Below, one piece after another: positions 1-64,000 of a stretch of 64,000 nt of DNA; position 1 is the stretch's first letter; every line of letters begins with the position of its first letter. The stretch is taken from NCBI RefSeq assembly GCF_022045235.1, contig NW_027266266.1, forward strand, positions 1,550,001-1,614,000. The letters are read 5' to 3'. The notes under the pieces are model-generated. The model searched no databases. It saw only the letters and a list, made by a program, of their open reading frames with translations, and was not told where the DNA came from. Source of the DNA: Haliotis cracherodii. Its lineage: Eukaryota. A program made the position numbers and the translations under genes.

Positions 1-880
1 GATTATATTACAAAGTTTGATTTGATGTACAACAAGATTAAGAAGAAAAATATGACATTGCCTCCCAAGATTTTGGCTTTTAAGCTGTTGAGACGTGCGA
101 ATATCTTAATATGGATTAAATGATGCTGCTCGTCAGTTTTATCACAGTGTAGTTGAAGAACTTGTCAAATTAAAGTGTGAAGAATCACCTCTAGATCCAG
201 CTTTCTTCTATAACAAGAATGATTCTGTGTTGCGTGGTATGCTGGTGAGTCATGTGGACGATTTTTTGCATTGTGGTGAACCAGACTTTGAGTCAACTGT
301 GATGAAACAAATGCATCACAGATTTCTTGCGGGAAGGCTGGAGGAAAAGAGTTTCCAGTATATCGGGTTTGACATTATGCAGGATGAGAGTGGTGTGTTC
401 ATGGACCAGTCTGCATTTATTGAAGAAATACACGTTGAGGTGATATCATCAGATAGAAATGCGCAGAAAAGGGAGTCACTCACGCCAATCAAAAGCACAA
501 AGTTTAGGGGTATAGTTGGAAAATTGAACTGGGCAGTTCACGGTTCGAGGCCTGATTTAGCCTTTGAGATGGTGGATCTTAGTATGAAATTCAAAGCAAG
601 CACTGTGTGTGATCTTATCAGAGCTACGAAAGCCTTGAAAAAATTGAAGTCTGTTTCAACAAAAGTGTATTTTCCTAGGCTGGATGATCAATTGAAATGG
701 CGGATTATTGTGTTTCCAGATGCTGCTCATGCAAATGTGAGTGATGGCATTGGCAGCGTGGGTGCACATGTGATATTTCTTGCTGATGATAACAATTGTT
801 GTGTTTTGTCATGGCATTCTGGCAAGATAAAGAGAGTGGTTCGTTCCACATTGGCTGCAGAGGTCCTTAGTCTTCTCTCT
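1..880 (+). mobile_element. Ty1/copia LTR-retrotransposon remnant (gag fragment joined to RT-RNase H; GalEa-like)
   Basis: 1-105 reads DYITKFDLMYNKIKKKNMTLPPKILAFKLLRRANI (gag-like). From 110: YGLNDAARQFY...DPAFF...VSHVDDFL (RT catalytic DD)...GKLNWAVHGSRPDLAF...IIVFPDAAHAN...SWHSGKIKRVVRSTLAAE (copia RNase H), after which homology is lost. Confidence 0.85.
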
Positions 881-1167
881 TTGGAGAGTACGAATAAATG
901 GCGACGAGATGAGCATGTGTTGGTGTCGTTCTCAGTAATATGGCGAATGGTTTTATCTGCTGATATATGATATTTAGGATATGGAAACACACAAGGGCAA
1001 TAATCTCTTCATCATATAATTTTATTCATAAAATAATCCATGATTGAGACGTAATTTTAGTCAATGAAGTATCCTCATGGCCCATGTGCGAATACAACAT
1101 TTGAGTGAACGGCCCATTATATCACATCGCCAAACCAAAATGATTCCAGCCCGGGAATTCCCTGCAT

Positions 1168-1280
1168 CAACCAAGTCTGACCACCCCATCCCATTACTCA
1201 CCTCTTACGACAAGCAGAGTCGCCTTTTACGGCAAGCATGGGTTGCTGAATACCTATTCTAACCCGGATCGTCAAGGGTC
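1168..1280 (-). mobile_element. SINE-like family A (headless, GACCCGTGAAGATCC 5' end), partial copy
   Basis: Reverse complement matches the 5' half of the copy at 2129-2387. Confidence 0.75.
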
Positions 1281-2128
1281 TCTGAAGTATTGAAACCCTC
1301 CTAAACCATATTAATGTTTGACATTACGGTTATTATAAGTACCTCAAGACATTAAATCCTAATTTAGTTTGAACGCTTGTAAATGATAAAAGTGAAAATA
1401 ATACATTACTTTAACTGGGACGTAATGAATCTACACTGGCAGTTATTTGACAGCAATGAATCACCTGAGTGAGGTGTCTAGAAGCAGAAGTATGCCACCT
1501 GGGATAGCTTGATTGTGACCGTTATGTAGCCTCAGCTCAAATCAATATCTGGAGGGCGCGCTCATCTCAGGAGATTGCTGCCTTCAATCAGTTGTCAGGA
1601 GAGTAGTGTGTACACAGGCAGCTCCTATCGGCTATTAATGATGAATGACATTGTGACATACTTGCAGTTGTTAATAGCTAGGTAATTATAGATATATCAG
1701 CCTACCTCACAGAATGTTGTATGGAGGAGCCAATCAAACAGGGTAAAGATTACACCGCTTTACTCAGTTTTACAGGTAATTCAGCAGGGGTTACCACACT
1801 TTTTTCTATTTTTCTTTTTTTTCCCATGTTTTACTAACAATAGTTAGGGAAAAGGAAAAACAAATTTGTCTATCTCAGGATTTGTTTTGTTATATGGAAT
1901 ATGTCTGTTTGGGTTGGTCAGTCTAGTGGGAAAGAAAGCATTTTCTATTTGTACAGTAGCTGAGAGTGTCATCACAGGATATCTTCCTCTTTATTTGTAG
2001 TTGTCTCGGTGTAGCTTTCCAAAACCATTAAAAACAGAGCCATCGGACATCGATTCCAGCAATTATCAAGAGAAACATGACGATTAAACATGCTTTTTTC
2101 AATCAAATATTTATTTCTTTTACATGCA

Positions 2129-2387
2129 GACCCGTGAAGATCCTGGGTAGAATAAGTCTTCGGCAACACATGCTTACCTTAAAAGGTGACTATGCTTATC
2201 GTATGAGGCGACTAACGTGGTCGGGTGGTCAGGCTCGCTGACTTGTCATGTCATCCTATCCTAATTGTGTGGATAAATGCTCATGATATCAATCACTGGA
2301 TTATTTGGTCAAGACTCAATTATTTACAGACTGATGTCATATAGCTGGATTATTGCTGAGAGCTGCGTTTAAACAACAAACAAACAA
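2129..2387 (+). mobile_element. SINE-like family A, full-length copy
   Basis: GACCCGTGAAGATCC...GGCGACTAA...GCTGGATTATTGCTGAG...(CAAA)n tail, flanked by ttttacatg(c/t)a target-site duplication. About ten related copies in the window. Confidence 0.8.
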
Positions 2388-2484
2388 TTTTTACATGTAT
2401 TTTTGTTATTTCCAAGTCAGTCACCTGTGATAAATGTCAACCATGTTTCCAGTTGCTACCCACTGTCAACAGCCTCTCTGATGA

Positions 2485-3775
2485 TACTTGGGTGGGGAGT
2501 CATGACAAGACCAACTTGGATGGGGAGTCATGGTGACACCTACTTGCATGGGGAGTCATGGTGACACCTACTTTGATTGGGGAGTCATGACAACACTTAC
2601 TTGAATGGGGAGTCAAGACAACCCCTTCTTGGATTGGGGAGTCATGACAAGACCAACTTGGATGGGGAATCATGGTGACACCTACTTGCGTGGGGAGTCA
2701 TGGTGACACCTACTTTGATTGGGGAGTCATGACAACACTTACTTGAATGGGGAGTCAAGACGACCCCTTCTTGGATTGGGGAGTCATGACAAGACCAACT
2801 TGGATGGGGAGTCATGGTGACACCTACTTGCATGGGGAGTCATGGTGACACCTACTTTGATTGGGGAGTCATGACAACACTTACTTGAATGGGGAGTCAA
2901 GACGACCCCTTCTTGGATTGGGGAGTCATGACAAGACCAACTTGGATGGGGAGTCATGGTGACACCTACTTGCATGGGGAGTCATGGTGACACCTACTTG
3001 CATGGGGAGTCATGATGACACCTACTTGGGTGGGGAGTCATGGTGACACCTACTTGGGTGGGGAGTCATGGTGACACCTACTTGCGTGGGGAGTCATGGT
3101 GACACCTACTTGGGTGGGGAGTCATGGTGACACCTACTTGCATGGGGAGTCATGGTGACACCTACTTGCGTGGGGAGTCATGGTGACACCTACTTGGGTG
3201 GGGAGTCATGGTGACACCTACTTGCGTGGGGAGTCATGGTGACACCTACTTGCGTGGGGAGTCATGGTGACACCTACTTGGGTGGGGAGTCATGGTGACA
3301 CCTACTTGCATGGGGAGTCATGGTGACACCTACTTGCATGGGGAGTCATGATGACACCTACTTGGGTGGGGAGTCATGGTGACACCTACTTGCGTGGGGA
3401 GTCATGGTGACACCTACTTGGGTGGGGAGTCATGGTGACACCTACTTGCATGGGGAGTCATGGTGACACCTACTTGCGTGGGGAGTCATGGTGACACCTA
3501 CTTGGGTGGGGAGTCATGGTGACACCTACTTGCGTGGGGAGTCATGGTGACACCTACTTGCGTGGGGAGTCATGGTGACACCTACTTGGGTGGGGAGTCA
3601 TGGTGACACCTACTTGCATGGGGAGTCATGGTGACACCTACTTGCATGGGGAGTCATGATGACACCTACTTGGGTGGGGAGTCATGGTGACACCTACTTG
3701 CGTGGGGAGTCATGGTGACACCTACTTGGACGTGAAGTGATGACAACACTTACTTGGATGAAGGGTCATTTTGAG
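2485..3775. repeat. 28-bp minisatellite (~45 copies) built from the SGSM exon 3 splice donor
   Basis: Unit catggtgacacctacttgcatggggagt. The minus strand carries CAA|GTAGGT in each unit and the array is in register with the true CAA|GTAAGT donor at 3753/3754. A 142-bp higher-order period is present at ~2500-2950. Confidence 0.95.
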
Positions 3776-3922
3776 TCTCAATTTCAGCCAGCTGTTTTGT
3801 GACGGTGGAGGCTGAATCACAGTTTTTGGCGATCTTCTGCAGGAGTGCTGTGGTGGTGCTGTGCTTGAACAGCCCGAGGGCTCGCTTCTTGAGGCCATGC
3901 AACAAACAGGCCTCCACGGCAC
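3754..3922 (-). CDS. SGSM1: SGSM1/2-like (RUN and TBC domain protein) coding exon 3; gene continues beyond the left edge
   Basis: (G)AVEACLLHGLKKRALGLFKHSTTTALLQKIAK matches the SGSM RUN domain. ttgcag acceptor, gtaagt donor, phase 1 joins exon 2. SGSM1 vs SGSM2 cannot be distinguished in an invertebrate. Confidence 0.92.
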
Positions 3923-4114
3923 CTGCAAACAAAGTACAGTCCTGTAATCAATGGAAATGAACAGTTTGTAGGTTTCACACAGCGACAAATGAGCACCAGG
4001 AGTCAGTGTACGCAGTGCACAAAAGGTCAACAGTATTGCAGGGAAAGAAATTAGGAGTGACGTGTCTTTCTATGTCAGGAATATCACAGCCCCTCCACAG
4101 TTCTATCAAAGGCA

Positions 4115-4472
4115 TATCCCAGTCACATGGCAGTCCTACCAAAGTCACATGACAGTCACATGGCAGTCTTACCACAGTCACATGACAGTCACATGGCAGT
4201 CCTACCACAGTCACATGGCATTCCTACCAGTCACATGACAGTCCTACCAATAACATGATAGTCCTACCACAGTCATATGGCATTCCTAACAGTCACATGA
4301 CAGTCACATGACAGTCCTACCACAGTCATATGGCATTCATACCAGTCAGAGGAACATGGCAGTCCTACCAAACAGATGGCAGTCCTTAGTAACCACATTC
4401 ACATGGCAGACCTTACCACAGTCACATAACAGTCCTACAACAGTCACATTACAGTCACATGGTAGTCCTACA
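4115..4472. repeat. Degenerate minisatellite (cagtcacatggcagtcctaccaca-type)
   Basis: Repeated cagtcacatg/cagtcctacc subunits. Confidence 0.85.
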
Positions 4473-5974
4473 CATTTGAAATGATAAGAAATACAAACAT
4501 GCTCAGACAGTCCATGTCAGATTTTCTTCACTCCAACACTGATTTGTGACCCCCATTTATTTCATGTGACCCTGAAGATCATCTCCTCCAATGACCCCCA
4601 GAGGCACAGATCAAGGTACATCCCTGTGTAATTTACAGGCTAAGACATGCTGGAACATCTCAAGCTGTCTGCTCAATGTCAAAAGATTTTTCTTATTTTC
4701 AAAAGTTTGCTACTGGTAGTGTATATAAATTCATATATATAATCCTAATCTGGCAGAGGTGATTGGTTGCGTTTGATTTCCCTGTCGTAATGTGCACAAC
4801 CAAGTCATTCAGTGAAACATCAGCATTAACACAAGTGTTTTTAAGAAAATGAGGAAACACAACACATTTCTTCCGATTGCTTGCTCACAACCGTTACCAT
4901 GGTTACTGGCACTCAGGCCAGGAGGTCGAAGGTTATGACTTAACAGGCCAACAACATTACATGATTACATTACATGATTACATTACATGATTACAGTACT
5001 TATGCAGTAATTAACATCAGCTGGATTCCTTGATTCTTTGCCTGTGCAAATATACATTTCTTTTGCTAAGTAGACATTGAAAACAGTCCAATTCTTGAGT
5101 ACATGATTTCTGATCAGCTACAACAACATCCTAACAAATCAGGTCACCTGCTGCCAATCATCTATTGTATATCATGTACAATATCCAACACACATGTATA
5201 TTAACACTGTTATTACACCATATTAATTACTACCACTGACAGCTGCCATTAATAAAAACAAGAAACCCTTTCAAGGCTTGCAGTGTTTATACAGTGAGGT
5301 GCATAACAATAAAATACCAGCTGACGTAAACACCGTGATAATTGATCATTATCAGATGTGATACAACTAGGCTTTTATTTGACTAGCTCCTATTTCAGAA
5401 AATATTGACAAAATTGGTTTGGTGTACAGCACGTTCGTCATAGGGGATTGTGGGTAAGCAGATCACATTCTGTATCAACGTCAGAGATGATTATTTTTCC
5501 ATTCCGAAAACCAATCCGGCCACCTAACCAGTGGAATCCAGCTTTGACCATTTGTAAGAAAAAATCAATGGCAGATTGACGCCCACGCACAGAGTTCCTG
5601 GCAGTCTTCCCATCATGCACTGTTGTGTGCTCTCGGAGTGCAGGAAAGTCTAGCACCACGGACTCAACACACTGATTGAAAACATCAGCAGATTATAATG
5701 ATACAAACTTTTGGAGATAATTTGGCTGTTTGCTGTTGGGAAATCGCGAGGCAATTCACATGAAGATTACATGTGAAAATAATTCCTCCAAAGCCTGCGA
5801 TGACATTCCAGGGATCTCAAAATTATTGAAAGTACGACCCTAAAGTGAATTAGTTGAAGACATCATTTGACCTTGAGAATAATTTGTCACCTCAAATTTA
5901 TGTCCCAAAACAAAAAAACCTCATATATCCTATGGCCTGAATGACTTACTTCAAATGTATTATCTGACTGACTG

Positions 5975-6362
5975 GATGGAGCATGTCTGCTGTTGGTTAT
6001 TTGATTGACTAGACGTAGCATGTCTGCTGTGGCTTTATTTGATTGACTAGACGTAGCATGGCTGCTGTTGCTTTATTTGATTGACTAGACGTAGCATGGC
6101 TGCTGTTGGTTATTTGATCGACTAGAGGTAGCATGTCTGCTGTTGGTTATTTGATCGACTAGAGGTAGCATCGCTGCTGTTGGTTATTTGATCGACTAGA
6201 GGTAGCATGCCTGCTGTTGGTTATTTGATGGACAAGAGGTAGCATGTCTGCTGTTGCTTAATTTGATCGATTAAAGACAGCATGTCTGCTGTTGCTTTAT
6301 TTGATGGACAAGAGGTAGCATGTCTGCTGTTGCTTTATTTGATCGATTAAAGGCAGCATGTC
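5975..6362. repeat. ~37-bp minisatellite (~10 copies)
   Basis: Unit approximately gactagaggtagcatgtctgctgttggttatttgatc. Confidence 0.9.
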
Positions 6363-6641
6363 GGCCGCTGGACAAAATTGTCATGTAGGAACACTGTAGC
6401 AACAGCAGAGATGCAGAGATGCAGACACACACTGTGATGAGCAGACCTCATTCAGACCACCAATCAATACCAATCAGTCCTAATCAATTCACCATCCAAA
6501 CCTGCCCATACGACCAGGTGCGGACACTGGACAGACTGTCATAATCAACACAGAATGCCTCACAGATTTCAATACTACTACTAGTCTATTCACAAGGTAA
6601 ACAATGACAGAATGATACAGTGAGGAGCTTTTCATATTAAT

Positions 6642-8280
6642 AGTGACTGTAGACTGTTATAACCACAGGGACTGTGCACTGTTATAACCAGTGACTGTAC
6701 ACTGTTATAACCACAGGGACTGTGCACTGTTATAACCAGTGACTGTACACTGTTATAACCACAGGGACTGTGCACTGTTATAACCAGTGACTGTACACTG
6801 TTATAACCAGTGACTGTACACTGTTATAACCACAGGGACTGTGCACTGTTATAACCAGTGACTGTACACTGTTATAACCATAGGGACTGTACACTGTTAT
6901 AACCACAGGGACCATACACTGCTATAACCAGTGACTGTACACTGTTATAACCATAGGGACTGTACACTGTTATAACCACAGGGACCATACACTGTTATAG
7001 CCACAGGGACTGTACACTGTTATAACCACAGGGACTGTACACTGTTATAACCACAGGGACTGTACACTGTTATAACCACAGGGACTGTACACTGTTATAA
7101 CCACAGGGACTGTACACTGTTATAACCAGAGGGACTGTACACTGTTATAACCATAGGGACTGTACACTGTTATAACCACAGGGACTGTACAATGTCATAA
7201 CATCAGGGACTGTACACTGTTATCACCAGTGACTGTACACTGTTATAACCACAGGGACTGTACACTGTTATAACCACAGGGACTGTACACTGTTATAACC
7301 ATAGTGACTGTACACTGTTATAACCACTGGGACTGTACACTGTTATAAACATAGTGACTGTACACTGTTATAACCACAGGGACTGTACACTGTTACAACC
7401 ACAGAGACTGTACACTGTTGTAACCACTGGGACGATATGCTGTTATAACCACAGGGACTGAACACTGTTATAACCTGTAACTGTACACTGTTATGACCAC
7501 ATGGACTGTACACTGTCATAACCAGTGACTGTACACTGTTATAACCACAGGGACTGAACACTGTTATAACCTGTAACTGTACACTGTTATGACCACATGG
7601 ACTGTACACTGCTATAACCAGTGACTGTACACTGTTATAACCATAGGGACTGTACACTGTTATAACCACAGGGACTGTCCACTTTTATAGCCACAGGGAC
7701 TGTACACTGTTATAACCACAGGGACCATACACTGTTATAGCCACAGGGACTGTACACTGTTATAGCCACAGGGACTGTACAGTGTTATAACCACAGGGAC
7801 TGTACACTGTCATAACCACAGGGACTGTATACTGTTATAACCACAGGGACTGTACAGTTTTAACCATATGGACTGTACACTGTTATCACCATAGGGACTG
7901 TATACTGTTATAACCACAGGGACCATACACTGTCATAACCACAGGGACTGTTTTCTGTTATAACCACAGGGACTGTACACTGTTATAACCACAGGGACTG
8001 TACACTGTTTTAACCATATGGACTGTACACTGTTATCACCATGGGGACTGTACACTGTTATAACCACAGGGACTGTACACTGTTATAACCACAGGGACTG
8101 TACACTGTTATAACCACAGGGACTGTACACTGTTGTAACCATAGGGACTGTACACTGTTATAACCACAGGGACTGTACACTGTTATCACCAGTGACTGTA
8201 CACTGTTATAACCACAGGGACTGTACACTGTTATAATAACAGGGACTGTACACTGTTATAACCAGGGACTGTACACTTAT
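6642..8280. repeat. 23/25-bp minisatellite
   Basis: Unit ccacagggactgtacactgttataa with a ccagtgact variant. Confidence 0.95.
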
Positions 8281-8740
8281 CATGGTTATAACTGTAGGGT
8301 TCAGTCATCGCATTGTGGTGGATCCCAGCTTGTGGTGGATGCATGACAGCGCGGAGCTCTGTGGTCTACATTCTGACACATACAGTTCCACTACTCGACA
8401 CACTTGTCTCCAGACATCTGTTGGTGAAAGCTGTCACCTCATCATCACAGCTGGCATCGCAAGCATGGAATAATAACCACTTTGATTTTGATTACTCATC
8501 ACTGCATATCATGCCTAACTACCTCAGGCACCGTCAAGGTGATTTAAACACAGCTGATGGCTGAACAGTTTTATGGATCTGGACTCCATTAGACATACAG
8601 TACAACTGTGTCAGAAGGGTTTCAGATGGCTTCATTTTCTAGGGAATTAACAGATAAAAACTGTCCTATAGATGATGCTCAGTCATTAGAATAAGATAAA
8701 TGCTGTTCAGCTAGTTCAATCTACACAGTGAGATATATAG

Positions 8741-8882
8741 AATACTAAACGAGCTCCCGTGTAATACCAATTTTATGAAACGAGTGAATAGTTCTGGTAT
8801 CTGACTCGCTTTCGCTCGTCAGATACCAGAACTATTCACGAGTTTCATAAAATTGGTTTTACACGGGAGCGAGTTTAGTATT
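8741..8882. repeat. Long palindrome (65-bp arms, 12-nt loop), probably the end of a non-autonomous DNA element extending to ~9500
   Basis: 8741-8805 is the near-perfect reverse complement of 8818-8882. Sequence at ~9285-9390 recurs at ~23915-24015, indicating a dispersed element. Confidence 0.85.
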
Positions 8883-9057
8883 TTATTTATTACTGGACAT
8901 TCATAACGTTTTTAGAATTATACTGCTGAGTGTGAATAGGCTGACACCTACACGATCCACGGCATAATCCAACTGAGTTAACACAGTTATACTTCAAATA
9001 CGTCAAAAGTTGAAACGTATGAATTTAATACCATCCAACGGTCCACCTTTAGAATCC

Positions 9058-9172
9058 AGGCGTCCGTTCCACAAAATTATCGTAGCGTTAAGGTTATCGC
9101 AACTCATATACTTTACTTTAGACCAACGACTGTCGTTGCGCTACAGTACGATCGCCTTGTGGAACGGGGCCT
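9058..9172. mobile_element. Short MITE with (c)cgttccacaa terminal inverted repeats
   Basis: ggcgtccgttccacaa ... ttgtggaacggggcc. Related ends occur at ~28180-28198 and ~50933-50970. Confidence 0.6.
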
Positions 9173-10290
9173 TGCATCTCAAAGTTTACAATCACGTCAC
9201 AATACCCGATGACGTAATTTGTGGAATTTTGTAGCAAGATCCTACGGCGAAACAATGCCATGTGACGTCAACCTAGCAACAAGGTTGCTGGGGTCATCGA
9301 GTGTGCATAAGCTCCCCTCAGTGATCTATCATCTCCACACGCAATGTCGATGAATAAGCCAAGGGATGTTGAGAGCTTTCAATATTTGTTCGTGAAACGT
9401 GTTCCGAGAGTACATAAGCACGCGTTTTGGTATTACACAATGTGTAATACAGCTGTATGTTTATTAAACGGGTGATCTCTTCACGGGCAAGTAATAAAAT
9501 ATGTTATTCAACATGTACAACCTACAGGGCGAGATAAATATGTTATTCAACATGTTCAATCTACAGGGTGAGAATATTAATCTTTTATTCAACATGCTCA
9601 ACCTACAGGGCGAGAAAATATGTTATCCATGTACAATAACATAAACCAGGCATTCCATGACCACATATTACTGTCGCATGTAACTCTGCTCATATGTTCC
9701 TAGGTCCTGATGAGTCTCTGGCAGCAACATCTGCCTTTCCATGACCACATACTACTGTCCCATGACACAAGACATCAGTGAACACAACAACATTTATAAG
9801 CATGTTTCTTCAGTAATGTCTCTGATTTCTGTCTTAACTTTCCCTGAGCAGCACTCAGCTAATTACCATCATCGGGTGACCAGGCAGAAGAACCAACTAA
9901 TCAATCCCGACGGCAGGAGCACCGACCTGACAAACTGCTGTCGTGCTGTGTATCAGCTGTCTGCCATCGGACAGGCCTGGTAGTGGATCAGCTTGTCTAT
10001 TACCTTTGGTGTCAATACATGATTGCAAAAAGTGCAGTATCATGTATCGTAACCAGAGTCCAAAATGAGACATGAAAGTCAAGCAGTTCTTGTCACAAAT
10101 AGCACAGGAATGATCCCTATGTCTCCAGATCCCCATTGATTTCTTAACGCGCAGGTAAGTTTGTGATGCATGGTGGCTGCATGTCCTACAGGCACATCAA
10201 AGGCAGCTCCAGCAGCTTCTGGCATGACACGAGTGTAATGGCTTCTGCCGAGACCTGCAACACTTCAGCCTGGTCTGTCTCCCATATCAT

Positions 10291-10815
10291 GGTGAGGTGA
10301 GGGTTTAACGCTATGTTATATGCCACAGTTTAACATGGAAATCCCACTCAGACACAGTATACTGACTCCCAGCCAACCAGTCCTTGTTATGTCCCCTTAA
10401 TTTTGTTTGTTTGTTTGTTGTTTAACGCCATACTCAGCAACATTCCAGCTCTATGACGGCAGTTTGTAAATAATCGAGTTTGGACCAGACAATCCAGTGA
10501 TTGACATCATGTCTCAGCATCGATCCATGCAATTGGGATACTATGGCATGTATCAACCAAGTCAGCGAGCAAGACCACCCGTTCCCATTAGTCGCCTCTT
10601 CCAACAAGCATAGTCACCTTCAACGAAAAGCATGGGGTTCCTGAAGACCTAATCTCACCTGGATCTTCACAGGTCATATTCCTTTAATGCTGAGCCAAGC
10701 ATGGTAACAACAAGTACCATCTTTTAACATCTTTTGGAATGATACAGCCTGAGGTTCACACAATCAATGTCTGCTCAACCGGAAGACGCTCTACTCACCA
10801 GACTACAGGGGCAGT
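10291..10815 (-). mobile_element. tRNA-derived SINE (Meta/MESC-type core), degenerate, interrupted by a family A element
   Basis: Homologous to 14956-15303 on both sides of the insert at 10402-10675. Confidence 0.75.
10402..10675 (-). mobile_element. SINE-like family A, full-length nested copy
   Basis: (TTTG)n tail at left, GACCTGTGAAGATCC head at right. Imperfect 13-bp TSD atgtccccttaat/atattcctttaat. Confidence 0.8.
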
Positions 10816-10831
10816 CCTCCACTACAAGACT

Positions 10832-11112
10832 AGCTCAAACAAAGGGTCAACCAAAGGGTCAGCTCAATTAAAGGGTCAGCTCAATTAAAGGGTTAGCTCA
10901 ACCAAAGGGTCAGCTCAATCAAAGGGTCAGCTCAATTAAAGGGTCAGCTCAACCAAAGGGTCAGCTCAACCAAAGGGTCAGCTCAACCAAAGGGTCAGCT
11001 CAATTAAAGGGTCAGCTCAACCAAAGGGTCAGCTCAACCAAAGGGTCAGCTCAATTAAAGGGTCAGCTCAACCAAAGGGTCAGCTCAACCAAAGGGTCAG
11101 CTCAACTAAAGG
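10832..11112. repeat. 17-bp minisatellite (~15 copies)
   Basis: Unit caaagggtcagctcaac. Confidence 0.95.
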
Positions 11113-11161
11113 CTCATCTTTGCCCAGAGTGGGAGTGAGTGTATTCTGCTGTTGGGAATGA

Positions 11162-12131
11162 AGTAATGAGCCATTACTGGGCCACTCAATGATCTGGTAG
11201 AACTCAGGGACTTCAGTAATGAGCCAGTACTTGGCCACTCAATGATCTTGTAGAACTCAGGGACTTCAGTAATGAACCAGTACTGGGCCACTCAATGATC
11301 TTGTAGAACTCAGGGACTTCAGTAATGAACCAGTACTGGGCCACTCAATGATCTTGTAGAACTCAGGGACTTCAGTAATGAGCCAGTACTTGGCCACTCA
11401 ATGATCTTGTAGAACTCAGGGACTTCAGTAATGAACCAGTACTGGGCCACTCAATGATCTTGTAGAACTCAGGGACTTCAGTAATGAGCCAGTACTTGGC
11501 CACTCAATGATCTTGTAGAACTCAGGGACTCCAGTAATGATCCAGTACTGGGCCACTCAATGATCTGGTAGAACTCAAGGACTTCAGTAATGAACCAGTA
11601 CTGGGCCACTCAATGATCTTGTAGAACTCAGGGACTTCAGTAATGAACCAGTACTGGGCCACTCAATGATCTTGTAGAACTCAGGGACTTCAGTAATGAA
11701 CCAGTACTGGGCCACTCAATGATCTTGTAGAACTCAGGGACTTCAGTAATGAGCCAGTACTGGGCTACTCAATGATCTTGTAGAACTCAGGGACTCCAGT
11801 AATGATCCAGTACTGGGCCACTCAATGATCTGGTAGAACTCAGGGACTTCAGTAATGAACCAGTACTTGGCCACTCAATGGTCTTGTAGAACTCAGGGAC
11901 TTCAGTAATGAGCCAGTACTGGGCTACTCAATGATCTTGTAGAACTCAGTGAGGGACTCTAGTAATGAGCCAGTACTGGGCTACTCAATGATCTTGTAGA
12001 ACTCAGGGACTTCAGTAATGAGCCAGTACTGGGCCACTCAATGATCTTGTAGAACTCAGGGTCTTCAGTAATGAGCCAGTACTGGGCTACTCAATGATCT
12101 TGTAGAACTCAGGGACTCCAGTAATGAGCCA
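11162..12131. repeat. 53-bp minisatellite (~18 copies)
   Basis: Unit cagtaatgagccagtactgggccactcaatgatcttgtagaactcagggactt. Confidence 0.95.
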
Positions 12132-12638
12132 ATTTCAAGTCATGACCAAAACAATAACCTTGGCAACACAGCATCAGTATCCATCAATTAAGTGAAAACT
12201 CAGTTGTCGATTCTTTTGGGGGACAATTGAAAATAAACCTCATTTCAGAGTAATCTATACCTGGAAAATTACCTATTCTTCATATATATATTTTTTCCCT
12301 AAATATCAGTAACCATGGCAACACAGTTACATGAATATTCTAGTTATCACAAACATGAATACAACATGGCAAAAGTATGTGATAAATGTACAGGTAATAT
12401 ACATGCACAGTGAGAGCACATTAGGACAACACAACATGGCCATTGAATCACACAAAGAACAGCGTGGTGTTGATGTCCCTGTGGAATGAAAGGGTATATC
12501 TAGGATTCTAAACGAAGTGCTGGCAAATTGGGGAAAAAATCATTTCCTAAATTCTAAAGTATTTTCACTGTATCTTAACATTGTATTTAAGCAATGTTGT
12601 AAAACCAAGCATAATGCCCACTCTGTTCACTGGTCCTG

Positions 12639-12725
12639 CACCAGAAATGGGTGCCACACAATGTACCCATGTGGGGAATCGAACCCGGGTCTTCAGGGTG
12701 ACGAGCAAACGCTTTAACCACTAGG
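12639..12725 (-). mobile_element. tRNA-derived SINE family B, 5' fragment
   Basis: Matches the head of the copy at 54477-54637 (A box cctagtggtt, B box ggttcgattcc). Confidence 0.75.
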
Positions 12726-13366
12726 TTTTAAAACCAGTGTCAATGCATGGTTTTATCCCCACCAAACTATTTTAACTGTCCATCCCAAACACCTTTATGT
12801 CAAAATATTGATAAAATCCAATTACTTTCAAATAACTTGCGTACAGAAACGCATGCATTAAAAGAAAAACTCAAATGTATAAAAACAGCACGCGTAAATA
12901 CTCAATGAAGCTTTTTCAGCATAAGTACAAAAGTGCTAATTTCAGAAACACAATTACGAGCTAAGTTACTTTCTGAGTCAAGCCTATATTTAGAACCTTT
13001 AAATCCATCTAAAACATTTATTTTTTTTAAATCTCAAAATGTGTACTCATTTTGGGAAAACCCAATAGACATGATAGAGTGCTGAATGGATGAGTAAAAA
13101 TATATAGGTTACCCAATGAAAAATGTAATAACCCAATTAAAATAGAAACCTTCGAGTAAAAAAACTCAATTGCTCAAAAAGTTCTCCGGAGCTCTGCTAG
13201 ATCTTTGTTGTATTCCTTGTATGCCTTCTACTCATTGTGTGACATTTCAGAATGTTCAACCACAGACATTTGTCTTTTGTAACTTGAAATCCTGATAGAG
13301 CAACTCTCACTGATAGACCAATTAATATTAACTGTCTTGCTTGGTTCTGACTGAAGCTACAGGATA

Positions 13367-13530
13367 CTTGTTTGTTGTTTAATGTCGCACTCAGCAATAT
13401 TCCAGCTATATGACGGCAGCTGGTAAATAACTGAGTCTAGACCTGACAATCAAGTGAGCAATGATCCACGCCCTCGGGTATGGGGACACGCCAAGACACC
13501 ATGTCTGACCACCCAATCCATTTGGTTGCC
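13367..13530 (-). mobile_element. SINE-like family A, degenerate 3' part
   Basis: tttgttgtttaatgtcgcactcagcaatattccagctatatgacggcag... matches the family tail. Confidence 0.7.
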
Positions 13531-14302
13531 TCGCTTGAAAACTGTCTCTCACTGCTGCAAGGTAATATCAAAACTGAGCAAATGTGATCTGAGATAGTGA
13601 ATGTTGTTTTCTGTCACATTCACGTTAGTAATCAGTCATGTTAACACAAATTGACTGTGAGTGGTTGAGTTGGACTTAACACCGCTTTGAACTGTATTCT
13701 AGTTCTATCACAGTGTGTCAGGTTAATGTGGGAGGAAAGCTTGAAGTGATGCAGACGTTTACGATTTTCATGAAACCCACATGCATGGCTATGGTGCTTA
13801 CAAAACTGGAAACATTATCGGGGCAAACTGGGATTTAAACTCATGATCATAGGTTCCTGGCGCGTCCAAGGGACGCAACTGCTGAACATGCCTCCTTGTA
13901 AGATCCAGAGACCAGGTGTCAGTTACTCAACATAGCTGCCTATCTTGTGTTGCAATACATTCTGCATAGTTAGATCTGTATTGTGAAATGTACTGAAAAG
14001 TTGCCAGTTACCATGGTTACATCTTTTAAGAGTTAGGTAGCTAAAGAGATACGGTTGGTTGTAATGATGTGCAAACAGCTACAACACTGGGCAGACTCTA
14101 CGACAGACAGTAACCTTTGGTGAGAGTGTAGCTGATGGTGCTGCCAGGTGTAGGGAGACTGTTTGTTCTCCTGCATTTTCACCACAACGATTATGTACCA
14201 ACATATGTTTTCTTCTGAACAGCCCTAACCACTTTTGAAAGTCCAAAAAGCACCATTCTTCAGCTTTTCCCTTTTATTGTGGATGACCCACATATATATA
14301 TA

Positions 14303-14304
14303 TA

Positions 14305-14336
<32 letters not shown>

Positions 14337-14381
14337 CACACACACCCCACAGTAAACAGCGCACGCACGCACACACACACA
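14303..14381. repeat. (GCAC)n/(CA)n microsatellite
   Basis: Seen directly in the sequence. Confidence 0.9.
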
Positions 14382-14955
14382 CCACAGTAAACAGGTTAAA
14401 CTGTTCAGTCTCTTATCTGCAACCATATCCAAAAAAACTGCGGAAAGATTTCTGCCCCTAAACGCTGCTTCAACTTTTAACTCTTACCCTAACCCTTAAA
14501 TATGTGTAGCTTTTGCTTGTTCCACATCATATTTAAGTGTAACATCACTAATGTTTTCATACTTCTAGCCAAGGGTTATGATTTTCAACAATTATGAAGT
14601 ATGGGATACGGGTGGACGTTTTACCCCAGATGAGACTTGAGAGGATAACATGATTAATACAACATTAACTGACAACCGTTCAAGGAGCTGTCCAAGCAAC
14701 TCTAATTAAGGCAGTGCACTGATCAATAACAATGTTACTATATTGTAATGGTCAGTCTGACTCAACAAACAGATCACCAGGGCTAGTTATTGATTCCCCG
14801 ATATGTAATGGCTGCTGTAACACAAAGTCAATAATCGTGGTTCTAACTGCCAAATATACCAGTCTCATTACCACTCTCACAGTTTACAAGGCCGACAACT
14901 ATGTGCTAATGAAGATTTCATTGGCTTTTCAAGCAGAAACTGAGCTTATCTGAGG

Positions 14956-15303
14956 TGAGGTGAAATGGGGTTTAACGTTGTGTCCAAGATTATTGCACTT
15001 ATATAGCATTGTGCATGTACGTGTGTGTGTTTGTGTGGCTGCTTGTACTATCCGGACTGATGCCGATTTATAGTGCTAGCTCACTGAGATACCATGCCGC
15101 AGTTTAACATGAATACCCCACTCAGACACAGTATACTGACTCCGAGCCGACTAGTCCTTGTTTTAGCCCCTTAATGCCGAGCACCTGACAGGGTAACAAC
15201 AAGTACCATCTTTTAACGTTTTTTGGTATGACGCGGCCGGGGATCAAACTGCGGACCTTCCGCTCTCAGGGCGGACGCTCTACCACTAGACCACGGAGGC
15301 GGT
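14956..15303 (-). mobile_element. Full-length tRNA-derived SINE with Meta/MESC-type central domain
   Basis: Minus strand: A box gtggtctagtggtagagc, B-box-like gtttgatccc, core cgcgtcataccaaaaaacgttaaaagatggtacttg. 16-bp TSD ctgagcttat(c/t)tgagg at 14940-14955 and 15304-15319. Confidence 0.85.
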
Positions 15304-15474
15304 CTGAGCTTATTTGAGGGATAACATGTTTACCATGTGATTCACAGTAAGGGAAGTTCGACTGCATGTTCAAAGTTCAAACAACATGTTCAAAAAATTT
15401 CCAATTTTATCTTGCTGCTGGCTTGTTGTCTTCAGACAACTGTTGTCTTCTTGTTGTCCAGTGTTCCCATTTAC

Positions 15475-15630
15475 CAGGGTTAGAAACTAACAGTTTTTGT
15501 CCACTAGTCCTTATAATGATAACATATAGCAAAACCCTTGAAATGGGCCAATATCTACTAGTCCTTAGGATACCTTTACTATTGGGCAGTTTGGTAAGGA
15601 CTACATGACTAGTGCCAATTTCTAACGCTG
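15475..15630. mobile_element. MITE with CAG(G/C)GTTAGAAA terminal inverted repeats
   Basis: cagggttagaaa ... tttctaacgctg. Second diverged copy at ~35578-35712. Confidence 0.7.
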
Positions 15631-16809
15631 TTAAATTACCGATAATTACCAGTTTTTTACCGGTAATTCATGTGACTGCCAGTCCCGGTGGACCGGCAAA
15701 TATAGTACCTTATTAATCTTTGATGTTGAACAAAACATCGATAGAATATTTTTCGAACAAGTCAGCATGTCTGTTACCATCAGGGTTTCCCCTGGTCTAT
15801 TTTTAGCTCAAGGAAATAACATATGCTTGGAGCATAATGTTGAATGAATAAAAACCAGGTAAATGTCATACGTTTCTTCATTTGTTGAAAGATAAGACTG
15901 ACAAAATTTCAGAGTTGCCAGTTGTGGTGGACTAGCAGTTTCAAAAGCCAACTGTTGTCCTGAAAATGAATCAAATCTAATTTGTAGGATCAGGTGGTTG
16001 GCCTATTTATTGTGAAACAATGGCCTCGCGTTGGTGAAGTAACCACAGTAATTAGCACACTCCCACAAACATGGAAACTGTGGCCACATTAGTAGGAAAC
16101 AGAATACCAGTACCCATAAAAGCTAATTTGTTGGCAAGGATGATAAATATTTTTATCTACTTTTATTCAAACCAGTCCATTTTATTGACACTTGACAACT
16201 AGATACAGATACAATCAAATCTTTAACACTTTCCCTGTTTGGATTTTGACGAAAATTCTTCAGAAGGTTCCTCACAGTTGTCATAGTAACAAAGGTATGC
16301 ATCAAATTTTAACCTCAATGAACAAGTTGTCAAATAGCTTGTCCTTCAGTATGTTTAGTTCACTTCCGAGTGCATCAAGACAAGCGATCTGAGTCATCTC
16401 ATGAAACTATATGTAACCATAGTAACAAGCTCAGTCAGACAGGCAGACACATGCCATACAGACAAGACTTACGTTTAGAAATATAACATGGCAACTTGTC
16501 ATGTCATTGTTGGTTAGCATGCTAAGAGACACAAGTAATTCTTGAATGTAAACAATAAAGTTGTTATCCAAAATTGTGTCCACTTTGTTATCCGTCAACT
16601 TCTAAGAAATGACTATGAACACCCTCATCAAGCAAGGTATGATTTTAGGGAGAATTTTCTACCTAGCATCAGCTGGATCAACCACAAATTCAAGCCAACA
16701 TTCTGAAGTACCCTTGTAAAATCCTTCCTTTCATCAAATATGTAATGGTTGGTTTAACTTGGTGGGTATTTCCCTTGACCTAACTATGTTAACTTGTGTT
16801 ACTTCATAT

Positions 16810-18160
16810 TATATTTGGATTGGTGAACTTGGTGAATATTTGGGTTGGTTAACTTGGTGAACATTTGGGTTGGTGAACTTGGTGAACATTTGGGTTGGTT
16901 GACTTGTTGAACATTTGGATTGGTTAACTTGGTGAACATTTGGGTTAGTTGACTTGGTGAACATTTGGATTGGTGAACTTGGTGAACATTTGAATTGGTG
17001 AACTTGGTGAACATTTGGGTTGGTGAACTTGGTGAATATTTGGGTTGGTTAACTTGGTGAACATTTGGATTGGTTAACTTGGAAAATATTTGGGTTGGTG
17101 AACTTGGTGAACATTTGGATTGGTGAACTTGGTGAACATTTGGGTTGGTGAACTTGGTGAACATTTGTGTTGGTTAACTTGGTGAACATTTGTGTTGGTT
17201 AACTTGGTGAACATTTGGGTTGATCAACTTGGTGAACATTTGTGTTGGTGAACTTGGTGAACATTTGGGTTGGTGAACTTGGTGAACATTTGTGTGGTTA
17301 ACTTGGTGGATATTTGGGTTGGTTAACTTGGTGGACATTTGGGTTGGTTGACTTGGTGAACATTTGGGTTGGTTAACTTGGTGGACATTTGGGTAGGTGA
17401 ACTTGGCGAACATTTTGATTGGTTAACTTGGAAAATAGTTTGGTTGGTTAACTTGGAAAATATTTGGGTTGGTTAACTTGGTGAACATTTGGATTGGTTA
17501 ACTTGGAAAATATTTGGGTTAGTAAACTTGGTGAACATTTGGGTTGGTGAACTTGGTGAACATTTGGGTTGGTGAACTTGGTGAACATTTGGGTTGGTGA
17601 ACTTGGTGAACATTTGGGTTGGTGAACTTGGTGAACATTTGGGTTGGTGAACTTGGTGAACATTTGGGTTGGTGAACTTGGTGAACATTTGTGTTGGGTT
17701 ACTTTGTGAATATTTGGATTGGTAGACTTGGAAAATATTTGGGTTGGTTAACTTGGTGAACATTTTTATTGGTTAACTTGGAAAATATTTGGGTTGGTTG
17801 ACTTGGTGAACATTTTGATTGGTTAACTTGGAAAATATTTGGGTTGGTGAACCTGGTGAACATTTGTGGTGGTGAACTTGGTGAACATTTGTGTAGGTTC
17901 ACTTGGTGAACATTTGGGTTGGTTAACTTGGTGAGTATTTGGGTTAGTTAACTTGGTGAACAATTGGGTTGGTTAACTTGGTGAGTATTTGGGTTAGTTA
18001 ACGTGGTGAGTATTTGGGTTAGTTAACTTGGTGAACAATTGGGTTGGTTAACTTGGTGCCATTCGGGTTGGTTACTTTTGCGAATATTTGGGTTAGTTAA
18101 CTTGGTGAACATTTGGCTTGGTTAATGTGGTGAACGTTTGGGTTGGGCTGACATTTGGTT
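16810..18160. repeat. 25-bp minisatellite (~54 copies)
   Basis: Unit ggtgaacatttgggttggtgaactt. Confidence 0.95.
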
Positions 18161-18499
18161 CTTGAACCACATGGGATAAAAGATGATATCGCTCTCTGTC
18201 ATCAACACATGACACATGACACATGACACATGACTGAATGTTCAATCTGTTAGCTGAATCACATGAGAAGTTTGACTTCCTTTTGAGCAATAAGGACACC
18301 CTGATTAAGATTCCAGTTACCGTTTATCTTCCTCTCGTGATTTAATGTGGCTGGTCCATAATCTCCATATCAGTTACCATGCTGACTGCATTACCTCCCA
18401 TCCAATCATATGATATTCAGATTCTCCCTAGAAAGTGTGCGCATCCACACAGATGACACATCATGCCTCCTGATGGGTGCTCTACTGCATGAAGCCAAG

Positions 18500-19756
18500 T
18501 CAGTAGGTCACAGAGTCAGTCACAGAGTCGGTCACAGTCACAGAGGCTGTCTCAGAGTCGGTAACAGAGGCTGTCACAGAGTCAGTCACAGTCACAGAGT
18601 CTGTCACAGAGGCTGTCTCAGAGTCGGTCACAGAGGCTGTCTCAGAGTCGGTCACAGAGGCTGTCTCAGAGTCAGTCACAGTCACAGAGTCACAGTCACA
18701 GAGGCTGTCTCAGAGTCACAGAGTCACAGAGGCTGTTTCAGAGTCGGTCACAGAGTCACAGAGGCTGTCTCAGAGTCGGTCACAGTCATAGAGGCCGTCA
18801 CAGAGTCACAGAGGCTGTCTCAGAGTCACAGAGGCTGTCTCAGAGTCGGTCACAGAGGCTGTCTCAGAGTCAGTCACAGAGGCTGTCTCAGAGTCACAGA
18901 GGCTGTCTCAGAGTTGGTCACAGAGGCTGTCTCAGAGTCACAGAGGCTGTCTCAGAGTCATAGAGGCTGTCTCAGAGTCGGTCACAGAGGCTGTCTCAGA
19001 GTCGGTCACAGAGGCTGTCTCAGAGTCAGTCACAGAGGCTGTCTCAGAGTGGGTCACAGAGGCTGTCTCAGAGTCAGTCTCAGAGTCAGTCTCAGAGTGG
19101 GTCACAGAGGCTGTCTCAGAGTCAGTCTCAGTCACAGAGGCTGTCTCAGAGTCGGTCACAGAGTCACAGAGGCTGTCTCAGAGTCGGTCACAGTCATAGA
19201 GGCTGTCACAGAGTCACAGAGGCTGTCTCAGAGTTGGTCACAGAGGCTGTCTCAGAGTCAGTCACAGTCACAGAGTCACAGAGGCTGTTACAGAGTCAGT
19301 CACAGAGGCTGTCTCAGAGTCAGTCACAGTCACAGAGTCACAGAGGCTGTCTCAGAGTCGGTCACAGAGGCTGTCACAGAGTCGGTCACAGAGTCACAGA
19401 GGCTGTCTCAGAGTCGGTCACAGTCATAGAGACTGTCACAGAGTCACAGAGGCTGTCTCAGAGTCAGTCACAGAGGCTATCACAGAGGCTGTCTCAGAGT
19501 TGGTCACAGAGGCTGTCACAGAGTCACAGAGGCTGTCTCAGAGTCGGTCACAGAGGCTGTCTCAGAGTCGGTCACAGGGGCTGTCTCAGAGTCAGTCTCA
19601 GAGGCTGTCTCAGAGTCGGTCACAGAGGCTGTCTCAGAGTCAGTCACAGAGTCGGTCACAGAGGCTGTCACAGAGTCGGTCACAGAGGCTGTTTCAGGGT
19701 CGGTCACAGAGGCTGTCACAGAGGCTGTCTCAGGGTCGGTCACAGAGTCAGTCACA
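18500..19756. repeat. Complex minisatellite of cacagaggctgtctcagagtcggt and shorter subunits
   Basis: 24-bp core with 6/8/12-bp variants. It generates the spurious 339-aa and 184-aa ORFs. Confidence 0.95.
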
Positions 19757-20232
19757 AATTTGGTTGCAGCTGTGACAAGTTACTGTAATATCTTCTCAAA
19801 ATTGGTTTGAATGCTGACTTTCTTTGAAGAAAAAAGTCTGAATTGATGGAGTTGTCACCGAGGTGGCTGTTGACATGTAGCCATATTCCCCTTTGTTGAA
19901 ACCAATTTTTGTATGCATATAGTATGTAATATTGTCCAACAATATCCCCAACAAAGACAACTCTACAAACAGGTACAAAACAGCACATCATCAAGATTCT
20001 CACAAGTTTGATTGATTTGTCCTTGAAATTGTGGGGAATACAGTTACAAAAAAAGTTGAAGGAAATGCCCTTAATGAAAAGGTTTTTAAACCTTAAAGAT
20101 CCATAACAATGTTGTTATAGTGTGCGTCATTGTCAACCTAAAGTACACGTTCAGACAGACAGATACTACAGGAACCTACGCCCCCTTAATTTTGAACCCC
20201 TTCTCCCAAACACTACCAAATCATGTCCATTA

Positions 20233-20467
20233 TGTTTGTTGTTAACCGCCACTCAGCAATATTCCAGCTATATGATGGCGGTCTGTAAACAATCAAGTCT
20301 TGACCAGACAATCCTGTGATTGACATCATGAGCATTGATCTATGCAATCGGGATACGATGACATGCATCAAACAAGTCAGAGAGTATGGCCATCCGACCC
20401 TCTCAGTCGCCTCTCACGACAAGCATGGGCTGCTGAAGACCTATTCTAAACCAGATCTTCACAGGTC
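20233..20467 (-). mobile_element. SINE-like family A, full-length copy (single-hairpin variant)
   Basis: Head GACCTGTGAAGATCT ends at 20467; (TTG/TTTG) tail at left. Confidence 0.8.
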
Positions 20468-20516
20468 CAAATTCTGTCAAAGCTGCTCAACATATGAGTA
20501 TTTGAAACACACATAC

Positions 20517-20592
20517 CACAAAGGGAGGTAATGCTGCTGCTCTCTTCATGCACAAACTTCCGTGTGACTGCCTCTTCCATGATCTGCTTCAC
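20517..20592 (-). CDS. SGSM1: SGSM1/2-like coding exon 2
   Basis: [25 protein letters not shown], nearly identical to the vertebrate SGSM N-terminus. tag acceptor, gtatgt donor. Confidence 0.95.
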
Positions 20593-21935
20593 CTAAGAAA
20601 ACAATTAAAAAAATTGGTAACCATAGTTATGGTTCAATACCCACATAACTAAATGTTTTCAAATACCAAGATGAAATGTTATGACAGATGACCACTTTCG
20701 CCCGTTCACTTCAGTTACTTTAGAACTAGCAATACCAGATGGTTCAGGTAAAGAATTCTAGACCACAGATTTCTGATTAGTATATAGTAACATTTTCTTT
20801 CAAAGATGACAAACCTTTGTCATGACAACAAGTCCACATGAAAGTGTTAATGATAGGTGGGGTAGGGGGATATCTGAAGTGTTGTGGGTAGTGTTGATGA
20901 AATGTTTCAAACTATTTTGGATCCTTTAACAATCCTATCTGATCTCTGCACGAAAACTGCAAAATCCGCAAACCCCAGATCCTTGTTCAGCAAAACATGG
21001 TGGAAGGATGCAGTGTTACAGTTCCGCTAACTTCCATCACTGCTGCTATTGTTAATTCATCATCATGCCAAGAGACATTACTGGGACATTTTGACCATCT
21101 GAAGTTCAGAACAAGGCTAGAGGTACGCCCATGATTAACAGAATATGTCTACTTTGTCATTGTTCTGTTTAACATTGCTTTAATTATAAACTTATCTTAC
21201 GTAGCATATTTTTCCTCTTATGTATACTCATTAACAATGCCAAATGTTGCAGAACGTCAGATAACTTATACTTATCAGACATTAAGTGTGACCACTGTAA
21301 TCTACATCTCTGTTACTGAAACATCTACCACATCAATCATGTCAAAAGCACTCCCAATATTTATTTTTCATACAAGAAATATTCAGGGTTAAATGATAAA
21401 AGGATTGGGGTTATATATCAGAGACAATTCATGCAGGTTATCTTTTGATTTTTTGGCCCTTATTTATTCAGTCAGTGTTCACTAATGTCCTTGCTTAATT
21501 AAATAATGTTCAGAATGTTCAGAGAGAGAAAAAAAATCAATAATCAATAGAAAATGAAAATACAATGAAACCAATCAATAATTCACCATGTGTGCCTCAG
21601 TGACAGTTAATGCCAAAGAGTGAAATGATATGCCAAATTCTCAGTCTATTATTGACAAATGAAAGAAAACACACAAACAACTTCGTAAGCAGCTCGCATG
21701 CATATGGGCCAGAATATTATTGACAATTGTGAAACATCCACGGTGAGTGGAGTCTTTATCTCAGTAGAGTAGCTTAATACCATTTGAACTTATGGCATTT
21801 GATCATATGCAAGCGTGACATTTACCAATAAACACAGAAAAACATGAAAATGTGGCATTTACAAACTCGCAGGAATTAATGATAATAAATTATGAACACA
21901 ATAATTATGATTATAGGTTTGACAGTGAAGCTTAC

Positions 21936-21992
21936 CTCCTTTTTGACTGCACGAAGCAGACTTTGTCTTGTCTCGGGATCCGGGGTCGACAT
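21936..21992 (-). CDS. SGSM1: SGSM1/2-like coding exon 1
   Basis: MSTPDPETRQSLLRAVKKE followed by a gtaag donor; phase 0 joins exon 2. Confidence 0.93.
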
Positions 21993-22709
21993 TGTGACTG
22001 TCAGGACAAAGTTGTGTGAAATGATCAAATGATAACCCCGAATAAACAAATAAAACACTCCTTTCCCCGATCACCGAATACACCGACACCACTTCATTTT
22101 GACATTTCCTCCTCCGCACGTTTTGACCAAACAACTACCCACAGTACCATGTGACGCTGATAAAAATAGTTCACTTATTAAAGCTTATTACGGATATGTT
22201 TGCCACTATGGATCGAAACTATTCACGACAGGCATGCACAACATATGCAGCTAGCGTCAAATTATCGTCTCGTATGTACCAGTATGTAGTTTCGTATTGA
22301 TTAATGAGAATATTGTGTATCCTTGGGCGGAAGTTATCATGTTGATGTCTGCACTGAAATATTTTGCATAATTAAAACTTTTATTATTTTGTTCATTCAT
22401 GTTTTTGTTCACTGTAAATAATTCAAAAATATTTTTCTTCTTCACTTGGAATCAATAAAGAAACTTCTATACACGTTGTTTTATTTCAGCAGAAGTTATT
22501 CCTGCAAGGGAGCATGCGTTGTAGTGAAAATTATAAAGGAAAGGAATCATATTTACCTTCACCATATCTAAAATATAATCAAATCAACTTTTTCAATTAT
22601 ATTTATGTTAACAGTATACCACACAATAACATAATCTATTTAATATTAGAGACATTTGGTCTTACAAGCATTTGCTATTCATTGATAGACCCCCGAGTGC
22701 ATCTGCAAA
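21993..22709. promoter_or_regulatory. Probable bidirectional promoter and 5' UTRs between SGSM and VPS33A
   Basis: Only 717 bp separate the two divergent start codons. Confidence 0.6.
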
Positions 22710-22820
22710 ATGGCTGCCGGAGGAGCTCATTTGAGCTCTGGGAAAATTAATTTAAGTCTGTTACGAGATTTCTACCGTCGTGAATTCTTAGAATGCTTGG
22801 ACAAATGTTTAGGAACAAAG
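22710..22820 (+). CDS. VPS33A: VPS33A (Sec1/Munc18 subunit of HOPS/CORVET) exon 1
   Basis: MAAGGAHLSSGKINLSLLRDFYRREFLECLDKCLGTK, gtattg donor. All exons listed splice in frame with GT-AG to give 614/615 aa. Confidence 0.95.
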
Positions 22821-23514
22821 GTATTGTGTGATGTATCTGAAGTTGTGTATGTCACATCGTTTGCATAATGGCGCAGCGCATAATTTTGAACTCAAAGAAC
22901 AGGAAATAGAAAAATTCGTCTGCTGCAACACCCGCCCACTAATCGGTAGAAGTGTCAGCAATGATCAATATTTGTCACTGCGCTGCCAGAGTGAAATTGG
23001 CCGATAGTATGAAGACAAACTATACAACATTAGTAGACATTAATCAGGATTTGGACTATGCCACAAGTTATCTCCATTAGGTTTTTAGGTCGTTCTTATT
23101 ATTCAGCCCGAGCTCTACCATCCACTCAATTACAGCGCTATAGTGCCACAGCTGTCTCATTATACCGTTACCGTGCCTCACGCTCTGGTGACTCTCGCTT
23201 CACGATCCAACACCCGTTTTCGGTCTTAGGGAAACTTACACGTCTTTACGATCCAAAACCCCTTTTCGGTCATTAGGGTTAGCTTGCTTTGGGCAAGGGT
23301 TAGCCATAAATTTTTACCTTTTCAAGCGTTAATCCGGTTAATCCCATTGGTCGGTCATGTTGACATAAACAATTGCGGATGTGGTTTCAAGAAAAGATGA
23401 ATGGGAGAGCGGACCGTGACGTCACACGCATACGCAATTCATTGTTTACTGAATTACGCATGCATGTCAATGGGGATTCTAATGACCCGTTAAACGAGCA
23501 CTGATTACATGTGA

Positions 23515-23611
23515 TAGCGCCTGTGGTCCAGTGGTAGAGCATCGGCTTATTAACGCATTAATTAGCAGAGCCGGTGAGCCGGCAAAGTGCGTTCGAGCCC
23601 CCACAGCGCTA
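23515..23611 (+). pseudogene. tRNA-like sequence (pseudo-tRNA or SINE head)
   Basis: A box tggtccagtggtagagc, B box gttcgagcc, terminal complementarity tagcgc/gcgcta, expanded anticodon region. Confidence 0.4.
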
Positions 23612-25271
23612 ATTGGATCTGAAAAAGTGTGCCCGGTAAAGTGCACTACTCCCTACACCAAAATTGAAATAAATTTAATGACTGGCAATCTAGTTCAATC
23701 AAAGAGATAAAATCTCATCTCCAAAGACTGCCTTAGCCATGCTATCACTGATATCCCTTTAAAGGATCGAATCTTAGCACAGGCAGTGAGCAGTATTGGC
23801 CTAACTTTAGAATGCAGTACCACAAACTTTTCAAACACGTCACATTACCCTATGACTTAATTTGTAGTATTTTGTTGCCAGTCACGCCTCCAAAACAATG
23901 CCCTGTGACATCAGGGGTCATCAAGTGTGCATAAGCTCCTTCCAGTGATCTATGATCTCTGCACGCAATGTCATTGAAAAAGGCCAGAGATGTTGAGAGT
24001 TTCTAATATTTGTTTACTAAATATGGTCTGCAGCGTCTTATTTTACAGCAAGCGCTAGCTTATGAAAGCACTTTTATTTTCAATATGTTTTTTATTTTGC
24101 TTTTTAATATTGGTGCTGAACACATCCAAATTTCACCAGTGTCGGGGTAGGTTACCCTAAACTCTGTCCTTACAATCATTTGGGTTACGTGGCTATTATA
24201 GATACTATAGTGGTTCCTAATATTCTTCACACCAAAACATTGAGAAAGCAGGGTGAAATGGTTTAGTGTTGAATATTTTGGCTGCTAGAAACTGTCCTAG
24301 AACATACACACAAGCCACTTTCACCCAGTACATTTGTTTAGTACTGATTCAAAGGCCAACTCACCCTTGTGTCGTCACTGGTCATGCTCATGCCTCCCTC
24401 GTCCCTTACAATGATCCACATTATCCTAACACTGTTCCCTACCACCACTTTTCTGTCACAAAAAAATTACAAGTATTAAATACCATGTCATTCATGCCAA
24501 CCCGCAAGTTCAACGTCTGACGCCAGAGTCATTTCAGTTCGTGCCATATCGGCTCATTCCTCACCGCTTGGTATCTTGTAGATTACGGAATGGGATGAGT
24601 GTGCCAAATGGCATCAGGATTACTGGTAAGTGTCCGTAGACTAAAGTCACAGGACACCATGCCTACCCTCAACCTTTGTAAGTGTCCGTCACATATTCGA
24701 CCCTTTTTGTTCAATTCCGTAACAGTCGTTTAGCTGTCAGGCAAACAATCCGAAGGTCGCGAGGCGCATCTGACGGAGTCTTAGAAAACCTGGTTGCTTG
24801 TCCTTAAGGCACATGACCTACGGCAGGGATCATCCTCACATGAAGTTGTTGTACTGTATTCTAAAGTTGTTCCACAGTATTTGGCGTGTTTAATATACCT
24901 GTGCTCAGACTATCGTCTAAGTTGACCATGATGTCACTATATAACAATCTCATGACCAAACCTCTTGCAGACACCAATTATTTCAAATACTCACTCCAAT
25001 ATGTAACTAGTTACCTTTGGGAATTTGGACTTCAATTCTCCTGTGTTGTTTGGCTAGGTATCAATGTTAGTTCACTTATGCTTCTATCCCTGTAGGTTAA
25101 AATTATGTGACTGTTAACAATCTGCTGCCTCACAACAGCTTGGGTTGTATACTCCTCAGGGAGCTGAGAATTAAAATCCAGTGCACACCGATCCATTGGC
25201 CAGTTTAATAATAATAATAATGTCGTGCTTTGAGCATACATTCCGTGTGGAGTTGTGCACTTTTGTAGCAG

Positions 25272-25272
<1 letters not shown>

Positions 25273-25330
<58 letters not shown>

Positions 25331-25341
25331 CGTCGTCGTCA
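25273..25341. repeat. (GTT)n(GTC)n microsatellite
   Basis: Seen directly in the sequence. Confidence 0.95.
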
Positions 25342-25472
25342 TCCAGGGGTTATCAGATAAGTTGATTGTGGTTTACATGAGCAACAGTATAATTACTAGT
25401 GAAGGAATAGTATTAGAAGTTGCACAAACAGTTCCATACTATTTATTTCCATACTATCAACGTGTATTTCAG

Positions 25473-25538
25473 GCTCTTGTGTGGGATGATGCATTGACAG
25501 GACCATTTGGACTTATAGCTGAATACTCACTTCTAAAG
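25473..25538 (+). CDS. VPS33A: VPS33A exon 2
   Basis: ALVWDDALTGPFGLIAEYSLLK; ag/gt boundaries. Confidence 0.96.
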
Positions 25539-25769
25539 GTAAAGAGGCTAAACTAAATATGTTCACACGCTTTTATAACATTAATTTCATATTCCTCTGT
25601 ATACCTATGTCATTTAAGTAATTGATTTAGTTTGAGAAAACATTATGATGAATTGATCTTACAGTTTAAAATTTCATAATTATTACCTCCAGGATTTGTT
25701 GTATTGAAAATGTTGCAATTAATCTTATCTTTGTAATGAAATTCATTTGTAAGACCACCTTTGGGTATT

Positions 25770-25963
25770 CCAGGTTAGAATAGATCCACAGCAGTTTATG
25801 CTGGTTGTAAGCGGTGACAAAATGGATCAGGTTGTCAGACTTGGCTGATTGCATGGATTATTGCGCCAAACATCGATCACTGGATTGTCTGGTCCAGATC
25901 CATTTACAGGCCGCTGTCATCTGGCTGGAATATTACTAAGTGTGGTGTTAGGCAACAAACAAA
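25770..25963 (+). mobile_element. SINE-like family A, degenerate copy
   Basis: atcactggattgtctggtccaga...gctggaatattac...caacaaacaaac. Confidence 0.65.
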
Positions 25964-26041
25964 CTGTATGACTTACAATGCAATGATATGATTGCTATTT
26001 TCATCACAAATACTACTGACCATTTTTTTGTTTTTCTCAAG

Positions 26042-26169
26042 GAGCATGAGGTGGAGAAGATGTTCCCACTACGGTCAACAGGCCTTCCTAAGAACAATGT
26101 GCAGAATGTGTTGTTTATAACCAGACCAAAACTGCATTTAATGGAGATGATCTCACAAAATATCCTGCA
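26042..26169 (+). CDS. VPS33A: VPS33A exon 3
   Basis: EHEVEKMFPL...FITRPKLHLMEMISQNIL; phase 2 gtcagt donor. Confidence 0.94.
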
Positions 26170-26809
26170 GTCAGTATAGTTTTCTCATTTAGAGAATGTA
26201 AGAATTTCTGTTCAGTCCTGTTTCACAAAGTCCTATGTTTAATTATGGGAGCTATAGCACTATTACAGCCCTAGTATGTACATGTGTTATACATGTGAAT
26301 ATTGTGTATAAGAGTGCTCTGTACTGACTCTGCAATTTTGTCCTCGCCCACCGATCAGTGATTGCTAAGGGTCATATCTTCAAAGGTATGTTTTTAACAT
26401 CAAACCAAGCAAGAGCTGTTTTATGACTGGTATTGTTAGGTATCACTGAATTTGTAATATTACTCTTGGACTCTATGCATTACAAAATGAAAAGCTTTAA
26501 TTGAATTCTTTGGTAAATAAAGATCTGTGGATTAATAAAATGCACGGTGACCATATGCATTCTTTTGTTTGGACAGAAGCTTCGACATCATTGGAATATG
26601 TGAATGTGTATAATATTTGTAATCCATTCTCATACAGTAAATTGTCAACTATTGTATATATATGTATATATATTGTGTATATATATATAGATGTGGTGCA
26701 ATTGGCCTGTAGGCTACATATACCAATAAACTGTCTGTCTGTCTGTCTCTGTTAATTTGTCCAATTTGATTGAAACCCCACATAAATATGTAAATGATTT
26801 CTATTACAG

Positions 26810-26894
26810 AGAAGAGCAACAAGGTGGCTTTAGAAAAGAATATTACCTGGTGTTTGTCCCTCGCAAGAGCCTCCTGTGTGAGAAGAAATTAAAG
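26810..26894 (+). CDS. VPS33A: VPS33A exon 4
   Basis: EEQQGGFRKEYYLVFVPRKSLLCEKKLK. Confidence 0.95.
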
Positions 26895-27751
26895 GTATTA
26901 CCGTACAGCTACTTCTCTTCTTGTGATATTTAAACATTGAAATGAAACAATGTAGATGATGATTACCTTGTAGCAACATCATTGATGCATTTCATTCACA
27001 AAATTTGCAAACCTCACTTTTTCTCCCTTGTCATACTGTATTATCCTGAATGATCAAGATGATAATGGTATGATTTATAAACTTAGCGCTGTTGTGCTTA
27101 ATTAAAAGTATGTATTTTAAGGTTTGTATTTGTAACAACCCAAACAAATCTTAAAAGCACTAATGAGGAAGCATGGCTTAATTGGTATGGCAGGCCAGGC
27201 CCGCAAGCTGATTGGTATCACCACCAGCAGGGTATAGAATATACGTGATTCTTTCATTAGTTGGGGGGAGACCTGTGTTGCATATATAATACCAGTATGG
27301 CTTGTGGGGGCTTGTCAAGTAACCTGGATTTAACATGAATTATATTATTTTAACATTGTAGGATATTTCCCTTTCAATTTTAGGTGAGTGAGTTCCACCA
27401 CCCCTACCTTTCCCACCACCCCCCCCCCCCCCTTTAACTTTTGTCGGTCATAGATTCGCGCATGTAGAGGTTCACTTGTACCTTAATTCAGAAATCATCT
27501 TCAAAGACACATTCACATTCAATGATAACTCGTAAAGTTGTGTCACTGTCAGAGTCGGACAGATCAGCCAATATTTTAAACAAAGAAAAGTGTTGCAACA
27601 AAGTCAGTGTAATGAGTACCGTAACATGACCAATAAATGCAACTGAACAAATAGCATGTTTCGCTCATCAGTTTCTCACCGAATATTGACCAAGAACGAA
27701 GCTATGGTAGCGAATGGGCCCAGGGTACTTGACAGTGTATGTCTGTTGCAG

Positions 27752-27856
27752 GAGATCGGAGTGTACGGGTCCTTCACCAGTGTGGAGGAGTTTAACCTGG
27801 AGCTGATACCGTTCGACTACGATCTGCTCTCAATGGAGATGGACAACACGTTTAGG
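27752..27856 (+). CDS. VPS33A: VPS33A exon 5
   Basis: EIGVYGSFTSVEEFNLELIPFDYDLLSMEMDNTFR. Confidence 0.96.
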
Positions 27857-28609
27857 GTAGGCTACCTTCCTCACAAGGGATGCAATTAGCGTTGTTGATA
27901 AATACCAACCTTGTTTTTAAGATATTTTTTTATAAATGTGAAGTTCACATGATGTACAGTTTTTCAATTGGAGAAGGGCGCTGGAATGATACGTTCTATT
28001 CATGAGCCATCATTCTAGAAACAAAGTAAACACTGTCCAATTACTCCCAGACTCCTGGACGCCGTTTGACCGTCGTAAGTCTATGTTGAAGTATGGGTGT
28101 CACGATCATCTTAATGCTACGAGTGTCATAACTTTATGTTGAAGTATGGGAGTTACAGTCGTCTCAGAGCTAACATCACTTTGTGGAACGGGTCCCTGAG
28201 GAAAGATAGGGTATTATCAACATCTGATGTTCACATAGTTAAGCTGTCAGTCTATGAAGGTTTATACTCCTATGAACTTAAAAGTGGTGCACATCAATTC
28301 TTAACTGAATAGTTAATGAAAGCAAAAGTAATGTGGATCATGTTCTTATTAATCATACTGTAATTTGTTCAGCTTATCAGCAAACACGTGACGATCCCTC
28401 AAGATGCAGCCAGCTGTATACAACATTATTAATGGCTAAATTGATCATGCTTATCATAATGTGACATCTTTGGTTTAACTTCTTTTCGCCTTGATAGACT
28501 CCTGGATGTGTGATATATGACATGCGGATTGTGAAGATCAGAATAAATAGGAAGCTCCATTGCGTAGAGAACAGTTTATGGCTTGAGTCTGGACTTATCT
28601 AGAGTTGAC

Positions 28610-28880
28610 TCTACAATACAAATGGTTTCCACAGATGTATACGGCCATTGGCTGGGTCGCATGAAGTGTGACGCTACAATACAAATGGTTTCCACAGATG
28701 TATACGGCCTTTGACTTGGTCCCATGAAGAGTGACGCTACAATACAAATGATTTCCACAGATGTATACGGCCATTGGCTGGGTCCCATGAAGAGTGACGC
28801 TACAATACAAATGATTTCCACAGATGTATACGGCCATTGGCTGGGTCCCATGAACAGTGACTGTACGGTACAAATTGTTT
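28610..28880. repeat. 63-bp tandem repeat (~4 copies) abutting the exon 6 acceptor
   Basis: Each unit contains tttccacag; the array ends ~12 nt before the ttccag acceptor. Confidence 0.9.
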
Positions 28881-28892
28881 TCACTGTTCCAG

Positions 28893-29009
28893 GACTGTTA
28901 CCTGGACAATGACTTCACCTCCATGTACTACGCGGCACAGTCGCTGATGACGCTGCAGGCGCTGTACGGGACAATACCTTACATCCATGGCAAGGGGGAC
29001 TGTGCTAAG
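28893..29009 (+). CDS. VPS33A: VPS33A exon 6
   Basis: [39 protein letters not shown]. Confidence 0.96.
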
Positions 29010-29142
29010 GTAGGTAGATATCTGTTCAAGGACATGCCACTCAAAATGTCTTATATTTGTACTGAACGCTACCTTACTGTAATGATTGGCTTTAATTTTG
29101 TATCGTGTTAGCCCAGTTTAGATGAAGTTCTCAGAAACCTTC

Positions 29143-30620
29143 AATATTTGTGTTCTGGGGGAATGAACGCAGAACACAAGGGGCACTGAGCTGTGTATAT
29201 TTGTGTTCTGGGTGAATGAATGCACAACACAAGGGGCACTGAGCTGTGTATATTTGTGCTGTAGGGGAATGGACACAGAACACAAGGGGCACTGAGCTGT
29301 ATATATTTGTGTTGTAGGGGAATGGACACAGAACACAAGGGGCACTGAGCTGTATATTTGTGTTGTAGGGGAATGGACACAGAACACAAGGGACATTGAG
29401 CCGTATATTTGTGTTGTAGGGGAATGGACACAGAACACAAGGGGCACTGAGCTGTGTATATTTGTGTTGTAGGGGAATGGACACAGAACACAAGGGACAT
29501 TGAGCTGTATATTTGTGTTGTAGGGGAATGGACACAGAACACAAGGGACACTGAGCTGTGTATATTTGTGTTGTAGGGGAATTGACACACTACACAAGGG
29601 ACACTGAGCTGTGTATATTTGTGCTGTAGGGGAATGGACACAGAACACAAGGGGCACTGAGCTGTATATATTTGTGTTGTAGGGGAATGGACACAGAACA
29701 CAAGGGGCACTGAGCTGTATATTTGTGTTGTAGGGGAATGGACACAGAACACAAGGGACATTGAGCCGTATATTTGTGTTGTAGGGGAATGGACACAGAA
29801 CACAAGGGGCACTGAGCTGTGTATATTTGTGTTGTAGGGGAATGGACACAGAACACAAGGGACATTGAGCTGTATATTTGTGTTGTAGGGGAATGGACAC
29901 AGAACACAAGGGGCACTGAGCTGTGTATATTTGTGTTGTAGGGGAATTGACACACTACACAAGGGACACTGAGCTGTGTATATTTGTGCTGTAGGGGAAT
30001 GGACACAGAACACAAGGGGCACTGAGCTGTATATATTTGTGTTGTAGGGGAATGGACACAGAACACAAGGGGCACTGAGCTGTATATTTGTGTTGTAGGG
30101 GAATGGACACAGAACACAAGGGACATTGAGCCGTATATTTGTGTTGTAGGGGAATGGACACAGAACACAAGGGGCACTGAGCTGTGTATATTTGTGTTGT
30201 AGGGGAATGGACACAGAACACAAGGGACATTGAGCTGTATATTTGTGTTGTAGGGGAATGGACACAGAACACAAGGGGCATTGAGCTGTATATTTGTGTT
30301 GTAGGGGAATGGACACAGAACACAAGGGGCACTGAGCTGTGTATATTTGTGTTGTAGGGGAATGGACACAGAGCACAAGGGGCACTGAGCTGTGTATATT
30401 TGTGTTGTAGGGGAATGGACACAGAACACAAGGAGCACTGAGCTGTGTATATTTGTGTTGTAGGGGAATGGACACAGAACACAAGGGGCACTGAGCTGTG
30501 TATATTTGTGTTGTAGGGGAATGGACACAGAACACAAGGGGCACTGAGCTGTGTATATTTGTGTTGTAGGGGAATGGACACAGAACACAAGGGACACTGA
30601 GCTGTGTATTTGTGTTTCAG
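29143..30620. repeat. 51/53-bp minisatellite (~28 copies) ending in the exon 7 acceptor
   Basis: Unit atatttgtgttgtaggggaatggacacagaacacaaggggcactgagctg(tg)t with a 365-bp higher-order period. Confidence 0.95.
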
Positions 30621-30795
30621 AATGTGGTGGACATGATGCGTCGGATGAAGGGCGAGCTGAGTGGGCGTGAACCGCAGATCACCCCCCAGATAGACAACCT
30701 CCTCATCTTGGACCGCACCGTCGACCTCCTCACTCCCCTCTTGTCACAGCTCACCTATGAAGGCCTCATTGATGAGGTGTTCGGCCTTAGTAACA
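30621..30795 (+). CDS. VPS33A: VPS33A exon 7
   Basis: NVVDMMRRM...IDNLLILDRTVDLLTPLLSQLTYEGLIDEVFG, the Sec1-family DR-D-TP-QLTYEG motif. Confidence 0.97.
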
Positions 30796-31320
30796 GTAGG
30801 TTGCTTTCCAAGCTCCTGTCTCTTTGAAAGCCTTAAACCTTGCATTTACGATATTCTTTCAAATATATGAAAGAAATGGTTTTTTTAAAAAGCGTTACGA
30901 ATACTTCAATATCAGTAAAATGTACACAAACCAGAGTGCTGTGATAAGTTTGATAACCAGCAAATAGACTTACTTTCAATTGAGACAAGTTGAATTTGGA
31001 ATGGGAGACACAACTGTATCAATTCATATGTTGTAAATCTGTCCAAAATGCCCTTGTAAGCTTCAGCTGGTATGGTGCCTTATAAGAAACATGTTATTGT
31101 GATTTGAAACCTCTTATCGTGATTAACAAATGATAATTGGTTAATTGGTTGTCTCTCTTAATCATGGATAGACTTCAAATGAAAGATGAATTTCTGAAAA
31201 TAAGGCAATGCTATCTGTTCTTGAAAATTATTCATTTTGAACTGATTTACTTCTATTGCCCTTGAGCTGTGGATTGAGCCATGCTATACAGTAGTTGCAG
31301 TGGCTGTTGTCTGATTGTAG

Positions 31321-31517
31321 CAAGTGTCAAACTGCCACCAGAGAAGTTCTCCCAGAAGAAGGAGGATGGGTCAGGGCCCTCAGATGTCCCATCTGAACCA
31401 AAGAAAATCATTCTCAACTCTGGAGATGAACTGTACGCAGATCTGAGAGACAAGAACTTCAATGCTGTCGGTGCTATTGTCAGCCGCAAAGCTAAAGTCA
31501 TCACTGCAGAATTTGAT
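31321..31517 (+). CDS. VPS33A: VPS33A exon 8
   Basis: SVKLPPEKF...[20 protein letters not shown]...AEFD. Confidence 0.96.
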
Positions 31518-32213
31518 GTAAGCACAGCTTTAGGCTAGAATACTTGCTGGTATGTTATTATATGTGGCAGTGTCCTGGGTCTAGTGCTATACATGCAGCC
31601 CAGTCTGTCAACCATGGTATGTATGGATGCAATGATGCACGTTGAAGCAGGTTTCTTATCTTACCCAAAGACATACATTGATAGGATGGGAAGCCTGCTG
31701 TGATGCACGTTGAAGCAGGTTTCTTATCTTACCCAAAGACATACATCGATAGGATGGGAAGCCTGCTGTAATAGTCATCACTGATGTAAGACATGCTTAT
31801 TTGCAACAGCAAGGGGTCAATGATCTGCTGTGGCCGCTAAGCATCTTGGGTAATTCACTATCGTAAGACAAAGTAGCGCTGCGGTTGGATTTTTACAGAT
31901 TGCACTGCTTAGGTAGCATTTAATGCACTAATTTAAGAATTGTAATTACTTAGAATGTGTGAGAAAGCTATCATGTTTTAGTGATTTAACGGTTATCCTT
32001 GGCTAAATTCCTTGTTGATCTATATTTTATATCTACCTTTTCGGGGTACATTCATTCATTTCAGAAACTCATTGCTTCTTGCCAGATAAGCAAATTACCT
32101 CAAATGTTCCAACTAATTATTCAGTAGGTTATATGAAATTTGTACACTGATTGTGAGTGGGCTACATGGAGACTGATTGCCCTCACAGACTTCTTTGTTT
32201 TTTTGTGTGACAG

Positions 32214-32304
32214 GAGCGACACAGTGCAAAGACAGTGGGAGAGATGAAACAGTTTGTGTCTAAACTGCCCCACCTCCAGGCCGCCCGGCAGTCCCTGGCC
32301 ACAC
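32214..32304 (+). CDS. VPS33A: VPS33A exon 9
   Basis: [30 protein letters not shown]; gtgagt donor. Confidence 0.96.
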
Positions 32305-35262
32305 GTGAGTAGTGTCCCCTGCCCCTACAAGCCACTAGTGAGTAGTCTCCCCTGCCCCTACTGTCACTAGTGAGTAGTGACCCCCCAGCACCTACTGGTC
32401 ACTAGTGAGTAGTGACCCCCCAGCCCCTACTGGTCACTAGTGAGTAGTGACCCCCCCAGCCCCTACTGGTCACTAGTGAGTAGCCACTCCCCAGCCCTTA
32501 CTGGTCACTAGTGAGTAGCCACTCCCCAACCCTTACTGGTCACTAGTGAGTAGTGACCCCCCAGCCCCTACTGATCACTAGTGAGTAGCCACTCCCCTAC
32601 CCTCACTGGTCACTAGTGAGTAGCCACTCCCCGACCCTTACAGGTCACTAGTGAGTAGTGACCCCCCTGCCCCTACTGTCACTAGTGAGTAGTCACTCCC
32701 CGACCCTTACTGGTCACTAGTGAGTAGTGACCCCCCCTGCCCCTACTGTCACTAGTGAGTAGTCACTCCCCCGCCCCTACTGGTCACTAGTGAGTAGTGA
32801 CCCCCCAGCCCCTACTGGTCACTAGTGAGTAGCCACTCCCCGACCGTTACTGGTCACTAGTGAGTAGTGACCCCCCTGCCCCTACTGGTCACTAGTGAGT
32901 AGTCACTCCCCCTCCCCTACTGGCCACTAATGAGTAGTGACCCCCCTGCCCTTATTGGTCACTAGTGAGTAGTGACCCCCCTGCCCCTACTGGTCACTAG
33001 TGAGTAGTTACTCCCCTGCCCCTACTGGTCACAAGTGAGTAGTGACTCCCCCGCCCCTACTGGTCACTCATGTGAGTAATCACTCTCCCGCCCCTACTGG
33101 CCACTAATGTGAGTAGTCACACACAACCACCCACCCCCCCACCCACCCCCTACTGGTCACTCATGTGAGTAGTGACCCCCCTGCCCCTACTGGTCACTAG
33201 TGAGTAGTTACTCCCCTGCCCCTACTGGTCACTAGTGAGTAGTGACCCCCCCCGCCCCTACTGGTCACTCGTGTGAGTAGTCACTCCCCCGCCCCTACTG
33301 GCCACTCATGTGAGTAGTCACTCCCCCGCCCCTACTGGCCACTCATGTGAGTAGTGACCCCCCGCCCCTACTGGCCACTCATGTGAGTAGTGACCCCCCG
33401 CCCCTACTGGTCACTCATGTGAGTAGTGACCCCCCTGCCCCTACTGGTCACTCGTGTGAGTAGTCACTCCCCCGCCCCTACTGGCCACTGAGAGTAGTGA
33501 CCACCCCGCCCCTACTGGCCACTAGTGAGTTGTCACTCCCCCGCCCCTACTGGCCACTCATGTGAGTAGTCACTCCCCCGCCCCTACTGGTCACTCATGT
33601 GAGTAGTCACTCCCCCGCTCCTACTGGCCACTCATGTGAGTAGTCACTCCCCCGCCCCTACTACTGGTCACCTCATGTGAGTAGTCACTCCCCTGCCCCT
33701 ACTGATCACTAGTGAGTAGCCACTCCCCGACCCTCACTGGTCACTAGTGAGTAGTGACCCCCCAGCCCCTACTGGTCACTAGTGAGTAGCCACTCCCCGA
33801 CCCTTACTGGTCACTAGTGAGTAGTGACCCCCCTGCCCCTACTGGTCACTCGTGAGTAGTCACTCCCCCGCCCCTACTGGTCACTAATGAGTAGTGACCC
33901 CCCTGCCCTTATTGGTCACTAGTGAGTAGTGACCCCCCTGCCCCTACTGGTCACTAGTGAGTAGTTACTCCCCTGCCCCTACTGGTCACAAGTGAGTAGT
34001 GACCCCCCCGCCCCTACTGGTCACTAGTGAGTAGTCACTCCCCCGCCCCTACTACTGGTCACTCGTGTGAGTAATCACTCCCCCGCCCCTACTACTGGCC
34101 ACTAGTGAGTTGTCACTCCCCCGCCCCTACTGGTCACTCATGTGAGTAATCACTCCCCCGCCCCTACTGGCCACTCATGTGAGTAGTCACTCCCCCGCCC
34201 CTACTGGTCACTCATGTGAGTAGCCACTCCCCCGCCCCTACTGGTCACTCGTGTGAGTAGTCACTCCCCCTCCCCTACTGGTCACTCATGTGAGTAGTGA
34301 CCCCCCTGCCCCTACTGGTCACTAGTGAGTAGTTACTCCCCTGCCCCTACTGGTCACTAGTGAGTAGTGACCCCCCCGCCCCTACTGGTCACTCGTGTGA
34401 GTAGTCACTCCCCCGCCCCTACTGGCCACTCATGTGAGTAGTCACTCCCCCGCCCCTACTGGCCACTCATGCGAGTAGTGACCCCCCACCCCTACTGGCC
34501 ACTCATGTGAGTAGTGACCCCCCTGCCCCTACTGGTCACTAGTGAGTAGTTACTCCCCTGCCCCTACTGGTCACTAGTGAGTAGTGACCCCCCTGCCCCT
34601 ACTGGTCACTCGTATGAGTAGTCACTCCCCCGCCCCTACTGGCCACTCGTGTGAGTAGTCACTCCCCCGCCCCTACTGGCCACTAGTGAGTAGTCACTCC
34701 CCTGCCCCTACTGGTCACTCATGTGAGTAGCCACTCCCCCGCCCCTACTGGTCACTCGTGTGAGTAGTCACTCCCCCGCCCCTACTGGTCACTATTGAGT
34801 AGTCACTCCCCTGCCCCTACTGGTCACTCATGTGAGTAGCCACTCCCCCGCCCCTACTGGTCACTCGTGTGAGTAGTCACTCCCCCGCCCCTACTGGTCA
34901 CTCGTGTGAGTAGTCACTTCCCCGCCCCTACTGGTCACTCGTGTGAGTAGTCACTCCCCCGCCCCTACTGGTCACTCATGTGATTAGTCACTCCCCCGCC
35001 CCTACTGGCCACTCATGTGAGTAGTCACTCCCCTGCCCCTACTGGTCACTAGTGAGTAGCCACTCCCCTGCCCCTACTGGTCACTCATGTGAGTAGCCAC
35101 TCCCCCGCCCCTACTGGTCACTCGTGAGTAGTCATTCTCCAGGCCTACTGGTCACTCATGTGAGTAGTCACTCCCCGCCCCTACTGGTCACTCATGTGAG
35201 TAGTCACTCCCCCGCCCCTACTGGTCACTCGTGAGTAGTCATTCTCAAGGGCTACTGGCCAC
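32295..35262. repeat. 35-37-bp minisatellite (~80 copies) built from the exon 9 donor
   Basis: Unit gtgagtagtcactcccccgcccctactggtcacta. The first unit overlaps the exon end ctggccacac|gtgagtag. Confidence 0.95.
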
Positions 35263-35577
35263 TGTAACATTTGGTACAAATATTCCAATGCATGCATGAC
35301 TTTCTGTTACCATTCATTACAAGTGTGTTGACTGCATACTCTCTTCTATGTCTGGCGACAGTATAAGTGAATCTCTGCTACATGAAGCAATGCATCTGAG
35401 AATGAAAGTCAAGTCATTACAGGTATGGTTGAGTAATCAATCATTCAATCCCAGTGCATACATTATTAGTTGTAGCAGTATCACAAGGGTATATATATTG
35501 TTTGAAGCAACACGCATTAAGTTTTATACCACAAGCCGGAGCAATTATTCTTGCTGACATGTTAAAATCTGCCATTG

Positions 35578-35712
35578 CAGTGATAGAAGCTAACAATTTC
35601 AGTCCACTAGCCCTGATAATGATAACATATAGCTAAACCCTTAAAAAGGGCAAATATCTACTAGTCCTTATGACACCTTAACTGTTGGGCAGTTTGCCAA
35701 TTATTAACGCTG
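35578..35712. mobile_element. MITE, second copy of the 15475-15630 family
   Basis: Shared internal sequence gtccactagc...ataatgataacatatagc...atatctactagtcctta. Confidence 0.65.
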
Positions 35713-36146
35713 CATTGTAAAAGAATTAAATAAATTTAAAGATTAATAGAAAACTACTGTTAGATTCAGCCGAGATTAACTTGTGCTGTGTCACGTGACT
35801 TTCATTGACTCATAAACAATGTGGAACCTTTGGCTTCGTAGCAGGGTATAAGGGATATAGTCTCCTGCTCAGAAATACATGTGCACCCTGTTTTCTTCAT
35901 GCCAGCATATAATTGATTTATTCTCCTGCTCTCCCTCAGGCAGGATACACAGATACTTGAACCAATCAGATCCCACCATTCCGACATGGAGATAAGATAA
36001 ATGGACATATAGACATGTATTACATAAGGGAGATAACAATCAAGCCTTAGTAGACTGGTGTTGTCAAGCAATGGCAACACAGGTGACCTCAGGGAGTAGT
36101 GACAGTCCATGCTGTTCTGTTGAATGTCATGTGCTTGTTTCTCCAG

Positions 36147-36221
36147 ATACTTCCATCGCTGAGTTGATCAAGGAAGCGACGGACCAGGACGAGTTCATGG
36201 ACTCCCTCCGCTGTCAGCAAG
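36147..36221 (+). CDS. VPS33A: VPS33A exon 10
   Basis: (H)TSIAELIKEATDQDEFMDSLRCQQ. Confidence 0.95.
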
Positions 36222-36611
36222 GTACGACACCAGCACGAGATTCAGTAGCTCACCTGCTCAGCACAGTCGGGTTGTTACAAAAAGGCAATAAATAAACCTG
36301 GGTAATTTGTGTGGCTGTATGGAAAACTGAATTTAATGGCTTTATTTAATGGTACAGTGTTCTCCTGATGTTTAAGTTTAAATGTTTTATTTCCATATTG
36401 TATTTGTCTTTGATACATAGTAGGTGCCACTGTTTGTCATTGTGCCTAAATGTACTGGATCATTGCTTGATCAGTCTTTTCAGTCTTTTACAACTGTGAC
36501 AACAGGGATATAGCTATAGTATTGCTGACTATCCGTTTGCTGACACTAGTGTGACATTGGAGGCAGTATGTTCAGGAAGTAGTTGTGTTATGTGAATGAT
36601 ATATTCAACAG

Positions 36612-36691
36612 AATTTATTAATGGCATGGAAACCGACAAAGTCCACCCCTACATTGAAGACGCCATAGCCAAGCAGGAAGTCCTGACTAAG
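36612..36691 (+). CDS. VPS33A: VPS33A exon 11
   Basis: (E)FINGMETDKVHPYIEDAIAKQEVLTK. Confidence 0.95.
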
Positions 36692-37050
36692 GTAAACGGT
36701 TTACAACAATTTCCTAAATTTTATTTGCTCAGACAATAAAATTGTGTCATTATTTAGGATAGTATATTATCTTAGAATAAACCCCTTAAGTTCTATTTAA
36801 GAACGCCTAGCAGATTCATACTGATCAGTTATGTGTGTGTTGTATTGCAATTACATCTCTCAATATCAATAGTTATTGCAATAGTTGTTTCCAATAGTTA
36901 TTGATATCGCAATAGTCTTTTGGGCTCAATAGTCACCCCTAGTGTTGAGTGAGTGCAGTTTAGTGTCAGTATCACAGTGGTAGTGTAGCCTCCCCCTTAT
37001 AACATGGTCATGCTGATCCCAGATTAGTAGTGTGTGTTGAGTGAGTGCAG

Positions 37051-37718
37051 TAGACCATTCCTTTAACCTGTGGAATATTCCTTAAACTTGTAGACTATTC
37101 CTTAAACATGTAGACTATTCCTTTATCCTGTGGAATATTCCTTAAACTTGTAGACTATTCCTTTAACCTGTAGACTATTACTTAAATTTGTAGACTATTC
37201 CTTAAACATGTAGACTATTCCTTTAACCTGTAGACTATTACTTAAACTTGTAGACTATTCCTTTAACCTGTAGAATATTCCTTAAACATGTAGACTATTC
37301 CTTTAACCTGTAGAATATTCCTTAAACATGTAGACTATTCCTTTAACCTGTAGAATATTCCTTAAACATGTAGACTATTCCTTTAACCTGTAGACTATTC
37401 CTTAAACATGTAGACTATTCCTTTAACCTGTAGAATATTCCTTAAACTTGTAGACTATTCCTTGAACATGTAGACTATTCCTTAAACTTGTAGACTATTC
37501 CTTGAACATGTAGACTATTCCTTAAACTTGTAGACTATTCCTTAAACATGTAGACTATTCCTTAAACTTGTAAACTATTCCTTAAACATGTAGACTATTC
37601 ATTAAAACTTGTAGACTATTCCTTAAACATGTAGACTATTCATTAAAACTTGTAGACTATTCCTTAAACATGTAGACTATTCCTTAAACTTGTAAAATAT
37701 TCCTTTAGCCTGTAAACT
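37051..37718. repeat. 20-bp minisatellite (~33 copies)
   Basis: Unit tagactattccttaaacatg. Confidence 0.95.
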
Positions 37719-37781
37719 GAACTCACTTACTGTAGACTTCCAGCAGGACTGATGGTGATGTGTCGTGTGGAATGTTTGCAG

Positions 37782-37868
37782 GTACTGAGGCTGATCTGTA
37801 TCCAGTCTTTCTGCAACGATGGACTGAAGCCAAAAGTTCTTGACTTCTACAAGAGGGAAATAGTCCAG
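37782..37868 (+). CDS. VPS33A: VPS33A exon 12
   Basis: [29 protein letters not shown]. Confidence 0.96.
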
Positions 37869-38416
37869 GTAGGAAGCAACACTTGACTTCTACAAGAGGG
37901 AAATAGTCCAGGTAGGAACCAGTACTTGACTTCTACAAGAAGGAAATAGTCCAGGTAGGAACCAGTACTTGACTTCTACAAGACGGAAATAGTCCAGGTA
38001 GGATCCAGTACTTCTACAAGAGGGAAATAGTCCAGGTAGGAACCAATACTTGACTTCTACAAGAGGGAAATAGTCCAGGTAGGAACCAGTACTTGACTTC
38101 TACAAGAGGGAAATAGTCCCGGTAGGAACCAGTACTTGACTTCTACAAGAGGGAAATAGTCCAGGTAGGATCCAGTACTTGACTTCTACAAGACGGAAAT
38201 AGTCCAGGTAGGAACCAATACTTGACTTCTACAAGACGGAAATAGTCCAGGTAGGAACCAATACTTGACTTCTACAAGAGGGAAATAGTCCAGGTAGGAA
38301 CCAGTACTTGACTTCTACAAGAAGGAAATAGTCCAGGTAGGAACCAGTGCTTGACTTCTACAAGAGGGAAATAGTCCAGGTAGGAAGCAACCCTTGACTT
38401 CTACAAGAGGGAAATA
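37839..38416 (+). repeat. 43-bp tandem repeat (~13.5 copies) of the last 30 nt of exon 12 plus its donor
   Basis: Unit cttgacttctacaagagggaaatagtccag|gtaggaaccagta. Confidence 0.97.
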
Positions 38417-38886
38417 ATACTGATATCAATGCAGTGTTTGATATTCAGGACAAATTTCATGGAGTGTCAAAGTCATGGAGACATGAAACCCTGCATGGAT
38501 GACAACTTCTCTACTGTTTGTACATTTGGGGCTACCTTGTTCTCATCCATCTTTACGTTTCATGTCTTCAAATGTCAGGTGGTCATGTTTAACTGTCATG
38601 TGCAGTATTTAACGTTGTAAAATCTACACCCATTGAACTCAGTACCTCCTTAATTTGAATCACTGTCAATACATGAATGACTGAAGAAAGTGAGTTATAT
38701 AATGAATCGGTGGGACAAGTTTCCTTTGGAGGCCATCCTATTGAAATGTGAAACAGACAATGCCCTATCATTACTACCAGAATGGGTTCTGTGTTGGTGA
38801 CATTATGTGTCTTAATTACTTTTCTACTATGCTGTTATTATATCGAGCTTCAGTTGATTCTATCTGTTTTTTTGTTTCTTCACCAG

Positions 38887-39018
38887 ACGTATGGGTTCGA
38901 GCACATGTTGACTTTGATGAACCTGGAGAAAACAGGGCTGCTTCGTCCCCATGGCAACCGTACATACACAGTAATCAGGAAGTCACTGAAGCTGATAGTA
39001 GAGGATGTCAGTGAACAG
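38887..39018 (+). CDS. VPS33A: VPS33A exon 13
   Basis: [19 protein letters not shown]...[18 protein letters not shown]. Confidence 0.96.
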
Positions 39019-39436
39019 GTGAGTTATGCATTAGAATGGTCAACAGGTGAGTTATGCATTAGAATGGTCAACAGGTGAGTTATGCATTAGAATGGTCAAC
39101 AGGTGAGTTATGCATTAGAATGGTCAACAGGTGAGTTATGCATTAGAATGGTAAACAGGTGAGTTATGCATTAGAATGGTCAACAGGTGAGTTATGAATT
39201 AGAATGGTCAACAGGTGAGTTATGCATTAGAATGGTCAACAGGTGAGTTATGAATTAGCTTGGTCAACAGGTGAGTTATGAATTAGCATGGTCAACAGGT
39301 GAGTTATGCATTAGAATGGTCAACAGGTGAGTTATGCATTAGAATGGTCAACAAGTGAGTTATGCATTAGAATGGTCAACAGGTGAGTTATGAATTAGAA
39401 TGGTCAACAGGTGAGTTATGCATTAGAATGGTCAAC
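39014..39436 (+). repeat. 28-bp tandem repeat (15 copies) of the exon 13 donor
   Basis: Unit aacag|gtgagttatgcattagaatggtc. Confidence 0.97.
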
Positions 39437-40511
39437 TGGAGAGCAAAGCAAATATGTTTGGACTTGATGCTCCACAGTTAGAAGTCTTGATAATGAAAAC
39501 AGATGTATTTGACACAAAATTATAATCCGTAACCAAGGTAACTGTAGCACTGGTTCCAATAGCATGTCTTGCTCCAGTCATGAAGTTTGTTTGATGATGT
39601 TTAGTACAATGTTTATACTGTAGATACCCACAGATAAGTATTGTGCCTTCAGGTTTCATTTCTAGGTTTCTCAACTCAATGTTCAGCTTCGTAGTGATTA
39701 TTTGGTTGAAGAAATATATAAAAAGGAAAACAATAATAAGTTCTTGACATTAATCGAGAATAAATCCAATATGTTATCTGTTAGATATAATTTGAAATTG
39801 AATGTGTCATTAGTAGATGTTTAACCCTTGAAATGATGATGATAAGATTTGTGTGAGAATTGTTCACTATTTGAAGTGCTGACCTCAAAAGTTTGAACAT
39901 TTTTCAAAAGGGGATGGATAAACTTGCAACATTGTTATCATGCTTTACTTGCGTGGTCGGTTTCAGTTTGCTAGCAGTAGGGATAACTTGAAATGCCTGA
40001 CATAATTTACTTCCCTTTATTATCCTTCAGATATTTTGTTTATGAAAACTGAAATTTCATTAAATTATTTTCCTGAACCTGAGTATATATCCTGATGGGA
40101 TATCCTGAGTATATATCCTGATGGGATATGTATCAGCGTATGTTTGAGCGGAATGGTACATGAGGGTAGGAGAGGGGAAAGTATTAAGGACTACCTTGAA
40201 AGGGATGGGTACTTTTAGAATATTGGCGATTCTATTTCAGTAAGAGCACTGGTTGAATTCCAGTTACAGTTTACTGTAGAGACATGTATAGAAATCCATA
40301 TAAATAAATTTGTTTTATTGTTGGGAGCCATGCCGCGCCTAACATGAATATCTTAGGAGACTGATAAACTGATATTGTCGCCAGTGATGTTTACTTTAAG
40401 GTAGCCAAGTGGTGAGCAGTAGAAAAATTTAGGTCACCATAGATTTAAATTGCATCTGGCCACCGAAATGGTCGCTTCTCAGAGGGCTGACCCATGTCGA
40501 ATGTATTGCAG

Positions 40512-40680
40512 CTCCCTAACGACATCTCGTACGTGTTCAGCGGCTACGCCCCCCTGAGTGTGCGCCTGGCCCAGTATCTGGCGCGGCCTGGCTGGAGAAG
40601 CATCACAGAAGTACTCAACCTTCTGCCGGGGCCCAAAGTAGAGGAAATACAACAGATACCAGTAGCACTCAGGAAAAGAA
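40512..40680 (+). CDS. VPS33A: VPS33A exon 14
   Basis: [41 protein letters not shown]... Confidence 0.97.
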
Positions 40681-41029
40681 GTAATTTGTTTGAAATATGT
40701 TGTCTGCCAAAAGATAATATGAGGAACTGTTCTTCGAAATTCAGGGGTCCTGGGATCCTATGGTATTTGAATGTGGAGACCCCTGAAATATTTCATTTTT
40801 CACATAAGGGTTACGACAAGGACCTACAGAAGCCATTTATGCCCATTTGCCTTTTTGATTATTTCTTGAAATATCAAGACACTGAGTTGAAATTTAGAGA
40901 TGCTATGTTAAAATTGAAACTTTCTGTGAGGAAACATTTGATAATGTGTGTTTAGATTGGTATGAATATCTGTGCTGTGAGAGTGACCATGCCGTACTGC
41001 CTGTATTATTCAATATCCTGATTTACCTT

Positions 41030-41408
41030 CCAGAGTTCTACATGGACTTGTGCTTTAACTAAGATATTGCTGCCTTCAGTAAACCTCTGTCCTTCCTCAC
41101 AACGTTGTATACATAATTTATCTTCCATGGTCCTACATTGTCTCGTGCTGTAACTAAGACATTTCTGCCTTCAGTAAACCACTGTCCTTCCTCACAATGT
41201 TGTATACATAATTTATCTTCCATGGTCCTAGACTGACATCATGCTATAGCTAAGATATTGCTGCCTACAGTAAACTTCTGTCCTTCCTCACAACGTTGTA
41301 TACATGATTTATCTTCCATGGTCCTACATTGTCTCGTGCTGTAACTAAGACATTGCTGCCTACAGTAAACCTCTGTCCTTCCTCACAACGTTGTATACAT
41401 AATTTATC
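41030..41408. repeat. ~95-bp tandem repeat (~4 copies) ending 20 nt before the exon 15 acceptor
   Basis: Repeated taactaaga...cagtaaacctctgtccttcctcacaacgttgtatacataatttatc. Confidence 0.9.
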
Positions 41409-41428
41409 AATCACTTTTCCTGTTACAG

Positions 41429-41551
41429 GAAGTTCCATCTCCTCTCAGCATTCCAGTTCTGGGGATCAGAAAGTGACACTCGTCTTCTTCCTCGGGGGCG
41501 TGACGTTTGCAGAGATTGCCGCACTCCGCTTCCTTGCACAGCAGGATGATG
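41429..41551 (+). CDS. VPS33A: VPS33A exon 15
   Basis: [40 protein letters not shown](G); phase 1 donor gtaggt. Confidence 0.97.
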
Positions 41552-41694
41552 GTAGGTGTTACCATAGAAACAACTGTGTCAATAGCGCATACATGACATA
41601 TTAAGTGCTCCTGTCAACTGAGGAAGGGAAATTGAAATTATGCTTCTTAAAACCATATGCCAGGACATTTTCTTGACCAGACTATTTCGTTCTT

Positions 41695-41930
41695 TTTAAC
41701 GCTCCACTCAACAATATTCCAGTTATAAGACGGCAGTCTGAAAATAATCAAGATTGGAACAGACAATCCAGTGATTGACATCATGAGCATCGATCCACAC
41801 AATGTGGATACGATGACATGCATCAACCAAGTCAGCAACAGCCCGATCCTGTAAGTCCCCTCTTACGACAAGCATAGTATTCCCTATTGGCAAGCATAGG
41901 TTGCTGAAGACCAACTCTAACCCAGATCTT
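41695..41930 (-). mobile_element. SINE-like family A copy
   Basis: Matches the family consensus in reverse orientation. Confidence 0.75.
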
Positions 41931-42049
41931 CTTTACTGTTCCCGGAATGTTTGACCGAGAATGAGGTCTGAGGTCAATACTAATAATACAGTGGCTGACC
42001 TCACTAGTATTGTTCATGTCAGGTTCTTCTACCATATTGACCTCAAAAG

Positions 42050-42220
42050 TCTTCGGGTTAGAATAGGTCTTCAGAAACCCATGCTTGCCGTAAAAGGCGA
42101 CTATGCTTGTCGTAAGAGGCAACTAACGGGATCGGGTGGTCAGGCTCGCTGACTTGGTTAATGCATGTTATGAAATCTCAATTGCGTGGATCGATGCTCA
42201 TGATGTCAATCACTGGATCA
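42050..42220 (+). mobile_element. SINE-like family A, partial copy
   Basis: cgggttagaataggtcttcag...cgtaagaggcaactaacgggatcgggtggtc. Confidence 0.75.
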
Positions 42221-43393
42221 TGTCAGTATGTTGATAACTTATTGATAACAATCCTGGTTATGATATGGATACTTGACATGTTCATCAGCCATCTGACAAC
42301 AGACACAGACCGGGTTAGTTTGATGCTGTATAGGGGCCAAGCGACCTCAAACCGACCAATAGGTAATCTTTTGGGGAAACCAAAGAGGATCTGAGCACTT
42401 ACTATGTTGAACAACATAAACTGATTAATGTCTTTTGAATATTTTGTTTCTTTTGAACTCCTACTTTTTCTAGTTTAAAGTCTGTGTACAGTAGTTTTAT
42501 ATGTGTTATTGTATTCAACCTTACATACAGGATGTTACTGACTGGTTTGACTCGGGCTGAAACGATACACAGAATCTTATTAACCTTCATACAATATTAC
42601 GAAAATATTCTAATTTTGATATCAGAGGGGAAGCGGAAGCTGATTTTATTTCAAAGACATTAAGACAACACTAATTCTGCACAATGGACTCAATATAAAG
42701 GAGGCCATCTTATGTGAAGCGGTATTTGTGGTTGAATTAAGTGTGTCGTGGATCGTCTCTGTGGTAGTGCATTGATGCATCAGTGAGTCGTTTCAGCCCC
42801 GATTGGAAGGCGCTTCATCATGTAGCTGTCTCAGTACTATCACATGTTTGAATCCAATACTATATCTCCCTGCCTGAAGATCTATGAAACACTATATAGA
42901 AGGTCCATGAGCAAACTTTGACCCCCGATCCATAGGAAGGATGCATGGGTTCTTGAGTCAATCAAATGTCAGCTGTCTGAAAAGAATTTGATTAATGTCT
43001 TTTTATCTTGATCTTAACAAAAGAAAACCTACACAGAAAACATATTCCTTCAATAGTACACACTTTTGGGTGTAGTTGCCATGGTGCGGAAAAACAACAG
43101 TATGTGTGGCCTTTATTATTTCCATTTAGATCTGTTTGTTCAGGATCATTTTTTCAAGATACCGTAAACAGGTTTGCTCCGCTGAAAGTCTCCCTGTTGC
43201 CACCTCCTTAGAGGTTTTGTCAGATATTCACGCAGAGGTATCATCATCATCACTATCATGTCCAAGTTACAGATCTGATTTTATTGAGATTGATTATGTT
43301 GATGAAGACCATTGTTGAATCATGTTGTTACTTTTTGTGTATCTCATTAACCAGATGTTATTTGTTCTATAAGTTTGTCTTTGCATGCTGTAG

Positions 43394-43500
43394 GTACTGA
43401 TTATATTGTTGCTACAACGGCCATCGTTAATGCGGAAAATTTCATCAAGCCTTTAGTGGAGCAGTTTGAGTCCCATCTGAGTGACTCACCTCCTTACTAG
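43394..43500 (+). CDS. VPS33A: VPS33A alternative terminal exon 16a
   Basis: ctgtag acceptor, phase 1: (G)TDYIVATTAIVNAENFIKPLVEQFESHLSDSPPY*. Confidence 0.75.
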
Positions 43501-43739
43501 TCAGTCGTCTCAGTTGTAGGTCCTTCTGTTATAACCCAGTGTGTCCCCTTCCCTCAGTGTGAATCCCTTCCCTCAGTGTGAATCGCTTTCCTCAATGTTC
43601 TGCATCTAATAATCTCACACAATGTGGATAATAAGCTGTTAATGTTTTGGCACTTGCCTAAGGCTCCGTGTTAAAGGTTCCTTCCGAAGAGTAAAATTTA
43701 ATGCGTTGGCTTCCTTGAATAACACCGTCAGATTAACTT

Positions 43740-46617
43740 GACAGTGGGCTACTCCGATTTACCCAACCCAACTGGGCTAATCCTATCTCCCCTACCCACC
43801 ACTGGGCTAGTCTGATTTACCCAACCCAACTGAGCTAATCCTATCTACCCTACCTAACATTGGGCTAATCCAATCTAGCCTTCCCAACAGTGGGCTAATC
43901 TAATCTACCCTACCAAACAGTAGGCTAGTCTGATCTACCCTACCCAGTAGTAGGCTAATCCAATCTAGCCTTCCCAACAGAATGGCTAGTCTGATCTACC
44001 CTACCCAACAGAATGGCTAGTCTGATCTACCCTACCCAACAGTAGGCTAGTCTGATCTACCCTTCCCAACAGTGGGCTAGTCTGATCTACCCTACCCTAC
44101 AGTAGGCTAGTCTGATCTATCCTACCCAACAGTAGGCTAGTCTGATCTACCCTACCAAACAGTAGACAAGTCTTATCTACTCTACCCAACACTGCGCTAG
44201 TCTGATCTACCCTACCCATCAGTGGGCTAATCTAATCTACTCTACCTAACAGTGGACTAGTCTGATCTACTCTACCCAACACTACGCTAGTCTGATCTAC
44301 CCTACCCTACAGTAGGCTAGTCTGATCTACCCTACCCATCAGTGGTCTAATCTAATCTACCCTACCCAACAGTGGGCTAATCGGATCTACCCTACCTAAC
44401 AGTGGGCTAGTCTGATCTACTCTACCCAACACTGCGCTAGTCTGATCTACCTTACCCTACAGTAGGCTAGTCTGATCTACCCTACCCAACAGTGGGCAAG
44501 TCTGATCTACCCTACCCTACAGTAGGCTAGTCTGATCTACTCTACCCAACACTGCGCTAGTCTGACCTACCCTACCCTACAGTAGGCTAGTCTGATCTAC
44601 TCTACCCAACACTGCGCTAGTCTGATCTACCCTACCCATCAGTGGGCTTATCTAATCTACCCTACCCAGCAGTAGGCTAATCCAATCTAGCCTTCCCAAC
44701 AGTAGGCTAGTCTGATCTACCCTACCCAACAGAATGGCTAGTCTGATCTACCCTACCCAACAGAATGGCTAGTCTGATCTACCCTACCCAACAGTAGGCT
44801 AGTTTGATCTATCCTTCCCAACAGTGGTCTAGTCTGATCTACCCTACCCTACAGTAGGCTAGTCTGATCTATCCTACCCAACAGTAGGCTAGTCTGATCT
44901 ACCCTACCAAACAGTAGACAAGTCTTATCTACTCTACCCAACACTGCGCTAGTCTGATCTACCCTACCCATCAGTGGGCTAATCTAATCTACTCTACCTA
45001 ACAGTGGACTAGTCTGATCTACTCTACCCAACACTGCGCTAGTCTGATCTACCCTACCCTACAGTAGGCTAGTCTGATCTACCCTACCCATCAGTGGGCT
45101 AATCTAATCTACCCTACCTAACAGTGGGCTAGTCTGATCTACTCTACCCAACACTGCGCTAGTCTGATCTACCTTACCCTACAGTAGGCTAGTCTGATCT
45201 ACTCTACCCAACACTGCGCTAGTCTGACCTACCCTACCCTACAGTAGGCTAGTCTGATCTACTCTACCCAACACTGCGCTAGTCTGACCTACCCTACCCT
45301 ACAGTAGGCTAGTCTGATCTACTCTACCCAACACTGCGCTAGTCTGACCTACCCTACCCTACAGTAGGCTAGTCTGATCTACTCTACCCAACACTGCGCT
45401 AGTCTGACCTACCCTACCCTACAGTAGGCTAGTCTGATCTACTCTACCCAACACTGCGCTAGTCTGATCTACTCTACCCAACACTGCGCTAGTCTGACCT
45501 ACCCTACCCTACAGTAGGCTAGTCTGATCTACTCTACCCAACATTGCGCTAGTCTGACCTACCCTACCCTTCAGTAGGCTAGTCTGATCTACTCTACCCA
45601 ACACTGCACTAGTCTGATCTACCCTACCCTACAGTAGGCTAGTCTGATCTACTCTACCCAACACTGCGCTAGTCTGATCTACCCTACCCATCAGTGGGCT
45701 TATCTAATCTACCCTACCCAACAGTAGGCTAGTCTGATCTACCCTACCTAACAGTGGGCTAGTCTGATCTACTCTTCCTAACAGTGGGCTAGTCTGATCT
45801 ACTCTTCCCAACACTGCGCTAGTCTGATCTACCCTACCCATCAGTGGGCTAATCACATCTACCCTACCCAACAGTAGGCTAGTCTGATCTACCCTATCAA
45901 ACAGTAGACTAGTCTGATCTACCCTACCCAACAGTAGGCTAGTCTGATCTACCCTACCCTACAGTAGGCTAGTCTGATCTACCCTACCAACAGTAGGCTA
46001 GTCTGATCTACCCTACCCAACAGTAGGCTAGTCTGATCTACCCTACCCAACAGTAGGCTAGTCTGATCTACCCTACCAAACAGTAGACAAGTCTTATCTA
46101 CTCTACCCAACACTGCGTTAGTCTGATCTACCCTACCCATCAGTGGGCTATTCTAATCTACTCTACCTAACTGTGGACTAGTCTGATCTACCCTACCCTA
46201 CAGTAGGCTAGTCTGATCTACCCTTCCCAACAGTAGGCTAGTCTGATCTACCCTACCCAACAGTAGGCTATTCTGATCTACCCTACCCAACAGTAGGCTA
46301 GTCTGATCTACCCTACCCTACAGTAGGCTAGTCTGATCTACCCTACCCAACAGTAGGCTAGTCTGATCTACCCTACCCAACAGTAGGCTAGTCTGATCTA
46401 CCATACCCAACAGTAGGCTAGTCTGATCTACCCTACCCAACAGTAGGCTAGTCTGATCTACCCTACCCTGCAGTAGGCTAGTCTGATCTACCCTACCCAA
46501 CAGTAGGCTAGTCTGATCTACCCTACCCAACAGTAGGCTAGTCTGATCTACCCTACCCTACAGTAGGCTAGTCTGATCTACCCTACCCTACAGTAGGCTA
46601 GTCTGATCTACCCTACC
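43740..46617. repeat. 30-bp minisatellite (~95 copies)
   Basis: Unit cagtaggctagtctgatctaccctacccaa. Confidence 0.96.
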
Positions 46618-47646
46618 ACCATGCCTTCCCATCCCTTAGCTTTGCACAATTACTATAGAATGTAATTCCTGATTTTAATGGAACATAAATTGTGACATTT
46701 TCCAAAATGCATCACTGAGTTCAGAATAAGAACTGCATAAAGGAAAAGGCTTGATAACATATCTAAAACAAAGTTTGGAGACATATCACAGTCAACTTTG
46801 TAGAATAATAAAACGTATTTGCAAGACTTTTATTTCATGCAAAATAAATTATTTCGACTTTGATGGGATGAAAAATAGCTTGGTTCTAATGAACTGTGTT
46901 CACCACAAGCAAACCACACCAGTCTGTTGCCTTCACTTCCACATTAAAAACAGCAGCGGTCACCCACTTGCACCAAGTTTACAAAGCAATTGCTTCAGAA
47001 ATATTAGTCTTTTTTATTTTTTCAGACATAATCTTCACCCATAATTGTATAAATGCCTAGTCGTCTAGTTATCTATTTTAATAAGATAAATCATACGACT
47101 CAACTATCTCTTAGTTTCAAATACTGAACCATGCATTTCATTTTTTTATCTTATTGTCATATTAAGGAGAAATCTAACACACTTTGAGTAAGGAAAGCTT
47201 TGTGTAACATACAAACACATAGTGAGATGTATAGCCTGTGCCTATAGTCATGTCCAGCTACCCCTCATGGGGTGATCACCAGTGATAAAAGAGTACCACC
47301 TTTCCTGTGCAGAGTTACGTCCCTTAGTTGTACCAGGTTTGGCTAATCTTGGGTTCGAATCCCAGATACATTTCTGTTTTGGATTCTTGGTGGGATTCAT
47401 CCCATTTTCACCGATATGCTGTGTTATGTTTGTATACTGTTCAAATCTTTGTTAAATACATTTCATTCACCCTGTGTAATTATCCAAACGTTCAGCATTC
47501 ACGTTTATTCAGTAGCACAATCAAAGGGATTCTCCCAGAATTATTTAACAAATATGTGTACAATCAGTACTGTACTTAAGTAATACCATTAATAATACAT
47601 GTTTGAATAAGATTATCATAATCTGTGTTTGTTTTCTGTTCTTCAG

Positions 47647-47750
47647 GCGGCACAGACTACTTGATTGCCACAACCAAGATCATAACGGGGAAGCACTTGA
47701 TTGAGTCTTTACAGGAGAAGATAGAGACTGTCAAACTGAACCCATTCTGA
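47647..47750 (+). CDS. VPS33A: VPS33A alternative terminal exon 16b
   Basis: Long pyrimidine tract plus ttcag, phase 1: (G)GTDYLIATTKIITGKHLIESLQEKIETVKLNPF*. Closest to the vertebrate C-terminus (GGTEYVIATTK...PF). Confidence 0.9.
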
Positions 47751-47905
47751 GATTGCCAAATCAAAGTGAATCTAAAGTGGAAGCATGACATGCTCTGTGC
47801 AATCAATGTTACAGGTGACCCTCCCAACATCCAGCTCCTCGTCCAGCTTGTCATGATGATGAACAGTGCAGTCTGTGTTCTGATATGGGTGATGCCAACA
47901 CCTGC

Positions 47906-49021
47906 TGTGCCAGATGTAGCAGTATTTGGATTAAGGGAGAACTCGGGAGAGGCCTAACTGTGCCCATAATGTGCTAGAATTAACTCTGTGTAATTAACCA
48001 AAAGTTATTTGTGCCAGATGTAGCAGTATTTGGATTAAGGGAGAACTGAGGAGAGGCCTAACTGTGCCCATAATGTGCTAGAATTAACTCTGTGTAATTA
48101 ACCAAAAGTTACTTGTGCCAGATGTAGCAGTATTTGGTTTAAGGGAGAACTCGGGAGAGGCCTAACTGTGCCCATAATGTGCTAGAATTAACTCTGTGTA
48201 ATTAACCAAAAGTTATTTGTGCCAGATGTAGCAGTATTTGGATTAAGGGAGAACTGAGGAGAGGCCTAACTGTGCCCATAATGTGCTAGAATTAACTCTG
48301 TGTAATTAACCAAAAGTTACTTGTGCCAGATGTAGCAGTATTTGGATTAAGGGAGAACTCGGGAGAGGCCTAACTGTGCCCATAATGTGCTAGAATTAAC
48401 TCTGTGTAATTAACCAAAAGTTATTTGTGCCAGATGTAGCAGTATTTGGATTAAGGGAGAACTGAGGAGAGGCCTAACTGTGCCCATAATGTGCTAGAAT
48501 TCACTCTGTGTAATTAACCAAAAGTTACTTGTGCCCGATATAGCAGTATTTGGATTAAGGGAGAACTGAGGAGAGGCCTTACTGTGCCCATAATGTGCTA
48601 GAATTAACTCTGTGTAATTAACCAAAAGTTACTTGTGCCAGATATAGCAGTATTTGGATTAAGGGAGAACTCGGGAGAGGCCTAACTGTGCCCATAATGT
48701 GCTAGAATTAACTCTGTGTAATTAACCAAAAGTTATTTGTGCCAGATGTAGCAGTATTTGGATTAAGGGAGAACTGAGGAGAGGCCTAACTGTGCCCATA
48801 ATGTGCTAGAATTCACTCTGTGTAATTAACCAAAAGTTACTTGTGCCCGATATAGCAGTATTTGGATTAAGGGAGAACTGAGGAGAGGCCTTACTGTGCC
48901 CATAATGTGCTAGAATTAACTCTGTGTAATTAACCAAAAGTTACTTGTGCCAGATATAGCAGTATTTGGATTAAGGGAGAACTCGGGAGAGGCCTAACTG
49001 TGCCCATAATGTGCTAGAATT
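47906..49021. repeat. 104-bp tandem repeat (~10.7 copies) in the 3' UTR region
   Basis: Units start at 47906, 48010, 48114, etc. Confidence 0.96.
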
Positions 49022-50384
49022 GTAGAGTTATGTCCCTTAGTCGTGACAGAATCCTACTTTAACACTGATTATGATTCTTGATTTGTCAGCTCCATGTGTC
49101 GTCGGTTTCACCAACGCGGGAAACATCTAGGACCTACGTCACTAGGTGACTCTCATGTGCTAACTCTTACTGTGATTTTCTCTGTGAGTTTTCTCTCTTA
49201 CTTACTCACTGGCACTTACTCTAGTGGAGCGGGTGGTCATGCTTGGTGACTTGGTTGACAGCATCATACCACATTGACATGGGTGATTGCTCATGATCCT
49301 AATAACTGGATTGTCTGATCCAGACTGATAGCGAAGGAGATGCGAACCCTTTTTGCTCGCACCTGGTGTCACCACTGTTGTTTAGTGATCCATCCATATA
49401 ATGTTCATCCTAAGTTTGCCTTTTTCACCCAATAGAAACTGTTTTGGCAGATAACTAAATACAGTTCAAAGCGAGAGTATGTATAACTAACTCATTCATT
49501 TATTCAGACTCCTAATTATGTTGTCATTGGTGTCTTGCAAGCCATAACTGTTTGAAATGAATTGAACATAGCTGTGGAACTATCCTGGAAATATCCCATA
49601 AAGATGAACCAGATTACATGACACCAATCTCTAGTGTATTTAATGCTGAACTGAAATATGAATCTTTAGATGATAATTCTGACCATAAATTCATTAGCTA
49701 CACGAATAACAAACATAATCCCATGAAACATAATATCAGTAGTTCCCCTTCATTTTCCCCTCCCCCTCCCCCAATCAGAAAACATCATGCACAACTGATC
49801 AAATCAAGGAAGGTAAGAAATATCACATTGTCATTGATGGTATTCGTGCTATCAGATAATGGTTTACCTATGTTATCATGTATGGTGCTGGGATGGCTGG
49901 TGTCGGGTCCTGGTGGCCTGGGAGTTCCTGTTGTGAAACTTGTACATACCAAAACTGTATTATGTAAATCTGATCTGTACATAACCATGCTGTATATTGG
50001 TAAAGAAAATATATGACATGTGACTTGAAACATGCAGTTGTTGTTTCTGTTTTCTTGTCAAGTTCATTCATGTTTTTGTTTTTGGTTGAATTTCTTTGTC
50101 CATATGCCAAGAAGCACGAGGCAAATTATAACAGAATATAAAAATAGGTTGTGTTGTGATTTTGAAATATAATATTATATGAGTTTACAAAAATAACTAC
50201 CAGAGTCACAGGAGCTCACTTACATTGGAGGTATTAACACGAGGGAGGATGTGCCAAATATTTTATGATATGCGAAGAAACATGTCCCCAGTCCGTCTGT
50301 TTCAGAAGAGAGAATATTTACAGAGCTGCGATTGCCTTTGTTAGAATCTTAGAGCATTGTTAAAACATGAGCATTAACTCAATT

Positions 50385-50586
50385 GTCAAATGTAAGTCTT
50401 AAGGTCAAATGTAAGTGTCAAGGCCAAATGTAAGTGTTGAGGTCAAATGTAAGTGTCAAGGTCAAAATGTGTCAGGGTCAAAATGTAATTGCCGAGGTCA
50501 ATATGTAAATGTCAATGTCAAAATGTAAGTGTCAAGGTCCAAATGTAAGTGTCAAGGTCAAAATGTATGTGTCAACGTCAAAATCA
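50385..50586. repeat. ~19-20-bp degenerate minisatellite
   Basis: Unit gtcaaatgtaagtgtcaag. Confidence 0.85.
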
Positions 50587-50974
50587 AAATTAATGATAAT
50601 CCAGTACCTAGTTACAAGGCAGATCTGGCTTTCCTCTTAGAAACGATCAGCCAGTCATTTGTGGGAACAGACGTGACTGAAGTTTCAGATTGGTCCAATC
50701 ATTGGTCCATAAATGACCCAGAAGATGTTTTATATCGCGGTTGAACAGGAGCATGTGCAGGTTATGTATCCGTTACTTCAATTTGAAACATGGAATGACA
50801 CCGTTTCGTTTTTCTGTCCATCCTTTTCACGTTAAAATGACGATTCTTAATAGTGCTATCCAAACTCACACACATCGCAGTAAAAACGTAAGAGTATGCT
50901 TTCAACGTTTTTTTCTTGGTGAGAATCCTCCCCAGGGTACCCTTCTACAAAGTGATCATAGCGCTAAGACTAAT

Positions 50975-51170
50975 TGTTCTTCAGCAACCCATGCATGTCG
51001 TAAGAGGCGACTAACGGGATCGGGTGGTCAGACTCACTGACTTGGTTAATGCATGTCATCATATCTCTATGCTCATGATGTCACTCACTGGATTGTTTGG
51101 TCCTAGAAGCGATTTTTTACAGACCGCCGTCATATAGCTATAGAATATTGCTGAATGCAGCGTCAAACAC
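50975..51170 (+). mobile_element. SINE-like family A, 5'-truncated copy
   Basis: cttcagcaacccatgcatgtcgtaagaggcgactaacgggatcgggtggtc...aatattgctgaatgcagcgtcaaac. Confidence 0.75.
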
Positions 51171-53193
51171 TATACAACAAACATGATCATACCGTTTAAG
51201 TGTTCCCGGATAACCTTCCTATCATGTAACCACACAGTGGGAACTACCGACACCACTCCATCATAAAACCGGTATGTCATGAGTAGCGTCTTGGGTAGTC
51301 CATCAACGGGCCAGGATCTAGTGGTGGTAGGTTTCTCTGGCCTGTGAGCACGATGTTTGTGACTGTGGGTTGAGCCCGACTGGTAAACGTACGACCTGCG
51401 TCCGTTTGGGTTTTCCTTCAGACGCAAGTGTTCAAAGTGAGAATTAACTCCAAAACTCAATCAATTCAGTGGCTTTAAGGATGTAACCTAACACTTGACC
51501 AAATGTATAAAATACAATATAATACAAAGAAAACACTACATTACAATTCAGTAAACAAACAATGTAAACAGCGATTCTATAAGATGCACTCCACGGCCCA
51601 CAAAGCACTTGAAGCATTACTTTGTTATTTAGCATGGACTTTCGACCGTCGTAGCGCAACGAACTCTGCTACGAATAATCTGAAAATCAGAAATATGGCC
51701 TATTCAATCTCAAACAAGAAACAAATAATTAGCACATTGGTTACAGGCTAAACAGGCAACTGTTTCTCAGGTATCGGAGCGTCTTGATAATGCTTTGAAA
51801 CGTTTGGCCAAACCAGAAACAGATTCCAATCAATCAAACAAAGACCGCTTGTTCTTGAACTTGAAATTTCACACAAAATTTCAAATTTCAGAAACCACCA
51901 ACAGTTTCTTTTTCCTTTACAAACACCATTTCATCCAAATTGTTCAATTATAGGAACGTGCTGCATGACGTTGATTTGGCAACTCATGTTGTAAATTCCA
52001 CTCCGTTGGGGCTGCCAAAACTCACCATATTGTTACCAACCTGCTGGCCATACAATCACAGCTGACTTCTCTATTGATGACTTCCCTTGAATTCCCTTTA
52101 TGAGTCATTTTCAAAAGATGTCACTTTTTTTGTCCAAACCCATTAGAGTATTAAAAATATATATCTTTACATTACAATTTTTTCAGACTATCACATGGAA
52201 AGTAATTCACATGACCGAACGGTTATTTGCAATCATTGGGTCATATGTGAATTTGATGCGGTTTAAAAGGGTAGAAAATGCAATTTTGTCTGTTCCAGCG
52301 CATTGAGCTTCAGATTTGAGAAACTGCCATTTGATAAATATTGGAATGTATACTATATTTTTATGGTTATTTTATACAAACTAGACACATTTAGTATTTT
52401 CAGTGTGTTATTTCAATCCACTTTATATAATTTCTAAACAAAAATGATATTTAACATCGTCCTTAGATTTTTTTGTCTTTCCTGTATCACTTAATAAAAC
52501 ATTGGAATGGTCCCCAATGCAAGGATATCAGCACTTCCTGTCATGCCCCGTACCATTTCCTACAGAAGAGGGGTGCCATGTGTCATGTGCACCAGAAGAC
52601 AAATAAGCAACAAAAGTTAACAAAAAAGGTAAGAAATTAATTATTGTCATATCATGTCTTTCCCATAATGCAATGATTCAATGGAACAGATGCAAAATAG
52701 TTATTTCAAGTTCCAAGTTTATGCGCCAATTCATGAACAGAAACGTGTGTGAACATTCAACTTCATAAAGGGACCATTAATTAGTCAATATATTTTTTTT
52801 ATCTATTGATTTGTCTTTCCTGTAACCGTCTTTCCTCTAACACTAAATGTATTACAGCTAAGACAGATTTTGTTAAAGTAAGGACTTTCTTCACTTAATA
52901 TGCTATAAAGAAACAAAGTAATTACTCTGTTCTTTTTCAATGTTCCAAATAATTATTTCAATTCAGTAATTTGTAGGATAAACTTGTATTTCATTATGCA
53001 AAATTATTGAAACACTTATTTGTTATAAGAAATGTGTTACAGTAAAGACAGCCTTGCTACGGTAATGACATTCTACATTTACTAAAGTCAATTAAAAACA
53101 AAGTAATTACTCTCTGCTATGACTGATGATATATTCTACTTAAGGGATCAATGATATTTTAGTTACTTGTTCCTAAGTTTGCTAAAATAAGTG

Positions 53194-53326
53194 GGCGGTC
53201 GGGTAGCCTAGTGGTTAAAGCGTACGCTGAAGACCCGGGCTCGATTCCCGACATGGGTACAATGTGTGACCTTGATATTGCTGGAATATTGCTAAAAGCG
53301 GCGTAAAACCATACTCAATCACTCAC
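53194..53326 (+). mobile_element. tRNA-derived SINE family B (internally deleted)
   Basis: A and B boxes, tail gctggaatattgctaaaagcggcgtaaaac(cact)n, perfect 14-bp TSD tgctaaaataagtg. Confidence 0.88.
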
Positions 53327-53792
53327 TGCTAAAATAAGTGTTTGTGATTTTTTAGTTACTATGTTACCGTTTTTACAGGAAAGACTAACTATACGTTTAA
53401 TATAGAATCATGGCAGTGATCATGAAGTACCATTACTTGAGGGTATTTTCTATTTTGAAAGGTCAAACAAGATGTAAAAAACACTTCTTCACTGCACTTA
53501 ACTGATGTCTGAAAACCATATTTTCCAACTTCACTCGATGAGATATACATCGTATTTAAAAAAAGCATGAAACAGTCTCTTTGTCTTATATAAAGATACG
53601 TGTGAAGCTGATGGTCAGAAACTGAATTCTTACAATGAAGAGCACCGTGCTGTTTGACGTTATCTTTTTTACACACTGCCGTTCTTGGACAATCGCCACT
53701 AATCCCCGCTAGCGCCAGTTAATTAACACGAATAAATTACCTATGTGTATCCACGAACATTTAGAAAGTGGTCAACTGTAGCAAATGTCTTT

Positions 53793-54022
53793 TTTGGGAT
53801 AACACTTTCTTAGTAAAGTACAGATTCTCTTACTTTTGCGGGTTGAGTCCCGTCTGGGATTCGAACCCACACTGCCAGAGTCAAGCACCTAATCGCCAGC
53901 ACACAAAGTCAGCGATCTAACCAACTCAGCCACAGAGGCTTCTACAAAAATGGAAGTCCGGACGGGGCTCAACCCATAAAAGTACGAGAATCTGTACTTT
54001 ACAAAGAAAATGTTATCCCAAA
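53793..54022 (-). mobile_element. Fold-back element: 65-bp inverted repeats enclosing a tRNA-like Pol III cassette
   Basis: 53793-53857 is the near reverse complement of 53958-54022. Inside, the minus strand has tggctgagttggttag (A box) and ggttcgaatccc (B box). Confidence 0.7.
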
Positions 54023-54276
54023 TATAATATTTGTTCTTTGTGTATCCAGTGACATTCTAGCAGATGCACTCGGTGACCTCTCAGATGGATGTTTGAAGCC
54101 AAACTGAAATTCGCTAACTGTTGCGTATGCACAGTTGCCTAGTCCACGGCAGACATGTGATCAGGCAGGGTAAAAACAGATACATTACAATACATTTTTA
54201 CTGTTAAATTAGTGTTTCCTCCGTTATAACAAGGCATTCCTGTATTAAAAACACTCCAACGCTTCCCAAATTAGGC

Positions 54277-54913
54277 CAGCGATATGTAGTTTTGTTGCTT
54301 ACTTTTAATGGGGAATAAGATACTTGAAACTATATTTTCAGATCCATGGCATCGCTGACTTCCGTTGTGCTTTGGTCAACTGACGATGTAACCTTGACAG
54401 GAGGACGCTGTGGTACTGGCCAGTAGCCACATCAGCTCGAGCGTTACCATCATGGCTGTGTAACCAACACAAACAGTGAGTGAGTATGGTTTTACGCCGC
54501 TTTTAGCAATATTCCAGCAATATCACGGCGGGGGACACCAGAAATGGGCTTCACACATTGTACCCATGTCGGGAATCCAACCCGGGTCTTCGGCGTGACG
54601 AGCGAACGCTTTAACCACTAGGCTACCCGACCGCCCCCCAACAGAAACAGACGCTGTCATGTTGGCCAGTAGCTACATCAGCTCAAGTGTTACCATCGTG
54701 GCTGGGTAACCAACACAAGCAGACGCTGTCATATTGGCCAGTAGACACATCAGTTCGAGTGTTACCATCATAGCTGGGTAACCAACACACGCAGACGCTG
54801 CTATATTTGCCAGCAGACACATCAGCTCGAGTGATACCATCATGGCTGGGTAACCAACACAAGCAAACGCTGTGGTATTTGCCAGTAGCAACATCATCAT
54901 GGCATTCCAAAAT
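54277..54913 (-). repeat. Left arm of a long inverted repeat (contains 72-bp tandem units and a SINE insertion)
   Basis: Reverse complement aligns with 60432-61326, including non-tandem flanks at both ends. Confidence 0.9.
54477..54637 (-). mobile_element. tRNA-derived SINE family B, full-length
   Basis: A box tagcctagtgg, B box ggttggattcc, (tcac)n tail, 13-bp TSD ccaaca(c/g)aaacag. Confidence 0.9.
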
Positions 54914-55526
54914 GCCATCGAGTTATCAGTGAGAAAGTCCAGCATTTCACACATTCATTGTTTTCTCAGTAAACTTCAGATGACATTTGCTTTCAATATA
55001 GACAAATTGCCTTGAACTTTAGAAGATAGACATGTGACTATATCTATGGTCACCACGTTTTGTAACAGTACCCTGATGGATCAGGGAATGGCATAATTCC
55101 TTAATTTATTCATGTCAGAAAGTGGTGTACAAAGTTTAAAAATCAAATGTTTTTACATGATTGGACCTGGTTCTTTTCTGAGATTGCAATAAATCAAGCA
55201 AATCCTTTTAGATGCCTTATCAGTGGGACAACTACAAACTTCTTATTTAGGGCAGTCCGGCTTTGGCGACAGCTGCTTGGGGCAGGGTGGGTTTATTCCA
55301 TTTCTGTTCCTTCTTTTTCAGTTTGTTTATTCTACCAATGACATCATCACAAACGAACTTAATCCACTCTGAAAGACATTCAACAGGTTCTTCTTCTCTT
55401 TTGGCCCATTATTTGGCATATGCTTCGACAGCATTCATAATGATTTTAAAGCTGTCATCCTAATTGGTAGGAGGCTGCTCATGGTATTTTAGAGGATTGC
55501 TTTTCATCCTTTATTCATATGCACAA

Positions 55527-56324
55527 TCAGTTTAAAAGGAGAGAAAGTAGGGCACCGATCATAACCAGAGAGGTGTAAAACACGCAGATAACAAACACCA
55601 CGTTGTCCAGTTTATCTGCCAGAAGAGGAAAGTCCGTGAACTCCTCCGGGTCTTCTTCCTTTGAGTCGTCACCAGCGTCTGGTGGAGTGGCTGGCTGTAC
55701 AACCTTCTTCCTGCATTTCTTCAGGAGAACGGAAGCAAGGATCCGCGTCAACCTACTGTGTTTGTCTCTCTGACTTAGCCGTTGTGAAACAATGCAGTAT
55801 GCCACGATGGAAGAACTGAACACGAACTGAATGTAGACAATTATGGTCAAGATTGGAATAGCTTTGGACGACTGTGGTAGCAGATCAGTGAGGAGGGTGA
55901 TGAAGATGGTGAAGGACAGGAAGAGGGTGACCGATGTTGACGTCTTCTCGCCACTGTTAGACTTGACCAGGATCACACAAGGATTGGCGGAAGTAACAAT
56001 AAATAGGGGCATTATCAGACTAAAGATATAGTAACCTTGACGACGCTGCAGGATCAGTGTCATACTAACTCCACCCTTGGGTCCGCGTTCGCGAAGGGTT
56101 ACTCTCTTTGCTGAGGCCCTCGACATTGCCCATTCACCAGTGTCGATGACATTCTCGGCAGTGAAGGTGACATCACTGACGTTGACATCCAGCTCCCTGT
56201 GATAGGAGGTGGTCACTGTGATTGAGCAGGTATGGATGTCAAAAGGGAACTTCGTGAGACGCATAGGACAAGGTGTTCTTGTCTCTAGATCAATATACCA
56301 CTCGACCTTGCCGTCAGGAAAAAC
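55527..56324 (-). CDS. Divergent nicotinic acetylcholine receptor-like Cys-loop channel subunit, exon 2
   Basis: Cys-loop CPMRLTKFPFDIHTC, GEW, LQRR pre-M1, M1-M4 hydrophobic segments, GEK before M2. ttgcag acceptor, TGA stop. Confidence 0.93.
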   Translation of the reverse strand, partial: VFPDGKVEWYIDLETRTPCPMRLTKFPFDIHTCSITVTTSYHRELDVNVSDVTFTAENVIDTGEWAMSRASAKRVTLRERGPKGGVSMTLILQRRQGYYIFSLIMPLFIVTSANPCVILVKSNSGEKTSTSVTLFLSFTIFITLLTDLLPQSSKAIPILTIIVYIQFVFSSSIVAYCIVSQRLSQRDKHSRLTRILASVLLKKCRKKVVQPATPPDAGDDSKEEDPEEFTDFPLLADKLDNVVFVICVFYTSLVMIGALLSLLLN

Positions 56325-56478
56325 CTGCAACATATTTGTAAAAGTTGTTTTTACATTTTCTAGAAATTAAAAGATTGAAGTATGATCTAAGGATCTCCGT
56401 TCGTTCGGTCGACATGTCCGCATGGCGAGGCAACGCTTCAACCAGCAGGCTACCCCAACGCCCCTTCTAACGGCCTGT

Positions 56479-56741
56479 ACCCGTGAAGATCTAGGGCAGA
56501 ATAAGTCTTCGGAAATCCATGTTTGCCGCAAAGCGACTATGCTTGTCGGAAGAGGTGACGGACAGGATCGGGTGGTCAGGATCGCTGCCTTTGTTGTTGC
56601 ATGTCATCGTATCTCAGCTGCGTGGATATCGATGGTCCTGGTATCGATCACTGGATTGTCTGGTCCAAACTCGATTATTTTCAGACCACCGTCATATAAC
56701 TAGAATATTGCTGAGTGTGGCGTTAAACAACAAACAAACAA
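56479..56741 (+). mobile_element. SINE-like family A, full-length copy in the receptor intron
   Basis: acccgtgaagatct head, (caaa)n tail, aacggcct direct repeats on both sides. Confidence 0.8.
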
Positions 56742-56770
56742 AATGCAACGGCCTTAAAAGGGCAACATAC

Positions 56771-57163
56771 CTGAATAGCGTTGTCAGCCTCACCGAACGT
56801 GTCCTTAACACTGTGGGTTTTGAGGACTTGAAGTTCTGGGACCCATATTTTGGATCTTGGAAAGTTAATCGTTTTTACATCTGTGTACTTCTTGTCATCC
56901 CACGTCAACCTCTCGTCCGTCCACGTGACCACAAGGTCCAACCACGTGACCAAGATTTCACGGGTTGCGTCCAGGGTGACTATTTTGGACACTGCAATGT
57001 CCGTGTTAACAAATACTGTTTTCGATGAGTCATTGACGGGACGGAGGTTTGGTTGGTAGTCGTTGAGGAGGTTGTTATGGAGGCGTTGCAGGTCGATGTA
57101 GCTGGCGCCGTCACTGACGCTGAACTGGAGAAGTCCCAACAATGTCACCTTCACAAAATCCAT
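56771..57163 (-). CDS. Divergent nAChR-like Cys-loop channel subunit, exon 1
   Basis: Signal peptide MDFVKVTLLGLLQFSVSDG, then RLHNNLLNDYQPNLRPV...WTDERLTWD...KIWVPEL. CAG|gtatgt donor, phase 0; total 396 aa. Confidence 0.92.
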
Positions 57164-58072
57164 TTCGAATGTTTTGTCAAAATCACAATGGGAACGACTT
57201 GTCAGGCATATATAGCGATATGATCTACCGAACAATCTGAAAATCTTTCCTACCTGTGAATACTGTACAAGTAGTGCGTTGAGAATCTGCTGTCGCCAGA
57301 CTGACCAAGATAACAGTGTGATTCCGTCATTTCAGACGGGCGAATGCTTATCATTAAAGCATTAAAGCACGGTTCTAGTACTGTTGACAATCCTCTTGTG
57401 TTTTTATTTCGTGCATGACATTAATGAAAAAGATTTGATTAAGCGTGATTGTATTCGTCCAATAGTGTTTGCAGTTAAAAGATTTCAACATACCTGCTTG
57501 TAATGCAAACAAACGCCAATTCCATCGCCTCGCGATGTAAGTGATGTTTGTGGTGTTTTGTGTGCGACGACTAGTATAAAACACCGCTTTGTGAATGTAT
57601 ATCTGTGTTTGTGATTCATTGGTTGGATCCTGTCATGAGATAAGCGCTGGTATTGACAGGCGGATGCAGTTGAAGCCCTCTAGCATGTGTTCCAGGCAGT
57701 CCCACACTAATGGCATCCGACCCGAGAACTTCAAACATTTTTCGAAAGGAAGATCAGCAGCAACGGTACTTTATTAGTACGCACCACACAAAATATGTAT
57801 AATGTGTTTACAACTTCGGCCTGGAAATAATCGGAACCAACCAGGTACTGATATTATAAGGACGATGGCAATCAACCAACACAATCAACCAAGTCTCAGA
57901 GTTTAATTTGACACCCTATAGTATTTTCATAGTTGTAGGATTGGTATTTATTATGTGTTTGTTGTTTAACGACGCACGTAGCAATATTCAACCTATACAC
58001 GGGCGGTGTGGAAATAACCAAGAACCCAATTTCTGACATTTGTATATTCCCCATCAGTGAATACCGCCATGT

Positions 58073-58386
58073 GTGGCACACAAACAGGTCTTGTGGTTGA
58101 TGACATTGCAGGTTTACGTAACGTGAGGCACACAAACAGGTCTTGTGGTTGATGACATTGCAGGTTTACGTAACGTGTGGCACACAAACAGGTCTTGTGG
58201 TTGATGTCCTGGCAGGTTTACGTAACGTGTGGCACACAAACAGGTCTTGTGGTTGATGACCTGGCAGGTTTACGTAACGTGTGGCACACAAACAGGTCTT
58301 GTGGTTGATGACCTGGTAGGTTTACGTAACTTGTGGCACACAAACAGGTCTTGTGGTTGATGACCTGGCAGGTGTACGTAACGTGT
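58073..58386. repeat. 52-bp minisatellite (6 copies)
   Basis: Unit gtggcacacaaacaggtcttgtggttgatgacctggcaggtttacgtaacgt. Confidence 0.95.
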
Positions 58387-58670
58387 AATAACGTGCTAAA
58401 TTGATGTACACAAAAGGATGCCCACCATTTCAGTATTGATTGATGTGTGATCAGGAATATTTACATACATACAACTAAACAGTAGCAACTGACTTTCCAT
58501 CAATTGTGCATATTCACATGGGTATGATTTCTGAAGCCAATTTTCTTGGTCCCCCGCCGTGATATTGCCTGAATGATTCTATATACACTCACTTAAATAT
58601 TACTGCTTATTTATAGATGCATATGGAAATGCCAGTTCCAACTACGAAAAGCTTATATCCTGGCTTAATA

Positions 58671-59990
58671 TACTGAACCAAATTAAAAACTTCACAATCC
58701 TAAAATTTTAACATTTTTACCAGTTATCATTGTGGGCCCTTATTGTGTCTTTAAACAGTAATGGCCACGTATTGTCTTCAGATAACACCCGTTTTTGTGC
58801 AGGTGAATCGATCAAAATCATGTGCACAGCACCATAGTGGGAAAAGTGGTTTTTCACGTGCAACTGGTCACGTGACAATAATACCGCACGTGTTTTCAAC
58901 CATACTTGTTAGCAGTCATTAACAAAAAAAAGAAAAACACAAGAAAACAAACGTTTTTGGGGTCATTGGTCATGACACGCCTTTCAAATGTGCAACGTGC
59001 CATCGGCATGTAACAGACGGGAACGTCCGTAGCTGAAGTCGCAAGGACGATGGGTTGCAGTCGACGGACTGTTTATGATTTACAGACGCGTTTACAGCAA
59101 ACGGCTATCATGGCTGATCGCCATCGGCCAGGTTGACCACGTGTGACGTCACAGGCAGAGGATCGTCAGATTGTCTTACGTCACCTCCGTAACCCATTTT
59201 TGACGGCTACATCAACCAGAAATGAACTGTTTAGGGGTAGACCGAGTGCGCAAACTGTTCGAAACCGTCTGAACACTGCTCACCTTCAAGCACGACGGCC
59301 ATACTGCGGGCCGATTCTGACTCAATTACACAGACGTCAGCGTCAATTGTGGGCACAGTGACACTGACGGTGGACTTGGAGGAATTGGAATCAAGTCGTC
59401 TTCAGTGATGAATCCCGATTTAATCTTCGATTTACTGATGGTAGGGCGAGGGTGTGGAGGCGCCGTCATGAACGTTACGCCCAGTGTTGTGTACAGGACG
59501 TTGACAGATTTCGAGGCGGAAATGTCATGGTGTGGGTTGCTTTCTGTGGCAATGCACGTTCCAGGCTTCTTGTCATCCGTGCCAACCTCAACGGTGCTGC
59601 TTACCACGACCAGGTACTGGCACCAGAACTTCTGCCCCTTATGGGAGCACATGGACCCGGTTTGATCTTCGAACACGATAATGCCAGACCCCACACAGCA
59701 ATGTTGACAAGGAATTTCCTTCAGAATGCGGGAGTCAACATCATGGACTGGCCGTCAAGGGCTCCCGACCTCAATCCCATCCAACACGTCTGGGATGCTC
59801 TTGGTAGAAGTCTGCACATGGTGGCCATACACGCTACTGAACTTGTGTGCCATCAGATTCTCGTGCTTGGGACTTAAAATCCTTCTTTGGACATTAATGA
59901 TTAAAAACTAACTTCTCTGATACATTTGTCCGTTGTATATCATATATGGGATTACTTTTAAAAATGTGAAGTTTTTAATATGACTCAGTA
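58671..59990 (+). mobile_element. Tc1-like DNA transposon, both ends intact, non-functional
   Basis: 26-bp TIRs tactga(ac/gt)ca(a/t)attaaaaacttcaca, TA on both sides, transposase inside. Confidence 0.92.
58972..59840 (+). pseudogene. Tc1 DD34E transposase pseudogene
   Basis: HTH region, VFSDESRF, FEHDNARPH, WPSRAPDLNPIQHVW (catalytic E changed to Q), terminal GGHTRY* out of frame after a deletion; four in-frame stops. Confidence 0.92.
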
Positions 59991-60431
59991 TACATTTCCC
60001 GAGGCAAGGCAGTTAACTGACCAGTTTCCACTTTTTTTGCCTCGGGAAGATGGGCTAAACATTTGCCAACATTTACCTGATACATGTCACGTGACAAGAC
60101 TTGTGACAAAACTGAATTGCTGCAAATCATGGTGTTAGCACCCTACAGAGATATCAAACATAAAACATTTGAACCATTTCATATGACTTTTACCTATGGC
60201 TCCCTGTGTATATAATGACTGACTGGCTGCACCATCTAACGGTAACAAAGTGTGGCATGGAATGAGGAGCGAGTAGCACGTCACTCTGTCTGGAACCCTA
60301 CGCAAGCAATAAACTTAATAGATTTGTCTTATATAAAAAAAAACATGTAAGTTAACAGTTTATTATCTTTACTCATGTCACACCCTGAGACAATCAAACA
60401 TGTCTCGTCAAGACCTCCACTCATGTTGGAT

Positions 60432-61326
60432 ATTTTGGAATACCATGATGATGATGCTTCTGGCCAATATGACAGCGTCTGTTTGTGTTGGTTACCCAGC
60501 CTTGATGGTAACACTCGAGCTGATGTGGCTACTGGCCAATACCACAGCGTCTGCGTATGTTGGTTACACAGCCACGATGGTAACGCTCGAGCTGATGTGG
60601 CTACTGGCCAATATGACAGCGTTTGCTTGTGTTGGTTACACAGCCATGATGGTAACGCTCGAGCTGATGTGGCTACTGGCCAATACCACAGCGTCTGCGT
60701 ATGTTGGTTACACAGCCACGATGGTAACGCTCGAGCTGATGTGGCTATTGGCCAATACCACAGCGTCTGCGTATGTTGGTTACACAGCCACGATGGTAAC
60801 GCTCGAGCTGATGTGGCTACTGGCCAATATGACAGCGTTTGCTTGTGTTGGTTACACAGCCATGATGGTAACGCTCGAGCTGATGTGGCTACTGGCCAAT
60901 ACCACAGCGTCTGCGTGTGTTGGTTACACAGCCACGATGGTAACGCTCGAGCTGATGTGGCTACTGGCCATTATGACAGCGTTTGCTTGTGTTGGTTACA
61001 CAGCCATGATGGTAACGCTCGAGCTGATGTGGCTACTGGCCAATACCACAGCGTCTGCGTGTGTTGGTTACACAGCCATGATGGTAACGCTCGAGCTGAT
61101 GTGGTTACTGGCCAATATGACAGCGTCTGCTTGTGTTGGTTACCCAGCCATGATGGAAACACTCGAGGTGATGTGCCTACTGGCCAATACCACAGCGTCC
61201 TCCTGTCAAGGTTACATCGTCAGTTGACCAAAGCACAACGGAGGTCATCGATGTCATGGATCTGAAAATATAGTTTCAAGTATATTATTCTCCATTAAAA
61301 GTAAGCAACAAAACTATATATCGCTG
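60432..61326 (+). repeat. Right arm of the long inverted repeat with ~10 copies of a 72-bp unit
   Basis: Unit ggccaataccacagcgtctgcgtatgttggttacacagccacgatggtaacgctcgagctgatgtggctact. Confidence 0.92.
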
Positions 61327-62020
61327 CAGGAAGGCGAGTCTTACCGTCTGGCTCGATGGCCGGCAGCAGGTAGGCGACTCTTACCGTCTGGCTCGATGTC
61401 CTGCAGCAGGTAGGCAACTCTTACCATCTGGCTCGATGTCCTGCAATAGGTAGGCGACTCTTGCTGTCTGGCTCGATGGCCGGCAGCAGGTAGGCGACTC
61501 TTACCGTCTGGGCTGATGTCCTGCAGCTGGTAGGCGACTCTTACCGTCTGACTCCATGACCTGCAGCAGGTAGGCGACTCTTACCGTCTGACTCCATGAC
61601 CTGCAGCAGGTAGGCGACTCTTACCGTCTGGCTCGATGACCTGCAGAAGGTAGGCGACTCTTACTGTCTGGCTCGATGACCTGCAGAAGGTAGGCGACTC
61701 TTACCGTCTGGCTCGATGACCGACAGCAGGTAGGCGAATCTTTCTGTCTGGCTCGATGACCGGCAGCAAGGAGGCGACTCTTAACGTCTGACTCCATGAC
61801 CTGCTGCAGGTAGGCGACTCTTACCGTCTGGCCCGATTTCCTGCAGCAGGTAGGTGAGTGTTACCGTCTGGCTCGATGTCCTGCAGCAAGGAGGCGACTC
61901 TTACCGTCTGGCTCGATGACCTGTAGCGGGTAGGCGACTCTTACCGTATGGCTCGATGTCCTGCAGCAGGTAGGCGAGTGTAACTGTCTTGGCTGATGTC
62001 CGGCAGCAGGTAGGCGACTG
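61324..62020. repeat. 40-bp minisatellite (~17 copies)
   Basis: Unit cagcaggtaggcgactcttaccgtctggctcgatgtcctg. Confidence 0.95.
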
Positions 62021-63273
62021 CAGGATGTCCTGCATGAACTGGTGTGGCGGATGCTGTTGAGGCTGGTGTTTTGGTCGTTGCCGTAGCTGACAAAACCAGA
62101 TGTAGCGGCCCTGCTCTTCGGTGTTTACAATTTGTCTACAGGACCTGTGAAAGTCACGTGTTATCCTTTGGTGTTAGTAATGAATAAAGATGGTGGTTGG
62201 AAATACGTGAAAAACGATGACGGCCGACAAGGATGTGTTCGTTTTCAAGCGACCGATGGCGTTGTTTCAGTCTGCTTCAAGTATCTGTTTGCTGTTGTGC
62301 AATCTCCCAATCTTTCAGAACAGGTAAACGAAAACTATGCACACAGATGCGTTTGGGTGAATTTCTGCGGTCTGCATTTCGCCCTTGCTGTGTTTTGGCT
62401 ACTGTAACAATCGCGATATGTTTGAACAACCAAACTACAATATATTCTGTACCGTTTGTGTAACTATTTGATATATATAATGGCTTAATTCATATTGCGT
62501 TTCTTTTTTGTTGAGTATATACAAGAGAAATCTATACATGTACACATGTAAATAAATAACATACGTTGTCTCTAAGGACAAAACACATAATTCGCCAACA
62601 CGAACGGCCACGAACACACAGGGAATCGTACGGCTCTTCAATTAACCGCCACATTTACATTTATGGGCAGATAGTCTTCGAAATAAGTTTTGATGCCATT
62701 TTTTTGTTGACATTCAAGGTGGCACTTTTGAAAAAAGGTACACAACATCTCAGCTTCACTCATGCATTCGACCTGGTAATATTTTCTTTCGATACATGGA
62801 ATTTTGCCACATTGTGGAATTTGATGATTATCAGTATGGAAAACAGATTTAAGATACTAGGCCCTGAACACATTTTTAATAAATCAGATCATCCCAAATG
62901 TTTAAATAAACATGGAGTAACTGGGGTATGTAATCATCAGTTTTCTTTTTATTCATCTTTTCAGTCATCATGTGGCATCTCTGAAGGCGACAGATAACTA
63001 TACAGAATATGTTTCCCACAACGCGATCAACCATGTCTTACCCCTAGTGACTTTGATGATCATCAGAGGAGGAAAAGGATTATATATATATATATATTAT
63101 TATTTCTTCTAAGAGGGTCATGTGTATATTGTGACCTGGATGTTGTTTTTGTTGTAAATATTTTAGCAAGTAGAGCTGTCAAGTGCGTTAATGAATCACT
63201 ATCCAATAGTAATGGTACCAGGTGTTCGCGTGAAGGTGAACGCATCCTGCTCCACGGATTGCACCCGTCACAA

Positions 63274-64000
63274 ATAACAACTGTAAAACCCTGCAGTTAG
63301 TCTGGGTTATCACCTACTTGAGGGCGTAGATGTGATTTATAATGCTATAACAACTTAAAACCCTGCAGTCAGGCTGGGTTATCACCTACTTGAGGGCGTA
63401 GATGTGATTTATAATGCTATAACAACTTAAAACCCTGCAGTCAGTCTGGGTTATCACCTACTTGAGGGCGTAGATGTGATTTATAATGCTATAACAACTT
63501 AAAACCCTGCAATCAGTCTGGGTTATCACCTACTTGAGGGCGTAGATGTGATTTATAATGCTATAACAACTGTAAAACCCTGCAGTCAGTCTGGGTTATC
63601 ACCTACTTGAGGGCGTAGATGTGATTTATAATGCTATAACAACTTAAAACCCTGCAATCAGTCTGGGTTATCACCTACTTGAGGGCGTAGATGTGATTTA
63701 TAATGCTATAACAACTTAAAACCCTGCAGTCAGTCTGGGTTATCACCTACTTGAGGGCGTAGATGTGATTTATAATGCTATAACAACTTAAAACCCTGCA
63801 ATCAGTCTGGGTTATCACCTACTTGAGGGCGTAGATGTGATTTATAATGCTATAACAACTTAAAACCCTGCAGTCAGTCTGGGTTATCACCTACTTGAGG
63901 GCGTAGATGTGATTTATAATGCTATAACAACTTAAAACCCTGCAGTCAGTCTGGGTTATCACCTACTTGAGGGCGTAGATGTGATTTATAATGCTATAAC
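63274..64000. repeat. 72-bp minisatellite (10 copies, runs off the window)
   Basis: Unit aaaaccctgcagtcagtctgggttatcacctacttgagggcgtagatgtgatttataatgctataacaactt. Confidence 0.96.

What the first reader, a model, noticed from the sequence alone, without database searches (positions are those of the whole stretch)
37839..38416. Exon 12 3' end plus donor amplified 13 times
Seen: the unit contains 30 coding nt ([10 protein letters not shown]) and CAG|GTAGGA, so 12 downstream donors have near-identical exonic context to the real one. Read-through gives GTA GGA AGC AAC ACT TGA, so any distal donor introduces a premature stop. This shows directly that the array was born from the exon junction. Inference: a natural test of proximal 5' splice-site choice, and a possible copy-number-dependent dial on productive VPS33A mRNA.
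Basis: seen in the sequence. Interest (0 to 1): 0.7.

Follow-up and report, generated by a model that had tools for sequence, protein, structure and literature searches.

The report
Abalone VPS33A splice-donor "mirage" minisatellite
The last 30 coding bases of an exon in an abalone VPS33A gene, with its splice signal, are copied 13 times into the next intron, but the one assembled RNA that can tell the copies apart is spliced at the first, so this is likely a harmless repeat of a kind already known from lancelets and human genes.

Summary
The structure is real. A single-locus 43-bp array (37835-38416, 13.7 copies) starts inside coding exon 12 of an intact abalone VPS33A gene and holds 13 GTAGGA donors. 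Any downstream donor would stop the protein at 444 of 615 aa. It was copied from the exon: the peptide is conserved in limpet and chiton, and the unit was found nowhere else in the genome. It is not new. It matches amphioxus "mirage" minisatellites and the human F7 intron-7 and CBS intron-13 VNTRs. In F7 the proposed test has been done: only the first donor is used, whatever the copy number. Here the one informative RNA contig splices at donor 1, and 8 of 8 annotated Haliotis VPS33A isoforms are full length. No downstream use was shown, but contigs cannot exclude a few percent. Such arrays are common in this genome: exon 13 and the neighbouring SGSM1 carry them, as do 6 of 229 sampled exon hits. 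The scan had already found them at other loci of this genome. The copy-number dial has no support here, and allele-length variation was not testable.

The parts
22710..43500 (+). VPS33A gene, 16 coding exons of isoform X1 (alternative last exon of X2 at 47647-47750)
   Evidence: Spliced model equals P0001; X2 last exon
37782..37868 (+). Coding exon 12 (87 nt, phase 0-0, aa 411-439)
   Evidence: RNA contigs cover 37780-37868 and run back into exon 11 (tables 7-8)
37839..37868 (+). Exonic 30-mer ([10 protein letters not shown]) that is part of the repeat unit
37869..37874 (+). Authentic donor, CAG|GTAGGA
   Evidence: Joint skipping 1018 nt, GT..AG, 85 letters on the short side in run X9
37835..38416 (+). 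43-bp minisatellite, 13.7 copies, 12 downstream pseudo-donors (37912-38380), one 38-nt unit, partial last copy
   Evidence: only match in G000
37884..37886 (+). In-frame TGA met by any read-through past donor 1
38887..39018 (+). Coding exon 13
39014..39443 (+). Second donor-spanning array: 28 bp, 15.4 copies, 15 GTGAGT sites, about 5 exonic nt per unit
2485..3760 (-). Donor-spanning array in the neighbouring SGSM1 gene (28 bp, 45.4 copies; 38 AA|GTRGT sites counted)

Best explanation
This is a single-locus minisatellite copied from the exon 12/intron 12 junction of VPS33A, and it is likely tolerated because splicing likely takes the first donor and leaves the 12 extra donors silent inside the intron. 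Shown: the anatomy, the exon origin, the stop that any downstream donor would bring, and splicing at donor 1 in one related-abalone RNA contig. Inferred: a short duplication or template switch from intron +13 back to exon -30 seeded a 43-nt period, which slippage or unequal exchange expanded. The inner units were homogenised while the first and last keep a different 13-nt part. Inferred by analogy with F7 and the mirages: first-come or exon-definition donor choice keeps the mRNA intact. Rare downstream use would give a stop at codon 445, a likely NMD substrate, and would be noise rather than regulation. It is one of many such arrays in a genome whose introns are rich in minisatellites.
For: Unit = exon 30-mer + donor, one locus in the genome; peptide conserved in limpet and chiton. 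Run X9: one contig joins exon 12 to exon 13 at donor 1 with 85 letters on the short side. 8 of 8 annotated isoforms from four Haliotis species read EIVQ|TYGF and are 614-615 aa. All 12 downstream GT sites are intact, so there is no visible purge of decoys. Edge units differ from inner ones, as reported for mirages (PMC3087553). The same architecture occurs at exon 13, twice in SGSM1 (one donor, one acceptor) and at 6 donors and 3 acceptors among 229 sampled exon hits. F7 minigenes with 1-12 monomers used only the first site.
Against: The RNA evidence is assembled contigs from 5 runs of related organisms, kind guessed as RNA; contigs drop rare forms. Five downstream donors share the full 30-nt exonic context, so the short-sided joints in X1 (placed at donor 1) and X2 (placed at donor 13, 26+4 letters) cannot be assigned. 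A truncated isoform might fall outside the 90% cluster that was listed. Human CBS and 6-16 do use two pseudo-sites (introduction of PMC1557585). Donor-spanning arrays exceed a uniform-placement expectation (6 vs 1.7, P about 0.008), which pure chance does not explain.
Confidence: 0.85

Rival explanations
1. Leaky but unselected: donor 2 or 3 is used at a few percent, as in human CBS and 6-16, and the products are degraded; allele length may shift VPS33A mRNA slightly without being a control device.
For: The 9-mer of 11 of 12 downstream donors equals the real one. CBS and 6-16 use two pseudo-sites. A paper title in a reference list links the CBS VNTR to lower CBS activity (title only). RNA contigs do lie on the repeat units.
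Against: No unambiguous downstream joint. The X9 contig over 37846-37918 runs unspliced past donor 2. RNA contigs also cover unique intron sequence, so pre-mRNA or DNA can explain cover of the repeat. F7, LMNB2 and PDGF use only the first site.
Confidence: 0.11
2. Selected regulatory dial: array length tunes productive VPS33A mRNA through splicing coupled to NMD.
For: Every downstream donor gives a stop at least 449 nt upstream of the last junction. The duplication appears in runs of three coded organisms (A, C, D), so it has persisted.
Against: No downstream use shown, and no allele-length data. The TGA in unit 1 is not kept in runs X4 and X9 (A>T at 37886). The same arrays occur in kinesin, UCH and SGSM1 genes. 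In F7, copy number did not change donor choice.
Confidence: 0.03
3. Assembly artefact: the array is a mis-assembled or inflated repeat.
For: Tandem arrays are hard to assemble; the exact copy number was not checked against long reads.
Against: Units carry distinct variants. Independent runs hold contigs crossing unit junctions and one running from the last unit into unique intron (X1, X20, X9).
Confidence: 0.01

Closest known systems
Amphioxus 'mirage' minisatellites (Adh3, troponin C, globins BflGb6 and BflGb9, PGBD5); PMC3087553 and PMC3902484, passages read
   Same: Tandem copies of a gene's own exon-intron boundary, 5' or 3'. Unit length is within the 10-72 bp given for Adh3. Splice signals are kept in most units, boundary units are less homogenised, and normal mRNA is made.
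   Different: Mollusc rather than cephalochordate. Length instability between haplotypes is reported there and untested here.
Human F7 intron-7 37-bp VNTR (Borensztajn et al. 2006, PMC1557585; parts 1 and 3 of 6 read)
   Same: First unit spans the donor; identical pseudo-donors follow; the first is used.
   Different: F7 has 4 exonic nt and 5-9 units; here 30 exonic nt and 13.7 units. F7 was tested with minigenes; this locus was not.
Human CBS intron-13 31-bp VNTR c.1444_1467+7(16_21) (PMC2630376 passages; splicing as summarised in PMC1557585)
   Same: Mostly exonic unit (24 exonic + 7 intronic nt by its HGVS name) with a donor in each copy; similar copy number.
   Different: CBS is reported to use two pseudo-sites and is a proven VNTR; neither is shown here.

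Membership tests
Mirage / junction-spanning minisatellite | Head-to-tail array of units of 10 bp or more | tested here: met
   43 bp x 13.7, 93% matches
Mirage / junction-spanning minisatellite | Unit spans the gene's own authentic exon-intron boundary | tested here: met
   First unit covers 37839-37881 across the donor of exon 12, verified by protein and RNA
Mirage / junction-spanning minisatellite | Splice signal kept in most units | tested here: met
   12 of 12 downstream GT, 11 of 12 CAG|GTAGGA
Mirage / junction-spanning minisatellite | Locus-specific, not a dispersed satellite family | tested here: met
   One match in G000, itself (the tool warns that no match does not prove rarity)
Mirage / junction-spanning minisatellite | Normal mRNA is made from the authentic site | tested here: met
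   X9 contig joins at donor 1; full-length annotated proteins
Mirage / junction-spanning minisatellite | Pseudo-donors silent or nearly so | tested here: inconclusive
   Contigs only; short-sided joints cannot be assigned among identical copies
VNTR (F7/CBS type) | Copy number varies between alleles | not testable with these tools
   No spanning reads or second allele; contigs collapse the array
AS-NMD regulatory element (poison splice choice) | Alternative choice introduces a stop more than 50 nt upstream of the last junction | tested here: met
   449-917 nt; the 50-nt rule is recalled mammalian knowledge, untested in molluscs
AS-NMD regulatory element (poison splice choice) | The alternative form is actually made and regulated | tested here: inconclusive
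   No unambiguous downstream joint; no raw RNA reads were offered

The most novel reading that the evidence does not exclude
Abalone carries junction-spanning arrays at roughly 1-6% of donors genome-wide (6 of 229 sampled, about 3.5 times a uniform-placement expectation), likely thousands of loci; I put that part at about 0.7. The bold reading adds that at long-exonic arrays such as VPS33A exon 12 the spliceosome leaks to downstream donors in proportion to array length, so allele length is a heritable NMD dial on a HOPS/CORVET core gene.
Probability: 0.06. Interest if true: 0.55.

Novelty: new member of a known kind. Interest (0 to 1): 0.16.

Why it matters
As a single locus it matters little: the class is described and its central question was tested in F7. 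The useful by-product is the prevalence. If 2-3% of abalone donors carry such arrays, abalone RNA long reads would give a genome-wide test, in an invertebrate, of whether the first of several identical donors always wins. The arrays can also mislead gene annotation and short-read junction calls, as the ambiguous X2 joint shows.

Tried and rejected
The run search listed no holder on record as RNA and no raw reads; this is not evidence on expression. The first read-laying (X1, X3, X4, X19) was swamped by a high-copy element at about 41700-42300. The X2 joint listed as 38375>38883 was rejected as evidence of donor-13 use: its short side is 26+4 letters, identical in donors 1, 2, 6, 8, 11 and 13, and another X2 contig ends at 37868. 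Contig depth was not used as a count. For the record, repeat-unit over unique-intron depth was 70/2.9 (X1) and 46/2.5 (X2) against 525/17-33 (X20), which needs no downstream splicing but proves nothing. RNA folding of exon 12 plus three units is no better than shuffles (z 0.14), so structural masking was rejected. A full spliced SGSM1 model failed, so the donor matrix rests on 15 VPS33A sites and was used only to place boundaries. A subtelomere effect was not seen: repeat cover does not track distance to contig end (rho 0.05, 95 regions). No extra copy of the amplified 15 aa was found in 15 of 29 SGSM1 cluster members listed. The 30 myosin loci were not scored, being mostly one paralog cluster. 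Literature: 6 searches listed no title on abalone junction arrays or a VPS33A VNTR; the library lacks most subscription papers, and no supplements were read.

Full report
Setting. The window is G000:C3:1550001-1614000 of a 1.18-Gb animal genome. The exon after the array matches human VPS33A (4BX8/4BX9, E 7e-10) and is 100% identical to P0001, named by NCBI as Haliotis cracherodii VPS33A-like X1. A 16-exon AG/GT model from 22710 to 43500 translates to P0001 letter for letter. Exon 12 is 37782-37868 and exon 13 is 38887-39018. About 38% of this gene's intron sequence is tandem repeat (7109 of 18943 nt).

Observation. TRF gives a 43-bp array at 37835-38416, 13.7 copies. Each full unit is 13 intronic nt starting GTAGGA plus the exon's last 30 nt ([10 protein letters not shown]). 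There are 13 GTAGGA sites: the real donor at 37869 and 12 downstream. Of these 12, 11 are CAG|GT and one is CCG|GT. Five have the 30-mer unchanged, five differ at -14, one at -2, and one lacks 5 nt. The array ends in a 24-nt partial exonic copy without a donor. Any downstream donor keeps VGSNT* and gives 444 aa, with the stop 449-917 nt before the last junction.

Origin. The coding peptide aligns with limpet and chiton VPS33A, so the exon is old. The repeat was found only at this place in the genome. The copy direction is therefore exon to array. The first and last units share a 13-nt part that differs from the inner units, the boundary exclusion described for mirages. Because the array ends in exonic rather than intronic letters, either its 3' edge was trimmed or a 24-nt templated insertion seeded the period; this is inference. 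Contigs on the repeat occur in runs of coded organisms A (X1, X2, X19, X20), C (X4) and D (X9). The intron flank of organism A differs from the window by about 19 letters and two indels in 490. So the duplication is shared beyond this one assembly. Whether any coded organism is the window's species was not determined.

Which donor is used. Seven runs were laid, all as contigs: X1, X3, X4, X19 and X1, X2, X9, X20; five are guessed RNA. In X9 one 2045-nt contig joins exon 12 to exon 13, skipping 1018 nt with GT..AG ends and 85 letters on the short side: donor 1. In X1 and X2 the assembly breaks at the repeated 30-mer, so their joints (26+4 letters) cannot be assigned; X2's was placed at donor 13 and X1's at donor 1. 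A low-depth X9 contig runs unspliced from 37846 to 37918, past donor 2. No unambiguous downstream joint was listed, but contigs drop rare forms. All 8 members of the VPS33A cluster (four Haliotis species, two isoforms each) are 614-615 aa and read EIVQ|TYGF. Runs X4 and X9 show A>T at 37886, which would remove the first TGA. Donor 2 would still shift the frame and stop after 41 codons of exon 13.

How common. In VPS33A the exon-13 donor is also amplified (15 GTGAGT sites). The 35-bp array after exon 9 carries 70 GTGAGTAG motifs matching that donor, and the 53-bp array before exon 7 resembles its acceptor. In SGSM1 next door a donor is amplified 45-fold and an acceptor with 45 exonic nt about 14-fold. 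For a background chosen without regard to repeats I used Pfam exon hits: 123 of 125 kinesin hits (one from a stop-rich contig and one stop-rich hit dropped), 46 of 136 kinase hits (short, internal-looking ones picked), and the top 30 of 58 DEAD and 30 of 58 UCH hits. By eye, 6 of 229 have a donor-spanning array (C12:51665840, C23:58135673, C8:6493332, C7:18326521, C7:2938965, L256) and 3 of 229 an acceptor-spanning one (C78:60638626, C7:2937600, L244). Two doubtful donors were not counted, and hit ends are not always exon ends. The automatic call found 4 of 158 donors and 2 of 133 acceptors. Uniform placement (0.21 array starts per kb, mean period 35.5) predicts 1.7 donors in 229 (P about 0.008). 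Arrays that merely start within 50 nt of a site are similarly enriched (7 vs 1.65 for donors, 7 vs 1.39 for acceptors). Array edges thus crowd splice sites generally, and the null is crude because it includes exonic and intergenic sequence.

Known kin. PMC1557585 (parts 1 and 3 of 6 read) describes the same design in human F7 and lists CBS, 6-16, LMNB2 and PDGF. [quoted passage not shown] PMC3087553 and PMC3902484 (passages) describe amphioxus mirages that do not disturb normal splicing. PMC2630376 (passages) gives the CBS unit and allele range. PMC10078293 (passages) added nothing specific. Earlier notes of this scan report five or more such arrays elsewhere in this genome with the same verdict; these are unchecked AI notes and were not used as support.

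Verdict. A real, clear example of a junction-spanning minisatellite: new member of a known kind. The best explanation is tolerated neutral expansion with first-donor use (0.85). Low-level unselected leakage is possible (0.11), a selected dial unlikely (0.03). Interest 0.16.

Noticed in passing
G000:C3:1536434-1537690 (L002, SGSM1, minus strand): Acceptor plus the first 45 nt of an exon (aa 274-288) amplified about 14 times upstream of the true exon. One copy (C3:1537064-1537020) ends in GT and could be an in-frame 45-nt cassette, but none of 15 listed isoforms has an extra copy.
   Followed up: partly
window 2485-3760 (minus): SGSM1 exon-3 donor amplified about 45 times in a 28-bp array.
   Followed up: partly
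window 39014-39443, 32315-35241, 29144-30616: Further VPS33A arrays that span or copy splice signals: exon 13 donor, exon 9 donor motif, exon 7 acceptor-like motif.
   Followed up: partly
window 43394-43500 and 47647-47750: VPS33A has two homologous alternative last exons, both annotated in four Haliotis species; the X2 form resembles the limpet and chiton C-terminus.
   Followed up: partly
window 37886: Runs X4 and X9 read T instead of A, which would remove the in-frame TGA of unit 1 in those organisms.
   Followed up: partly
G000:C74 (L023, L074): Kinase and kinesin hits with many in-frame TAA/TAG and no TGA; looks like a contaminant contig using a ciliate-type code.
   Followed up: no
G000:C12:46070838-46202094: About 20 near-identical stop-bearing DEAD-domain hits in tandem, 4-10 kb apart: a likely megasatellite of a broken helicase fragment.
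   Followed up: no
window 55530-57331 (minus), 59137-59874, 110-967: Ligand-gated ion channel exons, Tc1-like transposase fragments and a weak RVT_2 fragment.
   Followed up: no
window 41700-42300: Very high-copy element in intron 15 that dominates contig depth in all runs.
   Followed up: no
L238 (G000:C23:75335035-75338406): A 63-bp array starts inside the last codons of a UCH gene and spans what looks like its stop codon.
   Followed up: no
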